A stretch of 64,000 nt of DNA, from assembly GCA_964291415.2 (NCBI GenBank), contig OZ219917.1, forward strand, positions 1 to 64,000, in the 5' to 3' direction. Shown here piece after piece: positions 1-64,000 of this stretch. A program made the translations under genes and the position numbers. The DNA is from Alphaproteobacteria bacterium. GTDB taxonomy: Bacteria > Pseudomonadota > Alphaproteobacteria > SP197. The notes under the pieces are model-generated. The model saw only the letters and a program-made list of their open reading frames with translations. It ran no database searches and had not been told where the DNA came from. Numbering within the stretch: the stretch's first letter is position 1; every line of letters starts with the position of its first letter.

Positions 1-342
1 GCGGCCGCCGACGGAGGCAAGGTGTGGTTCATCGACGTGATCGGCGACAAGACGTCGCAGGCCGCCAGCCACCTCCTCAGTTCCGTCCTGTGGAACATGG
101 TTCCGGTCTATTCCGCCATGGTCGAGGATCTCAAGGCGGGCACCTTCGGCACCGTGGGATACAAGATCCAGCTGGCCGACGACTCCGTCCAGCTGCTGAA
201 GACCGACAACATTCCGGATGACGTCTGGGCGTCGATCATGGCCAAGCGTGACGAAATCCTCTCCGGCATGATGATCGACCTCATCACGGACGCCCAGGAG
301 GTCCGGGCATTGATGACGTCAATCGATATCGGCGAGGGCTGA
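1..342 (+). CDS. BMP/PnrA-family ABC transporter substrate-binding protein, C-terminal part (5' end outside window)
   Basis: The frame is open from base 1. The C-terminus (LLSSVLWNMVPVY...GTFG) resembles BMP lipoproteins, and the gene precedes a nucleoside-type ATPase and two permeases. Confidence 0.7.
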   Translation, partial: AAADGGKVWFIDVIGDKTSQAASHLLSSVLWNMVPVYSAMVEDLKAGTFGTVGYKIQLADDSVQLLKTDNIPDDVWASIMAKRDEILSGMMIDLITDAQEVRALMTSIDIGEG

Positions 343-386
343 ACCGGACGCCACGCCAAGAGTCACAACGCCAGGAGCGTCGACGG

Positions 387-1988
387 GTGGAACCTGAACC
401 CGTCGGCGCGCCTGACGGCGATTCCGCCCTCACACTCCACGACATCACCAAGCGATTCCCCGGCGTTCTCGCGAACGACCGGGTGTCGCTGGTCTTCCGG
501 CGCGGCGAGATTCATGCCCTCCTGGGCGAGAACGGCGCCGGCAAGTCCACACTCATCGGCATCGTTTCCGGCATGGTGCGCCCCGACTCCGGCTCCATCG
601 AGGTCGCCGGCCGGCCGGTGCGGATCGCGTCGCCTTCTGCCGCGCTGCGCCTGGGTATCGGCACGGTCTATCAGCACGTCCTGCTCGTCCCGAGCCTGAG
701 CGTCCTCGAGAACCTGATGCTGGGAAACCCGTGGTGGCGCACCCTTGACCGTGCCGCCACCTCCAGGCGATTCGCCGAACTGGCCGAACTGCTCTCCGTC
801 AGGGTGTCGCCGGATGCCCTGGTGGGCAGGCTCTCCCTGGGGGAACAGCAGCAGGTCGAGATCATGCGCGCCCTGTGGCACGGCGAACTGATCCTTTTCC
901 TCGATGAACCGACGTCGATGCTGACACCCCAGGGCGTCGACGACCTCGGTGTCGTCATGCGCCGGTTGCGCGACCATGGTGTCGCCATCGTCTTCATCAC
1001 CCACAAGCTGAAGGAGGCCAGCGATCTCGCCGATCGCATATCGGTGCTGCGCCAGGGGCGCGTTGTCGGCGAGGTAGAGCCTGCCGAGTTGGGCACGATG
1101 TCGCCGGACGCGATCATTGAACGCGTCGTGGCGATGATGTTCGGACGTGGCGGAAAGGCGGAAGACCTCCGGGCCACTCTCGTCGGCGACGCCGCGGAAC
1201 CGCAGAGCCGACAGCACGCCGATGCCGGGGCGGAGCCGCTCCTCGTGCTCCGCGGCGGGCACACGGCCGGAGAGCGGGGCGAGTGCGCTCTCGATGGTGC
1301 AGACCTCGAGATCAGGCCCGGAGAAATCTTGGGTATTGCCGGTGTCGACGGCAATGGCCAGAAACACCTCGCCGAGGTTCTTGCCGGCCAGCGCGTGATG
1401 ACAACCGGCTCGATCTCGCTGGCGGGCAGGGAGATCGGCCATCTCGGCGTTGCCGGCCGCCGCCGCCTGGGCGTGCGCTACATCACCGACGAACGTCTCG
1501 GCGAGGGAACGGCGCCCCGCCACTCGCTGGCCATCAACCTCGTCATCAAGGAGATCGGCTCACCGCAATTCTGGAGACGCGGAATCACCTTGTGGAGGCG
1601 TATTCACGATCATGCCCGGCACATGATCAGGACCTACAGCATCGTGGCGCCGTCGGAGCGTGCGCCCCTCGCCGGCCTTTCGGGCGGCAACATCCAGAAG
1701 GTCCTGCTGGCCAGGGAGTGGACCGGTGATGCCCGGCTTCTTGTCGTCTCCAAGCCGACCTACGGACTGGACCTTCAGAACACGCGCCGGGCGCGGGACT
1801 GGATCAAGAGCATTGGCGGCAACGCGGATTCCGCCATTGTCGTCATCTCCAATGAACTCGAGGAACTGATCGACGTGTCGCATCGCATCGCCGTGATGGA
1901 GCGCGGCCGCATTGCCGGCATCGTGAGGAACCGGCCTGGTGCCACGACAGCCATCGGCCGCCTGATGGCGGGGGTCGAGGCTGCCTGA
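387..1988 (+). CDS. Nucleoside/sugar (CUT2) ABC transporter ATP-binding protein, two NBDs
   Basis: GENGAGKST Walker A, LSLGEQQ signature, LDEPT, and a second degenerate NBD (GVDGNGQ, LSGGNIQK). Confidence 0.92.
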   Translation: MEPEPVGAPDGDSALTLHDITKRFPGVLANDRVSLVFRRGEIHALLGENGAGKSTLIGIVSGMVRPDSGSIEVAGRPVRIASPSAALRLGIGTVYQHVLLVPSLSVLENLMLGNPWWRTLDRAATSRRFAELAELLSVRVSPDALVGRLSLGEQQQVEIMRALWHGELILFLDEPTSMLTPQGVDDLGVVMRRLRDHGVAIVFITHKLKEASDLADRISVLRQGRVVGEVEPAELGTMSPDAIIERVVAMMFGRGGKAEDLRATLVGDAAEPQSRQHADAGAEPLLVLRGGHTAGERGECALDGADLEIRPGEILGIAGVDGNGQKHLAEVLAGQRVMTTGSISLAGREIGHLGVAGRRRLGVRYITDERLGEGTAPRHSLAINLVIKEIGSPQFWRRGITLWRRIHDHARHMIRTYSIVAPSERAPLAGLSGGNIQKVLLAREWTGDARLLVVSKPTYGLDLQNTRRARDWIKSIGGNADSAIVVISNELEELIDVSHRIAVMERGRIAGIVRNRPGATTAIGRLMAGVEAA

Positions 1989-1989
1989 G

Positions 1990-3038
1990 ATGAGCCAGCA
2001 GCACCCTCTCGTTTCGTGGCTTCACGGGATGGTCTCCGTGCTGCTGCCGGTCGTTCTCGCGCTTGCCGTCGGGGGCATCCTGCTGCTGGCGCTCGGCAAG
2101 GACCCCTCGCCTACTACGGCTACGTCGTCAAGCGGGGGCTGTTGAGCCCGACGGGACTCGAGGCCTCGCTCACCCGCACCGCGCCCCTGCTGTTGATCGC
2201 TGCCGGACTGATCGTGGCCTTTCGCAGCGGTCTGTGGAACCTGGGCGTGGACGGCCAACTCCTGCTCGCCGCCGTGGTGACGGCGGCCCTGGCGCCCGAA
2301 CTCGCGGACGGACTGCCGCCGGTCCTGATGATTGCCGTGTGCTTTGCCGTGGCCATCACTGTTGGCGCTGCCTGGTCGCTCATTCCCGCTCTCCTCAAGG
2401 CGCAGTTCGGGGTCAACGAGATCATCTCGACCCTGATGATGAGCTTTCTGGGTGTCAGTCTCGCCAACGTTCTCATCAAGATCCCGTTCAACGATCCGCT
2501 GACCACCGTGCCGCAGACCGCCACCCTTGCCGTCGAGGACCGCCTGTCGCGGCTGGCGGATACCACCATCCACTGGGGGGTGCTGCTGGCGCTCGTCGTG
2601 GTGGTTGCGGTCCATCACGCGATGACGATGACGGCGCTGGGGATGAGACTGCAGATTGTCGGGGCCAACATGAAGACGGCCGTCCACGCAGGCCTGCGGT
2701 TGCGGCTTCTCGTGGTCGTCGCCTTCGCCATCAGTGCAGGCCTGGCGGGCCTGGCCGGCGCCGTCGACGTTCTCGGCGTCCACGGCACCATCCGCGCCGA
2801 CTGGAACCCGGCCTACGGCATTGTCGTCATCCCCCTGGTCTTCCTGGCGCGATTCAACGGCTATGCCGTCATCGCCTTCGTCTTCGTCTTCGCCGTCCTC
2901 GTCATCGGTGGCGAAAGCGCCGCCCGGCGGCTGGACGTTCCGACATACTTCGTTCTGGTTCTGGTAGGCCTGGTGATGCTGTTTCTGGCCGTCACGGAGT
3001 TCCTGGACCACCGCCGGCGCCTGACGGCAGGGGACTGA
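1990..3038 (+). CDS. ABC transporter permease (BPD_transp_2) with an apparent 1-nt frameshift near 2103
   Basis: ATG 1990 gives a hydrophobic N-terminus (MSQQHPL...LLALGKDP). This joins the 2016 ORF frame (LAYYGY...GLWNLGVDGQ) if one C is added to the C-run in gacccctc. Confidence 0.8.
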
Positions 3039-3043
3039 AACCC

Positions 3044-3979
3044 GTGGACGGACTGCTCAGCGAAGCCTTCATCGCCTCCCTTTTCTTCGGCGCCGTCACG
3101 GCCGGAGTGCCGCTGCTTCTTGCCGGACTGGGCGAGCAGGTGTCCGAAAAGGCAGGCGTCCTCAACATCGGCCTCGAGGGCATGATGCTGGCCGGCGCCT
3201 TCGCCGGATTTGCCGCCGCCTACGCCACGGACTCGTTCCTTGCCGGGTTCTGCGCCGGCATCCTGGCGGGCATGGCCGTGGCGCTCATCATGGCCGTGCT
3301 GTGTGTCGTTCTGGGTATGAACCAGATTGTCGTCGGCATCGCCATCACGCTTGGCGCCGAGGGCGTCACCGCCCTCCTGCATCACGTCCTGTACTCGCGG
3401 TCCTATCCACGGCTGTCCCGGGTCGAGACCTGGACCATTCCCGGTCTGGCGGACATCCCCTACATCGGCCCGGCGTTCTTCGACCGGAACGCCCTCATCT
3501 ACCTTGCCTTCGCACTGACCTTCTTCATGATCTGGGTGTTCAGACGCACCCAGGCCGGGCTCAACCTGCAGGCGGCCGGCGATGCCCCCGCCGCCCTGGA
3601 TGCGGCGGGCGTGAGCGTGACGGTGACCCGTTTCGTATCGGTGCTGGTGACCGGATGCCTGGGCGGTCTGGGGGGAGCCTACATGGCGACCGTTGGCGGC
3701 GGCCTCTTCCTGCCGTTCATGACCGGCGGCGCCGGATTCATCGCCATCGTCCTTGCCATGCTGGCCCGCGGCAATCCCTTGTGGGTCCTCTTCGGCGCCT
3801 TCCTGTTCGGCGCCAGCCTTGCTCTCACCACGGCCCTGCAGGTCATCGGCGTCAACATTCCCACCGACGTCATCCAGATGCTGCCCTTCGCCATGGTGAT
3901 CGTTGTTCTGTTACTGTTTGCCAGACACAGCTACCTGCCGCCGGCGTTGGGGCTTCCCTATCAGCGCGGAGCGCGCTGA
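3044..3979 (+). CDS. ABC transporter permease (BPD_transp_2), second subunit
   Basis: GTG start at 3044; motif PLLLAGLGEQVSEKAGVLNIGLEG; C-terminus PPALGLPY. Confidence 0.9.
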   Translation: MDGLLSEAFIASLFFGAVTAGVPLLLAGLGEQVSEKAGVLNIGLEGMMLAGAFAGFAAAYATDSFLAGFCAGILAGMAVALIMAVLCVVLGMNQIVVGIAITLGAEGVTALLHHVLYSRSYPRLSRVETWTIPGLADIPYIGPAFFDRNALIYLAFALTFFMIWVFRRTQAGLNLQAAGDAPAALDAAGVSVTVTRFVSVLVTGCLGGLGGAYMATVGGGLFLPFMTGGAGFIAIVLAMLARGNPLWVLFGAFLFGASLALTTALQVIGVNIPTDVIQMLPFAMVIVVLLLFARHSYLPPALGLPYQRGAR

Positions 3980-4008
3980 CGACATCACCTGCCAAGGAGG
4001 GTCAACTC

Positions 4009-4824
4009 ATGGCCGATACCAAAGTCCACCTTCTCGATGGCGGAACCCTGGTGATTGACGGGTTCCACGCCTTCTGGAACCGGGGGCCGGGAGGCGAACT
4101 CCGGTTTCCCTGCTATGCCGTCCTCGTCGAACATGACGACGGCCTCTATCTCTTCGACACCGGCTACGACTACGACCACGTCATGAAGGTGCTGCCCTTC
4201 GAGAAGCCGTTGCAGACACCCGAGCAGACCATTCCGGGAGCCCTCGATCTCGTCGGCCTGAAACCGTCGGACATCAACTACGTCATCAATTCGCACTACC
4301 ACTTCGATCACTGCGGCGGAAACCGGCACCTCTCGACAGCCTGCACGGTGTGCCATGCGAAGGAACTCGAAGCCTGCGAGCACCATCAACCCTTCGAGCA
4401 CCTGGGGTATTCGGATCTCGGCTTCACGAAGGGCGAGGGCGGCGATGAGGAGAGTTCAGTCGGCGGCTCCGGGGATCCCGAACTCGACATCTACACGCCG
4501 AAGTTCGAGACCCTGACCGGCGATCAGGAGCTCGCCAAGGGCCTGTGGCTCTTCGAGACCCCCGGCCACACGGCGGGCCACTACTCGATGATGGTCGAAC
4601 TGGCCAACCGGCGGCCGATGCTCTTCACGGCCGATGCGTGCTACAGCCAGAAGAACATGGACCTGATGTGCATCTCGAGTTTCCACCTCGATCCGACGGC
4701 CAGCCTGCAGTCCATGCAGCGTCTCAAGGACCTGGCAGAGACCCATGACGCCGAACTCTTCTACTCCCACGATCCGGAGAGCTTCGTCGACTACGTGAAG
4801 GCGCCCGACGGCTACTACTCCTGA
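4009..4824 (+). CDS. 4-pyridoxolactonase (metallo-beta-lactamase fold)
   Basis: HxHxDH motif (SHYHFDH). The segments MADTKVHLLDGG..FWNRGPGGE.RFP..DTGYDYDHVMKVLPFEKP and QPFEHLGYSDL closely match my recollection of Mesorhizobium loti Mlr6805. An aaggagg RBS precedes the start. Confidence 0.88.
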   Translation: MADTKVHLLDGGTLVIDGFHAFWNRGPGGELRFPCYAVLVEHDDGLYLFDTGYDYDHVMKVLPFEKPLQTPEQTIPGALDLVGLKPSDINYVINSHYHFDHCGGNRHLSTACTVCHAKELEACEHHQPFEHLGYSDLGFTKGEGGDEESSVGGSGDPELDIYTPKFETLTGDQELAKGLWLFETPGHTAGHYSMMVELANRRPMLFTADACYSQKNMDLMCISSFHLDPTASLQSMQRLKDLAETHDAELFYSHDPESFVDYVKAPDGYYS

Positions 4825-5987
4825 TTGTCGATCACGGCCAGAGCCGCCTCGACTCCCTTGCCGGCCTCGGCGGGAAAGCCGAGCTTGCGCATGGCGCCAG
4901 CCATGGCGGCCACGGCGATGAGAGCATAGGCCGGTTCCGCCGTCGGGCCCATGTGGCCGATGCGCATGAGCTTGCCGGCGGTCGCACCCCGGCCCAGGGA
5001 AAAGACCACGCCATAGTCCCGCCGCGCGACATCGAAGATGTCGGTGTCCTTGAGGCCTTCCGGAACCTCGATGGCCGTGGTGGTCGGCGACGCGATGTCC
5101 TCGCGGGCCGCCCACAGCGTTGCGCCGCTGGCCTTGAGGCCTTCGCGGCAGGCCCTGGCGGTGAGAGCGTGGCGCCGCCAGACCTCTTGCGGACCCTCGC
5201 GGAAGTAGTGGTCCACGGCCTCCGCCAGCCCGCAGACCTCGGCCGTGGAGGGGGTGAACGGGAAGGGCGCCGAACGGCTCCAGGCGTTCCGCCAGTCGAG
5301 GTAGCTCAGCGCCGAGGCGCGCGGCGCGGCGGGGTTGCCTTCCATCTTCTCCCAGGCCGCCTGCGACACCGCAACGAAGGTGATCCCCGGCGTGCCGCCC
5401 AGGCACTTTCCCGGACCGGTGATGAAGATGTCCGCATGGCAGTCTGCGGGGTGGATATCCATGCCGCCGAACGAGGACACCGCATCGACGATGAGGAACG
5501 CCCCGTGATCGGCCACCAGGCGGCCGATGTCGACGATGGGGTTGAGAGTGCCCGACGGGGTGTCGTGATGGACGACGGAGACCACCGAGATCTCCGGGTG
5601 GTCACGGAGCGCCGCCTCGACGGCCGCCGGGCTGATGGCGTCGTTGAACGGCACCTCGATCTCGACCATCGACTTGTGGTAGCGCGCGGACCAGTAGCCG
5701 AACCCCTTGCCGTAGACACCCGACGCGAGGTTGAGGACGACATCGTCGGCCGAGATCAGCGAGGCGGCCGCAGCCTCGATGGCGACCGCCGGTTCGGCCT
5801 GCAGGATGAGGGCCGGCTCGTCCTGGCGCATGGCGCGACCGCACTCGAGCGCGGTCTCCTCGTAGAACGCCTGGAACGAAGGATCGAAGTCGTAGCCGAT
5901 CGGCCGTGCCATGGCCTGAAGCACATTGGGGTAGCTCTGCACCGGCCCGGCGCTCAAAGTCAGAACCGGAGGTTTTGTCGCCGTCAT
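4815..5987 (-). CDS. ppaT: Pyridoxamine-pyruvate aminotransferase (class V fold)
   Basis: EAAAASLIS.DDVVLNLASGVYGKGFGYW, HHDTPSGT, GP.KCLG and RIGHMGPTA match recalled M. loti PPAT. The Glu of the 'EP' motif that occupies the phosphate pocket is retained (QAEPA). Alternative start at 5993. Confidence 0.88.
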   Translation of the reverse strand: MTATKPPVLTLSAGPVQSYPNVLQAMARPIGYDFDPSFQAFYEETALECGRAMRQDEPALILQAEPAVAIEAAAASLISADDVVLNLASGVYGKGFGYWSARYHKSMVEIEVPFNDAISPAAVEAALRDHPEISVVSVVHHDTPSGTLNPIVDIGRLVADHGAFLIVDAVSSFGGMDIHPADCHADIFITGPGKCLGGTPGITFVAVSQAAWEKMEGNPAAPRASALSYLDWRNAWSRSAPFPFTPSTAEVCGLAEAVDHYFREGPQEVWRRHALTARACREGLKASGATLWAAREDIASPTTTAIEVPEGLKDTDIFDVARRDYGVVFSLGRGATAGKLMRIGHMGPTAEPAYALIAVAAMAGAMRKLGFPAEAGKGVEAALAVIDNQE

Positions 5988-6375
5988 GTCCATTCCCCGT
6001 CACGTCATTGTTGCGGCTCTCATGATATACGCCCTTGTCGCATGCCGACACGACAACGCCATCCGCATCGCGCTGGCCAACGTCACGGACGGCGACATCC
6101 GCTGCGTTGCCGTGCTGGCGCACTTCGTGACCGTGGACCTTCCCGTCATCCCCGCCGGCGGCACCTACCGGTTCACCCTCGTCGATACCCCGGATGGCGG
6201 CCTGGCGATGGCACACCATGACACAGGGCCGATGATGCTGGAGAACCTGCTCTGCGGCATGCACGAGGACTGGAGCCGGAGCGTCGGCAACGCCGATCTC
6301 GCCGCGGTCTCCGGCCGTGACCGGCGATTCAGGTGTTCAGCCGACGGGGACCGCCTCGCCTGCCGCGCTCCGTGA
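5986..6375 (+). CDS. Hypothetical lipoprotein
   Basis: Hydrophobic N-terminus ending in lipobox-like LVA-C; non-shadow composition; fills the gap between pldH and ppaT on the opposite strand. Confidence 0.5.
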   Translation: MSIPRHVIVAALMIYALVACRHDNAIRIALANVTDGDIRCVAVLAHFVTVDLPVIPAGGTYRFTLVDTPDGGLAMAHHDTGPMMLENLLCGMHEDWSRSVGNADLAAVSGRDRRFRCSADGDRLACRAP

Positions 6376-6395
6376 GAAGGATTGACTGTGGTGGC

Positions 6396-7136
6396 CTACC
6401 AGCGCACCATGCCGGCATCCGCCGTCAGCGCCTGACCGGTGATCCAGTGCGCTTCCTCGGATGCAAGGAAGGCGATGGCCGGGACGATGTCCCCGGGCAC
6501 CCCGCGTCCCTTGATCGCCTGCAGCATGTCGACGAACTCGAAGGCGTTGACATGGTCTGTCTTGCGCACGCCTTCGGTGTCGGTGAGGCCGGGACACACG
6601 CAGTTGACGGTGATCTTGTGGGCGCCCAGCTCGGTCGCCAGCGCCCGTGAAAACGTCAGCACGCCTCCCTTCGAGGCGACGTAGTGCGCCATGTTCGGCG
6701 TCCCGACAAAAATCGAATTGGAGCTGACCGAGACGATCCGGCCGTAGCCGTTCCGGCGCATGGCGTCCGACGAGGCGCGGCACATGAGGTAGAGCCCGTC
6801 GAGATTGACTCGCAGCACGCGGCGCCATTCCTCGAAGGTGAGATCGTCCCAGGCGACGAACGGCACCTGGGCGGCGGCATTCACAAGGACGTCGATCTTG
6901 CCGCATCTCTCCAGCACCTCCCGGTGGAGAGCAGCGACCGAGTCCGGTTCGGCGATGTCGCATTGAAGGGCCAGGGCGGACCCTCCGGCCTCGTCGGCCT
7001 TGGCAGCGGCGCCGCTGCCGTCGATGTCCACAAAGACCGTGGTGGCTCCTTCGCTCGCCAGCCTGGCGGCGGCAGCCGCACCGATCCCGCTCGCCGCTCC
7101 GGTCACGATCGCCACACGTCCCTCGAATCGTCTCAC
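6396..7136 (-). CDS. pldH: Pyridoxal 4-dehydrogenase (SDR)
   Basis: TGAASGIG and YVASK. The segments VPFVAWDD, GTPNMAHYVA.KGGV and AF.FVDMLQA.KG match recalled M. loti Mlr6807. Confidence 0.85.
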   Translation of the reverse strand: MRRFEGRVAIVTGAASGIGAAAAARLASEGATTVFVDIDGSGAAAKADEAGGSALALQCDIAEPDSVAALHREVLERCGKIDVLVNAAAQVPFVAWDDLTFEEWRRVLRVNLDGLYLMCRASSDAMRRNGYGRIVSVSSNSIFVGTPNMAHYVASKGGVLTFSRALATELGAHKITVNCVCPGLTDTEGVRKTDHVNAFEFVDMLQAIKGRGVPGDIVPAIAFLASEEAHWITGQALTADAGMVRW

Positions 7137-7324
7137 CGTTCCATCTCCCTGATCCTGATCATCATGTCATGCGCCATCCGTTTCGGCCTTGTCAAACCTC
7201 CTCCGCGCTCCCCGGCCATGACAGCTCGGGATCGGTCCCATCGAATTGAGGCAACGAGGGGAATCCCCGTCACACGGGGGGCGAGAACGCACGCACACCG
7301 CCCACACCAGAGGGACTCGGGCCG

Positions 7325-8092
7325 CTACGGCCTCTGGTGATCCCGAAGTGCCTGTCCGAAGGCCTCGAAGAGGGCCCGGTTGACGGGATTGGTCTCTGGG
7401 TCGTACTCGGCGTGCCACTGCACTCCCAGAGCGAAGCCCGGCGCGTCGGCAATGCGGATCGCCTCGATCGTGTCGTCCTCCGCCACACCCTCGACGATCA
7501 CGCGGTCTCCCGGCTCCACGATGCACTGACCGTGGAGCGAATTGACGCGTATGGTCTGCCGGCCGAGGATCTCCTCAAACACGCCTCCCGCTGTGAAACG
7601 GACCTCGTGCCTGTCGGCAAACACGACGTCCGGATCGGGATGAACCTCCCCGTTTTCCAGCCGGGGAGCCCGGTGATTCATCCGCCCCGGCAGATCTCCG
7701 ATTTCGGGGTGAAGAACGCTCCCGAAGGCCACGCCGAGTTCCTGGATGCCGCGGCACAGGCCAAAGATCGGCACGCCCCTTTCGACACAGGCCTGCGCCA
7801 CGGACAACGCCACCGTGTCCCGTTCCCGGTCGTAGGGTTCGTGGTCCGGGTGAGGATCGACATTGAAACAGGAGGGGTGAACGTTGGCGCGCGCCCCGGT
7901 CAGCAGGATTCCGTCAACGGCATCAATCAGCGAGGCGACATCGGTGATGTCGGGCGTTCCGGCGAACATCAAGGGCAGGGCCCCGGCGACTTCCGCCACG
8001 GCAGAGAGATTCTTCTCCCCGGTCATCTGGGTCACATAGTGATCACTGACGAGATACCTGGAGCCGATGACACCGACGCGGGGTCTCGACAT
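7325..8092 (-). CDS. Gamma-glutamyl-gamma-aminobutyrate hydrolase family (peptidase C26)
   Basis: DGILLTG, FGLCRGIQE nucleophile elbow, VNSLHGQ, GVQWHAE. Confidence 0.88.
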   Translation of the reverse strand: MSRPRVGVIGSRYLVSDHYVTQMTGEKNLSAVAEVAGALPLMFAGTPDITDVASLIDAVDGILLTGARANVHPSCFNVDPHPDHEPYDRERDTVALSVAQACVERGVPIFGLCRGIQELGVAFGSVLHPEIGDLPGRMNHRAPRLENGEVHPDPDVVFADRHEVRFTAGGVFEEILGRQTIRVNSLHGQCIVEPGDRVIVEGVAEDDTIEAIRIADAPGFALGVQWHAEYDPETNPVNRALFEAFGQALRDHQRP

Positions 8093-8513
8093 CGTTGGGT
8101 CTGGTTCCTCCATGTTGCGCCAATGGTCAGCCCGGGGGCGAGAGGGGTTCGTAAAGCGGGAGCCGACGTGTGTCCACCCGATCTTCAGCGTGATCAGTTC
8201 ACAGCGAACCCGGTCCACCACCAGAAGACTCGGCATCGCCCACCCGGCATTTGCGCACCACATCACGATCTCCCGCTTCCACGTGGTCAACAACAGGGGC
8301 GGTCGACAGCCTCCTGCTGGCCGTCTTCATGTCGTCCACAAGTGATCGATTCCTGCGCTTTCGATGTTCGGGCTGCGGGTGGAACGCAAGCACCGGCAAG
8401 AGGGTTCTGCCGGGAGGGATGGGCCGACACGCGACGGCTGCCGGATCATCCGCCGAAGCCGCCTCGGTCCTGACTTCGATACCCTTGCTTTCAAGGAAAA
8501 AACGACATCGAGG

Positions 8514-8835
8514 CTAACGGCCAAGAACGGTGTCGATGCCGGCCAGCAGATCGAGCTTGGCCGACCCGATCCGGCCGACGCGTGCTTCGAGAAGCAACCG
8601 GTCGAGTGCGACGATCCCGTTCGCGACGGAATCTCTTGGCAGGCCTGTCATTGCGGCGGTCAACAGCACGTTTCCCGGTGCCTCCGCCCACCGAAGACTG
8701 CTCGTGAGCGGCATGCCAACCGGCTCCGGTTCAGAGCATCCCCCTGGACGACGATAACCGGCCGGAATACCCGGCCCCCTAGCCTGCGGGTTCGGGCAAC
8801 CCGGCCCAGCACACATCACCCTGGGAGATCACCAT
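8514..8835 (-). pseudogene. PemK/MazF-family toxin, disrupted
   Basis: MVISQGDVCWAGLPEPAG followed by an in-frame TAG, then RPVIVVQGDALNRSRL and PLTSSLRWAEAPGNV..GLPRDSVAN in other frames. The start overlaps the antitoxin stop. Confidence 0.8.
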
Positions 8836-9065
8836 TCGTTGTCGGCGAGCACCCGCCTGCCGGCGGCGGCGAGGAAGACGTCATCATTACCGTCAATCTC
8901 GTCACATACCCGGTTCATGGCGTCGGTGACCTCGTCATGCATATGGCGCGCGAGATATTCGTCGAGCGCTGCGGCGTACACTTCGCTTCGGGACCGCCGT
9001 CCCAGCAAGGCCAGTCGTTCGGCGCGTTCGAAAATGTGGTCAGGAATGGATACTGCCGTTTTCAT
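8829..9065 (-). CDS. Ribbon-helix-helix antitoxin (MazE6/ChpI-like)
   Basis: MKTAVSIPD.IFERAERLA...SRSEVYAAAL; a TATACT lies just upstream of the ATG. Confidence 0.85.
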   Translation of the reverse strand: MKTAVSIPDHIFERAERLALLGRRSRSEVYAAALDEYLARHMHDEVTDAMNRVCDEIDGNDDVFLAAAGRRVLADNEW

Positions 9066-9275
9066 ACCCGTAGTATAACTCTCTTCCACGGCCGGTGGTC
9101 AAGGGCTTTCCGGACGAAGTTCCCTGCAAGTCCGCACAGAGAGCGGACACCGGAGCTCACGGGCAGCCTGCGATTGACGATGCGCGGGGCGCACGCACAC
9201 CGACCGGCAGTCCCTGGGAAAGAACCGAGCGCACGCTGCAGGAAGGCAGCTGGCCTGACCTGGATTCAACCGGCG

Positions 9276-10658
9276 TCAGGCAATCTCCGAGGCGAAACGG
9301 TTCTCTGTCTCGGTGAGACTCTCGTCGATGATTCCGACAATGGAATCAATCTCGTCCCTGGTGATGACCAGCGGCGGACCGAGATGGATTTCACCCCAGA
9401 CACGGGTCAGCAGACCGCGGTCGCGGATGCGTGCCGCAAGATCCTTCGTGAAGGCGTGAGTCGCGCCCCACGCCTTGCGTGTCGTCCTGTCCTTCACGAG
9501 GTCGACGGAGCACATGAGCCCGATGCCCCGCACGTCACCAACCGTGGGATGGGATTCAAGGGTTTGCAGACCCTCCATGAGGTAGGCGCCGCTCTGGGCG
9601 CTGCGTTCCACGAGATTCTCGTCCTCGATGATCTGGATGTTCCGCAGGGCGGCAGCGGATGCCACCGCGTGCCCGCCGAATGTGAGCAGATGCTCGATGG
9701 GCTTTCCTTCTCCGGTGAACCCCTCGAAGACCTCCTCGCGCGCCATCACGCCGGCTATCGGCGCATACCCGCTCGACAGGCCCTTGGCGATGGTCATCAG
9801 GTCGGGCACAACGCCGAAGTGCTCGCCGGCGAACATCTTGCCGGTCCGTCCGAAGCCGTTGATCACCTCGTCCATGATCAGGAAAACGCCGTGCCGGTCG
9901 CAGATGTCGCGCAGCATCTGCCAGTAGCGGGGCGACGGCACGTGGTTGCCGTTGGAGGTCGATACCGGTTCGCCGATCACCGCGGCAACGGTCTCAGGTC
10001 CCTGGTTCTCGATTTCCTGTTCGACATAGCGCGCGCACATCAGATCGCCGTCTTCGCCCGTCAGACCAAAGTCGTTGCGGTAGCGGTTGGGCGAGGGCAC
10101 ATGGCTGACGCCGTACATGAAGGGGCCATGATACTTCTCGACACGTGACGCGGTGAGGCTCAGCGCGCCGTGGGTCATGCCGTGGTAGGAACCGCGCCGG
10201 GCGATGATCTTGTAGCGCCTCGGGAACCCGCGCATAGCCTGCGCCTGGCGGGCAATCTTGATCGCCGTTTCCACGGCCTCGGAACCGCCCGAGACGAGGA
10301 AGACGCGCGACAGGTCACCTGGCGTGATATCGGAGAGTTTCCCGGCAAGGCGGACCGCCATATCGTTGCTGCAGGTCGACGCAGCCGTATAGGCGACACG
10401 CCCGGCCTGCTCTGCCATGACCTCACCGATCTCCCGCCGCCCGTGGCCGGCGTTGACGACGAAGAGTCCGGATAGGCCGTCAAGACAGGCCCGGCCGCGC
10501 ACATCCCAGAGCGTTGATCCCTCGCCGCGGGTGAACACCCGCATGCCTTCCTGCTCCGTCAGTTCTTCCCAGTTCTCTTCGGAACCGTGGAACCAGAGGT
10601 GGCGCGCCGCCGCCTTCTCCACCTCATGCATCGTCTCCGGGAGTCCGTGTTCGGCCAT
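9276..10658 (-). CDS. Class III (omega) aminotransferase, polyamine/beta-alanine/taurine type
   Basis: SGGSEAVETAIK, SYHG, IMDEVINGFGRTG, IAKGLSSGY, LTFGGH. Confidence 0.9.
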   Translation of the reverse strand: MAEHGLPETMHEVEKAAARHLWFHGSEENWEELTEQEGMRVFTRGEGSTLWDVRGRACLDGLSGLFVVNAGHGRREIGEVMAEQAGRVAYTAASTCSNDMAVRLAGKLSDITPGDLSRVFLVSGGSEAVETAIKIARQAQAMRGFPRRYKIIARRGSYHGMTHGALSLTASRVEKYHGPFMYGVSHVPSPNRYRNDFGLTGEDGDLMCARYVEQEIENQGPETVAAVIGEPVSTSNGNHVPSPRYWQMLRDICDRHGVFLIMDEVINGFGRTGKMFAGEHFGVVPDLMTIAKGLSSGYAPIAGVMAREEVFEGFTGEGKPIEHLLTFGGHAVASAAALRNIQIIEDENLVERSAQSGAYLMEGLQTLESHPTVGDVRGIGLMCSVDLVKDRTTRKAWGATHAFTKDLAARIRDRGLLTRVWGEIHLGPPLVITRDEIDSIVGIIDESLTETENRFASEIA

Positions 10659-10961
10659 GATCAAGTCCCTTCTTCCTGCCCTTCAGGCGCGGTCGTACCG
10701 TGCACTGTCAGCACAACCCTACAGCAGTCGCACCGTACGCGGAACGCCGCACGTCATGCGCCCCTGAGCGTAACCGGTGGCTCGTTTCGAATCCCTGCGA
10801 TGGACATTGGCCGCCATTGCCTTTCTCCCAGGCGACCATGGACGAGCCATCCGCGCCGAACGCAATGGGCGACAAGGCCTGGTGCGAACCGGAAGCGACG
10901 GCGGTGGGCACAGACGCGCCGACTTCGGACGCACGGAGAGGGTGAGCTGAGGAGGGAGAGG

Positions 10962-11103
10962 CTACGTCTTCGGGGCGAACGGATTGACGACAACGAGGCT
11001 GTCGATCCGACGGCCGCCCCGGTAATCTTCAGTAAAGGGCGTTTCGCAATGCGCTCGGTTCCTGGGCATACATCGGAACATTGGTGGCGAACACTACCGT
11101 CAC
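10962..11103 (-). pseudogene. PIN-domain (VapC) toxin remnant with a large internal deletion
   Basis: N-terminus VTVVFATNVPMYAQ (cf. FxDTNxLxYA) is joined out of frame to the PIN C-terminus CETPFTEDYRGGRRIDSLVVVNPF. The start overlaps the antitoxin stop. Confidence 0.72.
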
Positions 11104-11330
11104 CGCGCGTTGGCTTCCTCCCGGTCGAAGACGTTGTCGGCAGGGATGGGTAGCGCACGGGCGCGCATTCGTTCGATAGCGCGCGACCTGCGTTCGTCGC
11201 TGGCAACGGCGAGGCGTTCGGGGCTTGCGGACACGATCTCAAGGTGGTCGCCTGCCTTCAGGCCGAGATCATTCACCAAAGTTCTGGGCAGGCGCACCGC
11301 AAGACTGTTGCCCCATTTCGAAACGCGCAT
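11100..11330 (-). CDS. AbrB/MazE/SpoVT-family antitoxin
   Basis: MRVSKWGNSLAVRLP...LGLKAGD...FDREEANAR. Confidence 0.9.
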   Translation of the reverse strand: MRVSKWGNSLAVRLPRTLVNDLGLKAGDHLEIVSASPERLAVASDERRSRAIERMRARALPIPADNVFDREEANAR

Positions 11331-11585
11331 GGATATCCTCCAGCGATACACTCACGTCTGTTGATATCCTGAGTGTTTTCCAGTCGGCTTCAAGCCGACC
11401 TTCTTTCTGCAGCCTGCGTGTCCGCAGGCTTTCCATGGCATGGCGCCGGCCTCGTTTCGCGGACGCATGATTGGCCCCTGGGTTGACCTGCGACGCTCCT
11501 AACAGCCAACACGCCGGGTTGTTCATCGCCACAGGGAGTACCCCCTTCTTGCGCCGAAACATGAATGCTTGCGTCATCTGCCTTG

Positions 11586-11605
11586 CCCATATCAAACGAT
11601 ATGGG
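11586..11605. promoter_or_regulatory. Inverted repeat, probable autoregulatory operator of the vapBC operon
   Basis: Perfect 8-bp inverted repeat CCCATATC-aaac-GATATGGG, 12 nt before the antitoxin ATG. Confidence 0.55.
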
Positions 11606-11617
11606 TAGTATGGGCCG

Positions 11618-11866
11618 ATGAAGACGACGCTGGACATCCACGATGAACTGTTGGCGAGGGCCAAGCGTCACGCCAGGGAAACGGGACGCCCTCTGCGCGC
11701 TGTGATCGAGGACGGACTTCGCCGCGCACTCGCGCCTGGGGCACCTGACCGCGGATACAAGCTGCCCGATCTCAGAACGGGGGATCCGGATGCGAGCGAT
11801 CCGCTGGAACAGTATTCCTGGCCAGAGTTGCGCGACGTGATCTACGGCGATCCCGGAACGCGGTGA
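11618..11866 (+). CDS. vapB: VapB-type antitoxin (DUF2191-like, RHH)
   Basis: [19 protein letters not shown]...VIEDGLR; overlaps the toxin start (GTGA). Confidence 0.85.
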
Positions 11867-12342
11867 TCGCCGTTGACACCAATCTGCTGGTCCATGCGCA
11901 CCGGCGTGAATCGCGGCTCGGTGACGCGGCGCACGCGGTCATGACCCGACTTGCCGAAGGAGAACGCGCCTGGGCCATTCCATGGCCATGCTGCTACGAA
12001 TTCCTGAGCGTCGTGACGAACCGTCGCATCTGGAAGGACGAAGCGACCACGCCGGATCACGCGTGGCGCCAGTTCCAGGCCTGGGCGGCGTCGCCGTCGA
12101 GTCGCATGATCGGCGAGACCGACGATTTCCTGGAGATCCTGCAAAGGTTCGTGAACCGGCCTCACGTCGTCGGAGGAGTGGTTCACGATGCGCGCATCGC
12201 GGCGGTGTGCGTTGCGCACGGCGTTGAGGCGTTGCTTACGCGAGACCGCGACTTCGCCCTGTTTCCGGAATTGCCCACGCATGACCCCTTCGCGGTTGGC
12301 CAGCGCTTGCGTTCGACACGTGGATCAGATCGGGACCGATGA
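11863..12342 (+). CDS. vapC: VapC PIN-domain ribonuclease toxin
   Basis: [24 protein letters not shown] and LTRDRDF retain the acidic PIN residues. Confidence 0.9.
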
Positions 12343-12551
12343 GGCCACTCGGCACTCTCAATCGATCAAGATCAGGCTGGCCCCGATTCGAGGTGTGAGC
12401 GCCCATCCGGAACCCATCGAGCTTGATTGCGAACCGTTGCATGCCAGGCGCAGGCACCATCAGTCGACAGACACGTGGAGGACGGATTCGAGTGCAGTCA
12501 TGAGGCTCCTCCCGGCGCGTTTGGCAGGAGCCTCCGGTGACCGGTCCGGAA

Positions 12552-13349
12552 TCAACCGGTCGTGTTCCCGCGGGACGGAACCGGTGTCAGCGGCTGACGG
12601 CGGCCGAAGTAGCGCATGTGAATCTCGTCGCTGAAGAGTTGATCGGGCTCCGTCTCGTAACTCAGCGTCAACATGCGGCGCGACGGCGCGCTGCGGACCG
12701 GTGCGACCCGGTGGAGCGCGCGGTGACCGTTGAAGATCGTCAGCGTACCCGGCGGCACATCGAGTTCCCGCACGAGCGACGAGCGGCCGGCCACCAGGTC
12801 GTCGATGAGGGAGGCAAGGTCCGGGCGATGCCGGATGTCGGGAATGTACTCGAAGGCGCCGCCGGAACCCGCCTGGCGAAGCATGATGGTGACCGCACCG
12901 TCATTGGTATCGAAGTGCCATCCCAACTCGTCGCCGCGCGCGTACTCGCTCACCATGCACGACGCGATGGCATCCGCGTTGCGGTAGTAGGGACGCCGTT
13001 CCAGCACCTCCGACACGAACCGCGTGAGCCCGTCCCACAGGAAGAGGCGGTGCGGCGGCGATTCGAAGGGCATCTGGTCGAAGCCTGCGCAGACAAGGCT
13101 GACCCGGGTCTCCTCGCCCATGCCGGGCGGAAAGGCGTTGCGGTGGTCCAGCCGCCGGAACCCCTCGCGACACAGCCTGTCGGCCTCTTCTTCCATGGCC
13201 GCGACTCCGTTGCTGTGAAGGAAGCCGGGCATGGTGAAGACACCGTCGGCTGCGAGGCGTCGGCGTCCCTCGCGCACGAGTGCGACCGCCTCGGGACTCG
13301 CGATATCCGCGATCGGATAGCGATCGAGATCGACGAGATCTCCCACCAT
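12552..13349 (-). CDS. 2-oxoglutarate/Fe(II)-dependent oxygenase (BesD/HalD-like fold, hydroxylase-type HxD)
   Basis: LGWHFD...GGAFEY...LHRVAPV....RRML: HxD..H triad and 2OG-binding Arg. The N-terminal DLDRYPI is typical of this clade. Confidence 0.75.
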   Translation of the reverse strand: MVGDLVDLDRYPIADIASPEAVALVREGRRRLAADGVFTMPGFLHSNGVAAMEEEADRLCREGFRRLDHRNAFPPGMGEETRVSLVCAGFDQMPFESPPHRLFLWDGLTRFVSEVLERRPYYRNADAIASCMVSEYARGDELGWHFDTNDGAVTIMLRQAGSGGAFEYIPDIRHRPDLASLIDDLVAGRSSLVRELDVPPGTLTIFNGHRALHRVAPVRSAPSRRMLTLSYETEPDQLFSDEIHMRYFGRRQPLTPVPSRGNTTG

Positions 13350-13362
13350 CGCGTGGTCCGCG

Positions 13363-13908
13363 CTAGACGACGGCGCGGCCACTGCCGATCCTCGGGGACG
13401 GACGTCCGCCGTCCGAAAACACCATGACGGCCAGAATCTCGTCGGGGCGCGGCGCATCCGCGACCATGACCGTCATCGTGTCGAGCTCGTTGAATGACCA
13501 GATCTCGTCCTTGTGGGCGAGCGGCACGTCGATGGCGGCGCCGGCCGACGACACCTTGGCCACCGACGGGATGAGCGCTTCGCCTCCGCCACAGGCGGCG
13601 CGCATGGGCTTGCCCAGCTTGGGATGGAGGATGCCGGCGGCGTGCTCGACCTCGCCATGGACACCGACGATGGCCGCCTTGCCGTAGGCGACGGGCGCGC
13701 GGCGGAGCATGTCCACGGCAGCGGCGGCAAAGGCTTCGCCGAATGCCAGGCCGATGTCGGCGAGATCGGAAAGGTCGGCCACGAAGCGCCCTGCCGCCGG
13801 GTTGTCAAGGACGGCGATGGCGGCAACCCGCGTCACCGGCTCCGGGGCGGCGTGACCGGCTTCCGCGTGAACCGTCTCGGTGATGAAGAGAGACTTGCGG
13901 CAGTTCAT
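13363..13908 (-). CDS. 'Amino acid synthesis' family protein (DUF1185)
   Basis: NPAAGRFV.DL, YGKAAIVG..GEVEH, DVPLAHK and DAPRPDEI are family hallmarks. Overlaps the FHMPC dehydrogenase stop. Confidence 0.85.
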   Translation of the reverse strand: MNCRKSLFITETVHAEAGHAAPEPVTRVAAIAVLDNPAAGRFVADLSDLADIGLAFGEAFAAAAVDMLRRAPVAYGKAAIVGVHGEVEHAAGILHPKLGKPMRAACGGGEALIPSVAKVSSAGAAIDVPLAHKDEIWSFNELDTMTVMVADAPRPDEILAVMVFSDGGRPSPRIGSGRAVV

Positions 13909-14861
13909 GGCTCACCCTCCCCCGCTGCCTCGAGCGCGCGGCGCACCGCCACCAGGCGCCGGGCCCTCGCCGCCGCAAGCGAGGCTGCTTCGCCCCGATC
14001 GTAGGCGTAGATGCCCTCTCCCGTCTTCAGCCCGAGCCGGCCTGCGGCGATCTTCTCTGCCGCCCACGGGCTGACATCGCCGCGGCTGCAGAGATCGCGG
14101 TTGAGATAGCCTGCCACGGAGCCATAGATGTCGAGCCCGGCCATGTCGAGGAGGCTCATCGGGCCGACGACCGCCAGCTTGTAGCCGATCCCCCAGCTGA
14201 CACAGGTATCGAGGTCTTCCGCATCGACCACGCCGCGCTCGACAAGGTCGAGGGCCTCGCGCATGACGGCGTAGAGAATGCGGTTCTCGACAAAGCCCGG
14301 AACATCGCGCTTCACGCGCACCGGGATGAGATTGAGGCGGCGCACGGTCGCCATCATCCATTCGACCGTGTCGGCCGACGTCTCGTCACCGGCAACGACC
14401 TCGACGACGGGGATGATGTGGGGTGGATTGGACCAGTGCATGCCCACCACCCGCCCGGGGGAGGGCAGGCCCTCCTGGAGCCTGGTGATGGGGATCCCCG
14501 ACGTGTCCGATGCGAGAACACAACTCCCGGACACCAGGCCGGCAATCTCCGCCAGAACCGCGCGCTTGAGATCGACCTCTTCGGGCACGTTCTCGATGAC
14601 GAGATCAGCATCGGCGACGGCATCCTCGAGGCTGCCCGTCAACACGACATCGCTCGCCGAGCCTTCTGCGGAAACGTCGAGATCGTCGAGCACGCCGGAG
14701 ATGGCAGGCAGTTTCAGGCGCGTTGCCTCGATGGCCCCGGCGCTCGCATCGTGGCCCCTGACGGTCATGCCGGAGCGCGCCAGCACCGCGGCAATGCCGG
14801 CGCCCATGGTGCCCAGACCGATGACGGCGGCGATGCTCACGCCCGCCTCCGGGTCAGGCAT
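13905..14861 (-). CDS. 5-formyl-3-hydroxy-2-methylpyridine-4-carboxylate (FHMPC) 5-dehydrogenase (3-hydroxyacyl-CoA dehydrogenase fold)
   Basis: IGLGTMG, ASDTSGIPIT, GMHWSNPPHIIP, DLDTCVSWGIGYK.AV.GPM.LLDMAGLDIY and RARRLVAVRR match recalled M. loti Mlr6793. Confidence 0.82.
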   Translation of the reverse strand: MPDPEAGVSIAAVIGLGTMGAGIAAVLARSGMTVRGHDASAGAIEATRLKLPAISGVLDDLDVSAEGSASDVVLTGSLEDAVADADLVIENVPEEVDLKRAVLAEIAGLVSGSCVLASDTSGIPITRLQEGLPSPGRVVGMHWSNPPHIIPVVEVVAGDETSADTVEWMMATVRRLNLIPVRVKRDVPGFVENRILYAVMREALDLVERGVVDAEDLDTCVSWGIGYKLAVVGPMSLLDMAGLDIYGSVAGYLNRDLCSRGDVSPWAAEKIAAGRLGLKTGEGIYAYDRGEAASLAAARARRLVAVRRALEAAGEGEP

Positions 14862-14889
14862 GAAGAACGATTTCGGGAGGCAGACATCG

Positions 14890-16005
14890 CTAAAAGATGG
14901 TCGTCTCGAGGATGTCGACACCGTGCTGGCGGTCGACGAGATAGATGAGACCGCGGTCATCGATGGTGACATCGTTCGAGGAAGCACGGTCCGCTCCCGG
15001 TGGCGGCTCGGGCAGATAGTGGGCCACCTCGCGCGGACGGAAGGGATCGGCAAAATCCACCAGGCGCAGTCCCTGGGCAAACCAGGCGAAGGGCACCACT
15101 GTCGTGCCGGTCAGGCGCTCGCTGGGCTGATGGCATCCGGTCATCGGCTGCTGCGGTTCGCCGTCGGCATCGACGCCCTCGACCTGGAATGTCGAGACGG
15201 GAATCGGATTGCCTTCATCGCTGATGTCGTAGACCCAGGTGAATGCGGGCGCCGCCGGATAGAGCTTGGCCACATCCTCATCGGCCACGATCATGATGTC
15301 GCGCCCCTTGAGTTTCATGGGCATCCTCAGGCAGGTGTGCGTGGGATGCGGGAACGACGGACTGGTGTTGCGTCCGGAGACGAGGCGAGGCCTCGTCATG
15401 TCGGAGATGTCGAGAATGAAGAAACCGTGATGCCAGTAGCTGACATTGAGACGTGATCCCGTCCTCAAGGGATGGTGGCAACGCGGCGGCACGTAGTTCG
15501 ACCAGGGATAGGCCTCGCCCCCGGCCTGCCACTGGCCCTCGAGCCACCAGCGCCCGACCTCCTCGGGCCGGGCCGGATCGGCAAGGTCGAGGATCATGAC
15601 GATGTTGCCGACATAGCCCTCCGCCGTGGGAGAGATGTACGCGTGGCGGCCATCGAAATCGTAGCGGTGCACGCCCCTGCCCGCCGTCACCCACTTGGTG
15701 ATCAGGCGCGGCTGGCGGGGGTTCTCCACGTCCCAGATCGCCAGACCGCCCTCGGGCGTGCCGTCCACCTGGCCGAGCCGCTCGTGATTGACGATCATGA
15801 TGCCGTCAGCGACCCGCACCTTGTGCGAGTGCATGCCTTCGGGGAGCTCGATGGTTGCCAGGCACTGTGGCCGGGCCGGATCACCGACATCCCAGATCGA
15901 GGTGCCGGCGGGCGGGCGCATGTGACCGACATAGAGGATGCGGCCATCGATCCAGACCTGTCCCCCACCGGGGCAGTCGATATGTCCCACGCGGTTGACG
16001 GTCAT
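14890..16005 (-). CDS. LVIVD-repeat beta-propeller protein
   Basis: Repeated I(W/L)D(V/L/I).DP..P blades with His motifs (HSHK, GVHR, CHHP, PTHT, GCHQ). ATGA overlap with the upstream cupin. Confidence 0.8.
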   Translation of the reverse strand: MTVNRVGHIDCPGGGQVWIDGRILYVGHMRPPAGTSIWDVGDPARPQCLATIELPEGMHSHKVRVADGIMIVNHERLGQVDGTPEGGLAIWDVENPRQPRLITKWVTAGRGVHRYDFDGRHAYISPTAEGYVGNIVMILDLADPARPEEVGRWWLEGQWQAGGEAYPWSNYVPPRCHHPLRTGSRLNVSYWHHGFFILDISDMTRPRLVSGRNTSPSFPHPTHTCLRMPMKLKGRDIMIVADEDVAKLYPAAPAFTWVYDISDEGNPIPVSTFQVEGVDADGEPQQPMTGCHQPSERLTGTTVVPFAWFAQGLRLVDFADPFRPREVAHYLPEPPPGADRASSNDVTIDDRGLIYLVDRQHGVDILETTIF

Positions 16006-17123
16006 GGGGCGAGACGCACGGTTTCGCCGCCGGCCGTGCGGCCCCAGCGCTTGTAGAAACCGAGCCTCGTCAAGGCCGGCTCGTCGCTGGCGACGAAGAG
16101 CACGATCGCCGACGATGTCTCGTTGACATGCTCCACCCAGCTGCCGCCCGGCACGGCAAGGGTATCGAACCGGCGCCAGTCGTGACGCTCGCCATCGATG
16201 ATGGAGTGGCCCGGGCCGCCCTCGAAGGGGGCAACCAGCTGGCTCGCCGTCTGCTTCAGCGCCTGGGTGCGCTCGCCGGGACGAACCATCTGGGCAAAGA
16301 AGGTCATGGTGCGGAACACGGGCTCGCCGTCGAGCGGGTTGACGTACTCGACCTTGATGCCGTCATGGGGATCGCCGTCGTGATCGGCGTTCTCCTCGAG
16401 AAACTCCCGCATCGGCTCCCAGCGGTAGGCATACATCGGCGACGCCATTCCGGTCCCCCGCATGTGGTCGACGAAGCACGCCTTGAGACCGCCACGACCG
16501 TAGATCTCCCGCGAATACTCGGGCCCGTACCGCGCCGTCTGCCGGTCCTTTGACACGTCATCTTCCCGGTAGTCGTGCTCGAAATAGATGGCATTCAGGG
16601 TCTCGACGAGGGGGAGGTCGAGGACCGAGAGATTCACCGCCGCCTCGTCACCCATGTTGCCGTGGTTGTGCCAGGTATCGTGCGGCGTCAGCACCATGTC
16701 GCCGGGGCCGAAGACGATGTCCTCCCCCTCGACGCCGGTGAAGTTCATGGCACCCGTCAGCCCGAAGCGAATGGCGTTGGGAGAGTGCCTGTGAGGCGGC
16801 ATGACCTCGCGGGGATCATTGAGGCGATAGGCGGTGTACATGGTCGTCACCGTGGCGCGGCGCGGCGCCAGGCCGGGATTGACGAGGATGAGCGAGCGGC
16901 GTTCCGAATCCGACATCGAGACGAGGTCGGCGGAACGCCTGAGCAACGGCTCGATGACGCCGTCGTAGTCCCAGACATGGGGAACCGCCTTCGATACCGC
17001 CATCAACTGGCGCACCTCGTCGTGATCGACATCGGTCGTCGTCGCCCAGAACGGAAACATCGAGGCGCCATGGACGTCGTCGTAGAGACTCTTCAGCGCC
17101 GCCTCGCGGTCGTTCGTCGCCAT
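16002..17123 (-). CDS. Gentisate/salicylate 1,2-dioxygenase-like bicupin
   Basis: ERRSLILVNPGL, PPHRHSPNAIRF, GDMVLTP..TWHNHGN, LDLPLV and EYVNPLDG give the 3-His cupin signature of the GDO family. Confidence 0.85.
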   Translation of the reverse strand: MATNDREAALKSLYDDVHGASMFPFWATTTDVDHDEVRQLMAVSKAVPHVWDYDGVIEPLLRRSADLVSMSDSERRSLILVNPGLAPRRATVTTMYTAYRLNDPREVMPPHRHSPNAIRFGLTGAMNFTGVEGEDIVFGPGDMVLTPHDTWHNHGNMGDEAAVNLSVLDLPLVETLNAIYFEHDYREDDVSKDRQTARYGPEYSREIYGRGGLKACFVDHMRGTGMASPMYAYRWEPMREFLEENADHDGDPHDGIKVEYVNPLDGEPVFRTMTFFAQMVRPGERTQALKQTASQLVAPFEGGPGHSIIDGERHDWRRFDTLAVPGGSWVEHVNETSSAIVLFVASDEPALTRLGFYKRWGRTAGGETVRLAP

Positions 17124-17251
17124 GTCCTGACCTTCACCTGCCGTGGCGCAGTCTACAAGCCCCCGGCCGCATGCGCGACCGCGCCAGGGCGCGGTTGTCC
17201 GATCCGGTCGTGGACCTGTAGTGTTTGCAGCGCATTCTGGGAGGAGGAACA

Positions 17252-18133
17252 GTGCAGCACACGATACGTCCGCGGCGCAGCGTTCTCTACATGCCGGGAT
17301 CCAACGCCCGGGCACTCGAAAAGGCCAAGACACTTGCCGCCGACGGGCTCATCTTCGACCTCGAGGACGCCGTCGCTCCCGACGCGAAGGAGGAGGCCCG
17401 CAGCCTTGCCTGCTCGGCCGTGGCCGCAGGCGGCTACGCCGAACGCGAGATCATCATCCGCGTCAATGGCCTGACGACGCCATGGGGGCGTGACGACATC
17501 ATGCGGGCGGCGGGCTCCGGCGCCCACGCCATCCTGTTGCCGAAAGTCGAGGGAGCCGGATACATCCGCGAGGCACTGTCCCTGATGGACGTCGCCGGAG
17601 CCCCGCAGTCCATGGCGGTGTGGTGCATGATGGAAACGCCGCTCGGCATCCTCCATGCGGAACGGATCGCCTCGGCCAGCCCCAGGATCGGCGCCCTGGT
17701 CATGGGAACCTCGGATCTCACCAAGGATCTGGGAGCGCGGCACACACCCGATCGCGTCGCCATGGTGACGAGTCTCGGCACATGCGTTCTGGCGGCGCGG
17801 GCCTTCGGTGTCTCAATTCTCGACGGCGTGTTCCTCGACCTCCAGGATGACAGCGGATTCGAGGCCGCCTGCATCCAGGGCCGCGACATGGGATTCGATG
17901 GCAAGACCATCATCCACCCACGTCAGATCGATCCGGCCAACAACGCGTTTGGACCGACTCCCGAGGAAGTTGCCTGGGCGCGGCGCATCATCGATGCCCA
18001 TACCGAGGCTTCGTCCAGGGGCGAGGGGGTGGTCGTGGTCGACGGCAAGCTGATCGAAAACCTCCACGTGTCGGAAGCGAGGCGCACCCTAGCCCTTGCC
18101 AACGCCATCGAGCAGACGACCGGCGGTTCATGA
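17252..18133 (+). CDS. mcl2: CitE-family CoA ester lyase, probably (3S)-malyl-CoA thioesterase
   Basis: RPRRSVLYMPGSNARALEKA, FDLEDAVAP, MGFDGKT.IHP.QI; gaggagg RBS; adjacent to mch. Confidence 0.72.
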   Translation: MQHTIRPRRSVLYMPGSNARALEKAKTLAADGLIFDLEDAVAPDAKEEARSLACSAVAAGGYAEREIIIRVNGLTTPWGRDDIMRAAGSGAHAILLPKVEGAGYIREALSLMDVAGAPQSMAVWCMMETPLGILHAERIASASPRIGALVMGTSDLTKDLGARHTPDRVAMVTSLGTCVLAARAFGVSILDGVFLDLQDDSGFEAACIQGRDMGFDGKTIIHPRQIDPANNAFGPTPEEVAWARRIIDAHTEASSRGEGVVVVDGKLIENLHVSEARRTLALANAIEQTTGGS

Positions 18134-19179
18134 GCGCCCGCAGCGGCTACTTCCTCGAGGACTTCGACGTCGGACGGGTCTTTCGTCACGCCACGCCGCG
18201 CACCATCACGGCCGGTGACCGGTCGCTTCATGTCGCTCTCACGGGATCGCGTTTCGCCATGGCGTCGGCCGACAGCTTTGCCGCGTCCTGCGGCTTCGCC
18301 CGGGCGCCGGTGGATGACGTCCTGGTCTTCAACATGGTCTTCGGCAAGACGGTCCCCGACATTTCGGCCAACGCGATCGCCAATCTCGGTTACGCCTCCG
18401 GGCGGTTCACAGCACCGGTCCATGAAGGGGACACGCTCGATGCCGCATCCGAAGTGATCGGCAGGCGGGAACTCTCCAATGGCCGGTCCGGCATCGTCTG
18501 GGTGCGTTCGACCGGACGCAACCAGGATGGCCGGACCGTGCTCGACTACGTGCGCTGGGTGATGGTGAACAAGCGCGATCAGGCGAGTCCGGCACCCGAG
18601 GCCATCGTGCCGGAGCTTGCCGATGCGGTCGATCCCGCCTCGATCGCGATCCCGGACGGACTCGATCTATCAGGGTACGACTGGGCTGCAGCCGGCAACG
18701 GCACGGACTGGAACTCCCTCACGTGCGGTCAGCGGTTCGACCACGTTGACGGCATGACCATCGAGGAAGCCGAGCACCAGATGGCGACGCGCCTCTACCA
18801 GAACACCGCGCGGGTCCACTTCGATCAGCACCGGTCGTCCGCCACGCGCTTTGGCCGGCGCATCGTCTACGGCGGCCACATCATCAGCCTCGCCCGGGCC
18901 CTCTCGTTCAACGGCCTTTCCCATGCCTGCCTCGTGGCTGCCCTCAACGGCGGCCGGCATACGGCCCCGACCTTTGCCGGAGACACCATCTATGCCTGGT
19001 CGGAGGTGCTGGCAAAGGCGGAAGTCGAAGGCCACAGGGACGTCGGCCTGGCGCGCCTGCGCACCGTGGCGGCGAAGAATCACCCATGCGACGACTTCCC
19101 CGATCACGATGACGATGGCCGCGACCATCCCGACAAGGTGCTGGATCTTGACTACTGGGTGGTGATGCCCCGGCGTTGA
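18130..19179 (+). CDS. mch: Mesaconyl-CoA (2-methylfumaryl-CoA) hydratase, double MaoC
   Basis: HATPRT, VFGKTVPDIS.NA.ANLGY, HVDGMTIEEAEH..ATRLYQNTARVHF. Confidence 0.88.
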   Translation: MSARSGYFLEDFDVGRVFRHATPRTITAGDRSLHVALTGSRFAMASADSFAASCGFARAPVDDVLVFNMVFGKTVPDISANAIANLGYASGRFTAPVHEGDTLDAASEVIGRRELSNGRSGIVWVRSTGRNQDGRTVLDYVRWVMVNKRDQASPAPEAIVPELADAVDPASIAIPDGLDLSGYDWAAAGNGTDWNSLTCGQRFDHVDGMTIEEAEHQMATRLYQNTARVHFDQHRSSATRFGRRIVYGGHIISLARALSFNGLSHACLVAALNGGRHTAPTFAGDTIYAWSEVLAKAEVEGHRDVGLARLRTVAAKNHPCDDFPDHDDDGRDHPDKVLDLDYWVVMPRR

Positions 19180-19213
19180 CCCAAAGCGCGCCGGGACAAT
19201 AGACTCAGCAACC

Positions 19214-19627
19214 ATGTCGACTGCTCAACCAGAAGGCGAAGCCGGCGCCGCGCGGCCGCTGTCGCCGCACCTCCAGGTCTACCGACCGCAGATCACATCC
19301 GTTCTCTCCATTACCCATCGCGTGACCGGCGTGCTGCTCTCGATCGGCATCGCCGGTCTCGTGGCCTGGCTGGCGGCTGCGGCGGCAGGACCGGAGAGCT
19401 TCGCAGTCGCGCGCGAGATTGCCGGTTCGTGGCCCGGACTGCTCATCCTCTTCATCTGGTCCTTGAGCCTCGTCTACCACCTGCTGAACGGCATCCGGCA
19501 CCTGGTGTGGGATACGGGACGCGGTCTCGCGCTGAAGCCGGTGAGGGTGTCGGGATGGGCAGTCGTCGGCGGCACGGTCATCCTCACCACCCTTGCCTGG
19601 GTGCTCGGCGCCACGGTGGCCGGCTAG
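19214..19627 (+). CDS. sdhC: Succinate dehydrogenase cytochrome b556 subunit
   Basis: RPLSPHLQVYRPQ.TS.LSI.HR.TG; HLLNGIRHL.WD. Confidence 0.95.
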   Translation: MSTAQPEGEAGAARPLSPHLQVYRPQITSVLSITHRVTGVLLSIGIAGLVAWLAAAAAGPESFAVAREIAGSWPGLLILFIWSLSLVYHLLNGIRHLVWDTGRGLALKPVRVSGWAVVGGTVILTTLAWVLGATVAG

Positions 19628-19975
19628 ATGGCGAACCCGAAGCAAGGCGCGCTGCACTGGCGCCACCAGCGCCTGTCGGCGCTTGCCCTCATTCCCCTCA
19701 CCCTTGTCTTCATCGGCCTGCTGCCGACCCTCGCGACTGCCGATCATGAAGCTGTTGTAACTCTCATGGGGACCGTCATCGTTCCGGTCTTCCTCGTGGC
19801 GCTCCTGGGAGCCGGCCTCTGGCACATGAAGCTGGGTCTCGAGACCATCATCGACGACTACGTGGGACGGGGATCCTGTGGTTCCATGCTCAAGGTTCTC
19901 GTCATCGCTGCCGTGGTCGTGCTGGCGGCTGTCGCCGTCGTCTCGCTCGTCATGCTCACGGTGGGCCACGCATGA
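19628..19975 (+). CDS. sdhD: Succinate dehydrogenase membrane anchor
   Basis: HW..QRLSA, HMKLGLE.IIDDYV; operon position. Confidence 0.92.
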
Positions 19976-21762
19976 AGACCGCCTACACCATTGTCGATCA
20001 TGCCTACGACGTGATCGTGGTCGGGGCCGGCGGGGCAGGCCTGCGCGCCACCCTGGGCCTGGCCGAAGCCGGCCTGTCGACTGCCTGCATCACCAAGGTC
20101 TTCCCGACCAGGAGCCATACCGTCGCCGCCCAGGGAGGGATCTCGGCCGCCCTGGGCAACATGGGCGACGATGACTGGCGCTACCACATGTACGACACCG
20201 TCAAGGGCTCCGACTGGCTCGGTGACCAGGATGCGATCGAGTACATGTGCAAGGAGGCTCCGGCCGCGGTGATCGAACTCGAACACTACGGCGTGCCGTT
20301 CTCACGCACCGCTGAAGGCACCATCTACCAGCGCGCCTTCGGCGGCATGACCACGGAGTACGGCAAGGGCACGGCCCAGCGGACCTGCGCCGCTGCCGAC
20401 CGCACCGGCCATGCAATCCTGCACACGCTCTACCAGCAGTCCCTGCGCCACGAAGCGCAGTTCTTCATCGAGTACTTCGCCCTCGACCTCATCATGGACG
20501 ATGACGGCGCCTGCCGGGGCGTGATGGCCTGGTGCCTGGAGGACGGCACCCTGCACCGGTTTTCCGCGGCGCTGACCATCCTCGCGACCGGCGGATACGG
20601 CCGCTGCTACCTGTCGTGCACCTCGGCGCACACCTGCACGGGCGACGGCAACGGCATGGTGCTGCGCGCCGGGCTGCCGCTGCAGGACATGGAGTTCGTC
20701 CAGTTTCACCCGACCGGGGTCTACGGCGCCGGTGTCCTCATCACGGAGGGCGTGCGAGGAGAGGGCGGCTACCTCGTCAACGGCGAGGGCGAGCGGTTCA
20801 TGGAGCGGTACGCCCCTTCGGCCAAGGACCTGGCGAGCCGCGACGTGGTGTCGCGCTCCATGACGATCGAGATTCGCGAGGGACGCGGCGCCGGCAAGGA
20901 GAAGGACCACATCCTGCTCAAGCTTGACCATCTCGATCCCGATGTCATCGCCGCGCGTCTTCCCGGCATCTCCGAGAGTGCCAGGATCTTCGCCGGCGTG
21001 GACGTGACGCGCGAGCCGGTTCCGGTGCTGCCGACGGTCCACTACAACATGGGAGGGATCCCGACCAACCATCACGGCGAGGTGGTGGTGCCGCGGGACG
21101 GCGATCCCGACGCCGTGGTGCCGGGTCTCATGGCGTCCGGCGAGGCGGCCTGTGTTTCGGTGCACGGCGCCAACCGCCTGGGATCCAACTCGCTGCTCGA
21201 TCTCGTCGTGTTCGGCCGCGCCGCGGCCCTGCGCGCCGCCAGCGTTGTCACGCCCGGCGGCACACCAGAAGACCTGCCGACCGGCGCCGGCGACGCGACG
21301 CTCGAACGATTCGACCGGTTGCGCCATGCCGACGGCGGCACGCCGACGGCCCGGCTGCGCGAGATGATGCAGCGCACCATGCAGAATGACGCCGCGGTGT
21401 TCCGCACCGAGTCATCGCTCCAGGAGGGATGCCGCAGGATGGCGGAGGTCTTTGCCGGGCTCTGCGACATCCAGGTCAGCGACCGCTCCCTGGTTTGGAA
21501 CACCGACCTCATGGAGACATGGGAACTCGACAACATGCTGCGGCAGGCCGTGGTCACCATCGTCTGCGCCGAGCACCGCAAGGAAAGTCGCGGCGCCCAT
21601 GCCCGGGAGGACTACACGGAACGCGACGACGAAAACTGGATGAAGCACACCGTCGCCTGGCTTGACGACGACGGACACCACAGGATCGATTACCGGCCCG
21701 TGCATCTCGACACGCTGACCGACGAGGTGGAGAACATTCCGCCCCAGTCCAGGGTGTACTGA
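19972..21762 (+). CDS. sdhA: Succinate dehydrogenase flavoprotein
   Basis: [40 protein letters not shown]. Confidence 0.98.
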
Positions 21763-21804
21763 CCATGCCGGGTTCCCGTCCGCCACGCACCGGAGCGATT
21801 CGCC

Positions 21805-22587
21805 ATGGCTAAGTTCAGACTGCCCAGGAACTCGAGGGTGAGGGTCGGCAAGGCTCATCCCGTGCCGCAGGGCAGCTCCCGGCGCACCCGCTTCAAGATC
21901 TACCGCCATGATCCCGACAGCGGCGACGGCCCGCGCCTCGACACCTACGAGGTCGATCGCGACACCTGTGGCGAAATGGTTCTCGACGCCCTCATCACGA
22001 TCAAGAACGAGATGGATTCGACGCTCGTCTTCCGCCGGTCGTGCCGCGAGGGCGTGTGCGGTTCCTGCGCCATGAACATCGATGGCGTCAACACGCTCGC
22101 CTGCACGAAACCCCTCGACGACATCTCCGGCGACGTCCGGGTCTACCCCCTGCCCCACATGCGGGTCATCCGGGACCTCGTCACCGACGTCTCGCATGTC
22201 TACGGGCAGCTCGCCTCGGTCAAGCCATGGCTGCGCTCGCAAAGTGCCGCGCCGGAGGCAGGGGAACGCCTGCAATCGCCGGACGAGCGCGAGAAACTCG
22301 ACGGCCTCTACGAGTGCATCCTGTGTTTCTGCTGCCAGACGGCCTGCCCGAGCTACTGGTGGAACGGCGAGACGTTTCCGGGTCCCGCCGTTCTCCTGCA
22401 GGCCTACCGGTGGGTGGCCGACAGCCGCGACGAGGCAGGAGACGAACGGATCGCCGAGCTCGACGGCGCCGACGAGCTCTTCCGCTGCCGCACCATCGTC
22501 AACTGCACGAATGCCTGCCCCAAGGGCCTCAATCCGGCCCGCGCCATCGCCGAGGCCAAGAAGCGCGCGGCACAGTCGCCCCGCTGA
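21805..22587 (+). CDS. sdhB: Succinate dehydrogenase iron-sulfur subunit
   Basis: [32 protein letters not shown]...CPKGLNP. Confidence 0.97.
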
Positions 22588-22653
22588 ACCATGGGCTGAT
22601 CCACCACGCCGGTCCATGATGCTCCAGGCAGCCGGATCGGCCGAGAACCTTGA

Positions 22654-23397
22654 TCAGGGCTGCGAAGCGACGACGCCGCGGATGATCTGCCGCACCTTCC
22701 CTGTGGATGCCGCCAGGATGCCGGCCATGTCCTCGACCCGGATCGGGCCCGGGGCGCGCCCCGCCGCGGCGTTCACCACGATCGCGAGATGCGCATAGGC
22801 GATGCCGGCTTCGCGCGCGAGCGCCGCTTCCGGCATCCCGGTCATCCCGACGATGTCGCTGCCATCTCGTTCCAGGCGGTCGACTTCGGCCGCGCTCTCG
22901 AGCCTCGGGCCTTGCGTGCACGCGTAGGTGCCCCCGGCGGTGGCCGCGATGCCGGCGCGCGCGGCGGAGCGCAGCAGCGCTGAGCCGAGCGCACTGTCAT
23001 AGGGAGCGGTGAAGTCGACGTGACGGGGCACGTCGAGGTCATCCTCGAAGAAAGTGTGCTTGCGTCCCCACGTGTAGTCGACGATCTGGTCCGGAACGAC
23101 GAGAGATCCGGGCACGAGGTCGGCACGAATTCCGCCGACCGCGGCCAGCGCAACGATGCGCTCACATCCGGCGGCTGCGAGCGCAGAGATGTTCGCCCGG
23201 TAGTTGATGCGATGCGGCGGAATGCGCGAGGGCGTGCCATGGCGGTGCAGGAAGGCAACGCGGGCGCCTTCGAGCACGCCTTCGAGAATCGGCCCGGACG
23301 GCATGCCCCAGCGCGTTTCGTCGTCCCGGCGCGCCTCGACCTCGAGTCCCTCGAAGTCGAGAAATCCGGTGCCGCCGATGATACCGAGCCGATTCAT
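22654..23397 (-). CDS. S-methyl-5'-thioinosine/thioadenosine phosphorylase
   Basis: GIIGGTG, RHG....PPH.INYRANI, TQGPRLES.AE, VGMTGMPEA.LARE, VVN.AAG (Asn rather than Asp suggests MTI specificity). Confidence 0.85.
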   Translation of the reverse strand: MNRLGIIGGTGFLDFEGLEVEARRDDETRWGMPSGPILEGVLEGARVAFLHRHGTPSRIPPHRINYRANISALAAAGCERIVALAAVGGIRADLVPGSLVVPDQIVDYTWGRKHTFFEDDLDVPRHVDFTAPYDSALGSALLRSAARAGIAATAGGTYACTQGPRLESAAEVDRLERDGSDIVGMTGMPEAALAREAGIAYAHLAIVVNAAAGRAPGPIRVEDMAGILAASTGKVRQIIRGVVASQP

Positions 23398-24030
23398 TGC
23401 GTCCCCGCAGTCTCAAGAATGAGCGCCGAGACCCGCCCTGATGCCTCGAGGCTCCTGTCGATCACCTCGATATCACAAAAGCCGGGGTCTCTGGCATGGC
23501 CTCCGAGCCGGCGCATCGAACGCGCAGAGGCTCCACATGTGGCCAAATGCTGTTTCAGAAGGCTGGCGGACGCAATCCCAGGGCGAGCATCGCAGACGGC
23601 GGCGGTTTCTTGAACGCGTTCGCCCTCAAGGCGGTCCGACATCGCATCCCGGAGACCGAAGGGTTCGACTCCAGCGCGGCGCTCGCGGATGCCGGAGGAT
23701 GGATGGCATTCTCGAGCGCCATCGCGCATGGGTCGCAAGGCAGCAGGAAGAACGGGAGAAACAGCAACGGACGACTCGCGAGCGAAGCCGCGGGCGCGGG
23801 TTCGGCATGTAAGAACAAGCGAGGTGGTCCAGGACGTGACGCTCTGTCTGGATCGGATGCGAGACTTCTCCAATGGAGCACCGTCGGCGTGCTCGCGATG
23901 ACGGGAGCAGCCGTCCCGCGGATTGCCATTGTCAACGCTCAATGTCGCGAGCCTCCGGCGACTGTGCGATGGTGCCTGTCTCGTCGCCGCTTCAGGCTAC
24001 TGTCGGCACTGAAGGAGGAGAATGCCGAAC

Positions 24031-24657
24031 ATGAACCGGACGCTCACGGCCCTGGTCGGGATCAGCCTGTTCTGCTCGGTCGGAATCGCGCAAGCTCAGT
24101 GGCCGGAAGTGGATCCGGAGGAAGGGCGGTTGCGCATGGGCCTCGGCGACGGCACGGCCGATCGCTACTGGATCAGGGAGGACGAAAGCTGGTTCAAGGC
24201 ATTTCGATGCGAGAGCGGCACGTGGGACTTTCTGGGGTCCTCCCTGCCGTTCAAGACTGAAGCTACCTTCTGCTGGACCGGTGGCCTGTCCGCGTGGCTC
24301 GGGGGTGGCAGCTACCACGAGATCGAATCCGATGAATTCTTCGAGAGCTTCGACGAGACGGACAAGGCCAGCATCAAGTCCAGGAGCACAGAAGGGCCGA
24401 CGATAGACACCGTGATAGGGACCGTCAGCACGCACGAATTCGACATTCGTGGGGACAGGTCCGGTGGTGAGTTCAGACAGTGCATGGGCTTCTCCGTGGG
24501 CTGGGATCGGGGATTTGGTCTCGAGGGCGTCCATTATGGCAAGGCACTCGACTTCTACGCCTGCGGGGTGTCTGGCTCCTCAGTGGCGGAGCCCGGGTTG
24601 CGGCGTGCCCTGTCGGGCTTCAGCATTGAGGGCGAGTTCGAGGCGCTGGTGGAATAG
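24031..24657 (+). CDS. Hypothetical exported protein
   Basis: Signal peptide (MNRTLTALVGISLFCSVGIAQA); gaaggag RBS; coding-like composition. Start may be 24022. Confidence 0.65.
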   Translation: MNRTLTALVGISLFCSVGIAQAQWPEVDPEEGRLRMGLGDGTADRYWIREDESWFKAFRCESGTWDFLGSSLPFKTEATFCWTGGLSAWLGGGSYHEIESDEFFESFDETDKASIKSRSTEGPTIDTVIGTVSTHEFDIRGDRSGGEFRQCMGFSVGWDRGFGLEGVHYGKALDFYACGVSGSSVAEPGLRRALSGFSIEGEFEALVE

Positions 24658-24910
24658 CGCCGCAGTTGATGCCCGACTCACGGTGCGAAGGCGAAGCGAC
24701 AGCCGAAGAGATCCTGGCCAGCATGATCAAGGCCTCACGCGTCTCGGGGCGCAAGCTCCGGAGACGGGAGCGTCAAACCGCATACCGACGAGCGCGGCAC
24801 GCAGCATCCTGGACACTCACGAGGATCCTTGCGAGGGAACATGGGTGTTCCAGGCATTGGCCAGCGCGGAGCAAGCCGGTGACGTAACGGCCACCGGGGT
24901 GGAAGGCCGA

Positions 24911-24951
24911 CCATGTCTTGACATGGCGAAAATAATTCTACATTTATAGAA
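24911..24951 (+). promoter_or_regulatory. Promoter/operator of the arsR operon
   Basis: TTGACA at 24918 within the inverted repeat CCATGTC-tt-GACATGG; a second inverted repeat TTCTA-N6-TAGAA lies just before the ATG in an AT-rich patch. Confidence 0.55.
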
Positions 24952-24953
24952 CT

Positions 24954-25280
24954 ATGGAAGCGTCCCGTGCCATCGACCTCCTGCAGGCCCTTGCCCAGGA
25001 CACCAGGCTTGCGGCCTGGCGGTTTCTCGTGAGGGCGGGGCCGGAGGAGACGCCGGCGGGAGTCATTGCCCGCCATCTCGACATTGCGCCTCCGGTGCTG
25101 TCGTTCCATCTTTCCTGTCTCGCGCGGTGCGGCCTCGTCGTGTCACGGCGCCATGGGCGCCACGTGATGTACGCGGCTGACCTCGACGTCATGAAGGACC
25201 TCACGGACTTTCTCGTCGAGGACTGCTGCCTGGGTTTCGATGCGGGGCTGGATCCCACAACCATCGTCACGGAGTCATGA
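24954..25280 (+). CDS. arsR: ArsR/SmtB-family regulator
   Basis: ALAQDTRL..WR.LV..GP, LSFHL, and a C-terminal CC pair (EDCC). Confidence 0.85.
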   Translation: MEASRAIDLLQALAQDTRLAAWRFLVRAGPEETPAGVIARHLDIAPPVLSFHLSCLARCGLVVSRRHGRHVMYAADLDVMKDLTDFLVEDCCLGFDAGLDPTTIVTES

Positions 25281-25283
25281 GCC

Positions 25284-25748
25284 ATGAAGCGCGTGCATGT
25301 CAGCGTCAATGTCGACAACCTCGAGGAAGCCGTGCGCTACTACGCGGCACTCTTCGGAGCCGAACCCGATGTCCTCAAGGAGGACTATGCCAGGTTCCGT
25401 CTCGATGAGCCCTCGATCAACTTTTCCATGACCTCCAGGGGACGCAGGACCGGCCTCGATCACATGGGAATCGATGTCGACAGCGAAGAGGAACTCTTCG
25501 AGGTGACCCAGCGGCTCGAGGCCGCCGGCCAGGCGACAAGCGAGATCGCGGAAGGCGTATGCTGCTACGCCCAATCCAGGAAATCGTGGTCAGTCGATCC
25601 TGCCGGCGTTCCCTGGGAGACCTTCCACACCAGTGCCGGCGCCACGGTCTATGGCACCGACCGGATCGATGACGGCGCCATCGCCGCCTCGGCAAGGGAG
25701 GACGGTCGCACGATCACCTCCGCGGCGCGCGAGGCGTGCTGCAGCTGA
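25284..25748 (+). CDS. ArsI/CadI-family VOC metalloenzyme
   Basis: MKRVHV, DYARF.LDEP..NF, LDHMGI, CCYA...K.W..DP.G..WETF. Confidence 0.88.
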   Translation: MKRVHVSVNVDNLEEAVRYYAALFGAEPDVLKEDYARFRLDEPSINFSMTSRGRRTGLDHMGIDVDSEEELFEVTQRLEAAGQATSEIAEGVCCYAQSRKSWSVDPAGVPWETFHTSAGATVYGTDRIDDGAIAASAREDGRTITSAAREACCS

Positions 25749-25876
25749 ACCACTGCAATCGGGGGGCGTGCGCCATGCCGGCCTCCCGAGGGCGCCGGAG
25801 CCTGAGATTCTCCTTGCCTTCGAAGGGCCATTTCTGATTGTTTCGTGGCTTCTTGCAATCCGACAAGGGGGCCGCA

Positions 25877-27376
25877 ATGGCTGACATGCTTCACCACTAC
25901 TTCGGCGGCCGCCGGGTCGCCGGCAAGTCTGGCCGTTGTGGTGATGTGACCAACCCGGCGACCGGTGAGGTCATTCACCAGGTGCCGTTTGCCTCGAGTG
26001 GCGAGGTCGATGAGGTGATCGCCACGGCGTCCCGGGCACAGCCCGGCTGGGAGGCGATGACGCCGCAGAATCGCGCCCGCGTCATGTTCCGTTTCAAGGC
26101 CCTCGTCGAGGACCACATGGACGAGCTCGCGGAGCTCGTGTCGCGTGAACACGGCAAGACCCTGGACGATGCCAGGGGCTCGGTGACCCGCGGTCTGGAG
26201 GTCGTGGAGTACGCCTGCGGCATCGCCCAGATGCTCAAGGGCGAATACTCCGGCCACGTCGGCACCGGTGTCGACAGCTGGTCCCTGCGCGCGCCGCTGG
26301 GCGTCGTCGCCGGCATCACGCCCTTCAATTTCCCGGCCATGGTGCCGATGTGGATGTTCCCCATGGCCATCGCCTGCGGCAACACCTTCGTTCTCAAGCC
26401 CTCCGAAAAGGTGCCGTCCTGCGCCCTGCGCCTGGTCGAACTCCTGGAGAAGGCGGGGGCGCCTGAAGGTGTCCTCAATGTCGTCAACGGCGACCGGGAA
26501 GCGGTGGAGGCGTTGCTCGCCTCGCCGACGGTCCAGGCCGTCAGCTTCGTCGGCTCCACGCCCATCGCCGAACACGTCTATCGCACCGGCACGGCGAACG
26601 GCAAGCGCGTCCAGGCGCTTGGTGGCGCCAAGAACCACATGGTGGTGATGCCGGATGCCGATCTCGAGCAGGCAACCGACGCCCTGATGGGCGCCGCCTT
26701 CGGCTCGGCCGGTGAGCGTTGCATGGCGGTCTCGGTGGCCGTGGCGGTGGGCGACAGGGTGGGCGATGCCCTGATCGAGCGCCTGAAGCCGCGGGTCGAA
26801 TCCCTGAGAATTGGCCCCTACACCGACAGCGAAGCGGACATGGGTCCGCTCGTGACGGCTGCGCACCACGCCAGGGTCAGCGGTTACATCGATTGCGGCG
26901 TCGAGGAGGGCGCCGACCTCGTCCTCGACGGACGCGGGTTCAGCCTGCAGGGATACGAGAACGGCAACTTCATCGGCGGATCGATCTTCGATCACGTGAC
27001 GTCCGACATGCGCATCTACAGGGAAGAGATCTTTGGTCCGGTCCTGTGCGTGGTGCGCTCGGAGGACTACGAGGACGCGCTGCGTCTCGTCAACGAGCAC
27101 GAGTTCGGCAACGGAACGGCGATCTTCACCCGCGACGGCGATGCCGCGAGAGACTTTGTCCAGCGTTCGCGCATCGGCATGGTCGGCGTGAACGTCCCCA
27201 TACCTGTTCCCGTCGCCTACCACAGTTTCGGCGGCTGGAAGCGTTCACTGTTCGGCGATCACCACATGCACGGACCGGAAGGGGTTCGGTTCTACACCCG
27301 CCTCAAGACCGTGACGGAACGCTGGCCCTCGGGCATCCGCAAGGGGGCCGAGTTCGTCATGCCGGTCCTCCACTAG
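25877..27376 (+). CDS. mmsA: CoA-acylating (methyl)malonate-semialdehyde dehydrogenase
   Basis: ITPFNFPAMVPMWMFP, GGAKNH, GSAGERCMA, EEIFGPV, GVNVPIPVP, FGGWKRSLFG. Confidence 0.95.
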   Translation: MADMLHHYFGGRRVAGKSGRCGDVTNPATGEVIHQVPFASSGEVDEVIATASRAQPGWEAMTPQNRARVMFRFKALVEDHMDELAELVSREHGKTLDDARGSVTRGLEVVEYACGIAQMLKGEYSGHVGTGVDSWSLRAPLGVVAGITPFNFPAMVPMWMFPMAIACGNTFVLKPSEKVPSCALRLVELLEKAGAPEGVLNVVNGDREAVEALLASPTVQAVSFVGSTPIAEHVYRTGTANGKRVQALGGAKNHMVVMPDADLEQATDALMGAAFGSAGERCMAVSVAVAVGDRVGDALIERLKPRVESLRIGPYTDSEADMGPLVTAAHHARVSGYIDCGVEEGADLVLDGRGFSLQGYENGNFIGGSIFDHVTSDMRIYREEIFGPVLCVVRSEDYEDALRLVNEHEFGNGTAIFTRDGDAARDFVQRSRIGMVGVNVPIPVPVAYHSFGGWKRSLFGDHHMHGPEGVRFYTRLKTVTERWPSGIRKGAEFVMPVLH

Positions 27377-27380
27377 ACCC

Positions 27381-27782
27381 ATGGCGCTGAACACCACGGC
27401 AAGGCGGATGGTCGAGGAGGCCACTGCCGTCATCGAGAGCGTTCCCGTCGACGAAGCCCTTGCCCTCGTGCATGACGAGACCGTGCTGTTCGTCGACATC
27501 CGCGACGTGCGCGAACTCGACCGCGAAGGCATGATTCCGGGGGCCTGCCATGCACCGCGGGGCATGCTGGAGTTCTGGGTGGATCCGGAGAGTCCCTATC
27601 ACCGGGACGTCTTCGCCAGCGACCGGAAGTTCATCCTCTACTGTGCCGCCGCCGCCCGCTCCGCCCTGGCGACGAAGACCCTGCAGGACATGGGATTCGG
27701 ACCCGTTGCCCAGCTGGCGGGCGGGTTCGCCGCCTGGAAGGCGGCGGGCGGCGACGTGGTGGAACGCCCCCGCAAGTCCTGA
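27381..27782 (+). CDS. Rhodanese-like protein
   Basis: VDIRDVREL, RGMLEFWVDPESPY, YCA...RSAL, GGF.AW. Confidence 0.9.
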   Translation: MALNTTARRMVEEATAVIESVPVDEALALVHDETVLFVDIRDVRELDREGMIPGACHAPRGMLEFWVDPESPYHRDVFASDRKFILYCAAAARSALATKTLQDMGFGPVAQLAGGFAAWKAAGGDVVERPRKS

Positions 27783-27788
27783 AGAGCG

Positions 27789-27821
27789 GTGGCGGAGCAG
27801 CCATCCTGGCCGCTCCGCCAC
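27789..27821. terminator. Hairpin between the convergent rhodanese and BCCT genes (duplicated at 34380-34412)
   Basis: GTGGCGGAGC(A)GCCA-tcc-TGGC(C)GCTCCGCCAC; no U-tract. Confidence 0.5.
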
Positions 27822-27835
27822 AACCTGATCGAGGC

Positions 27836-29488
27836 TCAGGCGTGCAGTTCCTGGGCCATGCGGGTGCCGTCGGGTGCATGGGTCTCATCCGGCGATGCGA
27901 CCGCCCCGGGGTCGGTGTGCAACGACTTCACCACGCCGTAGGCCATCAGCAGCATGATCACGCTGACCGGCAGGGCCGCGGCGATCGATGCCGTCTGCAG
28001 TGCCGCCAGACCACCGGCCAGCAGCAGCACGGCGGCCACAAATCCCTCGCCAAGGCCCCAGACGATGCGGAAACGCTGCGGCGGATTGTCGGAACCCATG
28101 CTCAGCATGGTGGTGATCACCAGCGTCCCCGAATCGGATGACGTGATGAACCACGTCGCCAGGAGGAAGGTCGCCAGCGCGGCCATGATCCAGTTGAGCC
28201 AGTTGACTGCGCTGACCTGTGCGATGGTGCCGTAGAGCGCCGAAGGCAGATCCCAGCCCCGCACCAGGTCCGCGATGCCGGCGGTGCCCACGCCACCTGC
28301 CGCATTGAGCTCCATGTGCATCGCCGTCCCGCCGAAGATGCACAGCCAGAAGAAGGCCAGCGTCGTCGGAACGAACATCACGCCGACCATGAACTCCCTG
28401 ATCGTGCGGCCGCGGCTGATGCGGGCGATGAACATGCCGACAAACGGCGCCCAGGAGATCCACCAGCCCCAGTAGAAGATCGTCCAGCCGCTCTGCCAGG
28501 CGGCGTTGGCTTCGTCGTTGAAGGTCTGGAAGCCCATGGGAATGACGTTCCACAGGTAGTCGCCCGTGGTGCTGACGAAGAATCCCAGCAGCCACTTGGT
28601 GGGGCCGCCGAAGAGGAAGAAGGCGAGCAGAACGACACTGAGCCAGATGTTCCACTCCGAAATGATGCGGATGCCCTTGCCGACCCCGGAGACCGCCGAG
28701 AGCGTGGCGACGATCGAGATGACGACGATGAGAATGATCTGCGTGACGATTCCCGGATCGACCCCGAACAGGTGGTTGAGACCGGCAGCCATCTGACTGA
28801 CGCCAAGGCCCAGCGACGTGGCGACGCCGAAGACGGTGCCGAACACCGCCAGCAGATCGACGGCATGTCCGATCGGCCCATAGATGCGATCGCCGATCAC
28901 CGGGTAGAGCGCCGAGCGCAGGGTCAGCGGCAGTTTCTTGCGAAAGCCGAAGTAGGCGAGGCACAGGCCGACGATCACGTACCCCGCCCAGCCATGGAAG
29001 CCCCAGTGGAAATAGGTGACCCGCATGGCGGCGGCGGCCCGCTGCTCATTCATGGCAGCCAGCCCCGCCTGGTCGGCAAAGGGGTTGTTGGGATAGCCCC
29101 ACGGTTCGGTGTTGTCGAAATAGAACATCGGCTCGGCGATGCCGAAGAACAGCAGTCCGATACCGACGCCTGCCGAGAACAGCATGGCCAGCCACGAGAA
29201 GTTGGAGAACTCCGGTCGCGAGTCGTCGTCACCGAGCCGGATCGTGCCGAAGCGGCTGAACATCAGGTAGAAGCAGACGAACAGCATGATCACCAGGGCC
29301 ATGATGTAGTACCAGTTGAGCGCATACTCGATCCAGCCACGCACCGCCTGGTAGACGCTGTTGGCGAAGTCGACATTGATGGCCGTGAAGACAACGAAGA
29401 CGACCACCATCACCTTCGCCGCGATACCCATGCCCGAGTGCAGCCCCTTGAAAGGGCCACTCCGGGCCACCAGACTTGACTGTGTCAT
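27836..29488 (-). CDS. BCCT-family (betaine/choline/carnitine) transporter, copy 1
   Basis: AMLFSAG.GIGLLFFG, FHWG, WTIFYWGWWISWAPFVGMFIARISRGRTIREF, TSSDSG. Confidence 0.95.
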   Translation of the reverse strand: MTQSSLVARSGPFKGLHSGMGIAAKVMVVVFVVFTAINVDFANSVYQAVRGWIEYALNWYYIMALVIMLFVCFYLMFSRFGTIRLGDDDSRPEFSNFSWLAMLFSAGVGIGLLFFGIAEPMFYFDNTEPWGYPNNPFADQAGLAAMNEQRAAAAMRVTYFHWGFHGWAGYVIVGLCLAYFGFRKKLPLTLRSALYPVIGDRIYGPIGHAVDLLAVFGTVFGVATSLGLGVSQMAAGLNHLFGVDPGIVTQIILIVVISIVATLSAVSGVGKGIRIISEWNIWLSVVLLAFFLFGGPTKWLLGFFVSTTGDYLWNVIPMGFQTFNDEANAAWQSGWTIFYWGWWISWAPFVGMFIARISRGRTIREFMVGVMFVPTTLAFFWLCIFGGTAMHMELNAAGGVGTAGIADLVRGWDLPSALYGTIAQVSAVNWLNWIMAALATFLLATWFITSSDSGTLVITTMLSMGSDNPPQRFRIVWGLGEGFVAAVLLLAGGLAALQTASIAAALPVSVIMLLMAYGVVKSLHTDPGAVASPDETHAPDGTRMAQELHA

Positions 29489-29589
29489 CGTGCATTCCTT
29501 TCGAAAGGCGGTGCATGGCACGGATTCGTGATCGTATCCGCCATTCAATCACAACGTTCCGCGCGGTTCACGCGCCGAGATTGGCGCTC

Positions 29590-30020
29590 TGGCCATTCCG
29601 GCTCGTCCGGCGAACGTGCAGATGATGCCGCCAACGATCATGGCCGTGCCGAAAACCCGCCATGTTCCGAAGCGTTCCCCGAAAACGAAAGCCGAACGAT
29701 GAGCGTGACGACGACCGTTCCGGTCACGACGGTCGGTATCACCACGCTCGCCGGCAGGGACTCAGACCTGCCGGCGATACCGACGCACAGCCCCTGCAAC
29801 CAGCACCCAAGCGCAGCGTGGGACGGACAGGCAAGAGACCTCGCCACCCTGGAAGGCGAGGGTCGCCGCAAGAATCGCCGAGGTCGCCAACGCCCCGGTC
29901 TGCAGGTAGATGGCAGCAAACGCCGTCGTGGTGGCTTCGGCGGGGACATGGTTCTCCTGAATCCCCTCTCAACAGAGTGTCGCCGGCATAGGCCGGCATC
30001 AAGATCGCCGGCACGAGCCA
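29590..30020 (-). pseudogene. Decayed paralogue of the small membrane protein at 36180-36644
   Basis: Retains LPASVVIPTVVTGTVV.TLIV, but with indels and frameshifts elsewhere. Confidence 0.75.
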
Positions 30021-30159
30021 TCACCCGACAGACCCCCTGATCTCCGGGAATTGCCCGGAACACACGTACACGTGTACCGGAGAGCGGACACATGCCAACG
30101 CATTGACGCGCCGCTCCCCATGACCTTCAGCATCGGATGCCGGAAGGGGGAATGTCGTC

Positions 30160-30612
30160 ATGATGGAGCATCGCAGCAGGGTCCGTGGAACCGGCGGCAT
30201 GGTCGCCGCCGGACACCCTGACGCGGTCAGGGCCGGAGCTCATGCCTTCGATGCCATTGTCGCCACCTTCGCGAGTTGTGGAGTCGAACCGGCCCCAGAG
30301 CGCCGCCGGCGGCGATGCGCGCCTTGCCGCACGAGAAGGCCGCCTGGTGCCAGTCGACGGACGGTTGCCTGAGGGCACCTGCAAATGCCCGCGAGGATAT
30401 GCGCGAAGTCGACGACACACGCGACATCATGTCCTGCGAGACCCCGTGGACGAAGGGTCTCACGGCCGCAAGGGACCATCTCGCAGCGAGCGTTCCGGGC
30501 GCCGTCGCCGCCGCCTCGATCGGGCCCGGTTCCGGAAGCTTCGATCCGCTTGGCCGAACGCGGCATCACCATGACCTGGAACCGGCTGCTCCACATCTGC
30601 GAAGTGCACCGA
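30160..30612 (+). pseudogene. Decayed, truncated paralogue of the gamma-glutamyltransferase at 36780-38474
   Basis: Fragments GMVAAGHPDAV, AFDAIV, ETPWTK, VPGAVAA and TWN.LLHICEVHR occur across several frames with internal deletions. Confidence 0.8.
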
Positions 30613-30932
30613 GCCCAACACCCCGGCACCGAGCCTGGACGGTGTGGGCCCACGCCTGAAGTGTCGCATTTTCGGTTGCCATTGACAGACCCGGCGGATG
30701 CCGGAACACGCATCACGTTGCCACCTGTTCGCGCGCTGTCCGGCACACCTCTCCAATCGCGAACGCCCATGGCCAGGACCGACCTCCGCCTCCAGTGTGG
30801 TATCATCCGCAGATGATCAAACGCGCGTTCCCGACGGTGCCGTTGTCGCTTCCTGCGCATGACTGAAGCATTCGCATCATGTGTTCTCTCGGTCGGGGAA
30901 CCTTCATCACCGCCGCCCGATACACGTGTCTG

Positions 30933-32675
30933 ATGGACACGGTGAGCACCACACTATCCCGGATCGCATCCATTGCCATTCTCGGAGCCGTGACAGGCGC
31001 CCTGGCGGCCTTGGCAGCCATCGGCTTCGTCGAACTGATCGCCGTCCTGAACGACTGGCTCTTCATCTCGCCTCGCAGCCGCTTCATGGTGGACGATGCG
31101 CGGTGGCTGGCTGTCGCGACCATCGGCGTGCCGGCTGCAGGAGGGCTGATCGTCGGCATCATTCACCGGTACAATCCGGACCGGCGTTCCCACGGTCCTC
31201 CCGACGTCATCCAGGCTGTCCAGGGCCTGGATCCGCGAATACCGCTGCGCTCCGGATTCCTTTCCGCAACGGCCAGCATGGTGTCCCTTGGCGCCGGAGC
31301 CTCGGTCGGGCAATACGGCCCGTTGGCGCACCTCGGCGCGACCCTGGGATCCCTTGTAGCTGGCTGTGCCCGAAACACCCGCTGGATGGTGACGGTCGGC
31401 GTGGGCTGCGGTGTCGCTGCCGCCATCTCGACCGCATTCAACGCCCCGATCGCGGGAATTGTCTTCGCGCACGAGGTCATCCTGCGCCACTACTCCCTTC
31501 GGGCATTCGCGCCGATCACGGTGGCCGCGACGGTGGGCTACGTGTTCGCCAACATAGTGTTCGAGCGTCCACCCCTGTTTCGGCTGGAAACCGTCGACGC
31601 AAGCTCCGCCCCGGAGTTCGTCGGCTTCGTTGCCATCGGGGTTTGCGGCGCCTTCGTTGCCGTTCTGTACATGCGGGCGATCCTGTGGTCGGCCCGGCTT
31701 GCCCGAAGGGTGCCCGTGCCGGACTGCATCAAGCCCATGCTTGCCGGCGCTGCGTTGGGCCTGGCCGCCCTGTGGATCCCCGATGTTCTCGGTCTCGGCA
31801 AGGAAACGCTGAGGTTCGCGGTCATCGATCAGGCGTTCGGCGCCGGGGAACTTCTTGTGCTCGTCGTCGCGAAGATTCTGGCCACCGCGATGTGCCTTGG
31901 CTTCGGGTTCGCGGGCGGCGTGTTCAGTCCCGCCCTGCTCATCGGCGTCCTGTTCGGCGCGCTGGCGGGAAACGGGGCGGAGATGATTCTCGGCGACCTC
32001 TATTCGGAGATTGCGGTCTACGCGATCTGCGGCATGGTCGCGGTGACAAGCGCGGTCATCGGGGCGCCGCTGACAACGATCCTGATCGTCTTCGAGTTGA
32101 CTCGTAACTACGATCTGGCGACGGCGGCGATGGTCAGCGTCGTCTTCTCGAACCTGGTCTCGTATCGAGTTTTCGGCCGTTCCCTGTTTGACGTACAGCT
32201 CCGCATGCGGGGTTTTGACCTCGCCGACGGACGACACAAGGCGATTCTCGACCGCCTCCTCCTCGAAGACTGTGTGAGCCTGGACTACACCTCGCTGTCG
32301 CCGGACGCGCCGCTCCACGAAGCGAAGGCGCGCCTCCTCGAGGCGGACAGGCACGAAGGCTACGTGGTCGACGCGAACGGCGTGTATCTCGGTACTGTCA
32401 CGCTTGCCGAGCTTGAGCCGAGGCCGGCTGGCGAGGTTCGCGGACCGGAATTGACGGTCCGACAGCTTGCAAGACCCGAGTCCCTGATTCTCACGGCAAG
32501 AACGACGGTTTGGCACGCGATGGAACAGATGGGCGACTTCGTTGGCGAGAGCATTCCGGTGCTCGAGGCCGGCGATCACGGTCGCCTGTTGGGCGTCGTG
32601 TTCGAGGCAACCATCGTCAAGGCCTACCTCGATACAACGAACCGAATCAGGGAAGAGGAGAATGCGGGAGGATAG
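30933..32675 (+). CDS. CLC-family chloride channel protein with CBS domains
   Basis: GASVGQYGP, FNAPIAG..FA.E, GG.FSPAL, APLT..LIVFELT..Y, and a C-terminal CBS pair. Confidence 0.9.
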   Translation: MDTVSTTLSRIASIAILGAVTGALAALAAIGFVELIAVLNDWLFISPRSRFMVDDARWLAVATIGVPAAGGLIVGIIHRYNPDRRSHGPPDVIQAVQGLDPRIPLRSGFLSATASMVSLGAGASVGQYGPLAHLGATLGSLVAGCARNTRWMVTVGVGCGVAAAISTAFNAPIAGIVFAHEVILRHYSLRAFAPITVAATVGYVFANIVFERPPLFRLETVDASSAPEFVGFVAIGVCGAFVAVLYMRAILWSARLARRVPVPDCIKPMLAGAALGLAALWIPDVLGLGKETLRFAVIDQAFGAGELLVLVVAKILATAMCLGFGFAGGVFSPALLIGVLFGALAGNGAEMILGDLYSEIAVYAICGMVAVTSAVIGAPLTTILIVFELTRNYDLATAAMVSVVFSNLVSYRVFGRSLFDVQLRMRGFDLADGRHKAILDRLLLEDCVSLDYTSLSPDAPLHEAKARLLEADRHEGYVVDANGVYLGTVTLAELEPRPAGEVRGPELTVRQLARPESLILTARTTVWHAMEQMGDFVGESIPVLEAGDHGRLLGVVFEATIVKAYLDTTNRIREEENAGG

Positions 32676-32711
32676 AGTACCCATGAGGCCACGGAAATCC
32701 GGAGCGGAATC

Positions 32712-33893
32712 TTGAAGGGGCGGCTTGTCATCCGCTGCGCCCTGCTCTGCATCGCTCTCTTCGGGCTGGCCGGACCGGCGACCGTCGATGCGTCAGACGA
32801 ACAAGGCCGCACGATCACGGTGGCCACCTGGGGCGGGCCCTACGAGCGCAGCCAGGTCAAGGCCTACTTCGAGCCGTTCACGAAGGCAACGGGCATTCGA
32901 GTTCGCACCGAACGGTACGGGGGCGGGCTCACCGAACTTCGTCGACAGTCGGTCACAGGAGAGATTGCGTGGGATGTCGTGGACATGACCATGGCCGACA
33001 ACCGCGCTGCCTGCCGACAGGGACTTCTGGAACCCATCGATCATGCGATTCTGCTCCCCGGAACCGACGGGATTCCGGCCGATGAGGACTTTCTCGATGG
33101 CGCACTGACCGAGTGCGGGGTCTCGCAGATCGTCTATGCCATGGTGACGGCGTTCAATCGAGACGCCTTTCCCGGAGAGCGGCCTGCCCGGATCGAGGAC
33201 ATCTTCGATGTGCAGCGGTTCCCCGGAAAGAGGGCTCTCCAGAAGGCCCCTGCGGCGAACCTCGAATGGGCGCTCATGTCGTACGGTGTGCCGCGCGAGG
33301 ATCTGTACGAATTGTTGAGTACGGAGCGGGGTCTTCGCCTCGCCTTCAGGAAACTCGACCGCATCCGCGATCACGTGATCTGGTGGACATCCATCGAGGA
33401 ACCGGTGGACCTGCTCGTGTCGGGCAAGGTCGCGATTGCCTCTCAGTTCAACGGACGCCTGTTCGATGCGGCGGTGGTTCACGGCCACCCCATCGAAATC
33501 ATCTGGGATGCGCAACTCTACGAGTTCGGAGCGTGGGGCGTTGCAAGGGGCTCGCCACGCCGCGAGGAGGCGCTGGAGTTCATCCGCTTTGCCACCGGCA
33601 CGGGGCCCCTGGCGGATCAGGCCGGATACATCTCCTATGGGCCGACCAGGCATTCTTCAATGAGGCTCGTGTCGACACATGCCGAAATCGGCGTGGACAT
33701 GCGGCCTCATCTCCCGACCAGTTCCACAAACTTCAGGACCGCAATCCTCAAGGACACAGAGTGGTACGCCAGCCTTCACGACAGGATCAGTGCGCGTTTC
33801 GATGAATGGCTCGACCAATCGGAGACGAGTCACACGGACAAAGCGAACACCGGTGCGGATTCGGTGGCGCAGGACGATGGTTCAGATCATTAG
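32712..33893 (+). CDS. Polyamine-type ABC transporter substrate-binding protein
   Basis: Signal peptide, TWGG.YE.SQ.KAYF.PF, WDVVD, FPGKRAL, NLEWAL. Confidence 0.85.
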   Translation: MKGRLVIRCALLCIALFGLAGPATVDASDEQGRTITVATWGGPYERSQVKAYFEPFTKATGIRVRTERYGGGLTELRRQSVTGEIAWDVVDMTMADNRAACRQGLLEPIDHAILLPGTDGIPADEDFLDGALTECGVSQIVYAMVTAFNRDAFPGERPARIEDIFDVQRFPGKRALQKAPAANLEWALMSYGVPREDLYELLSTERGLRLAFRKLDRIRDHVIWWTSIEEPVDLLVSGKVAIASQFNGRLFDAAVVHGHPIEIIWDAQLYEFGAWGVARGSPRREEALEFIRFATGTGPLADQAGYISYGPTRHSSMRLVSTHAEIGVDMRPHLPTSSTNFRTAILKDTEWYASLHDRISARFDEWLDQSETSHTDKANTGADSVAQDDGSDH

Positions 33894-33929
33894 GGCGGGT
33901 TGGTCCATCATGAGCCACCCTTTCCGCAT

Positions 33930-34145
33930 GGCGGTACACCTTTCGCGGACACGCTCCTCGGCGGGCTCGCCCTGGCGCGATTCGGCTCGTTCCGGGGGCG
34001 TATCCTGTTTTCCGGCATGATCTCGGCGCCGCTGGTGATGTCCGAAGTGATCACCGGCCTGTCGCTGCTGGTGTTGTTCGATATCACGCTGCCCCTGCTG
34101 GCGCCGACAATGATCGCGGGCTGGCTGCTGGCCTTCGCCCCCTTA
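33930..34145 (+). pseudogene. PotC/PotI permease remnant with internal deletion
   Basis: LARFGSFRGRILFSGMISAPLVMSEVITGLSLLVLF is joined directly to DITLPLLAP.MIAGWLLAF. These segments are normally separated by the EAA loop. Confidence 0.75.
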
Positions 34146-34338
34146 TCTCGGCGGCCTCTTTCTCTTTCACGTCGTTCCTATTCTTGACAGATACGAAGTG
34201 CCGATCAGACTGCATTCCGCCAGGGCAAGCCCTGGAGAGAAAGCCACGAGCTGAAACCTCTCGTTGTGATCCCTGCGGGTTCGACTGCCGCCCGGCAAAG
34301 GCACAGCCCGCCGGCCGGACGTGAGTCGTGCATGGCGT

Positions 34339-36115
34339 GCGGCGACGTGGTGGAACGCCCCCGCAAGTCCTGAAGAGCGGTGGCGGAGCAGCCATCCTGG
34401 CCGCTCCGCCACAACCTGATCGAGGCTCAGGCGTGCAGTTCCTGGGCCATGCGGGTGCCGTCCGGAGCATGGGTCTCATCCGGCGATGCGACCGCCCCGG
34501 GGTCGGTATGCAACGACTTCACCACGCCGTAGGCCATCAGCAGCATGATCACGCTGACCGGCAGGGCCGCGGCGATCGATGCCGTCTGCAGTGCCGCCAG
34601 GCCACCGGCCAGCAGCAGCACGGCGGCCACAAATCCCTCGCCAAGGCCCCAGACGATGCGGAAACGCTGCGGCGGATTGTCGGAACCCATGCTCAGCATG
34701 GTGGTGATCACCAGCGTCCCCGAATCGGACGACGTGATGAACCACGTCGCCAGGAGGAAGGTCGCCAGCGCGGCCATGATCCAGTTGAGCCAGTTGACTG
34801 CGCTGACCTGTGCGATGGTGCCGTAGAGCGCCGAAGGCAGATCCCAGCCCCGCACCAGGTCCGCGATGCCGGCGGTGCCCACGCCACCTGCCGCATTGAG
34901 CTCCATGTGCATCGCCGTCCCGCCGAAGATGCACAGCCAGAAGAAGGCCAGCGTCGTCGGAACGAACATCACGCCGACCATGAACTCCCTGATCGTGCGG
35001 CCGCGGCTGATGCGGGCGATGAACATGCCGACAAACGGCGCCCAGGATATCCACCAGCCCCAGTAGAAGATCGTCCAGCCGCTCTGCCAGGCGGCGTTGG
35101 CTTCGTCGTTGAAGGTCTGGAAGCCCATGGGAATGACGTTCCACAGGTAGTCGCCCGTGGTGCTGACGAAGAATCCCAGCAGCCACTTGGTGGGGCCGCC
35201 GAAGAGGAAGAAGGCGAGCAGAACGACACTGAGCCAGATGTTCCACTCCGAAATGATGCGGATGCCCTTGCCGACCCCGGAGACCGCCGAGAGCGTGGCG
35301 ACGATCGAGATGACGACGATGAGAATGATCTGCGTGACGATTCCCGGATCGACCCCGAACAGGTGGTTGAGACCGGCAGCCATCTGACTGACGCCAAGGC
35401 CCAGCGACGTGGCGACGCCGAAGACGGTGCCGAACACCGCCAGCAGATCGACGGCATGTCCGATGGGCCCATAGATGCGATCGCCGATCACCGGGTAGAG
35501 CGCCGAGCGCAGGGTCAGCGGCAGTTTCTTGCGAAAGCCGAAGTAGGCGAGGCACAGGCCGACGATCACGTACCCTGCCCAGCCATGGAAGCCCCAGTGG
35601 AAATAGGTGACCCGCATGGCGGCGGCGGCCCGCTGCTCATTCATGGCAGCCAGCCCCGCCTGGTCGGCAAAGGGGTTGTTGGGATAGCCCCACGGTTCGG
35701 TGTTGTCGAAATAGAACATCGGCTCGGCGATGCCGAAGAACAGCAGTCCGATACCGACGCCTGCCGAGAACAGCATGGCCAGCCACGAGAAGTTGGAGAA
35801 CTCCGGTCGCGAGTCGTCGTCACCGAGCCGGATCGTGCCGAAGCGGCTGAACATCAGGTAGAAGCAGACGAACAGCATGATCACCAGGGCCATGATGTAG
35901 TACCAGTTGAGCGCATACTCGATCCAGCCACGCACCGCCTGGTAGACGCTGTTGGCGAAGTCGACATTGATGGCCGTGAAGACAACGAAGACGACCACCA
36001 TCACCTTCGCCGCGATACCCATGCCCGAGTGCAGTCCCTTGAAAGGGCCACTCCGGGCCACCAGACTTGACTGTGTCATCGTGCATTCCTTTCGAAAGGC
36101 GGTGCATGGCACGGA
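34339..36115. repeat. Direct repeat copy 2 (~1.78 kb)
   Basis: Matches 27748-29524 and starts with the orphaned last ~35 nt of the rhodanese gene. Confidence 0.95.
34427..36079 (-). CDS. BCCT-family transporter, copy 2
   Basis: Translation from MTQSS appears identical to copy 1. Confidence 0.95.
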   Translation of the reverse strand: MTQSSLVARSGPFKGLHSGMGIAAKVMVVVFVVFTAINVDFANSVYQAVRGWIEYALNWYYIMALVIMLFVCFYLMFSRFGTIRLGDDDSRPEFSNFSWLAMLFSAGVGIGLLFFGIAEPMFYFDNTEPWGYPNNPFADQAGLAAMNEQRAAAAMRVTYFHWGFHGWAGYVIVGLCLAYFGFRKKLPLTLRSALYPVIGDRIYGPIGHAVDLLAVFGTVFGVATSLGLGVSQMAAGLNHLFGVDPGIVTQIILIVVISIVATLSAVSGVGKGIRIISEWNIWLSVVLLAFFLFGGPTKWLLGFFVSTTGDYLWNVIPMGFQTFNDEANAAWQSGWTIFYWGWWISWAPFVGMFIARISRGRTIREFMVGVMFVPTTLAFFWLCIFGGTAMHMELNAAGGVGTAGIADLVRGWDLPSALYGTIAQVSAVNWLNWIMAALATFLLATWFITSSDSGTLVITTMLSMGSDNPPQRFRIVWGLGEGFVAAVLLLAGGLAALQTASIAAALPVSVIMLLMAYGVVKSLHTDPGAVASPDETHAPDGTRMAQELHA

Positions 36116-36179
36116 CTTGTGACCGTGCCTCGCCATTCAAGCACAGAACCATGCCGGATTCACGATGTGCGCATGGCAC

Positions 36180-36644
36180 TCAGGCCTGATCGATACGCCC
36201 GGCGAACATGAAGACGATCCCGGCAACGACCAGGGCGGCGCCGGCAACCTGCAGGATTCCGAGCCGTTCCTGGAAGACGAGCACCGATACGATGAGCGTG
36301 ATGACGACCGTCCCGGTCACCACCGTCGGGATCACCACGCTCGCCGGCAAGGGATTCGAGGCGCTGAAGATGGTGAGGTAGCAGATCTCGGCGATGCCGA
36401 TGCAAACTCCGGCGCCGAGGGCCCAGAGATAGCTTGGCAGGGAGAGGCGCAAGGTGTGTCCGCCCTGGATACCGAGAACCGTGAGGAAGGCCATCGACGT
36501 GAGCAATGCGCCGGTCTGCAGGCAGACCGCGGCGAGCACGGTCGTGGTGGCTTCGGCCGGCACGTGATCACCTGAAACCTTGATCAGCAGGTTGTAGCCC
36601 ACATAGGCCAGCGTCACGATTGCCAGCAGCACCATCATCGACAT
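36180..36644 (-). CDS. Small EamA/DMT-like membrane protein
   Basis: About five hydrophobic helices; C-terminal VLVFQERLG..QVAGAALVVAGI resembles the DMT signature. Confidence 0.75.
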   Translation of the reverse strand: MSMMVLLAIVTLAYVGYNLLIKVSGDHVPAEATTTVLAAVCLQTGALLTSMAFLTVLGIQGGHTLRLSLPSYLWALGAGVCIGIAEICYLTIFSASNPLPASVVIPTVVTGTVVITLIVSVLVFQERLGILQVAGAALVVAGIVFMFAGRIDQA

Positions 36645-36779
36645 GACCGACTCCCTCAAATCCGTTCGGGGACTCTGTACCGAAGCGGGAACAAAGACCA
36701 ACAGGTTGACTTCCGGTTGTCATGGCTACCAGCATCGGGAACAGGGATCCCGGAAGGTGCCGCCATGGTCGAAGGAAGC

Positions 36780-38474
36780 ATGCATGCCAGACGCAGCGAA
36801 GCGCGTGGACGGGACGGCGTGGTCTCCGCCGGGCACCCTGATGCGGTCGCAGCCGCACTGACACTCCTGGAGGCCGGAGGCAATGCCTTCGACGCCATCG
36901 TCGGGGCGGCCTTTGCGAGCTTCGTCGTCGAGCCGGCCCAGTGCGGTCTGGGCGGCTATGCACGCCTGGCCGGTTTCGATACCCGTGCGCGCCGCCTGGT
37001 CTCGGTCGACGGCTATCTGAGGGCGCCCGCCGCCGCCCGCGAGGACATGTTCGAGATCGACGAATCGCGGGGACTCAAATACTACGAAACGCCATGGACC
37101 AAGGACCTGAAGGGCGAGAAAGGGCATCTCGCGACGGGCGTTCCGGGCGCCGTTGCCGCCATGTGGGAAGTCCACCAGCGCTGGGGGCACCTCGACTGGG
37201 CCCGTGTCCTGGAGCCCTCGATCCGCCTGGCCGAACACGGCCTTGCCGTGACCTGGAACCAGCTGCTCCACATCTGCGAGGTTCACCGGCTCATGCGCCG
37301 CTATCCGCCGATGCTCCGCCATTTCTGTCCCGGCGGCGAGCTTCCCCGGATCGGCGGCCAGTTCGGCGGCGCAACCGTCCTCGATCTCTCCGAACTCGCG
37401 CGCACGCTGCGTCTCATCGCCGATGAAGGGCCATCCGGATTCTACGAGGGCCGGGTTGCCGAACTCATCGAGCAGGAAGTCAGACAAGGCGGCGGCATCC
37501 TGACCGCCGAGGACCTGGCGTCCTACCGGCCGAAGGTGCTTGAGGAAACGCCGCTGGATTTCCACGGACTGGACTGCATCACCTGCTTCTGCCCGACGTC
37601 CGCCGAGTTCCTGAATCTCCTGGGGACCTTTGACCTTCGCTCGATCACCGGCGCCGCGTCACACCACCTGATGGCCGAGTGCATGCTGACCGCCTTCACC
37701 GACACCATCCACTGGTACGGTGACCCGGACTTCGAGGATACCCCCGTCGCCGCCCTCTCGTCGGCCGAGTTCGCCAGGCGGCGTGCCAGGGCAATCGATC
37801 CGCAAAGGGCCATGCCGCGGCCGCCGCAACCGGCCTCGGCCGATGATCTTGCGGTCTCCGGCCACGAAGCGCTCCCGCAGTCCGTGGAAACGACTCCATG
37901 GGCACCGAAGCTCGGAGGAACGACACAGGTCGCCGTCACCGACGGGAGCGGGAACATGGCGGCGCTCTGCATCAGCCTTTCGGATGCCCACGGTTCCCTC
38001 GTCTACTGTCCAGGCACCGGTGTGGTGCTCAACAACGGCATGCAGAACTTCGATCCCCGGCCGGGACGGCCGAATTCCATCAAGCCCGGCAAGATGCCGA
38101 TTTTCGCCGCCCCCGTTCTCGTGGCCACACGCCAGGGCGAGCCCGTCTTCGCCGCCGCCGGTTCGGGCGGCTACCGGATCCTCACCGGTGTCATGCACAC
38201 ATTTGTCAACTGGGCCGTTCACGGCATGGACCTCAGAGCGGCCATCGAGGCTCCCAGGATACACTGCCAGAGCCGCGAGACCTTCGTCGACGAGCGCCTC
38301 CCCGCGGCCGTCATCGACGAACTCGCCGCCATGGGACACGACATCCGCCTCCAGCGCGACATGCCCGGCCTCAACGCCTTCGCCCGCGTCGCGGCCGTCG
38401 CCAGGGACCCCGCGGAAGGCCTCCTCACCGGCGCCGCCTGGCCCCCCTGGATCAACGACACCGCGGCTCTCTAG
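36780..38474 (+). CDS. Gamma-glutamyltransferase family (Ntn hydrolase)
   Basis: GGNAFDA, VPGAVA, TTQVAV.D..GNM (nucleophile Thr), LNNGM..F, PGK.P, AAGSGG, AIEAPRIH. Confidence 0.9.
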   Translation: MHARRSEARGRDGVVSAGHPDAVAAALTLLEAGGNAFDAIVGAAFASFVVEPAQCGLGGYARLAGFDTRARRLVSVDGYLRAPAAAREDMFEIDESRGLKYYETPWTKDLKGEKGHLATGVPGAVAAMWEVHQRWGHLDWARVLEPSIRLAEHGLAVTWNQLLHICEVHRLMRRYPPMLRHFCPGGELPRIGGQFGGATVLDLSELARTLRLIADEGPSGFYEGRVAELIEQEVRQGGGILTAEDLASYRPKVLEETPLDFHGLDCITCFCPTSAEFLNLLGTFDLRSITGAASHHLMAECMLTAFTDTIHWYGDPDFEDTPVAALSSAEFARRRARAIDPQRAMPRPPQPASADDLAVSGHEALPQSVETTPWAPKLGGTTQVAVTDGSGNMAALCISLSDAHGSLVYCPGTGVVLNNGMQNFDPRPGRPNSIKPGKMPIFAAPVLVATRQGEPVFAAAGSGGYRILTGVMHTFVNWAVHGMDLRAAIEAPRIHCQSRETFVDERLPAAVIDELAAMGHDIRLQRDMPGLNAFARVAAVARDPAEGLLTGAAWPPWINDTAAL

Positions 38475-38598
38475 ATCAACGCGCCTGCTGACAACGGGAA
38501 GCCAATGCTGCCAAGGCCTGGCGCGAATCGACGAGGTCACCAACAGGTTCCAGTCGAAGCCCCCGGTGATCCGTCAAGCCGCCTGTCGCAAGAAATGA

Positions 38599-38636
38599 GC
38601 CCCGCCTGCCTTCCCGATCGGAACGACAGGCGGGGC
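38599..38636. terminator. Hairpin between convergent genes
   Basis: GCCCCGCCTG...CAGGCGGGGC, a 10-bp stem. Confidence 0.55.
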
Positions 38637-38643
38637 GAAGCCA

Positions 38644-40229
38644 TCAGGCCTTCGTGAAACGCTTCCAGAGCATGCGCCCGTCGGGCGTGAGCGACGGAAC
38701 GATGGTGTTGCGGTAGATGGTCGGCTCGAATTCATGGGTGATGAACCGGTAGCAGCCCGACTCTTCCATCATGTCCTGCATGGTCCGGTACATGCCGTCG
38801 CGCGCGGCAGGATCCATGGTGACGAGCGCCTCGGCATGCAGCGCGCCGAAGTCCGGGTTGTTGAACCGCTCCCAGTTCCACACGCCGACCTGTTGCGGCG
38901 TGAACCACATGGTGTACCACCCCGGATCGGGCTGGGAGGAGAAGCGCGAATAGAGAATCTGAAGCGACTTCCAGTCTTCTCCGGAACTTCGTCTCCCATG
39001 GTCCACCAGACGCCGGGGTCGTGCACGTTGATCTCGGCATCAATGCCGATGTCGGCAAGGTTGGCCTGGATCACCTGGCAGGCCGCCGTGTAGGCCGCCT
39101 TGTTGAGGGTGTCGATCCGGCACGAGAACCCGGATCCAAAACCGGCCTCCTCGAGCTGCTGGCGGGCATACTCCGGATTGCCCTCATAGGGAACGAGCGG
39201 TTCGGGACGGTGCCCGACAAGGCCCGGCGGGATGATGCCGTTGGCGGGAGCCGCCAGCCCGAAGTAGGCCGCTTCCAGGATCTGGTTGACGTTCACCGCA
39301 TGCTGGATCGCACGCCGCACCCGGATGTCGCCCATCGCCTCGTTGTCGCGGTTGATCCCCATCCAGACGTACTTCAGCGAGGGATGCTGAACCAGCGTGG
39401 CATCCTCGGGCAGGCTCTCCATGAGGGTTTGCACCGAGGTGATCGGCACGCGGGTGACGTCGAGGTCCCCGGCGAGGAAGCCGACTTCGGCGGCCTGCTC
39501 GTCGACGATCGGGTAGACCTCGATGGTGGTGAAATCCGGATTGGCATAGGGGCCCGTGTAGCCTTGCCGCGCAGAGAGCGTGAGCTTCTGGGACGGTTGC
39601 CAGTCCGTGATCTCGTAGGCGCCTGACACCGCCGGCGGTTCTGCCTCGTAGCGCTTGCCGTCAAGCGCCTCGACAGCCGCCTTGCAGACGATCATGCCGC
39701 GCCCCGCGGGCATCGTCGTCGTCCACAAGGGTGCATAGGGCTCCTTGAGCACGATCGTCCCGCTGCGCTCGTCGTGGACATCGACACGATCAAGGGCGCT
39801 CCAGTCCTCGGCGTAGGGGGATGCCATCTCAGGGTCCGCGATCCTCTCGTACGAGTACTTGACGTCTTCGGCCGTCATGGCGCCAAAGCCGTTGGTCCAG
39901 CCAACGTCGTCGCGCAGGGTGAAGTTGATATGGGTGTCATCCACCTGGTCGATCTCGGCCGCAGCCTCATTCTCCCAGCCCCACTGGTCGCCCGGGGTCA
40001 CCGAGACGAGGCCATGGAGCAGGCAGGCGTTCACGTCGGATTCGGGAGCAGACAGGATATAGCCGGGGTCGAGAACCTGGATGTCAGAGTAGTTCCTCAC
40101 CCTCAGGGTATCGCCCGCTTCCTGGGCCTCTACGGAAGCACTGGCCATCGCCAGTGTTCCTCCGGCCACGCCCGCAGCCGTTGTTTCCATGAAACGGCGA
40201 CGGGACAGTTTCAACCGATCACTGGACAT
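38644..40229 (-). CDS. Tat-exported family-5 (peptide/nickel) ABC substrate-binding protein with an apparent 1-nt frameshift near 38989
   Basis: SRRRFM twin-Arg signal; F.LR.DV.W...TAEDVKYS; VRRAI..AVN. Adding one A at GACGAA^GT joins ORFs 38769-40229 and 38644-39006. Confidence 0.82.
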
Positions 40230-40399
40230 GTGTCATTCCCCATGTTGTTGGCAAAAGGTATGCCAATGTTCAGCAGTCCGACAGGTCTTGTCCAGCGTCG
40301 AATCCGTTGACGCCGGCACCAGCCGATGATCTCCGGCAGGAGCATGGGATCATGGTCAATCGTCCACCGCCGCGGGCGTGCCAGCCATTGCCATGAGGA

Positions 40400-40600
40400 C
40401 TTCGGGGCCTGACGGCCGTTCGACCGGGCTCGACGATCAGGCCGAGGATACGCCCTTCAAGCCCGGCATGGTCATGAGCCTCGACATTCCATACTGTAGG
40501 CGAGCAGCCCGGGTGGCCTCGGCATCGAGGACATGGTCCTCGTCGCGGCAACGGGATGCGAGAGTTTCGATGCGCTGTCCCGCAGACGCGCCGTTCGTGC
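40400..40600 (+). pseudogene. M24 (Xaa-Pro) peptidase C-terminal remnant
   Basis: EDTPFKPGMVMSLDIPY, then in another frame GGLGIEDMVLV..TGCE. Confidence 0.6.
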
Positions 40601-40638
40601 GGGATGAGGATCCCTCAACGCATCCGCGGAGGAAGACA

Positions 40639-41160
40639 ATGATCGACGGTGAGACCCTGCGCGCCATGCAGGCGCCTCTCAAGGACCGCTACCGCGACGA
40701 ACCGGATGCAGCAGTGGTCACCCTTCGGGCCACGGGCAGTATCGGGCTCGACGATGTCACATGCAGCGTTGAGACCTCGAAGGCCATGATCCGCGCCGGC
40801 CTGCATCCCGCAACGGGAGGAGACGGCCTTGCCGCCTGCTCCGGCGACATGCTGCTCGAGGCCCTGGTGGCCTGTGCCGGCGTCACGCTGAATGCCGTGG
40901 CGAGCGCACTGGGGATCGCCCTCAGGGATGGCGCGATCACCGCCGAAGGCGATCTCGATTTTCGCGGCACACTCGGGATCGACCGCGACACGCCTGTGGG
41001 ATTCCGGTCCATACGCCTTGGCTTCACCCTCGATACGGATGCCGATGACGACACCCTCGATCGCCTGATGAAGCTGACCGAGCGCTACTGCGTCATCTTC
41101 CAGACCCTGACATCACCACCTGCCATCGAGGTCTCGCGCGCCTCAACGCCCGCTGGATGA
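40639..41160 (+). CDS. OsmC-family protein
   Basis: AGLHPATGG.G..ACSGDMLLEAL.ACAG, GDLDFRGTLG, LTERYC; ggaggaa RBS. Confidence 0.92.
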   Translation: MIDGETLRAMQAPLKDRYRDEPDAAVVTLRATGSIGLDDVTCSVETSKAMIRAGLHPATGGDGLAACSGDMLLEALVACAGVTLNAVASALGIALRDGAITAEGDLDFRGTLGIDRDTPVGFRSIRLGFTLDTDADDDTLDRLMKLTERYCVIFQTLTSPPAIEVSRASTPAG

Positions 41161-41240
41161 CCATCCCGCGGGAACCGTCACCGACGGTCCTGGCGGAGTT
41201 TCATGGGCATGAACGGCGTCGGACAGACGCGCCCGGCAGG

Positions 41241-42113
41241 TCACGTCGCGAATGACCGGCCGGCAACCATCTCCTGATCCTCGAAAATCGAATCGGAGTC
41301 GGGAATTCTGGGAACGGGGGACCGCACGGGAAGGGCTTCCAGGCGGGGCTGCAGGGTCGGTTCGCCCCTCAGGATACGCCCATTGAACTCGTCGAGATCG
41401 AACGGTCCCGCGCTGGCAAGCGGCCAGGCATCGATCGCCATGTAGCACAGCAGGAGCAGGCGGCGGTCCCGGCGCAACCGGTTTTCCAGCGATCCGTGCA
41501 GCGTGCGCACGTGGTGTATCGTGATCGAACCCGCCTTTCCGGCGAGAGGCACCGCGTCATCGGCAAGCGCACCGAGTTCGCCGGCATGGCAGCTCCCCAC
41601 GAAGAGACCCTCGTGGTGGTGATCGAGTACCGGCCCCCTGTGAGTCCCCGGAATCACCATCAACGGTCCGTTCTCCAGGGTGCAGTCGCCGAGGTAGAGA
41701 CCGACGGCGAGCAGGTCATCGTTCGTATGGGGATAGAAGGCCCAGTCCTGGTGCCAGTCGATCGCCGCCTGGCCTCCCTTGGTCTTGATGTTCATCTTGG
41801 AATGGTCGAACCGCACGCCCGGACCGATGAGACATTCCACGATGTCGAGCAGACGTTCCTTGCGGGCGGCGCGGGCATAGGCCTCGTCGACCGCAACCGG
41901 ATTCTTGATGCGCCGCACCACCGGGTGCTCTGCCGTGTGATGCGGCGCCAGGTCGAAGAGGGAATCGCTGTCAGCAACTCCCCGCGAGCGTTCGATGTAG
42001 CTGTCCGTCACGCGGTTGAGTTCGGCCACTTCGGCCGCGTCGAAGACGTCCTCGACAAGAAGATAGCCTTCACGGCGATAGAACCGTACCTCATCGGGCG
42101 TCAGCATGGGCAT
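41241..42113 (-). CDS. Phytanoyl-CoA dioxygenase (PhyH) family protein
   Basis: WHQDWAFYPHTN, ENGPL.VIPGTH, LHGS..N...R. Confidence 0.9.
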   Translation of the reverse strand: MPMLTPDEVRFYRREGYLLVEDVFDAAEVAELNRVTDSYIERSRGVADSDSLFDLAPHHTAEHPVVRRIKNPVAVDEAYARAARKERLLDIVECLIGPGVRFDHSKMNIKTKGGQAAIDWHQDWAFYPHTNDDLLAVGLYLGDCTLENGPLMVIPGTHRGPVLDHHHEGLFVGSCHAGELGALADDAVPLAGKAGSITIHHVRTLHGSLENRLRRDRRLLLLCYMAIDAWPLASAGPFDLDEFNGRILRGEPTLQPRLEALPVRSPVPRIPDSDSIFEDQEMVAGRSFAT

Positions 42114-42186
42114 TCTCCTGCCGTATGCCGCGGCACATGTAGAGAGGAACGATGTCTTCAATCACCGGCAGCGGTCAACACCAACG

Positions 42187-42216
42187 AAAACGGCCCGGCA
42201 GGAACCGGGCCGTTTT
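42187..42216. terminator. Bidirectional rho-independent terminator
   Basis: AAAACGGCCCGG-caggaa-CCGGGCCGTTTT just downstream of yccA. Confidence 0.8.
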
Positions 42217-42234
42217 GAACCAAGCTGGTACGCC

Positions 42235-42996
42235 TCACTCGCTGCGGGCGACACCGAGCAGCTGGATGAGCATGATGAAGAGGTTGATGAAGTCGAGGTA
42301 GAGCCTCAGGGCCCCGTGAATGGCCGACTTCGTCATCACGGCGCCGCTCATGTGGACGTCATAGCTCTGCTTGATGCGCTGCGTGTCGTAGGCCGTCAGG
42401 CCGACAAACACGATGACGCCGATGGCCGAGATCGCGAACTGGAGCGCGGAACTCTGCAGGAAGATGTTCACCACCATGGCGATGATGACGCCGATCAGCC
42501 CCATGAAGAGGAACGAACCCCATGCGGCAAGCGACCGCTTGGTGGTGTAGCCATAGAGGCTCATGGCGCCGAAGGTCACCGCGGTGATGAAGAAGACGCG
42601 GGCGATGCTCTCCTGCGTGAAGGCGATGAAGATCGTTGCCAGCGACAGCCCCATCAGGGCCGCAAAGATCCAGAAGACGGCCTGGGCAGAGGATGGAGAC
42701 ATCCTGTGGAGGCGGAAGGAGAACAGCAAGACGAGGCCAAGGGGCGCCAGCATGACCACCCACTGGAGAGGCGAACCAAACAGAAGGACTCCCAGCTGGG
42801 TGAGTCCGACGATGTCCCCCTGTGCGTTGGTGACAACCGAAAGTTGCGCCGTGCCGAAGGCGATGATGCCCGTGATGGCAAGCGCCACACCCATGTAGTT
42901 GTAGACGCGCAGCATGTAGCTCCGCAGGCCCTCATCATAGACGGCCGTTGTCCGGGTGAACGCAGCAGCGCGGGGTCCTGCGTTGCCGAAAGCCAT
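42235..42996 (-). CDS. Bax inhibitor-1/YccA family membrane protein
   Basis: DEGLRSYMLRVYNYM, SLYGYTTKR, AYDTQRIK, GAL.LYLDFINLF. Confidence 0.93.
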   Translation of the reverse strand: MAFGNAGPRAAAFTRTTAVYDEGLRSYMLRVYNYMGVALAITGIIAFGTAQLSVVTNAQGDIVGLTQLGVLLFGSPLQWVVMLAPLGLVLLFSFRLHRMSPSSAQAVFWIFAALMGLSLATIFIAFTQESIARVFFITAVTFGAMSLYGYTTKRSLAAWGSFLFMGLIGVIIAMVVNIFLQSSALQFAISAIGVIVFVGLTAYDTQRIKQSYDVHMSGAVMTKSAIHGALRLYLDFINLFIMLIQLLGVARSE

Positions 42997-43112
42997 GTTC
43001 TTCATCCTCAAGGTTGTGTCGTCGAGTGGTATGCCGGGCTCATGCCCGGTTCCCCTGTCAGTTATGTGTGATCCGGGGGCGGACCGTCAAGACCACATCG
43101 CAGTGCGCCTGG

Positions 43113-45605
43113 TCAGGCATTGCGCAGAATCGGAGCTGCCGGAGCCGAAAGCAGGGACCATCCCGACACGACGCCGGCGATCAGCGACACGCCGAGGGCG
43201 AGGAAGAGGAGGAAAAGAGTCGCTGACCACGGCATGACCCAGGCAAGATCAAGGGCAAAGGTCACGATCGCCCACGATGCCGCCGTCCCCACCACGAGCG
43301 CCGGAAGGGCGACCGCCATTCCCAGAATCGCGTGTTCGAGAGTGAAGACGGCCAGCACAAACGACCTTGTAGCGCCCAGAACCTTGAGAATGACCGCCTC
43401 CCCAAGGCGCCGCCTCTGTGCTGCGACGACCGTTTCGGCGATGACGATCAAACCGCTGGCGAAGGCGATGAAGGCGATGCCGCGAACGACCGCATCAACG
43501 CTTTCCAGCATGTCGCGAATGTCCTCGATGACGTGACGCACACTGATGATGGAGATGTTGGGAAACTGCCGGGCAAGTTCCCGGCGCAGCGGATTCTCGG
43601 CGTCGACATCGGCATAGAGCGTTGCGATGTGGGTGTGCGGGGCCGCCTCGAGCAAGCCGGGCGAGAACACGAGGACAAAGTTGAGGCCGGCGGACGTCCA
43701 GTCGATGTGCCGCAGGTTGGCGATCTCCGCCGTGATCTCCCTGCCAAGCACGTTGACGGTCAGCGTATCCCCGATGCCGACGTGGTACCCGGCAGCGAGC
43801 TCGGCATCGAAAGACAGAAGCGGCGGTCCCGTGTGGTCTTCCTCCCACCACTCGCCCGCAACGACGTCGGCGTTCTCCGGCGATCCTCTGTAGGTGACAC
43901 CGACATCCGAGTTGATGGACCACATGGCATCGTCCTCAATCGTGGCGTCGGCCACCGGCACGCCATCGATGGCGATCACCCGGCCGCGCATGGCAGGGGA
44001 GGAGTCGAACGCCGTGACATCGTGACGGGCGGTCACCGTGTCGATGAACGGATCGATCTGATCGGACTGGATGTCGATCACGAAGAAGGCCGGAACCTTG
44101 CGGGAGGAGGCGACGTCGAGTTCTCTCGCGAGATTCGCCTCGACACCGGCGATGATCGCGAGAACGGCAAGCCCGGTTCCGAGCGCCACGGATACCGGAA
44201 CCGTCCCCGCCCCCGGACGATGGAGATTGGCCAGCGCCAGACGCAAGGCCGCAAGGCGTGGTCTGCCGGCGGATCGCGCCAGACGGGATACTCCCTGGCC
44301 GACGAGTCGGAACAGCACGAGAACGGCAAGGATGACGCCACAATAGATGGCCGCAAAGAGAGGCTCGTTGCCCGCAGCGATGGCAATCGTCACCACGCCG
44401 CCAGCCAGGAGAACGACTGTCAGCCGGTCGCGCGGTCGCATCGTCGTGCCGGGAAGCCCGGAGACGCGGAACAGGCTGGCCGGAGAGATCTCCCTCGTGC
44501 GAAAGAGCGGAGGCAGCGCGAAGACCAGAGTGATGAGGATGCCGCAGGCAGCGGCAACAAGAAGCGGTCCCGGGTGAAGGTCCGGACTGATGGTGACGGG
44601 CAGCGCCTCGCCCGCGAGCCCGGCTGCCAGAACCGGAAGAAGTGCCCCTGCGATCAGCCCGGCGGCAATGCCGAATCCTGCCATGAGGGCGATCTCGAAG
44701 AGATAGCTGACGAGAACCAGCCGCTGTGAGGCCCCCAGGGACTTCAGCGTGGCAATGGTCGGCACCTGGCGGGCGAGATAGGTGGTCACGGCACTCGACA
44801 TGCCGATCCCTCCAATCAGGAGGGCCGTCAGGCCGACCAGGGTGATGAAGAGGGAAAGGCGCTCGAGAAACCGGCGCAGCGACGGATTGGCGTCATCGGC
44901 GCTCCTGATGCGCCAGGTGGCTTGCGGAAAGGTCTGACGCAGGTCGGCGATGACGCCTGCCACGTCGCCGGACTCATCGAGCCTCATGCGCACGTGGTGA
45001 CGCACGAGACTGCCCGTTCCGGCGATACCCGCGGAATCCAGCATCTCGAGCGACACAATGACCCGCGGGCCGAGGCGGAAGGGAGCACTGGCCCGATCAG
45101 GTTCATCGACAAGAGCCGCCACGATGGGAACTGCGGCCTCTCCCAGGGAAAACGACGAGCCGACCACGAGACCGGTGGACTCGAGGAAGTCCCCGTCGAC
45201 GATGGCGCCCTCCGCAAGGGCGTTATCCAGCGGGATCGCGGGATCGATGAGCGCCTCGCCGTAGAGTGGCCAGCTGTCATCGACGGCCCGAAGGTTCACC
45301 AGCAGCGGTTCGCCGTCCGGGGGCCTTGCCATGGCGAAGAGATCGGCCGACCGCGACAGTGCACCACGCGCTTCCAGCCAGCGGATCTGTTCGTCGTCCG
45401 GGGGCGTGAAGGTCGTGCGCAATGCAATGTCGCCGCCCAGAATGACACGCCCGTTCTCGCGCAGGCTCTCCACGAGACCGGCGCCGAAGCTGCCGACACC
45501 CGCTATGGTCATGACCCCGAGTGCAAGGGCGAAGACGGCCAGCAGGAACCTCTTCCTGCCGCCTTTGAGATTCCGTCGGGCGATGGTCCAGGCCAGCGCG
45601 GTCAC
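43113..45605 (-). CDS. YbbP-like ABC permease (FtsX-type)
   Basis: LGGD, IATLKSLGA, FFVIDIQ, ILKVLGA; two FtsX-type halves. Confidence 0.88.
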   Translation of the reverse strand: MTALAWTIARRNLKGGRKRFLLAVFALALGVMTIAGVGSFGAGLVESLRENGRVILGGDIALRTTFTPPDDEQIRWLEARGALSRSADLFAMARPPDGEPLLVNLRAVDDSWPLYGEALIDPAIPLDNALAEGAIVDGDFLESTGLVVGSSFSLGEAAVPIVAALVDEPDRASAPFRLGPRVIVSLEMLDSAGIAGTGSLVRHHVRMRLDESGDVAGVIADLRQTFPQATWRIRSADDANPSLRRFLERLSLFITLVGLTALLIGGIGMSSAVTTYLARQVPTIATLKSLGASQRLVLVSYLFEIALMAGFGIAAGLIAGALLPVLAAGLAGEALPVTISPDLHPGPLLVAAACGILITLVFALPPLFRTREISPASLFRVSGLPGTTMRPRDRLTVVLLAGGVVTIAIAAGNEPLFAAIYCGVILAVLVLFRLVGQGVSRLARSAGRPRLAALRLALANLHRPGAGTVPVSVALGTGLAVLAIIAGVEANLARELDVASSRKVPAFFVIDIQSDQIDPFIDTVTARHDVTAFDSSPAMRGRVIAIDGVPVADATIEDDAMWSINSDVGVTYRGSPENADVVAGEWWEEDHTGPPLLSFDAELAAGYHVGIGDTLTVNVLGREITAEIANLRHIDWTSAGLNFVLVFSPGLLEAAPHTHIATLYADVDAENPLRRELARQFPNISIISVRHVIEDIRDMLESVDAVVRGIAFIAFASGLIVIAETVVAAQRRRLGEAVILKVLGATRSFVLAVFTLEHAILGMAVALPALVVGTAASWAIVTFALDLAWVMPWSATLFLLFLALGVSLIAGVVSGWSLLSAPAAPILRNA

Positions 45606-46279
45606 GTCAGCTCCCGGCAGGCGCCGTTCTCGATGGCCACGGTACGCCGGCAGCGTCGCGCCAGGTCGTGGTTGTGGGTGACCAGCATCAGCGTGGCCCC
45701 GGCTTGCGCGACAACCTCGAACATCAGGTCCGTGACCGCCGAACCGGTCTCGGTGTCGAGATTGCCTGTCGGCTCGTCAGCCAGCAGCAGCGGCGGACGG
45801 TTGACGAGGGCGCGGGCGAGGGCCACGCGTTGCTGCTCGCCGCCCGAAAGCTCCACCGGCAGGTGCCCCGATCTCGTCTCCAGCCCGGTTTCCGCAAGCA
45901 CGCGCCGCGCCTTCGGGATGGCATCGGCGTCGCCGGCCAGTTCAAGGGGCAGGGCGACATTCTCGAGTGCCGTCATCGTGGCGATCAGGTGGAAGGACTG
46001 GAAGACGATGCCGATCGTCCGTCCGCGGAACTTCGCCAGCTCGTCCTCGTCGAACGCGGCAAGATTCCGGCCGGTGATCTCGACCGTCCCGGATGTCGGC
46101 CGTTCCAGTCCCGCAGTCAGCGCCAGGAGCGAGGACTTGCCGGAACCCGACGGACCGATGACGGCGAGATGGCACCCTTCCTCGACGGCAAGGGAGACAT
46201 CCCGCAGGATGGTGACCGCGCCGGCGGCGCCGGTGAGCCTCAAGTGGAGGCTGCTCAGTCGGACAACGGGATCGGGCAT
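45602..46279 (-). CDS. YbbA-like ABC ATP-binding protein
   Basis: GPSGSGKS, LSGGEQQRVALARA, ADEPTGNLD. Confidence 0.92.
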   Translation of the reverse strand: MPDPVVRLSSLHLRLTGAAGAVTILRDVSLAVEEGCHLAVIGPSGSGKSSLLALTAGLERPTSGTVEITGRNLAAFDEDELAKFRGRTIGIVFQSFHLIATMTALENVALPLELAGDADAIPKARRVLAETGLETRSGHLPVELSGGEQQRVALARALVNRPPLLLADEPTGNLDTETGSAVTDLMFEVVAQAGATLMLVTHNHDLARRCRRTVAIENGACRELT

Positions 46280-46284
46280 CGCGG

Positions 46285-46917
46285 ATGAAAGAGGTTGGCC
46301 GCATGGCGGTTCTGATCGCAGGACTCCTGGCGAGTGTCCCCGCGGCAAGCGCCGAAATCCGTGTACTGGCGCTCGGCGACAGCCTCACGGCGGGCTACGG
46401 CCTTCCCGCCGCCGACAGCTTCGTCGCCCGTCTTGGCGCCGCCCTGGACCTCCTGGATCACGACGTCAGGATCATCGATGCCGGTGTCTCCGGTGACACC
46501 ACCACCGGTGGGCTGGCACGTCTGGAATGGGCGCTTTCCGGAGGCGTGGATGCGGCGATCGTGGCGCTTGGCTCCAACGATGCCCTGAGAGGTATCGATC
46601 CGGGGGTCAGCCGGGCCAATCTCGACCGGATCCTCTCCGTTCTCGGGCAACGGAACATACCGGTGCTGCTCGCCGGCATGGCCGCGCCGCGCAATCTCGG
46701 CACCGACTACGTCGCAGCCTTCGATGCCATCTATCCTGAACTCGCCGATCAGCATGGAGCCATTCTCTACCCGTTCTTCCTTGATGGTGTGGCGATGGTC
46801 CCGTCACTCAACCAGGATGACGGCATCCACCCCAACGTCCGGGGGGTGGAGGTGATTGTCGAGAGAATGGTGCCATATGTAGTCCGGCTTCTCGAACGCG
46901 CAACCTCCAGATCATGA
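46285..46917 (+). CDS. tesA: Arylesterase/acyl-CoA thioesterase I (SGNH)
   Basis: GDSL, GVSGDT, G.NDALRG, DGIHPN; divergent from ybbA as in the conserved arrangement. Confidence 0.88.
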   Translation: MKEVGRMAVLIAGLLASVPAASAEIRVLALGDSLTAGYGLPAADSFVARLGAALDLLDHDVRIIDAGVSGDTTTGGLARLEWALSGGVDAAIVALGSNDALRGIDPGVSRANLDRILSVLGQRNIPVLLAGMAAPRNLGTDYVAAFDAIYPELADQHGAILYPFFLDGVAMVPSLNQDDGIHPNVRGVEVIVERMVPYVVRLLERATSRS

Positions 46918-47456
46918 CGCCACCCCTTTTCATTGCCGTCACCGTGCCGTGCACCATTGCCGCGAGACTGGCGGCACTGGGAGGCGGCATTCCGGGCGGA
47001 CGCCAGGTGCCGGCGGAGAACATGCACATCACGCTGCGCTACCTCGGCGAGATCGAATCCATGCTGGCCGACGAGATCTGCGAAGCCCTTGCCACCGTCA
47101 GTCATGCGCCGTTCACGCTGAAGGTGTCGGGTGTCGGCTTCTTCGGCAAGAGGCGCGACCCCCGCCTTCTCTATGCCGGAGTCCGTCCGCAGGACGACCT
47201 GGTGATGCTGCACCACAAGGTGGAAGGTCTTCTGCTGCAATTGCGTCTCCCGCCGCGCGAACGCAAGTACCACCCGCACATCACCCTTGCCCGCCTGAAG
47301 AATGCCTCGCCGCAGCGCATCGGTGAATTCGTGGCCGCCAACAACCTCATCGAGTCACCGCCTTTCGAGATCCGCTCCTTCGCCCTTCACGAGAGCCATA
47401 GGCGCAGCGACGGCTCCCACTACCGCATGATCCGTGAGTACGCGCTGGTTTCATGA
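46914..47456 (+). CDS. thpR: RNA 2',3'-cyclic phosphodiesterase (2H family)
   Basis: Two HxT motifs (HITLRY, PHITLAR). Confidence 0.9.
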   Translation: MTPPLFIAVTVPCTIAARLAALGGGIPGGRQVPAENMHITLRYLGEIESMLADEICEALATVSHAPFTLKVSGVGFFGKRRDPRLLYAGVRPQDDLVMLHHKVEGLLLQLRLPPRERKYHPHITLARLKNASPQRIGEFVAANNLIESPPFEIRSFALHESHRRSDGSHYRMIREYALVS

Positions 47457-47589
47457 CTCCTGGCAACCGTGTCGGCGGCATCCGGGAGCGGACCTTGGCG
47501 TCCCTGGGCTACCGCGACCAGCCGCCCATGATGAACTGTCCGGAGGTCAGTCTGCTGTTCTGTGGACACCACGAGCCATGGCTTCGATG

Positions 47590-47780
47590 TGCCAAGTCAA
47601 GACGTGGTGTTGATCCCCGTAGTTCCGGGGAGATCGAAGACACGGCGCAACAGCCACGTGGTTTCGAGCATGACGGCCTTGCCCACCGGGATATCACCCT
47701 CACCGATTGTCGCTCTCGCCCTGATCAGAAACGCCTCCGGTCAGGCATCGGACAACGGCATTGGGGTCAACGGTGCGCAT
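47590..47780 (-). pseudogene. PIN-domain (VapC) toxin remnant
   Basis: MRTVDPNAVVRCLTG (cf. AVDTNVVVRYLT), then a stop/frameshift and GDIPVGKAVMLETTWLLRRVF. Overlaps the antitoxin 3' end. Confidence 0.72.
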
Positions 47781-48042
47781 GCCGACGCCGTGATTCTTCC
47801 AGGATTCCCACCTCCATATCAGCGAGGGATCTGGGCGGAGCATCGCCAGCCAGGCACCCGAAGACATCGTCTGGTCGGGTCGCCGCAAATGCGGGCTCGG
47901 GCTTGAGCAGCACGCCCTCAGCAGTGCTCTCGACCGTCAGGCGGGTTCCGGCGCACCAGCGCAGCGTCTCGCGGACCGCCTTGGGCAACGTGATCCGACC
48001 CCTCGTCGAGACGATGGTGGTGAGCTTGTCGAGCACAGCCAT
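47767..48042 (-). CDS. AbrB/MazE/SpoVT-family antitoxin
   Basis: VSTRGRITLPKAVR..L.W..GTRL.VE.T.EGVLL, DVFGCL. Confidence 0.85.
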   Translation of the reverse strand: MAVLDKLTTIVSTRGRITLPKAVRETLRWCAGTRLTVESTAEGVLLKPEPAFAATRPDDVFGCLAGDAPPRSLADMEVGILEESRRRHAHR

Positions 48043-48252
48043 GCCGATTGTTCTCCGACCTATGTGCCGTTGAGTCGAGTGCAAGATGCATCTTGGGAGA
48101 TGTTGAGCCAAGTGCGATTCTCAGGCGTACCGCGCCGGTTGATGACACAAGCTGTCGTGGCCGTCGGCACGACAGACCGAAATCCGCCAGCAGGTGTTCT
48201 ATGGGTGATGGCCTGGCGATACCATGACCGGAATCAGCAACGCGTGAACCCG

Positions 48253-49623
48253 ATGACCGACATGCCGACCAATTCACCGATCGTCGCCGCCTGGCTGGAG
48301 AGAACCAAAGGTTCGCGCGATCTCGCCCGCGAGGCCGGCGGGATCTTTCCCAGTGGCGTGACCCACGATTCCCGGTACCGGGAGCCCTACGGACTCTACG
48401 TCGATCACGCCAGGGGGAGCCGCAAGTGGGATGTCGACGGCAACGAGTATGTCGACTTCTTCGGTGGTCACGGCTCGCTCATCCTCGGGCACGGCAACCC
48501 GGCGGTCATGGAAGCGGTGAGACAGGCCGTTGGCGAGGGCACCCACTTCGGTGCTGGTCACAGGGCGGAAGTGCGCTGGGGTCGCACGGTGTGCGATCTT
48601 GTGCCCTCGGCGGAACGCGTGCGGTTCGTCTCCTCGGGCACCGAGGCAACCCTGATGTGCCTGCGTCTCGCCCGCGCGTTCACAGGCCGGCGCAGGGTGC
48701 TGCGCTTCACCCATCACTTTCACGGCTGGCACGACCATGTTGCCTCGGCCCGGGTCTCGAGCGGCGGTGACCTTGCGGCGGGCGTCGTCCCGGGAGTCGA
48801 GGAGGATCTCCTCGTGGTCGAGGCCGGCGACCACGCCGCACTGCGGGAAGCGTTCCGCACCCACGACGACATCGCCGCTGCCATCATCGAACCGACGGGC
48901 GCCACGTTCGGCCGGGTACCGGTCGATCCGGATTTCGTCCGGCGCTTGCGTGACGAGACAGATCGTCACGGAGCCCTCCTCATCCTCGACGAGGTCGTCA
49001 CCGGATTCCGCGTCTCGCCGGGCGGTGCCCAGACGACGCTCGGAATCACGCCCGATCTCACGGCCCTGGCGAAGATCCTGGCAGGCGGTCTTCCCGGCGG
49101 CGCGGTGGCCGGACGGAGGGATGTCTTGGACATGCTCGATTTCGAGGCCACGCACCGGGATGGCCGCGTCAAGGTCGACCACTTCGGCACCTTCAACGCC
49201 AATCCGGTTTCGGCCGCCGCCGGTATCGCCGCCCTGGACCAGATCGCCGACGGCGCCATCTGCGCGCGCGCCAGCGCCAACGCAGCCGCGCTGCGGGACG
49301 GCATCAACCGCGTCGTCAGCGAAACCGGTGTCTCCTGGGCCGCATACGGAACCCATTCCTCCTTCCACATCTTCCTCAATCCCCGCCGCCTCGACGTGGC
49401 GCCGGGTTCCCTCGACGATTCCGGCGTGTCGCCCGATGACCTGCTCTACCTGCCGAAGCCTCTCGCCACCCGGTTCGATCTCGCCATGATGCTGGGCGGC
49501 GTCACCATGGGCGGATCGCCCGGCGGCTACGTGTCGGGCGTCATGGATGGCGCCGATGTCGACGTGACGGTGGACGCGGTGCGCGATGCCATCCGCATGC
49601 TGCGCGCCGAGGACGCACTGTGA
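48253..49623 (+). CDS. Class III aminotransferase, glutamate-1-semialdehyde aminomutase-like
   Basis: WDVDGNEYVD, SGTEAT, DEVVTGFR..PGGAQ, AKILAGGLPGGAV, GTFNANP. Confidence 0.85.
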   Translation: MTDMPTNSPIVAAWLERTKGSRDLAREAGGIFPSGVTHDSRYREPYGLYVDHARGSRKWDVDGNEYVDFFGGHGSLILGHGNPAVMEAVRQAVGEGTHFGAGHRAEVRWGRTVCDLVPSAERVRFVSSGTEATLMCLRLARAFTGRRRVLRFTHHFHGWHDHVASARVSSGGDLAAGVVPGVEEDLLVVEAGDHAALREAFRTHDDIAAAIIEPTGATFGRVPVDPDFVRRLRDETDRHGALLILDEVVTGFRVSPGGAQTTLGITPDLTALAKILAGGLPGGAVAGRRDVLDMLDFEATHRDGRVKVDHFGTFNANPVSAAAGIAALDQIADGAICARASANAAALRDGINRVVSETGVSWAAYGTHSSFHIFLNPRRLDVAPGSLDDSGVSPDDLLYLPKPLATRFDLAMMLGGVTMGGSPGGYVSGVMDGADVDVTVDAVRDAIRMLRAEDAL

Positions 49624-49689
49624 TCGCGTAGCGCGCCCTTGCCCACGCGCCGACTGGCGGTGCTGTCTTTCTGCCGCAACCGATACAGG

Positions 49690-49883
49690 TTCCGGGACGC
49701 TGACGTGTCGTTTCCGCAGCCCCGTCTGCCGCTTCGCCGAAGATCTCGATGTCCTTCATCAACTGAAAGATCGAGCCGACGGTTCGTGTCGAGACCGGCC
49801 TGCTCTCGTTGTTGGGTGAAGGACAGTGCTCTGCAGGCAGCCTTCGGCATGTGCCGCAATCGGATCTCGTCACTGTCGCGCAT
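49690..49883 (-). pseudogene. HEPN/DUF86 (HepT) toxin remnant
   Basis: MRDSDEIRLRHM...LD..R.L, a frameshift, then LMKDIEIFGEAA. Truncated before the R-x4-H catalytic motif. Confidence 0.75.
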
Positions 49884-50190
49884 ACTGGACAACCGCCTTG
49901 TCGAGGACGTCCTGGCGGAAATAGCGGCTCAGATCCTGAGGCGTTCGCAGGTCGACTTTCCGTCCACCGAACAATGCGGACAGTTCAATCTCGAGTCCGG
50001 CGATGCCGAGCAGGCCAGGGGATCGTCCCTCCACGAACTCAACCAGCACATCAACATCGCTGTCGGGACCAAAATCCGCTCGCAGTGCCGAACCGAACAG
50101 TGCAAGCCAACGGATGTCATGCATCCGGCAGAAAGCAGCGAGTTCCGCTTTCGGGATCGACAACTGCGGGTTGATACCTGGCGCTGTCAT
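49870..50190 (-). CDS. Minimal nucleotidyltransferase (MntA) antitoxin
   Basis: LALFGSALR.DFGPDSDVDVLVEF, KVDL.T...LSRYFR. Confidence 0.9.
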   Translation of the reverse strand: MTAPGINPQLSIPKAELAAFCRMHDIRWLALFGSALRADFGPDSDVDVLVEFVEGRSPGLLGIAGLEIELSALFGGRKVDLRTPQDLSRYFRQDVLDKAVVQYARQ

Positions 50191-50382
50191 CTGAGCATGT
50201 CCAATTCAAACGTCGTTTTCCTGGACGGGTTCCGTTTCCCGTTCGTCGTCATCGTCCAGGGCGGAACCCCTGGTGCGGAGGCAGTCTGGCCGTCTCCACC
50301 CAAGGTATCCGACGGTTCCGGTCATCAACGCTGTTGAGGGATCGGAGGTTCCGCTCGTCCGGGTGCACGGGGAGCGGCATCA

Positions 50383-50778
50383 TCACTCGCTCTCGAGGCG
50401 TTCCATGTCGTCGTCCGACAGTCCGAAGTGGTGGCCGATCTCGTGGATGATCGTGTTGTGCACGAGGTCCTCGAGGGAGTCGTCGCCTTCGGCCCAGGCA
50501 TCGAGGAGCGGGCGCCGGTAGAGATAGATGCGGTTGAGGTCGTCCATCACGTCGTGGCCGGAGGCCTGGTCGAGGGAAATCCCTTGGTAGAGCCCGAGGA
50601 GACCGAATTCGCTGTCGATGCCAAGGGAGTCCAGGACTTCCGCTTCGGGGAACTCGGTCACGAGAATGGCGATGCCTTCGATGCGGGCCTTCAGGTTTTC
50701 GGGAATCATGGCGATTGCGTCGTCGGCGATCGCCGCGATCTCGTCGGCGTCGGGAGGTGGGCCGAAACGTCGCGTCAT
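50383..50778 (-). CDS. Zincin-like metallopeptidase family protein
   Basis: [24 protein letters not shown]. Confidence 0.88.
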
Positions 50779-50862
50779 GGGGCCCGGACCATAGCCTCTC
50801 TTGCCGAAGCGGCCAACTCGCCGGACAATCGGCGGCGGATGGGGACCAAGGGGGACCGTTCA

Positions 50863-51189
50863 GTGGCCGACACGCTCGCTCAAGGAACGCTCGACGAGGC
50901 GCTCGCCTCCCTGCCGGACTGGGCCGTGGCCGACGGCGGGGCGGCGCTGGAACGGTCCTACCGCTTCAGCGACTTCATGACGGCGTTCGGCTTCATGGGC
51001 CGCGTCGCCGTCTACGCCGACGTCGTCGATCACCATCCCGAGTGGTTCAACGTCTACAACCGCGTCGACGTCACGCTGACGAGCCACGATGCCGGCGGCA
51101 TCACGCGCCGTGACATCGCGATGGCCCGCTTCATGGACCGTGCGGCCAGGAAGTCGGGAATGCCGGCGCGCGAGACCGGTGGCAGCTGA
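50863..51189 (+). CDS. phhB: 4a-hydroxytetrahydrobiopterin dehydratase
   Basis: [27 protein letters not shown]. Confidence 0.9.
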
Positions 51190-53141
51190 TGAACGACGTT
51201 CTCTGGTCCCCTGGCGAGGAGCGCCGGGAGGCAACAGCCCTGAATCAGTTCCGGCGCCTGGCCGAGGAGGCGAGCGGACGGTCGTTCCCGGACTACGAGT
51301 CGCTGTGGCGCTGGTCCATCGATGACCGGGCGTCCTTCTGGGCGCTCGTCTGGAGGTTCGCCGGTGTCAGGGCGTCCCGAGGATGGGAGACGGTTCTCGA
51401 GAATGGCGATGCCATGCCCGGGGCCCGCTGGTTCACCGGGGCCCGCCTCAACTATGCCGAGAACCTGCTCTGCAAGCGCGACGACACCATGGCCATCGTG
51501 TGCCGCGGAGAGGGTGGCCGCCGGCGCGCCATGACCTTCGCGGATCTCCACGACGCGGTCGCGGCCATGAGCGCCTGGCTCGGCAAGCAGGGAGTCCGCC
51601 GCGGCGATCGTGTCGCGGGGTATCTCCCCAATCTGCCCGAGACCATCGTCGCCAAGCTGGCGACGGCCAGCCTGGGCGCGGTGTGGTCGTCCTCGTCGCC
51701 GGATTTCGGAACCAGGGGCGTCCTCGACCGCTTCGGCCAGATTGACCCGAAGGTGCTGATCACCGCCGACGGCTATCTTTATGGCGGCCGCCATTTCGAC
51801 AGCAGGCCAAGGGTGGCGGAGATTCTGGATGCCATGCCGGGCATCGGGCACGTCGTCGTCGTTCCCTGGGCGGACCAGGACTGCGACACGGGGGGTCTGC
51901 GGGATGCCGTGACCTGGAAGGAGGTGATGGCGACATCCCATGACGGCATCGACTTCGAACAGGTGCCGTTCGATCACCCCCTCGCCATTCTCTATTCCTC
52001 GGGCACCACGGGCGCGCCCAAGTGCATCGTCCACGGGCATGGCGGCACCCTCCTCCAGCACCTCAAGGAACATCGGCTGCATTGCGACATTCGCGACGGA
52101 GACCGTCTGTTCTACTTCTCGACCTGCGGCTGGATGATGTGGAACTGGCAGGTGAGCGCCCTGGCGACGGGGGCCACCCTGGCGATCTACGAGGGTCATC
52201 CGGCATCGCCGGACGGCCATGTCCTGTGGGACTTCTGCCAGGAGGAGCGGTTCACCGCATTCGGCGCCTCGGCAAAGTACTTCGCGGCCATCGAAAAGGA
52301 GGGGATCCGGCCGGCCCTGAGTCACGATCTCGAGGATCTCCGCCTCGTTCTCTCCACGGGCTCGCCCCTGGCGCCAGGGAGCTTCGACTACATCTATCGC
52401 GACGTGAAGGAGGATGTTCAGCTGGCGTCGATATCCGGCGGAACGGACATCATCTCCTGCTTCGTTCTCGGCAACCCCGAGGGCGCCGTGCGCCGCGGGG
52501 AAATCCAGGCGCGCGGTCTCGGCATGGCCGTCGACATCTTCGATGACCGCGGCAACAGCCTCCCTGCCGGCCGGACAGGTGAACTCGTGTGCACGCGGCC
52601 CTTCCCCTCCATGCCGGTGGGATTCTGGAACGACGACGACGGCAGCCTCTACCACCAGGCCTACTTCGACACGTTCGACAACGTCTGGCGGCACGGCGAT
52701 TGGGCCGAGATCACGGCCGCCGGCGGCATCGTCATTCACGGACGTTCCGACACCGTGCTCAATCCCGGCGGCGTGCGCATCGGCACCGCCGAGATCTACC
52801 GCCAGGTGGACATCTTCGAGGAAATCCAGGAGAGCCTCGCCGTCGGCCAGGATGTGGCCGGCGATGTCCGCATCATTCTCTTCGTGGTCATGCAACCGGG
52901 CCATGAACTCGACGACGACCTCGTTTCCAGGATTCGCACGCGGATCCGGACCCACGCGTCTCCCCGCCACACCCCGGCACGGATCGTCGCGGTGGCCGAC
53001 ATCCCGCGCACCCGGTCCAACAAGATCAGCGAACTCGCCGTGCGTCACGTCATTCACGGCCGGCCGGTCGCCAACACCGAGGCCCTTGCCAATCCCGAAT
53101 CGCTGAGCCTCTTCGAGAACCTGGAGGCCCTGAAGGACTGA
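51189..53141 (+). CDS. Acetoacetate-CoA ligase
   Basis: YSSGTTGAPKCIVHG.GG.L, TCGWMMWNW, SISGGTDI, HGRSD..LNPGGVRIGT, ALANP. Confidence 0.95.
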   Translation: MNDVLWSPGEERREATALNQFRRLAEEASGRSFPDYESLWRWSIDDRASFWALVWRFAGVRASRGWETVLENGDAMPGARWFTGARLNYAENLLCKRDDTMAIVCRGEGGRRRAMTFADLHDAVAAMSAWLGKQGVRRGDRVAGYLPNLPETIVAKLATASLGAVWSSSSPDFGTRGVLDRFGQIDPKVLITADGYLYGGRHFDSRPRVAEILDAMPGIGHVVVVPWADQDCDTGGLRDAVTWKEVMATSHDGIDFEQVPFDHPLAILYSSGTTGAPKCIVHGHGGTLLQHLKEHRLHCDIRDGDRLFYFSTCGWMMWNWQVSALATGATLAIYEGHPASPDGHVLWDFCQEERFTAFGASAKYFAAIEKEGIRPALSHDLEDLRLVLSTGSPLAPGSFDYIYRDVKEDVQLASISGGTDIISCFVLGNPEGAVRRGEIQARGLGMAVDIFDDRGNSLPAGRTGELVCTRPFPSMPVGFWNDDDGSLYHQAYFDTFDNVWRHGDWAEITAAGGIVIHGRSDTVLNPGGVRIGTAEIYRQVDIFEEIQESLAVGQDVAGDVRIILFVVMQPGHELDDDLVSRIRTRIRTHASPRHTPARIVAVADIPRTRSNKISELAVRHVIHGRPVANTEALANPESLSLFENLEALKD

Positions 53142-53296
53142 ATATCGCCACACGATCCCCTGCCGGATGTGACAAGGATGGGAATGTCCCTCTTCGAGAG
53201 GTGGCAGGGGTGGGCGTGAATCGGCGGGATGATCTGTGCTATGGATTTCAGATGGTGACGACACCCACAACCACGACACGGGACGGAACGGCTGTC

Positions 53297-53818
53297 ATGA
53301 ACCTGAGTTCGCGCATCTTCTCATGCTGTCTGCTGGTTCTCGCACTCCTCGTGCCGGGGCCCGAAGCCGGGGCCGAGGAGCCGAAATCGCTGGGCACCTT
53401 CCGGGACTGGTCGGCCTTCGGCTACACCGATGGCGACACGCTGGTCTGCTTCATCGCCAGCCAGCCGACGAAGGCGGAAGGCAACTACACCCAGCGCGGC
53501 GACATCTGGATACTCGTCACGCATCGTTCTCCGGCAGGCGAACGGGATGTCGTCCAGGTCCGCACGGGCTACAACTACATGGAGAATGCGCCGGTCACGG
53601 TGACGATCGGCGACGAGACCTTCACCCTGTTCGGCGAGGGCGAGAGCGCCTGGGCATTCACCCGCCATGACGACAGGGACCTCGTGACCGCCATGAAGGC
53701 CGGTGTCCGCATGGTCATCGAGGGGCGCTCCTGGCGGGGCACCGTGACCACCGATACCTACTCGCTGCTGGGCTTCACGGCTGCCTACGACGTCATCAGC
53801 CAGACCTGCGCCGAATGA
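53297..53818 (+). CDS. Invasion-associated locus B (IalB) family protein
   Basis: Signal peptide, F.DW.A..., C.I.S.P, T.DTYSL.GFTAA...I...C; conserved position upstream of rlmN. Confidence 0.8.
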
Positions 53819-54918
53819 CGGGTGACCGGGTGAATCTCATCGGACTGGACCGGAGCGAACTTGCTGACGTCGTCGCCGGTCTCGGTGAGGCCCCGTTCCG
53901 CGTCAAGCAGCTCTGGCACTGGATCTATTGCCGCGGGGTCACGAATTTCGCGGACATGACCTCCCTGTCGGGAGCCTTGCGCGAGAGATTCGCGGCGTCC
54001 TTCAGTCTCGACCGGCCCGACGTGGTGCGCCACCAGAAGAGCGCGGACGGGACCATGAAGTGGCTGCTCGGCATGGACCGGCGCCACCTCGTCGAGAGCG
54101 TGTACATCCCGCAGGACGACAGGGGCGCGCTCTGCATGTCGTCCCAGGTCGGCTGCACGCTGACCTGCAGGTTCTGCCACACCGGAACGCAGCGTCTCGT
54201 GCGCAACCTGGAACCCGGAGAGATCGTCGGCCAGTTCATGCTCGCCCGCGATACCCTGGGCGAGTGGCCGGCTCCGCTGGACGGCAAACGGCTGCTCTCC
54301 AACATCGTCATGATGGGCATGGGAGAACCGCTCTACAATTTCGACAACGTCAAGACGGCCCTCGCCATCATCATGGACCCGGAAGGGATCGCCCTGTCGC
54401 GCCGGCGCATCACGCTGTCGACCGCGGGCGTGGTGCCGATGATGAAGCGATGTGGCGAGGAACTGGGCGTCGATCTTGCCGTCTCCCTGCATGCGGTCAA
54501 CGACGAAGTCCGCACCCGTCTCGTCCCCCTCAACAGGAAGTACCCGATCGGCGAGCTTCTCGATGCCTGCCGGGCCTACCCCGGAGCCGGCAATGCGCGG
54601 CGCATCACCTTCGAGTACGTCATGCTCAAGGACGTCAACGATTCGGATGCCGATGCCCGCGAACTGGTCCGCCTGCTCAAGGGAATCCCGGCCAAGGTCA
54701 ACCTCATCCCGTTCAATGCCTGGCCCGGAGCCCCCTTCGAATGTTCTCCGGCCAGGCGGATTGCCTCCTTCGCCGGCATCGTCAATGACGGCGGTTATTC
54801 CGCTCCCGTCCGCCGACCGCGCGGACGCGACATCATGGCCGCCTGCGGACAGCTCAAGTCCGACACGGTCAAGATGCCCCGCAGCGCCATGACATCCGCC
54901 CCGCTCCCTGCCTTGTGA
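53815..54918 (+). CDS. rlmN: Dual-specificity RNA methyltransferase RlmN
   Basis: [34 protein letters not shown]. Confidence 0.97.
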
Positions 54919-54925
54919 GGAACCG

Positions 54926-56155
54926 ATGGACAAGCGACACAGCTGGCCCGACAACCACTGGAACTGGCCGATTGCCATCAACCACAAGCACGGTGTGCGC
55001 TGTGGCTCGATGATCTGGCTGGGAGGCCAGGTCGATCTTTCTCCCGACGGAGTGGTCCGCAATCCCGGGAACATCGAAGCCCAGACCGGCAATGCGATGG
55101 CCTATCTCGTCCGGGTCCTGGAGGATCTCGACTGCGTGCCGGAGGATCTCGTCACGCTTCTCATATTCTACGTCAACGATGGTTCCCTCGACGAACCGGA
55201 TGTTCTCGCCATGGTGGCGCGTCATCTCCCGAACGACTGCCGTCTCACCGTCAACGCCGTTCCGGTTCCCTGGCTCGCCTACGACGGTCTCATGATCGAG
55301 ATCGAGGGCTATGCCATGCGCCGCGAGGACGGCACGCCGACGCGCAGGGACATCGCTCCGGGACGGTCCGGCTCTCCGCTTGCAGCACCCTGGGTGGAGG
55401 GGCTGCGGTCGGACAGCATGATCTTCGTGTCGGCGCAGTACCCCTTCGACGGCGACGGCCACGTCGCGGCAGGGGGCGACATCGTTGCCCAGACCAGGCT
55501 GGTCATGGAGCGCGCAGGGCACGTCCTCGATCACTTCGGCGCCCGATTCGACGACGCGGTCAAGATCAACCGCTGGTATGCCGGCGGCTCCGGCATTGCC
55601 GACTTCGAGGCAGCCGCCCTCGCCTGCGCGGCACATTTCAATGAGCCCGGACCGGCCGCCACCGGCGTCCCCATCCCACGTCATGCCGACCGCGACGTCC
55701 TCATCAAGATTTCCATGGTCGCCATGCTCGGCGAGGATGGCGAACATCTCGAGCGCACCCACGTGTGGCCCGACAGTCTGTGGGACTGGCATGTGCATCT
55801 TCCCTACAAGCACGGGCTCAAGTGCCAGGACATGATTTTCCTTGGCGGCCAGGTCTCCCTCGACCGGCAGGGCACGGCGGTTCACCCGGACGATCTCTCG
55901 CGCCAGACACACCAGGCGATGATCCATATCGGCACCATTCTCGAAGCTCTCGGGGCCGGCTACGACGACGTCTGCAAGGTCACGACGGTCTACAAGGGCG
56001 ATTGCGGCGCCGAGGCGCTCAACGCCAACCTGCCCATCCGCTCGTCCTACTTCCACGACCCCGGTCCCGCCTCCACCGGCGTGCCGCTTCCGGTCCTGGC
56101 CTACGATTCCATGGTGATCGAGATCGATGTCTTCGCCATGAAAGGGTCCTCATGA
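54926..56155 (+). CDS. Protein of three tandem Rid (YjgF/UK114) domains
   Basis: Three repeats of MI(W/F)(L/V)(GGQ/SAQ)...QT..(A/V)M...L...D.(V)K/T... ending in IEIE/IKIS/IEID. Confidence 0.8.
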
Positions 56156-57408
56156 GCGATGTCAGGAAAGTCGTCCTCGCCTACTCCGGGGGACTCGACA
56201 CATCGGTCATCCTGCGCTGGCTCCAGGACGCCTGGCAGTGCGAGGTGGTGACGTTCACGGCGGACCTCGGACAGGGCGAGGATCTCGAGCCCGCTCGCGC
56301 CAAGGCGGCCATGATGGGCGTGAAGGAGATCTTCGTCGAGGATCTGCGCGAGGAGTTTGCCCGGAACTTCGTATGGCCGATGTTCCGGGCCAACGCTCTT
56401 TACGAGGGCGTCTACCTTCTCGGCACGGCGATCGCCCGGCCGCTCATTGCCATGCGCCAGATCGCGATCGCCCATGAGACAGGCGCCGATGCGGTGGCCC
56501 ATGGCGCGACGGGCAAGGGCAATGACCAGGTCCGGTTCGAACTCGGCTACCAGGCGCTCGATCCCGATATCAGGGTGATCGCCCCGTGGCGCGAATGGGA
56601 CCTCGGATCGCGGACGAAACTGATCGCCTACGCCGAGAGCCGGCAGATCCCCATTCCCCGCGACAGCCGGGGCGAGGCCCCCTTCTCGGTCGACGCCAAC
56701 CTCCTTCACATATCGGCCGAGGGAAAGGTCCTGGAGGACCCGGCGTCGGCGCCTCCCGATCACGTCTGGTCACGGACCGTCTCCCCACAGGACGCTCCGG
56801 ATGTTCCCACGGACGTGGAGATCGCCTTCGACAAGGGCGATGCCGTGGCTGTCGACGGCGAGGACCTGTCGCCGGCGAACCTGCTCGCCCGTCTCAACGA
56901 TCTCGGCGGCGCCAATGGCATCGGCCGTGTCGACATGGTGGAGAACCGTTTTGTCGGGATGAAGAGCCGCGGTGTCTACGAGACACCGGGAGGCACCATC
57001 CTGATCGCCGCCCACCGGGCCATGGAGTCGCTCACCCTCGACAGGGGTGCCGCCCATCTCAAGGACGAGCTCATGCCGCGGTATGCGGAACTCATCTACA
57101 ACGGATTCTGGTTCTCGCCGGAACGCGAGATGCTCCAGGCGCTCATCGACCGCAGCCAGGAACACGTCTCCGGAACGGTGCGCCTGACCCTCTACAAGGG
57201 AAACGTCACCGTGACCGGACGCCAGTCACCGCACTCGCTCTACAGCCTGGCCCACGTCACCTTCGAGGAGGACGCCGTCTACAACCAGCGCGACGCCGAG
57301 GGGTTCATCCGCCTCAATGCGCTGCGCCTCGCGCTGGCCAGCAAACGCGTATCGAAGGCTCCCGTGGTCCCTCCGACCGGCACCAAGCGGCCACGTCAAC
57401 AGCCATGA
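56152..57408 (+). CDS. argG: Argininosuccinate synthase
   Basis: [40 protein letters not shown]. Confidence 0.98.
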
Positions 57409-57471
57409 CAGGACGATCCACGGAGAAGCCTGCGCGTTCGGATTCCCGCACGGCTCGGGTCTTGCAGCCGG

Positions 57472-57498
57472 CAAGGGTGGCATGGTTTGCCACCCTTG
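57472..57498. promoter_or_regulatory. 11-bp inverted repeat (parDE operator or argG terminator)
   Basis: CAAGGGTGGCA-tggtt-TGCCACCCTTG between argG and parD. Confidence 0.5.
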
Positions 57499-57534
57499 AG
57501 GTAGGGTGGAGCAAACCCAACAGGGAATTCGAAC

Positions 57535-57816
57535 ATGCCAGCAAGCCATGCCCGAAACGTCGCGCTCACGCACGAACTCGCCCGGTTCGTCGACGATCTG
57601 GTAGCCGGCGGCGCCTACAATAGCGCAAGCGAGGTGGTGCGCGATGCGCTGCGTGAGCTCCAGCGTCGCACACGTGCCGACCAACTGACCGAAATCCGCG
57701 CGCGGGTCGGCATCGGGCTCGACCAGCTCGACCGCGGCGAGGGCCGTAGCGGCGCACCTGACGCCGTGATTGGCGACATCTTCAAGGAGGGGACGCGCCT
57801 GCACCGCGATCGATGA
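57535..57816 (+). CDS. parD: ParD-family antitoxin (CopG/Arc/MetJ)
   Basis: NV.LT.EL..FVD..V..G.YNSASEVVRDALR. Confidence 0.9.
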   Translation: MPASHARNVALTHELARFVDDLVAGGAYNSASEVVRDALRELQRRTRADQLTEIRARVGIGLDQLDRGEGRSGAPDAVIGDIFKEGTRLHRDR

Positions 57817-58151
57817 AGACGGTCGTCTTCGCGCCCGCCGCGCTCGACCGGCTGGCCGAACTCCTCGCCTGGACCGTCGAGCGGTTCGGCGCCGCGCAGG
57901 CGGAGGCCTATGGGGCGCGGCTCGCGGGGCGGCTGGAGGCGCTCGCCGCGGGCGAGGGGCCGAGGGCGCAGCCATGTGAGCGGCTGATGCGCGGTGTGCG
58001 CGAGGTATCGGGGCTCGCGTTCTATCGCGAGGGCTCGCACTACCTGATTCTTCGCGATGGACCGGAGACGCTCGAAGTCGTTGAAATCTTCCACCAGCGC
58101 ATGAACATCGAGGCGCACCTGGAGCGTATGACGGGCCAGGAGCCATCCTGA
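57813..58151 (+). CDS. parE: ParE/RelE-family toxin
   Basis: APAA...L..L..WT.ERFG..QAEAY, HY.I, IFHQRM; ATGA overlap with parD. Confidence 0.88.
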   Translation: MKTVVFAPAALDRLAELLAWTVERFGAAQAEAYGARLAGRLEALAAGEGPRAQPCERLMRGVREVSGLAFYREGSHYLILRDGPETLEVVEIFHQRMNIEAHLERMTGQEPS

Positions 58152-59059
58152 TTCGCGAGCGGCGGTGGGCGGGACCGATAGCCCTCCTGTTCGGACACGG
58201 AGAGCCGCTTGCCAGGGCGGACCGAACGCCGGGGCCGGCGGCGCCTGTCCGCCGTCCGCAGCAGTTCGGGGCGCGACCGGTGGCGGCGGCATCTGGTCCG
58301 CGCAGCCGTTCCTGCAATGCGCGGGCTTCCATCACCCGCGTCCCGATTTCCTCGTCACACCCGGTTGTCGTGAAAGGCCGGCTCGTCGGGAGGGACGAGG
58401 TGGACAGGCAATCCGGGTGAAGGCAGGTCGGACGAACCGTGGAACGGCTCGGGAATCCGCTCGCGAACAAACCCGGCGGGCGGCTTGTACCTGATCCCGT
58501 CCATCGCCCTCACAGCCTCTCATGCGGAATTGGAGAATCATACGCCGTGATCCTTGCGCGCGAGAGCGTGCGCACGGTCCTCGGGCGAAAGGGATTCGGG
58601 GGTCTGACGGGTGGTTCTGCGATGGCCTGGTGCGGGTCGGGTGCGATGTGCCTCCAGACGACAGACCGAGTGGAGGCGATTCGCTGACGGCCACCGCTTG
58701 TCATCAGATCGGCGGCGGTAACCCGGGGATGGTGCAAGTGATGGTACCGCTCTCGCCGTGCCCGATGCGAGCCGCAGGATCGGCACCCGGGATGGAGATG
58801 GTCGTCCATGGTCGGGCCACAAGCGGCGGGACGATACCCACGACCGGCGTGCACCGTTCGTGGAGCGGGCGCCACACGTCGGCGAAGCAGATGAGGACAC
58901 GGGCGGTCGGAATGTCGGGAGAGGGCCTTGCAGCACGGAGCAGACGCACGGACCCGGTTGGTCCGGGAGGGTACCGCAAGGCTGGACGCGTGAGGCTGGG
59001 CGCGTGAGTGTGTCGCCTTTCATGCTGCGGAGCGGTAAAGCGCGGGTTCGCGCATGCGG

Positions 59060-59944
59060 TCACTCGATGGTCGGCAACGCAGTCCTTCTGTCTCTCTGCG
59101 CCGCGCCGGGGACGCTCTTCGCGATGCGTGCATAGACATCGCTCATGGCTTCGAGAAAGGAGCCGTCCTGGTGCCAGAACTCGGGATAGTCTCCTGCCCG
59201 GCGCATCGGCAGAACCGAAACCGGCGGCAGCGGCCGGGAGGCGAGCGCTTCCGCTGTCAGCGTTTTGCCCAGCCAGAATTGCCGCGTGTCCGCCGGCGTC
59301 GCGTCCTCGACGGTTTCGCCGACGACCGGCAGGCGACGTTCGCCGAGGACCTTCCCGACATCAGACTCCACAGCGCCGTCATGACCGCCGAGGGCCGCAC
59401 CGAACTCGGACTTCGAGACCGCTGCCATCAGTGTCTTTCTCGGCATGCCGCGCAGCTCGAAGAGCAGGAACGGATCATGGTCGAGCAATGCAGCAACATG
59501 GAAATAGGCCCCCGCAACATGCTTGCAGGGGTTGGCCCAGTCGGGACAGCTGCATGACGAGACTATCTCCTTCTTCGTGCGCGGAAGAAGCATCACCCTC
59601 GATCCCTCGAAGGCGTTCTCGATCGTGGGGGGCATTTCACCCAGAATCAGGTGCGCGATCCAGTTGGCATTGCGACCAAGTCGGGAAAGGACCTTCTTCC
59701 ATGCCGGCTTGCTCACCTTTTCCAGCTGGACGGTGACCTTGTAGCGTGGCTCCTTGGTGACGCCGAAGTGCGGATTGATGTTGCCTCTGACCGTTGCGGT
59801 GATCCTGCCTCCCCGAATGTCGAAGGCGAGCAAGCGGTGGGGAGCGGCATAGCTTCGCCCGCGCGCCAGCCGGCCGGCATCCATCACCTGCTCCAGGGCC
59901 TTCAGGAACTCGGCCCCCCACCACGTCTTGCCCCTGGCGACCAT
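59060..59944 (-). CDS. SWIM zinc-finger protein
   Basis: TWWG..F..AL, RL.RGRSYA, CSCPDWANPCKH, DPFLLF.LRG. Confidence 0.9.
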   Translation of the reverse strand: MVARGKTWWGAEFLKALEQVMDAGRLARGRSYAAPHRLLAFDIRGGRITATVRGNINPHFGVTKEPRYKVTVQLEKVSKPAWKKVLSRLGRNANWIAHLILGEMPPTIENAFEGSRVMLLPRTKKEIVSSCSCPDWANPCKHVAGAYFHVAALLDHDPFLLFELRGMPRKTLMAAVSKSEFGAALGGHDGAVESDVGKVLGERRLPVVGETVEDATPADTRQFWLGKTLTAEALASRPLPPVSVLPMRRAGDYPEFWHQDGSFLEAMSDVYARIAKSVPGAAQRDRRTALPTIE

Positions 59945-59962
59945 CGCAAGCCCCCTTTGCCG

Positions 59963-62900
59963 TCAGGCCACCACGGCCTGGCCACGGTCCAGGCTGATGA
60001 GCTCCCTGAAGGCTTCATTGCCCATGTCAGACAGCCACGATTCATCGGCTCCGATGATGTCGTCCACGAGTTTTTTCTTGGACTCGATGAGGGTGTCGAT
60101 CCGTTCTTCCAGTGTCCCCATGGTCACCATCTTGTGAACCATCACCATTCTGGTCTGGCCTATCCGGTAGGCGCGATCCGTCGCCTGGTTCTCCACGGCC
60201 GGATTCCACCAGCGGTCAAAGTGAATGACATGATTCGCCCGGGTCAGGGTCAACCCGGCGCCAGCCGCGCGCAACGACAGGACAAACACGGCGGGCTCGG
60301 AATCATCCTCCTGGAACTGCTCGACCATGGAGTCCCGCAGGGCGGACGGCGTTCCTCCATGCAGGTAGTAGACCGCCCTCTCCCCCATGCTGCGGACCAG
60401 CGTCTCGAGCGATCTGCCAATCTCGGTGAATTGCGTGAACAGAAGCACACTTTCTCCTTCGGCATTGATTTCGTCCAGCATCTCGCACACGCGTGCCAGC
60501 TTGTGGGATCGCTTGGCCGTGAACGCGCTTGCGTCCTGAAGAAACTGCGCCGGGTGATTGCATATCTGCTTCAGGCGCATGAGCGTCGCCAACATCAGGC
60601 CTCTGCGCTCGATGCCGTCCGATTCGTCCAGCTTCGATTCGACGTCCCTGAGAACCGCCTCGTACAATGTCGCCTGTTCCGTGGTCAGATTGCAGAAGGT
60701 GTTCTGTTCCACCTTCGCAGGCAGATCGCTGATGATCGACTTGTCGGTCTTCAGCCGCCGCAGAATGAAGGGACGAACCAGTTCCCGCAGTTCCTCGAGT
60801 CGCGCGCGGTTGCCGTCCCTCATGATGGGCCGTTCGAATTGCGTGCGGAATTCCGTTGCCGTTCCGAGGAAACCCGGATTGAGCACGCTGAACAGCGACC
60901 ACAGATCGAGAAGCCGGTTTTCCACCGGTGTGCCGGTCAGCGCAATGCGTCGCTCGGCACGGATACTGCGGAGCGTCTTGGTCACGGCGGCATTGGGGTT
61001 CTTGACGTTCTGGGCCTCGTCCACGACCAGACGCCGCCACGTGACGGTCCTGAGAATGTGCGAATCCAACCTCGCCACGCCGAACGAGACAATGACCAGA
61101 TCGACCGCGTCCACCGCCGACGTCAGTTCCCCGGCAGTCTTGGGCCGGTCGGGCCCGTGATGAATGACCACCTTCAACGTCGGCGCAAATCGATGCGCCT
61201 CCCTGAGCCAGTTTCCAAGAACCGACGTCGGAGCAACGAGCAAAGTGGGACCGGCCCGGGGACGGCTCGAGCCATCTTGAACGATCGCCGCGAGCACCTG
61301 GATCGTCTTGCCGAGACCCATGTCATCCGCGAGACAGGCACCCAATCCCAGCTTCTCCAGAAAGACAAGCCAGGAGAACCCGCGCCGCTGATAGTTTCTG
61401 AGTGTGCCTTCGAACCCTGATGGCTGCTGCTGTACGCCGAGCGCGTCGCTTTCCCTGAGGACCGCCATGGCGTCGTCCAGAGCCCCTTCGCAGGCAATCT
61501 CCACCCCCCGGTCAGCCTGGGCGCGCATGAAATCGGAGAACGTCATGGACCGGTCTTCGGCACCGGACTGCCAGTAGGATTCCAGGCCTGCCACTTCGTC
61601 GGCACTCAGTTCCATCCATTCGCCGCGCATGTGGACGAGACCTTCCTTGGCGGCGACGATCCGGTTCCACTCGTCGTCGGTCAGCGGCACACCGTCGATA
61701 ACGACATGGGGACTCCAGTCCACCACCGCGTCCATGCCCAGCAGACCCGACGAGTCCGTGCCCGCACTGCTTTTCCCGCTTTCCTGATAGCGAGCCCTTA
61801 TCTGAAGCCGGAGTCGACGTTGTCCCGACGCCGTCCACCACGACGGGACAATCACACGAAATCCCGCTCCCTGAAGGATCGGGGCGTCATTCCTCAGAAA
61901 CTGCAACGCTTCTTCCCGATCGAGTTCTATCGATGCGGGACGTTCGGATTCCATGCCGTCCCAAAGCCTGGGATAGAGACGTGCCGCCTGGCCGAGCTGC
62001 AGCAGGACACCCCTGACACTGCGGGACTGCCTGCTCGATCTCCAGAAGTCCTCAAGCGAGACGAGAAACGAGGGATCCTTGCGGGACGCCAGCAGCCATT
62101 CCAGACGCCAGGAATCCGGAGCGCCTTCACGGGCGTCCTCGAGCCGGAAACAAATGCTCTCGTCGGATTCGTCGGCGCTGCGGTTGATCATGTCGCGCCA
62201 GCGTTTCCATTGCTGCCAGAGGGTCTCCGACACGCCATTCCCGGCACCTGATCCGTGCAGGAGCGATTCACCGGGAAACACTTGCCGAAGACGTTTGCGG
62301 GCAGTCATCGGGACGGGCGTGCGCCAGATATGGCGATGCAATTCGACCGAGACAAAGTGCCGGATCAGGCCTTCGGCATCGCGCAGCGGCAGGCTCCCGT
62401 TTCCGGCCTCTGGCCGCTTCTCCCAGAGTGATCTGCAGATTCCCGGCATCGCGTCCGCGAAGTCGTCGACGAGGGAGTCCATGGCAGCGTCTGTCAGCTC
62501 CCAACCGGCTTCGAACGCCGCTCCCGAACCCGAGGTCCCGCGTCTTCTCCCGGATTTCCCGCCGGGGCCGGGTCGCGGAAAGATCGCTGGCAGGTATTCA
62601 TGACGCCGAATCGCATCCGCCAATCGTTCCGCGAGCCGAGCCCAATATTGAAGGTCGCTTCCAATTTTGACTGACGGAAGCGTCCGGATCGCATCGACAA
62701 GGCCGGACAGAGCCATGGGGCTGCTGATCTTGACCGCATCGATCTTCCAGGCGCGCCAATGCGTCGGCGCTGCGTCGTCAAGGCCGGCTGCGGTCTGCAA
62801 TTCGAGCGACGGCGACGGCCCTGTCGAACCGCTCGGAAGCACAACCCAGATGGGGGATGCGGGGGACTCCTCCGCCAGGCCCGATCCCGGGGAATTGATC

Positions 62901-63052
62901 GTTTCGGCGAGTTCGCTCTTGCTCAGTTGAAACGGATGAACTGCCCGGGTCGACCGGACCTTCCGGGGCGGACTTTCGGCCCAGACCGCAACGTGACTTC
63001 TTTCGTCGCCCGGCAGCCAACCGCCGTGAAGCACACACATCTGCGCCGCCAT
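59963..63052 (-). CDS. SNF2-family helicase-like ATPase (DUF3670/HelZ type)
   Basis: LADDMGLGKT, DEAQNVKN, ALTGTPVENRL, LFTQF, DRWWNPAVENQATDRAYRIGQ. Confidence 0.95.
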   Translation of the reverse strand: MAAQMCVLHGGWLPGDERSHVAVWAESPPRKVRSTRAVHPFQLSKSELAETINSPGSGLAEESPASPIWVVLPSGSTGPSPSLELQTAAGLDDAAPTHWRAWKIDAVKISSPMALSGLVDAIRTLPSVKIGSDLQYWARLAERLADAIRRHEYLPAIFPRPGPGGKSGRRRGTSGSGAAFEAGWELTDAAMDSLVDDFADAMPGICRSLWEKRPEAGNGSLPLRDAEGLIRHFVSVELHRHIWRTPVPMTARKRLRQVFPGESLLHGSGAGNGVSETLWQQWKRWRDMINRSADESDESICFRLEDAREGAPDSWRLEWLLASRKDPSFLVSLEDFWRSSRQSRSVRGVLLQLGQAARLYPRLWDGMESERPASIELDREEALQFLRNDAPILQGAGFRVIVPSWWTASGQRRLRLQIRARYQESGKSSAGTDSSGLLGMDAVVDWSPHVVIDGVPLTDDEWNRIVAAKEGLVHMRGEWMELSADEVAGLESYWQSGAEDRSMTFSDFMRAQADRGVEIACEGALDDAMAVLRESDALGVQQQPSGFEGTLRNYQRRGFSWLVFLEKLGLGACLADDMGLGKTIQVLAAIVQDGSSRPRAGPTLLVAPTSVLGNWLREAHRFAPTLKVVIHHGPDRPKTAGELTSAVDAVDLVIVSFGVARLDSHILRTVTWRRLVVDEAQNVKNPNAAVTKTLRSIRAERRIALTGTPVENRLLDLWSLFSVLNPGFLGTATEFRTQFERPIMRDGNRARLEELRELVRPFILRRLKTDKSIISDLPAKVEQNTFCNLTTEQATLYEAVLRDVESKLDESDGIERRGLMLATLMRLKQICNHPAQFLQDASAFTAKRSHKLARVCEMLDEINAEGESVLLFTQFTEIGRSLETLVRSMGERAVYYLHGGTPSALRDSMVEQFQEDDSEPAVFVLSLRAAGAGLTLTRANHVIHFDRWWNPAVENQATDRAYRIGQTRMVMVHKMVTMGTLEERIDTLIESKKKLVDDIIGADESWLSDMGNEAFRELISLDRGQAVVA

Positions 63053-63322
63053 TCAAACCTCCGAATGGAGACGCTCTGAGCGGTGCCTGCCCTGCAGCAT
63101 GCGGCACGGGGTGTCGCAGTTGAAGGAATCAGCGGCGCGACGGCCGGACTGGCGCAACGGCAGCCCCTCAAGCATGCCCGCAAAGGCACGTTCCGGGGCC
63201 GACGGCTGCTTGCGGCAGGCGCCACGGGTTCCGGCGCACGCTCGCTGTCCGGAACGGGCAGGCGTGACCATGTTCAGGGATGGAGTCCCGGGGACATTTC
63301 GTCGTTGCCGTGCCCCTTGGCC

Positions 63323-64000
63323 TCACGAGAGCACCATCTGGTTCTGCCGGCACGCCGCGTGAAGCGTGTTGACCAGCAGGCAGGCGATGGTCATCGGCCC
63401 GACACCCCCGGGGACCGGCGTGATGGCGCCTGCCACCTCGACCGCTTCGGTGAAACAGACGTCGCCCACGAGTCGTGTCTTGCCGTCTTCGCGGGCCAGG
63501 CGGTTGACGCCGACGTCGATGACCGTGGCGCCCGGCCTGATCCAGTCGCCGCGCACCATTTCGGGACGGCCGACCGCAGCCACCACGATATCGGCCCGGC
63601 GCACCACGTCCGGCAGGTCGCGGGTCCGCGAGTGGGCGATCGTCACCGTGCAGTGATCCTGCAGAAGCAGCTGCGCCATGGGCTTGCCGACGATGTTCGA
63701 GCGGCCGACGATCACCGCGTTGGCGCCTTTCAGGCCGTCAGCCCCGAGAGTCCGGCGCAACAGGATCTGGCAGCCCAGCGGCGTGCAGGGAACCATCGCC
63801 TCCTGGCCGGACGACAGGCGGCCGGTGTTGATGGCATGGAATCCGTCAACGTCTTTCAGAGGGTCGATGGCGTCGATGACCTGGTGTTCGTCGACCTGAT
63901 CGGGCAACGGCAACTGGACCAGGATCCCGTTGACCTCGTCCGACGCATTGAGTTCGGCGACCTTTGCGAGCACCTCTTCGGCCGTCGAGGATGCCGGCAT
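63323..64000 (-). CDS. folD: Methylenetetrahydrofolate dehydrogenase/cyclohydrolase (5' end outside window)
   Basis: [43 protein letters not shown]. Confidence 0.97.

Follow-up and report, generated by a model that had tools for sequence, protein, structure and literature searches.

A cupin and LVIVD propeller module as a candidate alternative lower branch of vitamin B6 catabolism in alphaproteobacteria

The 64,000-nucleotide stretch of DNA analysed here (the window) probably carries the genes of a lower vitamin B6 (pyridoxine/pyridoxamine) catabolic branch alternative to the textbook one, in which the ring of 3-hydroxy-2-methylpyridine-4,5-dicarboxylate (HMPDC) would be opened by a cupin. 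HMPDC is the product of 5-formyl-3-hydroxy-2-methylpyridine-4-carboxylate (FHMPC) dehydrogenase, and the genome comparisons point to a module of this dehydrogenase, the cupin and an LVIVD-repeat propeller as the replacement for the textbook last B6 steps in many alphaproteobacteria. No published description of this route was found in print and, if true, it would represent an undescribed flavin-free way to open the vitamin B6 ring.

The locus (positions 12552-17123) comprises five co-directional genes on the minus strand, encoding the cupin, the LVIVD propeller, FHMPC dehydrogenase, a DUF1185/AA_synth protein and a 2OG oxygenase (Table 1). An earlier note on this DNA had described such an operon, and both the reading frames and the families are as it claimed. 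The ATG of the cupin is preceded at 8 nt by a GAAGG ribosome-binding site. Overlaps of 4 bp are found at the cupin/LVIVD and FHMPC dehydrogenase/AA_synth junctions and gaps of 13 bp between AA_synth and 2OG and 31 bp between LVIVD and FHMPC dehydrogenase, so that the 'overlaps or gaps under 30 bp' of the note hold at three junctions and are one base out at the other. The three further B6 genes that it had placed 5-8 kb away (pldH, ppaT and 4-pyridoxolactonase) all exceed the NCBIfam curated cut-offs. An ABC importer is conserved next to the B6 genes in 37-43 of 74 cupin-type loci.

Table 1. Positions of the B6-linked features in the window
Feature	Position	Strand	Basis
Cupin, bicupin Fe(II) dioxygenase, gentisate/salicylate 1,2-dioxygenase superfamily, B6-linked clade	16002..17123	-	Cupin_2; TIGR02272; PDB 2d40
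LVIVD-repeat seven-bladed beta-propeller, cytoplasmic	14890..16005	-	PF08309 26.7 bits, cut-off 20.2
FHMPC 5-dehydrogenase	13905..14858	-	NF042925; PDB 4om8
AA_synth/DUF1185 protein	13363..13908	-	PF06684 E 7e-58
2OG-Fe(II)/HalD-like oxygenase	12552..13349	-	PF23169 44.5 bits; PF13640 24.2 bits (below cut-off)
pldH, pyridoxal 4-dehydrogenase, SDR type	6396..7136	-	NF047923 390.4 bits, cut-off 325
ppaT, pyridoxamine-pyruvate transaminase	4815..5993	-	NF046070 607.9 bits, cut-off 600
4-pyridoxolactonase	4009..4824	+	NF047925 450.3 bits, cut-off 325; residues 237-505 of long ORF
ABC importer, whole	4..3976	+	Pfam; tblastn
Importer: Bmp-type binding protein, C-terminal end	4-324	+	
Importer: ATPase	387-1988	+	
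Importer: two permeases	2016-3038 and 3044-3976	+	

The FHMPC dehydrogenase of the window scores 470.9 bits against NF042925, just below the NCBIfam cut-off of 500, and its closest solved relative is PDB 4om8, an FHMPC 5-dehydrogenase (E 5.8e-106). A GMC oxidoreductase is encoded just past the window start on an overlapping contig (C2:17561-19219), where it adjoins a near-identical copy of the locus. This protein is 58% identical to the GMC of a canonical cluster, itself assigned as 4-pyridoxate (4-PA) dehydrogenase by position. Judged by homology, the upper pathway (ppaT, pldH, 4-pyridoxolactonase, GMC and FHMPC dehydrogenase) appears to be complete as far as HMPDC.

The genome of the window, which is in five contigs and 100% complete by marker genes, was searched as a whole for the canonical lower enzymes. 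No tblastn match to the FAD monooxygenase MHPCO was obtained at E ≤ 1e-5, and HMPDC decarboxylase is matched at best at 27% identity and AAMS hydrolase at 37% over 104 aa, both at the level of paralogues, with no orthologue of either found in the genome. The sole full-length FAD_binding_3 protein of this genome belongs to the UbiH-type hydroxylases. None of the three enzymes was found within the 64,000-nt window, an absence remarked on in the earlier note that extends at the level of orthologues to the whole genome.

FHMPC dehydrogenase, called at E ≤ 1e-135, is present in 10 of 401 genomes sampled from the class. Orthologues of the cupin (61-77% identity, E ≤ 2.5e-154, next-best match 42%) and of LVIVD (68-77%, next-best 59% in one further genome) occur in the identical set of 10, and the three genes are adjacent in 9/9 carriers besides the window genome. 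A congener, G033, lacks all three. A wider survey covered the best 80 of 561 FHMPC-dehydrogenase relatives from ~186,000 species genomes. Cupin and/or LVIVD genes (cupin 71, LVIVD 73) are carried by 74 of these 80 loci and all three canonical lower enzymes by the other six, although the ratio of 74:6 overstates the true one since the 80 loci come from a ranking on similarity to cupin-type dehydrogenases. Culturable carriers of the cupin and LVIVD genes include, for example, Dongia mobilis and Tistlia consotensis. MHPCO, the decarboxylase and the hydrolase are found in 0/74 cupin/LVIVD loci, and neither cupin nor LVIVD in the six canonical loci, whose enzymes were identified by their PDB matches (3alj, 1.7e-227; 2z7b, 5.5e-133; 3kxp, 6.9e-134). 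For the decarboxylase and hydrolase the search covered the whole of the window genome and ±10 kb around the dehydrogenase in the others. In whole-genome searches MHPCO at 87-100% identity was confined to the six canonical genomes. The trio of cupin, LVIVD and FHMPC dehydrogenase stands alone in 12 of 70 loci, with differing flanks among the seven examined and a 4-pyridoxolactonase encoded elsewhere in all five such genomes tested for it, and is the conserved core. The association of the cupin/LVIVD clade with FHMPC dehydrogenase that the earlier note had envisaged is strict, and MHPCO is excluded.

The best family matches of the cupin are gentisate and 5-aminosalicylate dioxygenases and its closest structures are gentisate dioxygenases (GDO; PDB 2d40, E 2.8e-47). 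Its family scores are half of the equivalog cut-offs (TIGR02272, 216 versus 442; 214 versus 650). It keeps H111/H113/H152, R119, H154 and R75, and the Fe ligands together with the equivalents of Arg127, His162 and Arg83 are invariant in the clade. In 36/36 clade members R100, N164 and S166 replace Gln108, Trp172 and Asp174 of salicylate dioxygenase (SDO), which are substrate-contact positions reported to be conserved throughout the gentisate dioxygenases; the 12 GDO-like outgroups have Gln (8) or Ser (4) at the first site, Trp (11) at the second and Asp (12) at the third. Arg89 is a further clade-specific residue. As read from these alignments, the substrate pocket differs from that of gentisate dioxygenase, and Arg100 and Arg89 may suit an extra carboxylate. 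The cupin is proposed to be an HMPDC ring-cleaving dioxygenase. HMPDC does not have the para-hydroxyl of gentisate, which counts against this proposal, and GDO-type enzymes are not known to open pyridine rings.

Both types of lower branch are found within a single genus, in which MHPCO without a cupin orthologue occurs in G742 and G842, and the cupin without MHPCO in G644. The B6 loci of G644 and G742 are collinear, with 82-86% nucleotide identity through FHMPC dehydrogenase. Beyond that gene, G644 has GST-RidA-LVIVD-cupin where G742 has decarboxylase-PEBP-AA_synth-MHPCO-hydrolase, and PNOX is kept in both, as is a homologue of 4-PA dehydrogenase with 78% and 85% identity to the GMC of the canonical locus. 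This cassette swap, together with the retention of 4-PA dehydrogenase, points to HMPDC as the branch point rather than 4-pyridoxate or FHMPC. With the module read as a B6 lower branch, it is unlikely that the cupin opens 4-pyridoxate or FHMPC instead and that the dehydrogenase homologue oxidises a ring-opened aldehyde or alcohol. The 3-OH/4-COOH pair is common to 4-pyridoxate, FHMPC and HMPDC, and five trio-only genomes have no clear orthologue of the 4-PA dehydrogenase GMC, the best match to the canonical-locus protein (a putative 4-PA dehydrogenase) being just 45-48% identical. The swap between G644 and G742, however, exchanges only enzymes acting after HMPDC, and the two clade-specific arginines may accommodate an extra carboxylate. 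In addition, the canonical-type FHMPC dehydrogenases nest within the diversity of the cupin-type ones in a quick tree, so that no change of dehydrogenase substrate is indicated. Both computational checks suggested in the earlier note, the genome-wide search and the test across genomes, favour its proposal that the cupin could open the B6 ring without flavin, and its choice of three substrates would be narrowed to HMPDC over 4-pyridoxate and FHMPC.

A further reading, which we consider quite improbable, is that cupin and LVIVD function in B6 catabolism but not in ring opening, for example as a decarboxylase and isomerase acting together non-oxidatively or in a side branch for detoxification, with the ring opened by another enzyme, possibly an MHPCO-like monooxygenase. 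Cupins catalyse many types of reaction, the function of LVIVD is putative and 18 cupin-type genomes hold, elsewhere in the genome, FAD monooxygenases 38-43% identical to MHPCO. Such paralogues are nevertheless missing from the window genome (no match at E ≤ 1e-5) and from most cupin-type genomes (no match at E ≤ 1e-10), and the two contexts inspected are both unrelated to B6. Moreover, all catalytic residues of the ring-cleaving GDO/SDO enzymes are retained in the cupin, which is the sole oxygenase candidate in the invariant trio. An ordinary gentisate (or salicylate) 1,2-dioxygenase that lies beside B6 genes by coincidence, as the best family and structure matches of the cupin might suggest, is hardly credible given its low equivalog scores, the three replaced GDO-conserved residues and a window with no maleylpyruvate/fumarylpyruvate hydrolase context. 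This reading is already contradicted by the distribution, in which the cupin strictly co-occurs with FHMPC dehydrogenase and lies adjacent to it in many families.

An AF2 model of the LVIVD protein (pLDDT 85.4, pTM 0.88) gave Sb-PTE (5hrm) as its top Foldseek match (E 1e-16 to 1e-17), eight orders of magnitude ahead of the next structure (7e-9), and a profile search of the PDB recovered only 5hrm/5ioj. The match in sequence is confined to the repeat segments. Many His, Asp, Glu and Cys residues are invariant in an alignment of 37 LVIVD sequences, and paralogues adjoin tricarboxylate transporters, class II aldolases and a TPP enzyme. By analogy with its only solved relative LVIVD is probably a metalloenzyme, and we propose that it is a metal-dependent hydrolase of the ring-fission product.

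The remaining genes of the operon are lineage-specific accessories. DUF1185, whose PDB matches (2qtp, 3byq) are both labelled 'uncharacterized', is found in 19/74 cupin-type loci but in 6/6 canonical loci; it is not specific to the cupin route, and the partnership with the cupin suggested in the earlier note is not a specific one. The 2OG gene is limited to close relatives of the window (11/74 loci, of which 10 share the gene order of the window); its product has an HxD...H motif, with H-F-D and a distal H read by eye from the translation, and no match in the PDB. In most genomes RidA (42/74 loci) and GST (46/74) accompany the core instead, the latter a weak maiA-type match (57 bits against a cut-off of 171), while the cluster of the window has neither, which counts against the proposed scheme.

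We infer the substrate, the regiochemistry, the activity of LVIVD and the products as follows. The Fe(II) bicupin would use O2 to cleave HMPDC between C3, which bears the hydroxyl, and C4, which bears a carboxyl, with neither flavin nor NAD(P)H. The product would be a tricarboxylic imine/enamine in which a pyruvate-imine unit is joined via N to an aminomethylene-oxaloacetate unit, and which LVIVD would hydrolyse and perhaps also decarboxylate. The 2-iminopropanoate-type fragment thereby freed would yield pyruvate and ammonia, spontaneously or through RidA, and GST, where present, may isomerise or otherwise process the unsaturated C5 fragment. 2-Iminopropanoate is the standard substrate of RidA, and the presence of RidA fits C3-C4 cleavage because such an opening would leave a 2-iminopropanoate unit whereas the canonical C2-C3 opening would not.

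B6 pathway I of Mesorhizobium loti MAFF303099 and Pseudomonas sp. MA-1 proceeds through PNOX/ppaT, pldH, 4-pyridoxolactonase, 4-PA dehydrogenase and FHMPC dehydrogenase to HMPDC decarboxylase, MHPCO and AAMS hydrolase. As far as FHMPC dehydrogenase, its upper half is orthologous to that of the cupin-type loci, many of which also share its importer, GntR regulator and GMC oxidases. Its class II aldolase-type decarboxylase, FAD monooxygenase and alpha/beta hydrolase are absent from the module, where cupin and LVIVD, accompanied or not by RidA and GST, take their place. Pathway I cleaves C2-C3 with an NADH-dependent flavoenzyme and yields acetate and succinic semialdehyde, whereas cleavage here is predicted at C3-C4 by a non-haem iron dioxygenase with pyruvate-type products. 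Oxidative opening of hydroxylated pyridine rings also occurs in the NicX/2,5-dihydroxypyridine pathway and in B6 pathway II (5-pyridoxate dioxygenase, FAD-dependent), which differ from the module in enzyme families and substrates. With the gentisate, salicylate, 5-aminosalicylate and 5-nitrosalicylate 1,2-dioxygenases (2d40, 3bu7, 2phd) the cupin shares the bicupin fold, the 3-His Fe(II) site and the expected cleavage between carboxyl- and hydroxyl-bearing carbons. Its identity is ~31-36% to nine of the GDO-like outgroups and ~40% to the three that are intermediate, and its proposed substrate is a pyridine dicarboxylate in place of the benzoate of GDO/SDO. The gentisate pathway couples GDO to a glutathione-dependent maleylpyruvate isomerase and a hydrolase, and is echoed by the 46/74 loci with cupin and GST in one operon, among which the window is not included; its hydrolase is of the FAH family, whereas the partner in the module is an LVIVD propeller and RidA is added. 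Finally, Sb-PTE of Sphingobium sp. TCM1 is, like the LVIVD protein of the window, a seven-bladed LVIVD-type propeller and has a binuclear Mn centre. The two are ~20% identical, matching in the repeat segments, Sb-PTE is ~120 residues longer, and its phosphotriesterase activity concerns an entirely different class of substrate from that proposed for LVIVD.

The operon described in the earlier note, five packed and co-directional genes lying near pldH, ppaT and 4-pyridoxolactonase, was confirmed by open reading frames and by Pfam and NCBIfam cut-offs. Read from the cupin to the 2OG gene, neighbouring genes overlap by 4 bp at the first and third junctions and are 31 and 13 bp apart at the second and fourth; the GC content of the window is ~65%. 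The pldH, ppaT and 4-pyridoxolactonase genes, 5 to 8 kb from the operon, each exceed the curated NCBIfam cut-off and are adjoined by the genes of an ABC importer (Pfam, tblastn). By all sequence tests used the window dehydrogenase appears to be an FHMPC dehydrogenase, although at 470.9 bits it falls just below the cut-off of 500 for NF042925. The next family scores 197 bits, the solved Mesorhizobium loti enzyme (4om8) matches at E 5.8e-106 with the next structure at 1.6e-37, and four relatives from cupin-type loci pass the cut-off of 500. Equivalog matches in NCBIfam release 20 were obtained for ppaT, pldH, the lactonase and the FHMPC dehydrogenase, and the same release gave no match for the LVIVD, AA_synth and 2OG proteins. 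The AA_synth (DUF1185) protein scores 195.3 bits against a PF06684 gathering threshold of 27, and its solved homologues (2qtp, 3byq) are without assigned function. The 2OG protein exceeds the threshold for HalD (PF23169, 44.5 against 26) yet not that for 2OG-FeII_Oxy_3 (24.2 against 27); its translation shows, by eye, H-F-D plus a distal H, and a PDB search found no solved relative. A promoter and terminator scan of positions 11800-17600 gave no signal exceeding shuffles, and a search of plasmids with the FHMPC dehydrogenase DNA gave no match at E<=1e-60.

Features of the window, of the second contig (C2) and of fetched loci (L numbers)
Feature	Location	Strand	Family or remark
Bicupin, 373 aa	16002-17123	-	best families gentisate and 5-aminosalicylate 1,2-dioxygenase
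LVIVD-repeat protein, 371 aa	14890-16005	-	PF08309
FHMPC dehydrogenase, 317 aa	13905-14858	-	3-hydroxyacyl-CoA-dehydrogenase family; NF042925, 4om8
AA_synth/DUF1185 protein, 181 aa	13363-13908	-	PF06684
2OG/HalD-like oxygenase, 265 aa	12552-13349	-	PF23169
PuuD-like C26 gamma-glutamyl hydrolase-like and class III aminotransferase genes	7325-10664	-	pldH to 2OG interval
Small ORF	11618-11866		upstream of and overlapping the PIN-domain gene
PIN-domain protein	11863-12342	+	VapBC-type look with the small ORF
CitE/RipC-like C-C lyase, MaoC/RipB-like hydratase, then sdhCDAB	17225-22587	+	divergent from the cupin
Copy of window 1-14800	G000:C2:1-16803		reverse complement, window genome
GMC oxidoreductase	C2:17561-19219		4-PA dehydrogenase homologue
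PdxK/Phos_pyr_kin-like kinase (L061)	C2:19265-19999		adjoins the GMC gene
AA_synth and PEBP/YbhB-family genes	L094:6424-7544; L163:6353-7450		canonical clusters
LVIVD paralogues (41-59%)	L157:7533-8699; L158:7312-8481; L159:7365-8549; L161:4197-5471		genomes without B6 genes
Tandem FAD monooxygenase pair	L143:7808-10074		PRK06847/HpxO-like

Several neighbours of the operon are of narrow distribution. The PIN-domain gene and its small upstream partner, both on the plus strand, have the look of a toxin-antitoxin pair; they separate the 2OG gene from the upper B6 genes and were seen in one of 74 related loci only. The PuuD-like hydrolase and the class III aminotransferase recur in 7/74 and 9/74 loci, all of close relatives, and the stretch on the other side of the cupin, an itaconate-degradation-like lyase and hydratase pair followed by sdhCDAB, is likewise kept in close relatives only (7/74).

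The known route runs from 4-pyridoxate (4-PA) through FHMPC to HMPDC, which is then passed to HMPDC decarboxylase, MHPCO and AAMS hydrolase. These canonical lower enzymes were sought in the whole genome (4.44 Mb in five contigs, 100% complete by markers with 9% 'contamination') with queries from a Labrenzia locus (L094), named by their near-identity to solved M. loti proteins (MHPCO, 3alj, E 1.7e-227; HMPDC decarboxylase, 2z7b, E 5.5e-133; AAMS hydrolase, 3kxp, E 6.9e-134). Whole-genome tblastn gave no match to MHPCO at E<=1e-5, and the best matches to the decarboxylase and the hydrolase were of 27% identity and of 37% over 104 residues respectively. The sole full-length FAD_binding_3 protein of the genome is a UbiH-type hydroxylase, and its seven class II aldolase members, none of which is named more closely by NCBIfam, are at most 27% identical to the canonical decarboxylase. 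The tblastn searches and the FAD_binding_3 survey thus failed to find the canonical lower pathway, in keeping with its reported absence from the window. A homologue of 4-pyridoxate dehydrogenase, also sought, was found as a GMC oxidoreductase 58% identical to the L094 enzyme, itself assigned by its position in the canonical locus since Pfam gives GMC_oxred only. Judged from these matches, the genome holds the upper half of vitamin B6 degradation pathway I (ppaT, pldH, 4-pyridoxolactonase, 4-PA dehydrogenase and FHMPC dehydrogenase) and lacks the complete pathway.

The GMC gene lies on C2, the start of which is ~98% identical to the reverse complement of the first part of the window, with one 2.1 kb indel, so that the two contig ends probably overlap. 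Past window position 1, on the overlapping C2, come genes for a binding protein, the GMC enzyme and the PdxK-like kinase. Further contig ends of the assembly match the interiors of other contigs at 94-99.9%; these have the appearance of strain variants, or of overlaps that the assembly left unresolved, in a metagenome-assembled genome (MAG), which would account for the 9% 'contamination'.

The earlier note had also asked whether the cupin and LVIVD clade co-occurs with FHMPC dehydrogenase, and such co-occurrence was seen in an evenly drawn class sample of 401 genomes (an unpublished one, G240, enters as a non-carrier only). FHMPC dehydrogenase was detected at E<=1e-135 in 10/401, with ~235-bit paralogues in two more. 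Although the cupin search gave matches at E<=1e-40 in 73 genomes, mostly of 31-40% identity, orthologues (61-77% identity, E<=2.5e-154) were confined to exactly the 10 dehydrogenase genomes, the next best match being 42% identical. The LVIVD search gave orthologues (68-77%) in these 10 as well, and a 59% homologue in a different context in one other genome. The three genes are adjacent in all nine carriers besides the window genome, and a congener of the window organism (G033) lacks all three. All 10 carriers in the class sample are cupin-type and none is canonical; in the phylum sample the three carriers besides the window genome comprise one cupin-type and two canonical.

A scan of one genome per species (~186,000), using an alignment of ten FHMPC dehydrogenases as query, returned 561 relatives, of which the best 80 loci were analysed with 10 kb of flank on each side. 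The cupin (71) and/or the LVIVD gene (73) was present in 74 of these 80, the misses falling mostly at contig ends, and within the flanks of these 74 loci no MHPCO, decarboxylase or hydrolase gene was found. Culturable carriers of the module among them are Dongia mobilis CGMCC 1.7660 (L116) and Tistlia consotensis USBA 355 (L076). The remaining six have the full canonical set of three enzymes but lack both cupin and LVIVD; they come from Labrenzia sp. OB1, Mesorhizobium sp. Z1-4, Hoeflea marina and three Hoeflea MAGs. The 74:6 ratio is biased, since the ranking favoured loci whose dehydrogenases resemble those of the cupin type. When the genomes of the 80 loci and six sample genomes were searched in full, MHPCO at 87-100% identity was found in the six canonical genomes only. 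The expected anticorrelation with MHPCO is therefore borne out over the best 80 loci and by the whole-genome search. FAD monooxygenases 38-43% identical to MHPCO are present in 18 cupin-type genomes and were considered as the missing ring-opener; neither of the two contexts inspected was linked to B6, the neighbours being a peptide ABC transporter in one and unrelated genes in the other.

Two side observations belong here. In many genomes where the cupin, LVIVD and dehydrogenase trio stands alone there are FAD monooxygenases in tandem pairs (40-43% identity to MHPCO), and in the one tandem context inspected the pair adjoins a peptide-type ABC transporter. Three MAG contigs with a cupin-type B6 cluster bear the labels Flavobacteriaceae, Candidatus Acidoferrum and Gammaproteobacteria (L074, L097 and L080), and their dehydrogenases group with alphaproteobacterial ones in a quick tree, which could be due to mis-binning or lateral transfer.

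That the module replaces canonical enzymes in function is supported most strongly by three phylum-sample genomes of one genus, G644, G742 and G842, with near-identical dehydrogenase scores of ~560 bits. In G742 and G842 the MHPCO gene (86% identity) is 4.8 kb away from that of the dehydrogenase and a cupin orthologue is lacking; in G644 MHPCO is lacking and the cupin gene (65% identity) is at a distance of 2.3 kb. G644 and G742 are collinear at 82-86% nucleotide identity over ppaT, the lactonase, the importer and FHMPC dehydrogenase. Past the dehydrogenase, G742 continues with a 4-PA dehydrogenase homologue, HMPDC decarboxylase, PEBP, AA_synth, MHPCO, AAMS hydrolase and PNOX, and G644 with GST, RidA, LVIVD, cupin, a 4-PA dehydrogenase homologue, GntR and PNOX. 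The steps up to HMPDC formation are kept and the HMPDC-consuming enzymes alone are exchanged, which suggests that the module replaces these enzymes and that HMPDC is the branch point. HMPDC is thereby the likely substrate of the cupin; of the three candidates put forward previously, 4-pyridoxate and FHMPC are disfavoured since only consumers of HMPDC were swapped. These comparisons support the proposal of an alternative lower B6 pathway with a cupin in place of the canonical enzymes.

The composition of the module was examined across the 70 loci that hold all three trio genes, which are co-directional in every gene order. The commonest order is cupin, LVIVD, RidA, GST, dehydrogenase (40 loci), followed by cupin, dehydrogenase, LVIVD with no further B6 gene within 10 kb (12) and by the window's type of cupin, LVIVD, dehydrogenase, AA_synth, 2OG (10, all close relatives). 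Rarer orders are cupin, LVIVD, GST, dehydrogenase (3), cupin, LVIVD, dehydrogenase with AA_synth (2) or without (2), and cupin, dehydrogenase, LVIVD, RidA, GST (1). The flanks of trio-only loci differ among the seven examined, and in all five trio-only genomes tested a 4-pyridoxolactonase orthologue (59-62% identity) is found elsewhere. The range of gene orders and the variable flanks identify cupin, LVIVD and FHMPC dehydrogenase as the invariant core. The five-gene module first envisaged accordingly stands for these three genes, and the DUF1185 and 2OG genes become accessories (19/74 and 11/74 cupin-type loci). Nor is DUF1185 a specific partner of the cupin, as had been supposed in assigning it a part in processing the ring-cleavage product, since AA_synth is also present in 6/6 canonical loci and in G742. 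In all seven of these, AA_synth and PEBP/YbhB-family genes lie between MHPCO and HMPDC decarboxylase, outside the textbook pathway steps. In a quick tree with SH-aLRT support the six canonical dehydrogenases form one clade (support 99) nested within cupin-type sequences, its sister group being two Hyphomicrobiales MAGs of the cupin type (support 99), which argues that the role of the dehydrogenase is unchanged between the two kinds of pathway.

The cupin has the characters of the 3-His ring-cleaving bicupins of the gentisate (GDO) and salicylate (SDO) 1,2-dioxygenase type, to judge by its full-length alignment to 2d40, 3bu7 and 4fag, in which SDO numbering equals window numbering plus 8. It was aligned with 35 orthologues, every second of 69 full-length sequences ranked by identity (n=36). 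The iron ligands H111, H113 and H152 are invariant, as are R119 (Arg127), H154 (His162), R75 (Arg83), A117 and L168. According to section 3.2 of PMC10306065 and to PMC11264262, Arg127 of SDO is essential to catalysis, the substrate carboxylate is bound by Arg83, Gln108, Arg127 and His162, and the 5-OH of gentisate is recognised by Asp174 and residue 104. The same sources state that all known GDOs keep Gln108, Trp172 and Asp174 (PMC11264262; PMC10306065). The B6-linked clade has Arg100, Asn164 and Ser166 (window numbering) at these positions in 36/36 sequences, with Arg89 as an additional clade-specific residue. In 12 GDO-like proteins of the sample genomes, putative GDOs, the first position is Gln in eight and Ser in four, the second Trp in 11 and the third Asp in all 12. 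The cupin thus keeps the machinery for o-hydroxy-carboxylate cleavage without the gentisate-specific contacts, and its gained positive charge would fit a substrate with a second carboxylate. That it is an ordinary gentisate dioxygenase was rejected, as it scores 216.5 bits against a cut-off of 442.1 for TIGR02272 and has all three GDO residues replaced; the score for 5-aminosalicylate dioxygenase (NF049978) is 214.1 against 650. The AF2 model of the cupin is mediocre (pLDDT 71.5).

The LVIVD protein exceeds the PF08309 gathering threshold (26.7 against 20.2 bits) and so carries LVIVD repeats; by eye it has no signal peptide. Mean column identity over 37 sequences is 78%, and the invariant residues include H28, H59, H61, H74, E75, H113, E129, C176, H177, H178, H192, H193, H220, H223, D242, E243, D244, C291 and H292. 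The AF2 model (pLDDT 85.4, pTM 0.88) has seven four-stranded blades, and, on our reading of its strand map, successive blades carry invariant residues at corresponding strand ends. A profile search of all PDB sequences matched only Sb-PTE, a phosphotriesterase of Sphingobium (5hrm/5ioj, E 2.5e-10, repeat segments), and Foldseek placed 5hrm first (E 1e-16 to 1e-17, TM 0.71-0.73), generic WD40 propellers following at 7e-9 and worse. A protein-atlas search returned only LVIVD clusters, none with a function. Some paralogues (38-59% identity) are encoded beside class II aldolase-family genes, others beside TctABC tricarboxylate transporters or beside a TPP-dependent enzyme with an aminotransferase, neighbourhoods that suggest a wider enzyme family, cytoplasmic and active on polycarboxylic acids. 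Those of 41-59% identity with such neighbours are in genomes without B6 genes.

In the route that we propose, the 3-oxido and 4-carboxylate groups of HMPDC would bind the Fe(II) of the cupin in the manner of salicylate in SDO, and O2 would cleave C3-C4, converting C3 to a carboxylate and C4 to a 2-oxo acid. The predicted ring-fission product is HOOC-C(CH3)=N-CH=C(COOH)-CO-COOH. The LVIVD enzyme would hydrolyse this on either side of the nitrogen to give two fragments, a 2-iminopropanoate/pyruvate unit and aminomethylene- or formyl-oxaloacetate, the latter readily losing CO2 to yield pyruvate and formate, or a C4 acid. RidA enzymes deaminate 2-iminopropanoate-type intermediates. The presence of RidA in 42/74 cupin-type loci would therefore fit well with C3-C4 cleavage, and a C-terminal Arg motif is apparently present in the cluster RidA (by eye). 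Such imines also hydrolyse spontaneously, so that a cluster may do without RidA, as that of the window does; tblastn places a 44% homologue at another site of the window genome. GST, with a weak maiA-type match, is present in 46/74 cupin-type loci.

The bacterial breakdown of B6 is regarded as solved, with a textbook pathway of eight enzymes documented in very few organisms. Most of the genomes sampled here that have the hallmark dehydrogenase lack the last three enzymes of that pathway and carry the conserved module instead, and the genomic comparisons argue strongly that the module is a new variant of the degradation pathway. If it works as proposed, the dioxygenase would open HMPDC at C3-C4 without flavin or NAD(P)H, with pyruvate units, ammonia, formate and CO2 as products. 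It would bring a new ring-cleavage chemistry for pyridines, give a function to proteins that public records label 'cupin domain-containing protein' and 'hypothetical protein' (the LVIVD protein), and change the marker genes for B6 turnover in soils and oceans. The LVIVD family would be opened to enzymology, and its proteins might prove to be cytoplasmic metalloenzymes processing polycarboxylic ring-fission products, a first metabolic role for a widespread repeat family. It is possible, with the balance tipping slightly the other way, that the cupin route, rather than the textbook one through MHPCO, is the common B6 ring opening in Alphaproteobacteria, that the cupin is the first gentisate-type 3-His enzyme to cleave a pyridine and that the LVIVD protein founds a metalloenzyme family. 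In the full text of 8.1 million open PMC papers and of bioRxiv no account was found tying a cupin or LVIVD protein to B6 catabolism, and a prior description in a subscription journal is possible. The only recent preprint on B6 catabolism in open full text discusses B6 catabolites as signals and treats pldH and the lactonase as sources of signal and not the lower pathway (bioRxiv 10.64898/2026.01.20.700305).

The module recalls known systems at several points. Its GST is reminiscent of the glutathione-dependent isomerase of the gentisate pathway. To our knowledge the LVIVD repeat family has so far been met in surface proteins and one phosphotriesterase. The latter, Sb-PTE, has a binuclear Mn centre with His/Glu ligands atop its central tunnel; the LVIVD protein clearly matches it in fold and has many invariant His, Asp and Glu residues as candidate metal ligands. 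The canonical pathway differs in cleaving C2-C3, which leaves an N-acetyl group and makes RidA unnecessary, and in ending with acetate and succinic semialdehyde, whereas the cupin route would release 2-iminopropanoate and is predicted to end with pyruvate and formate.
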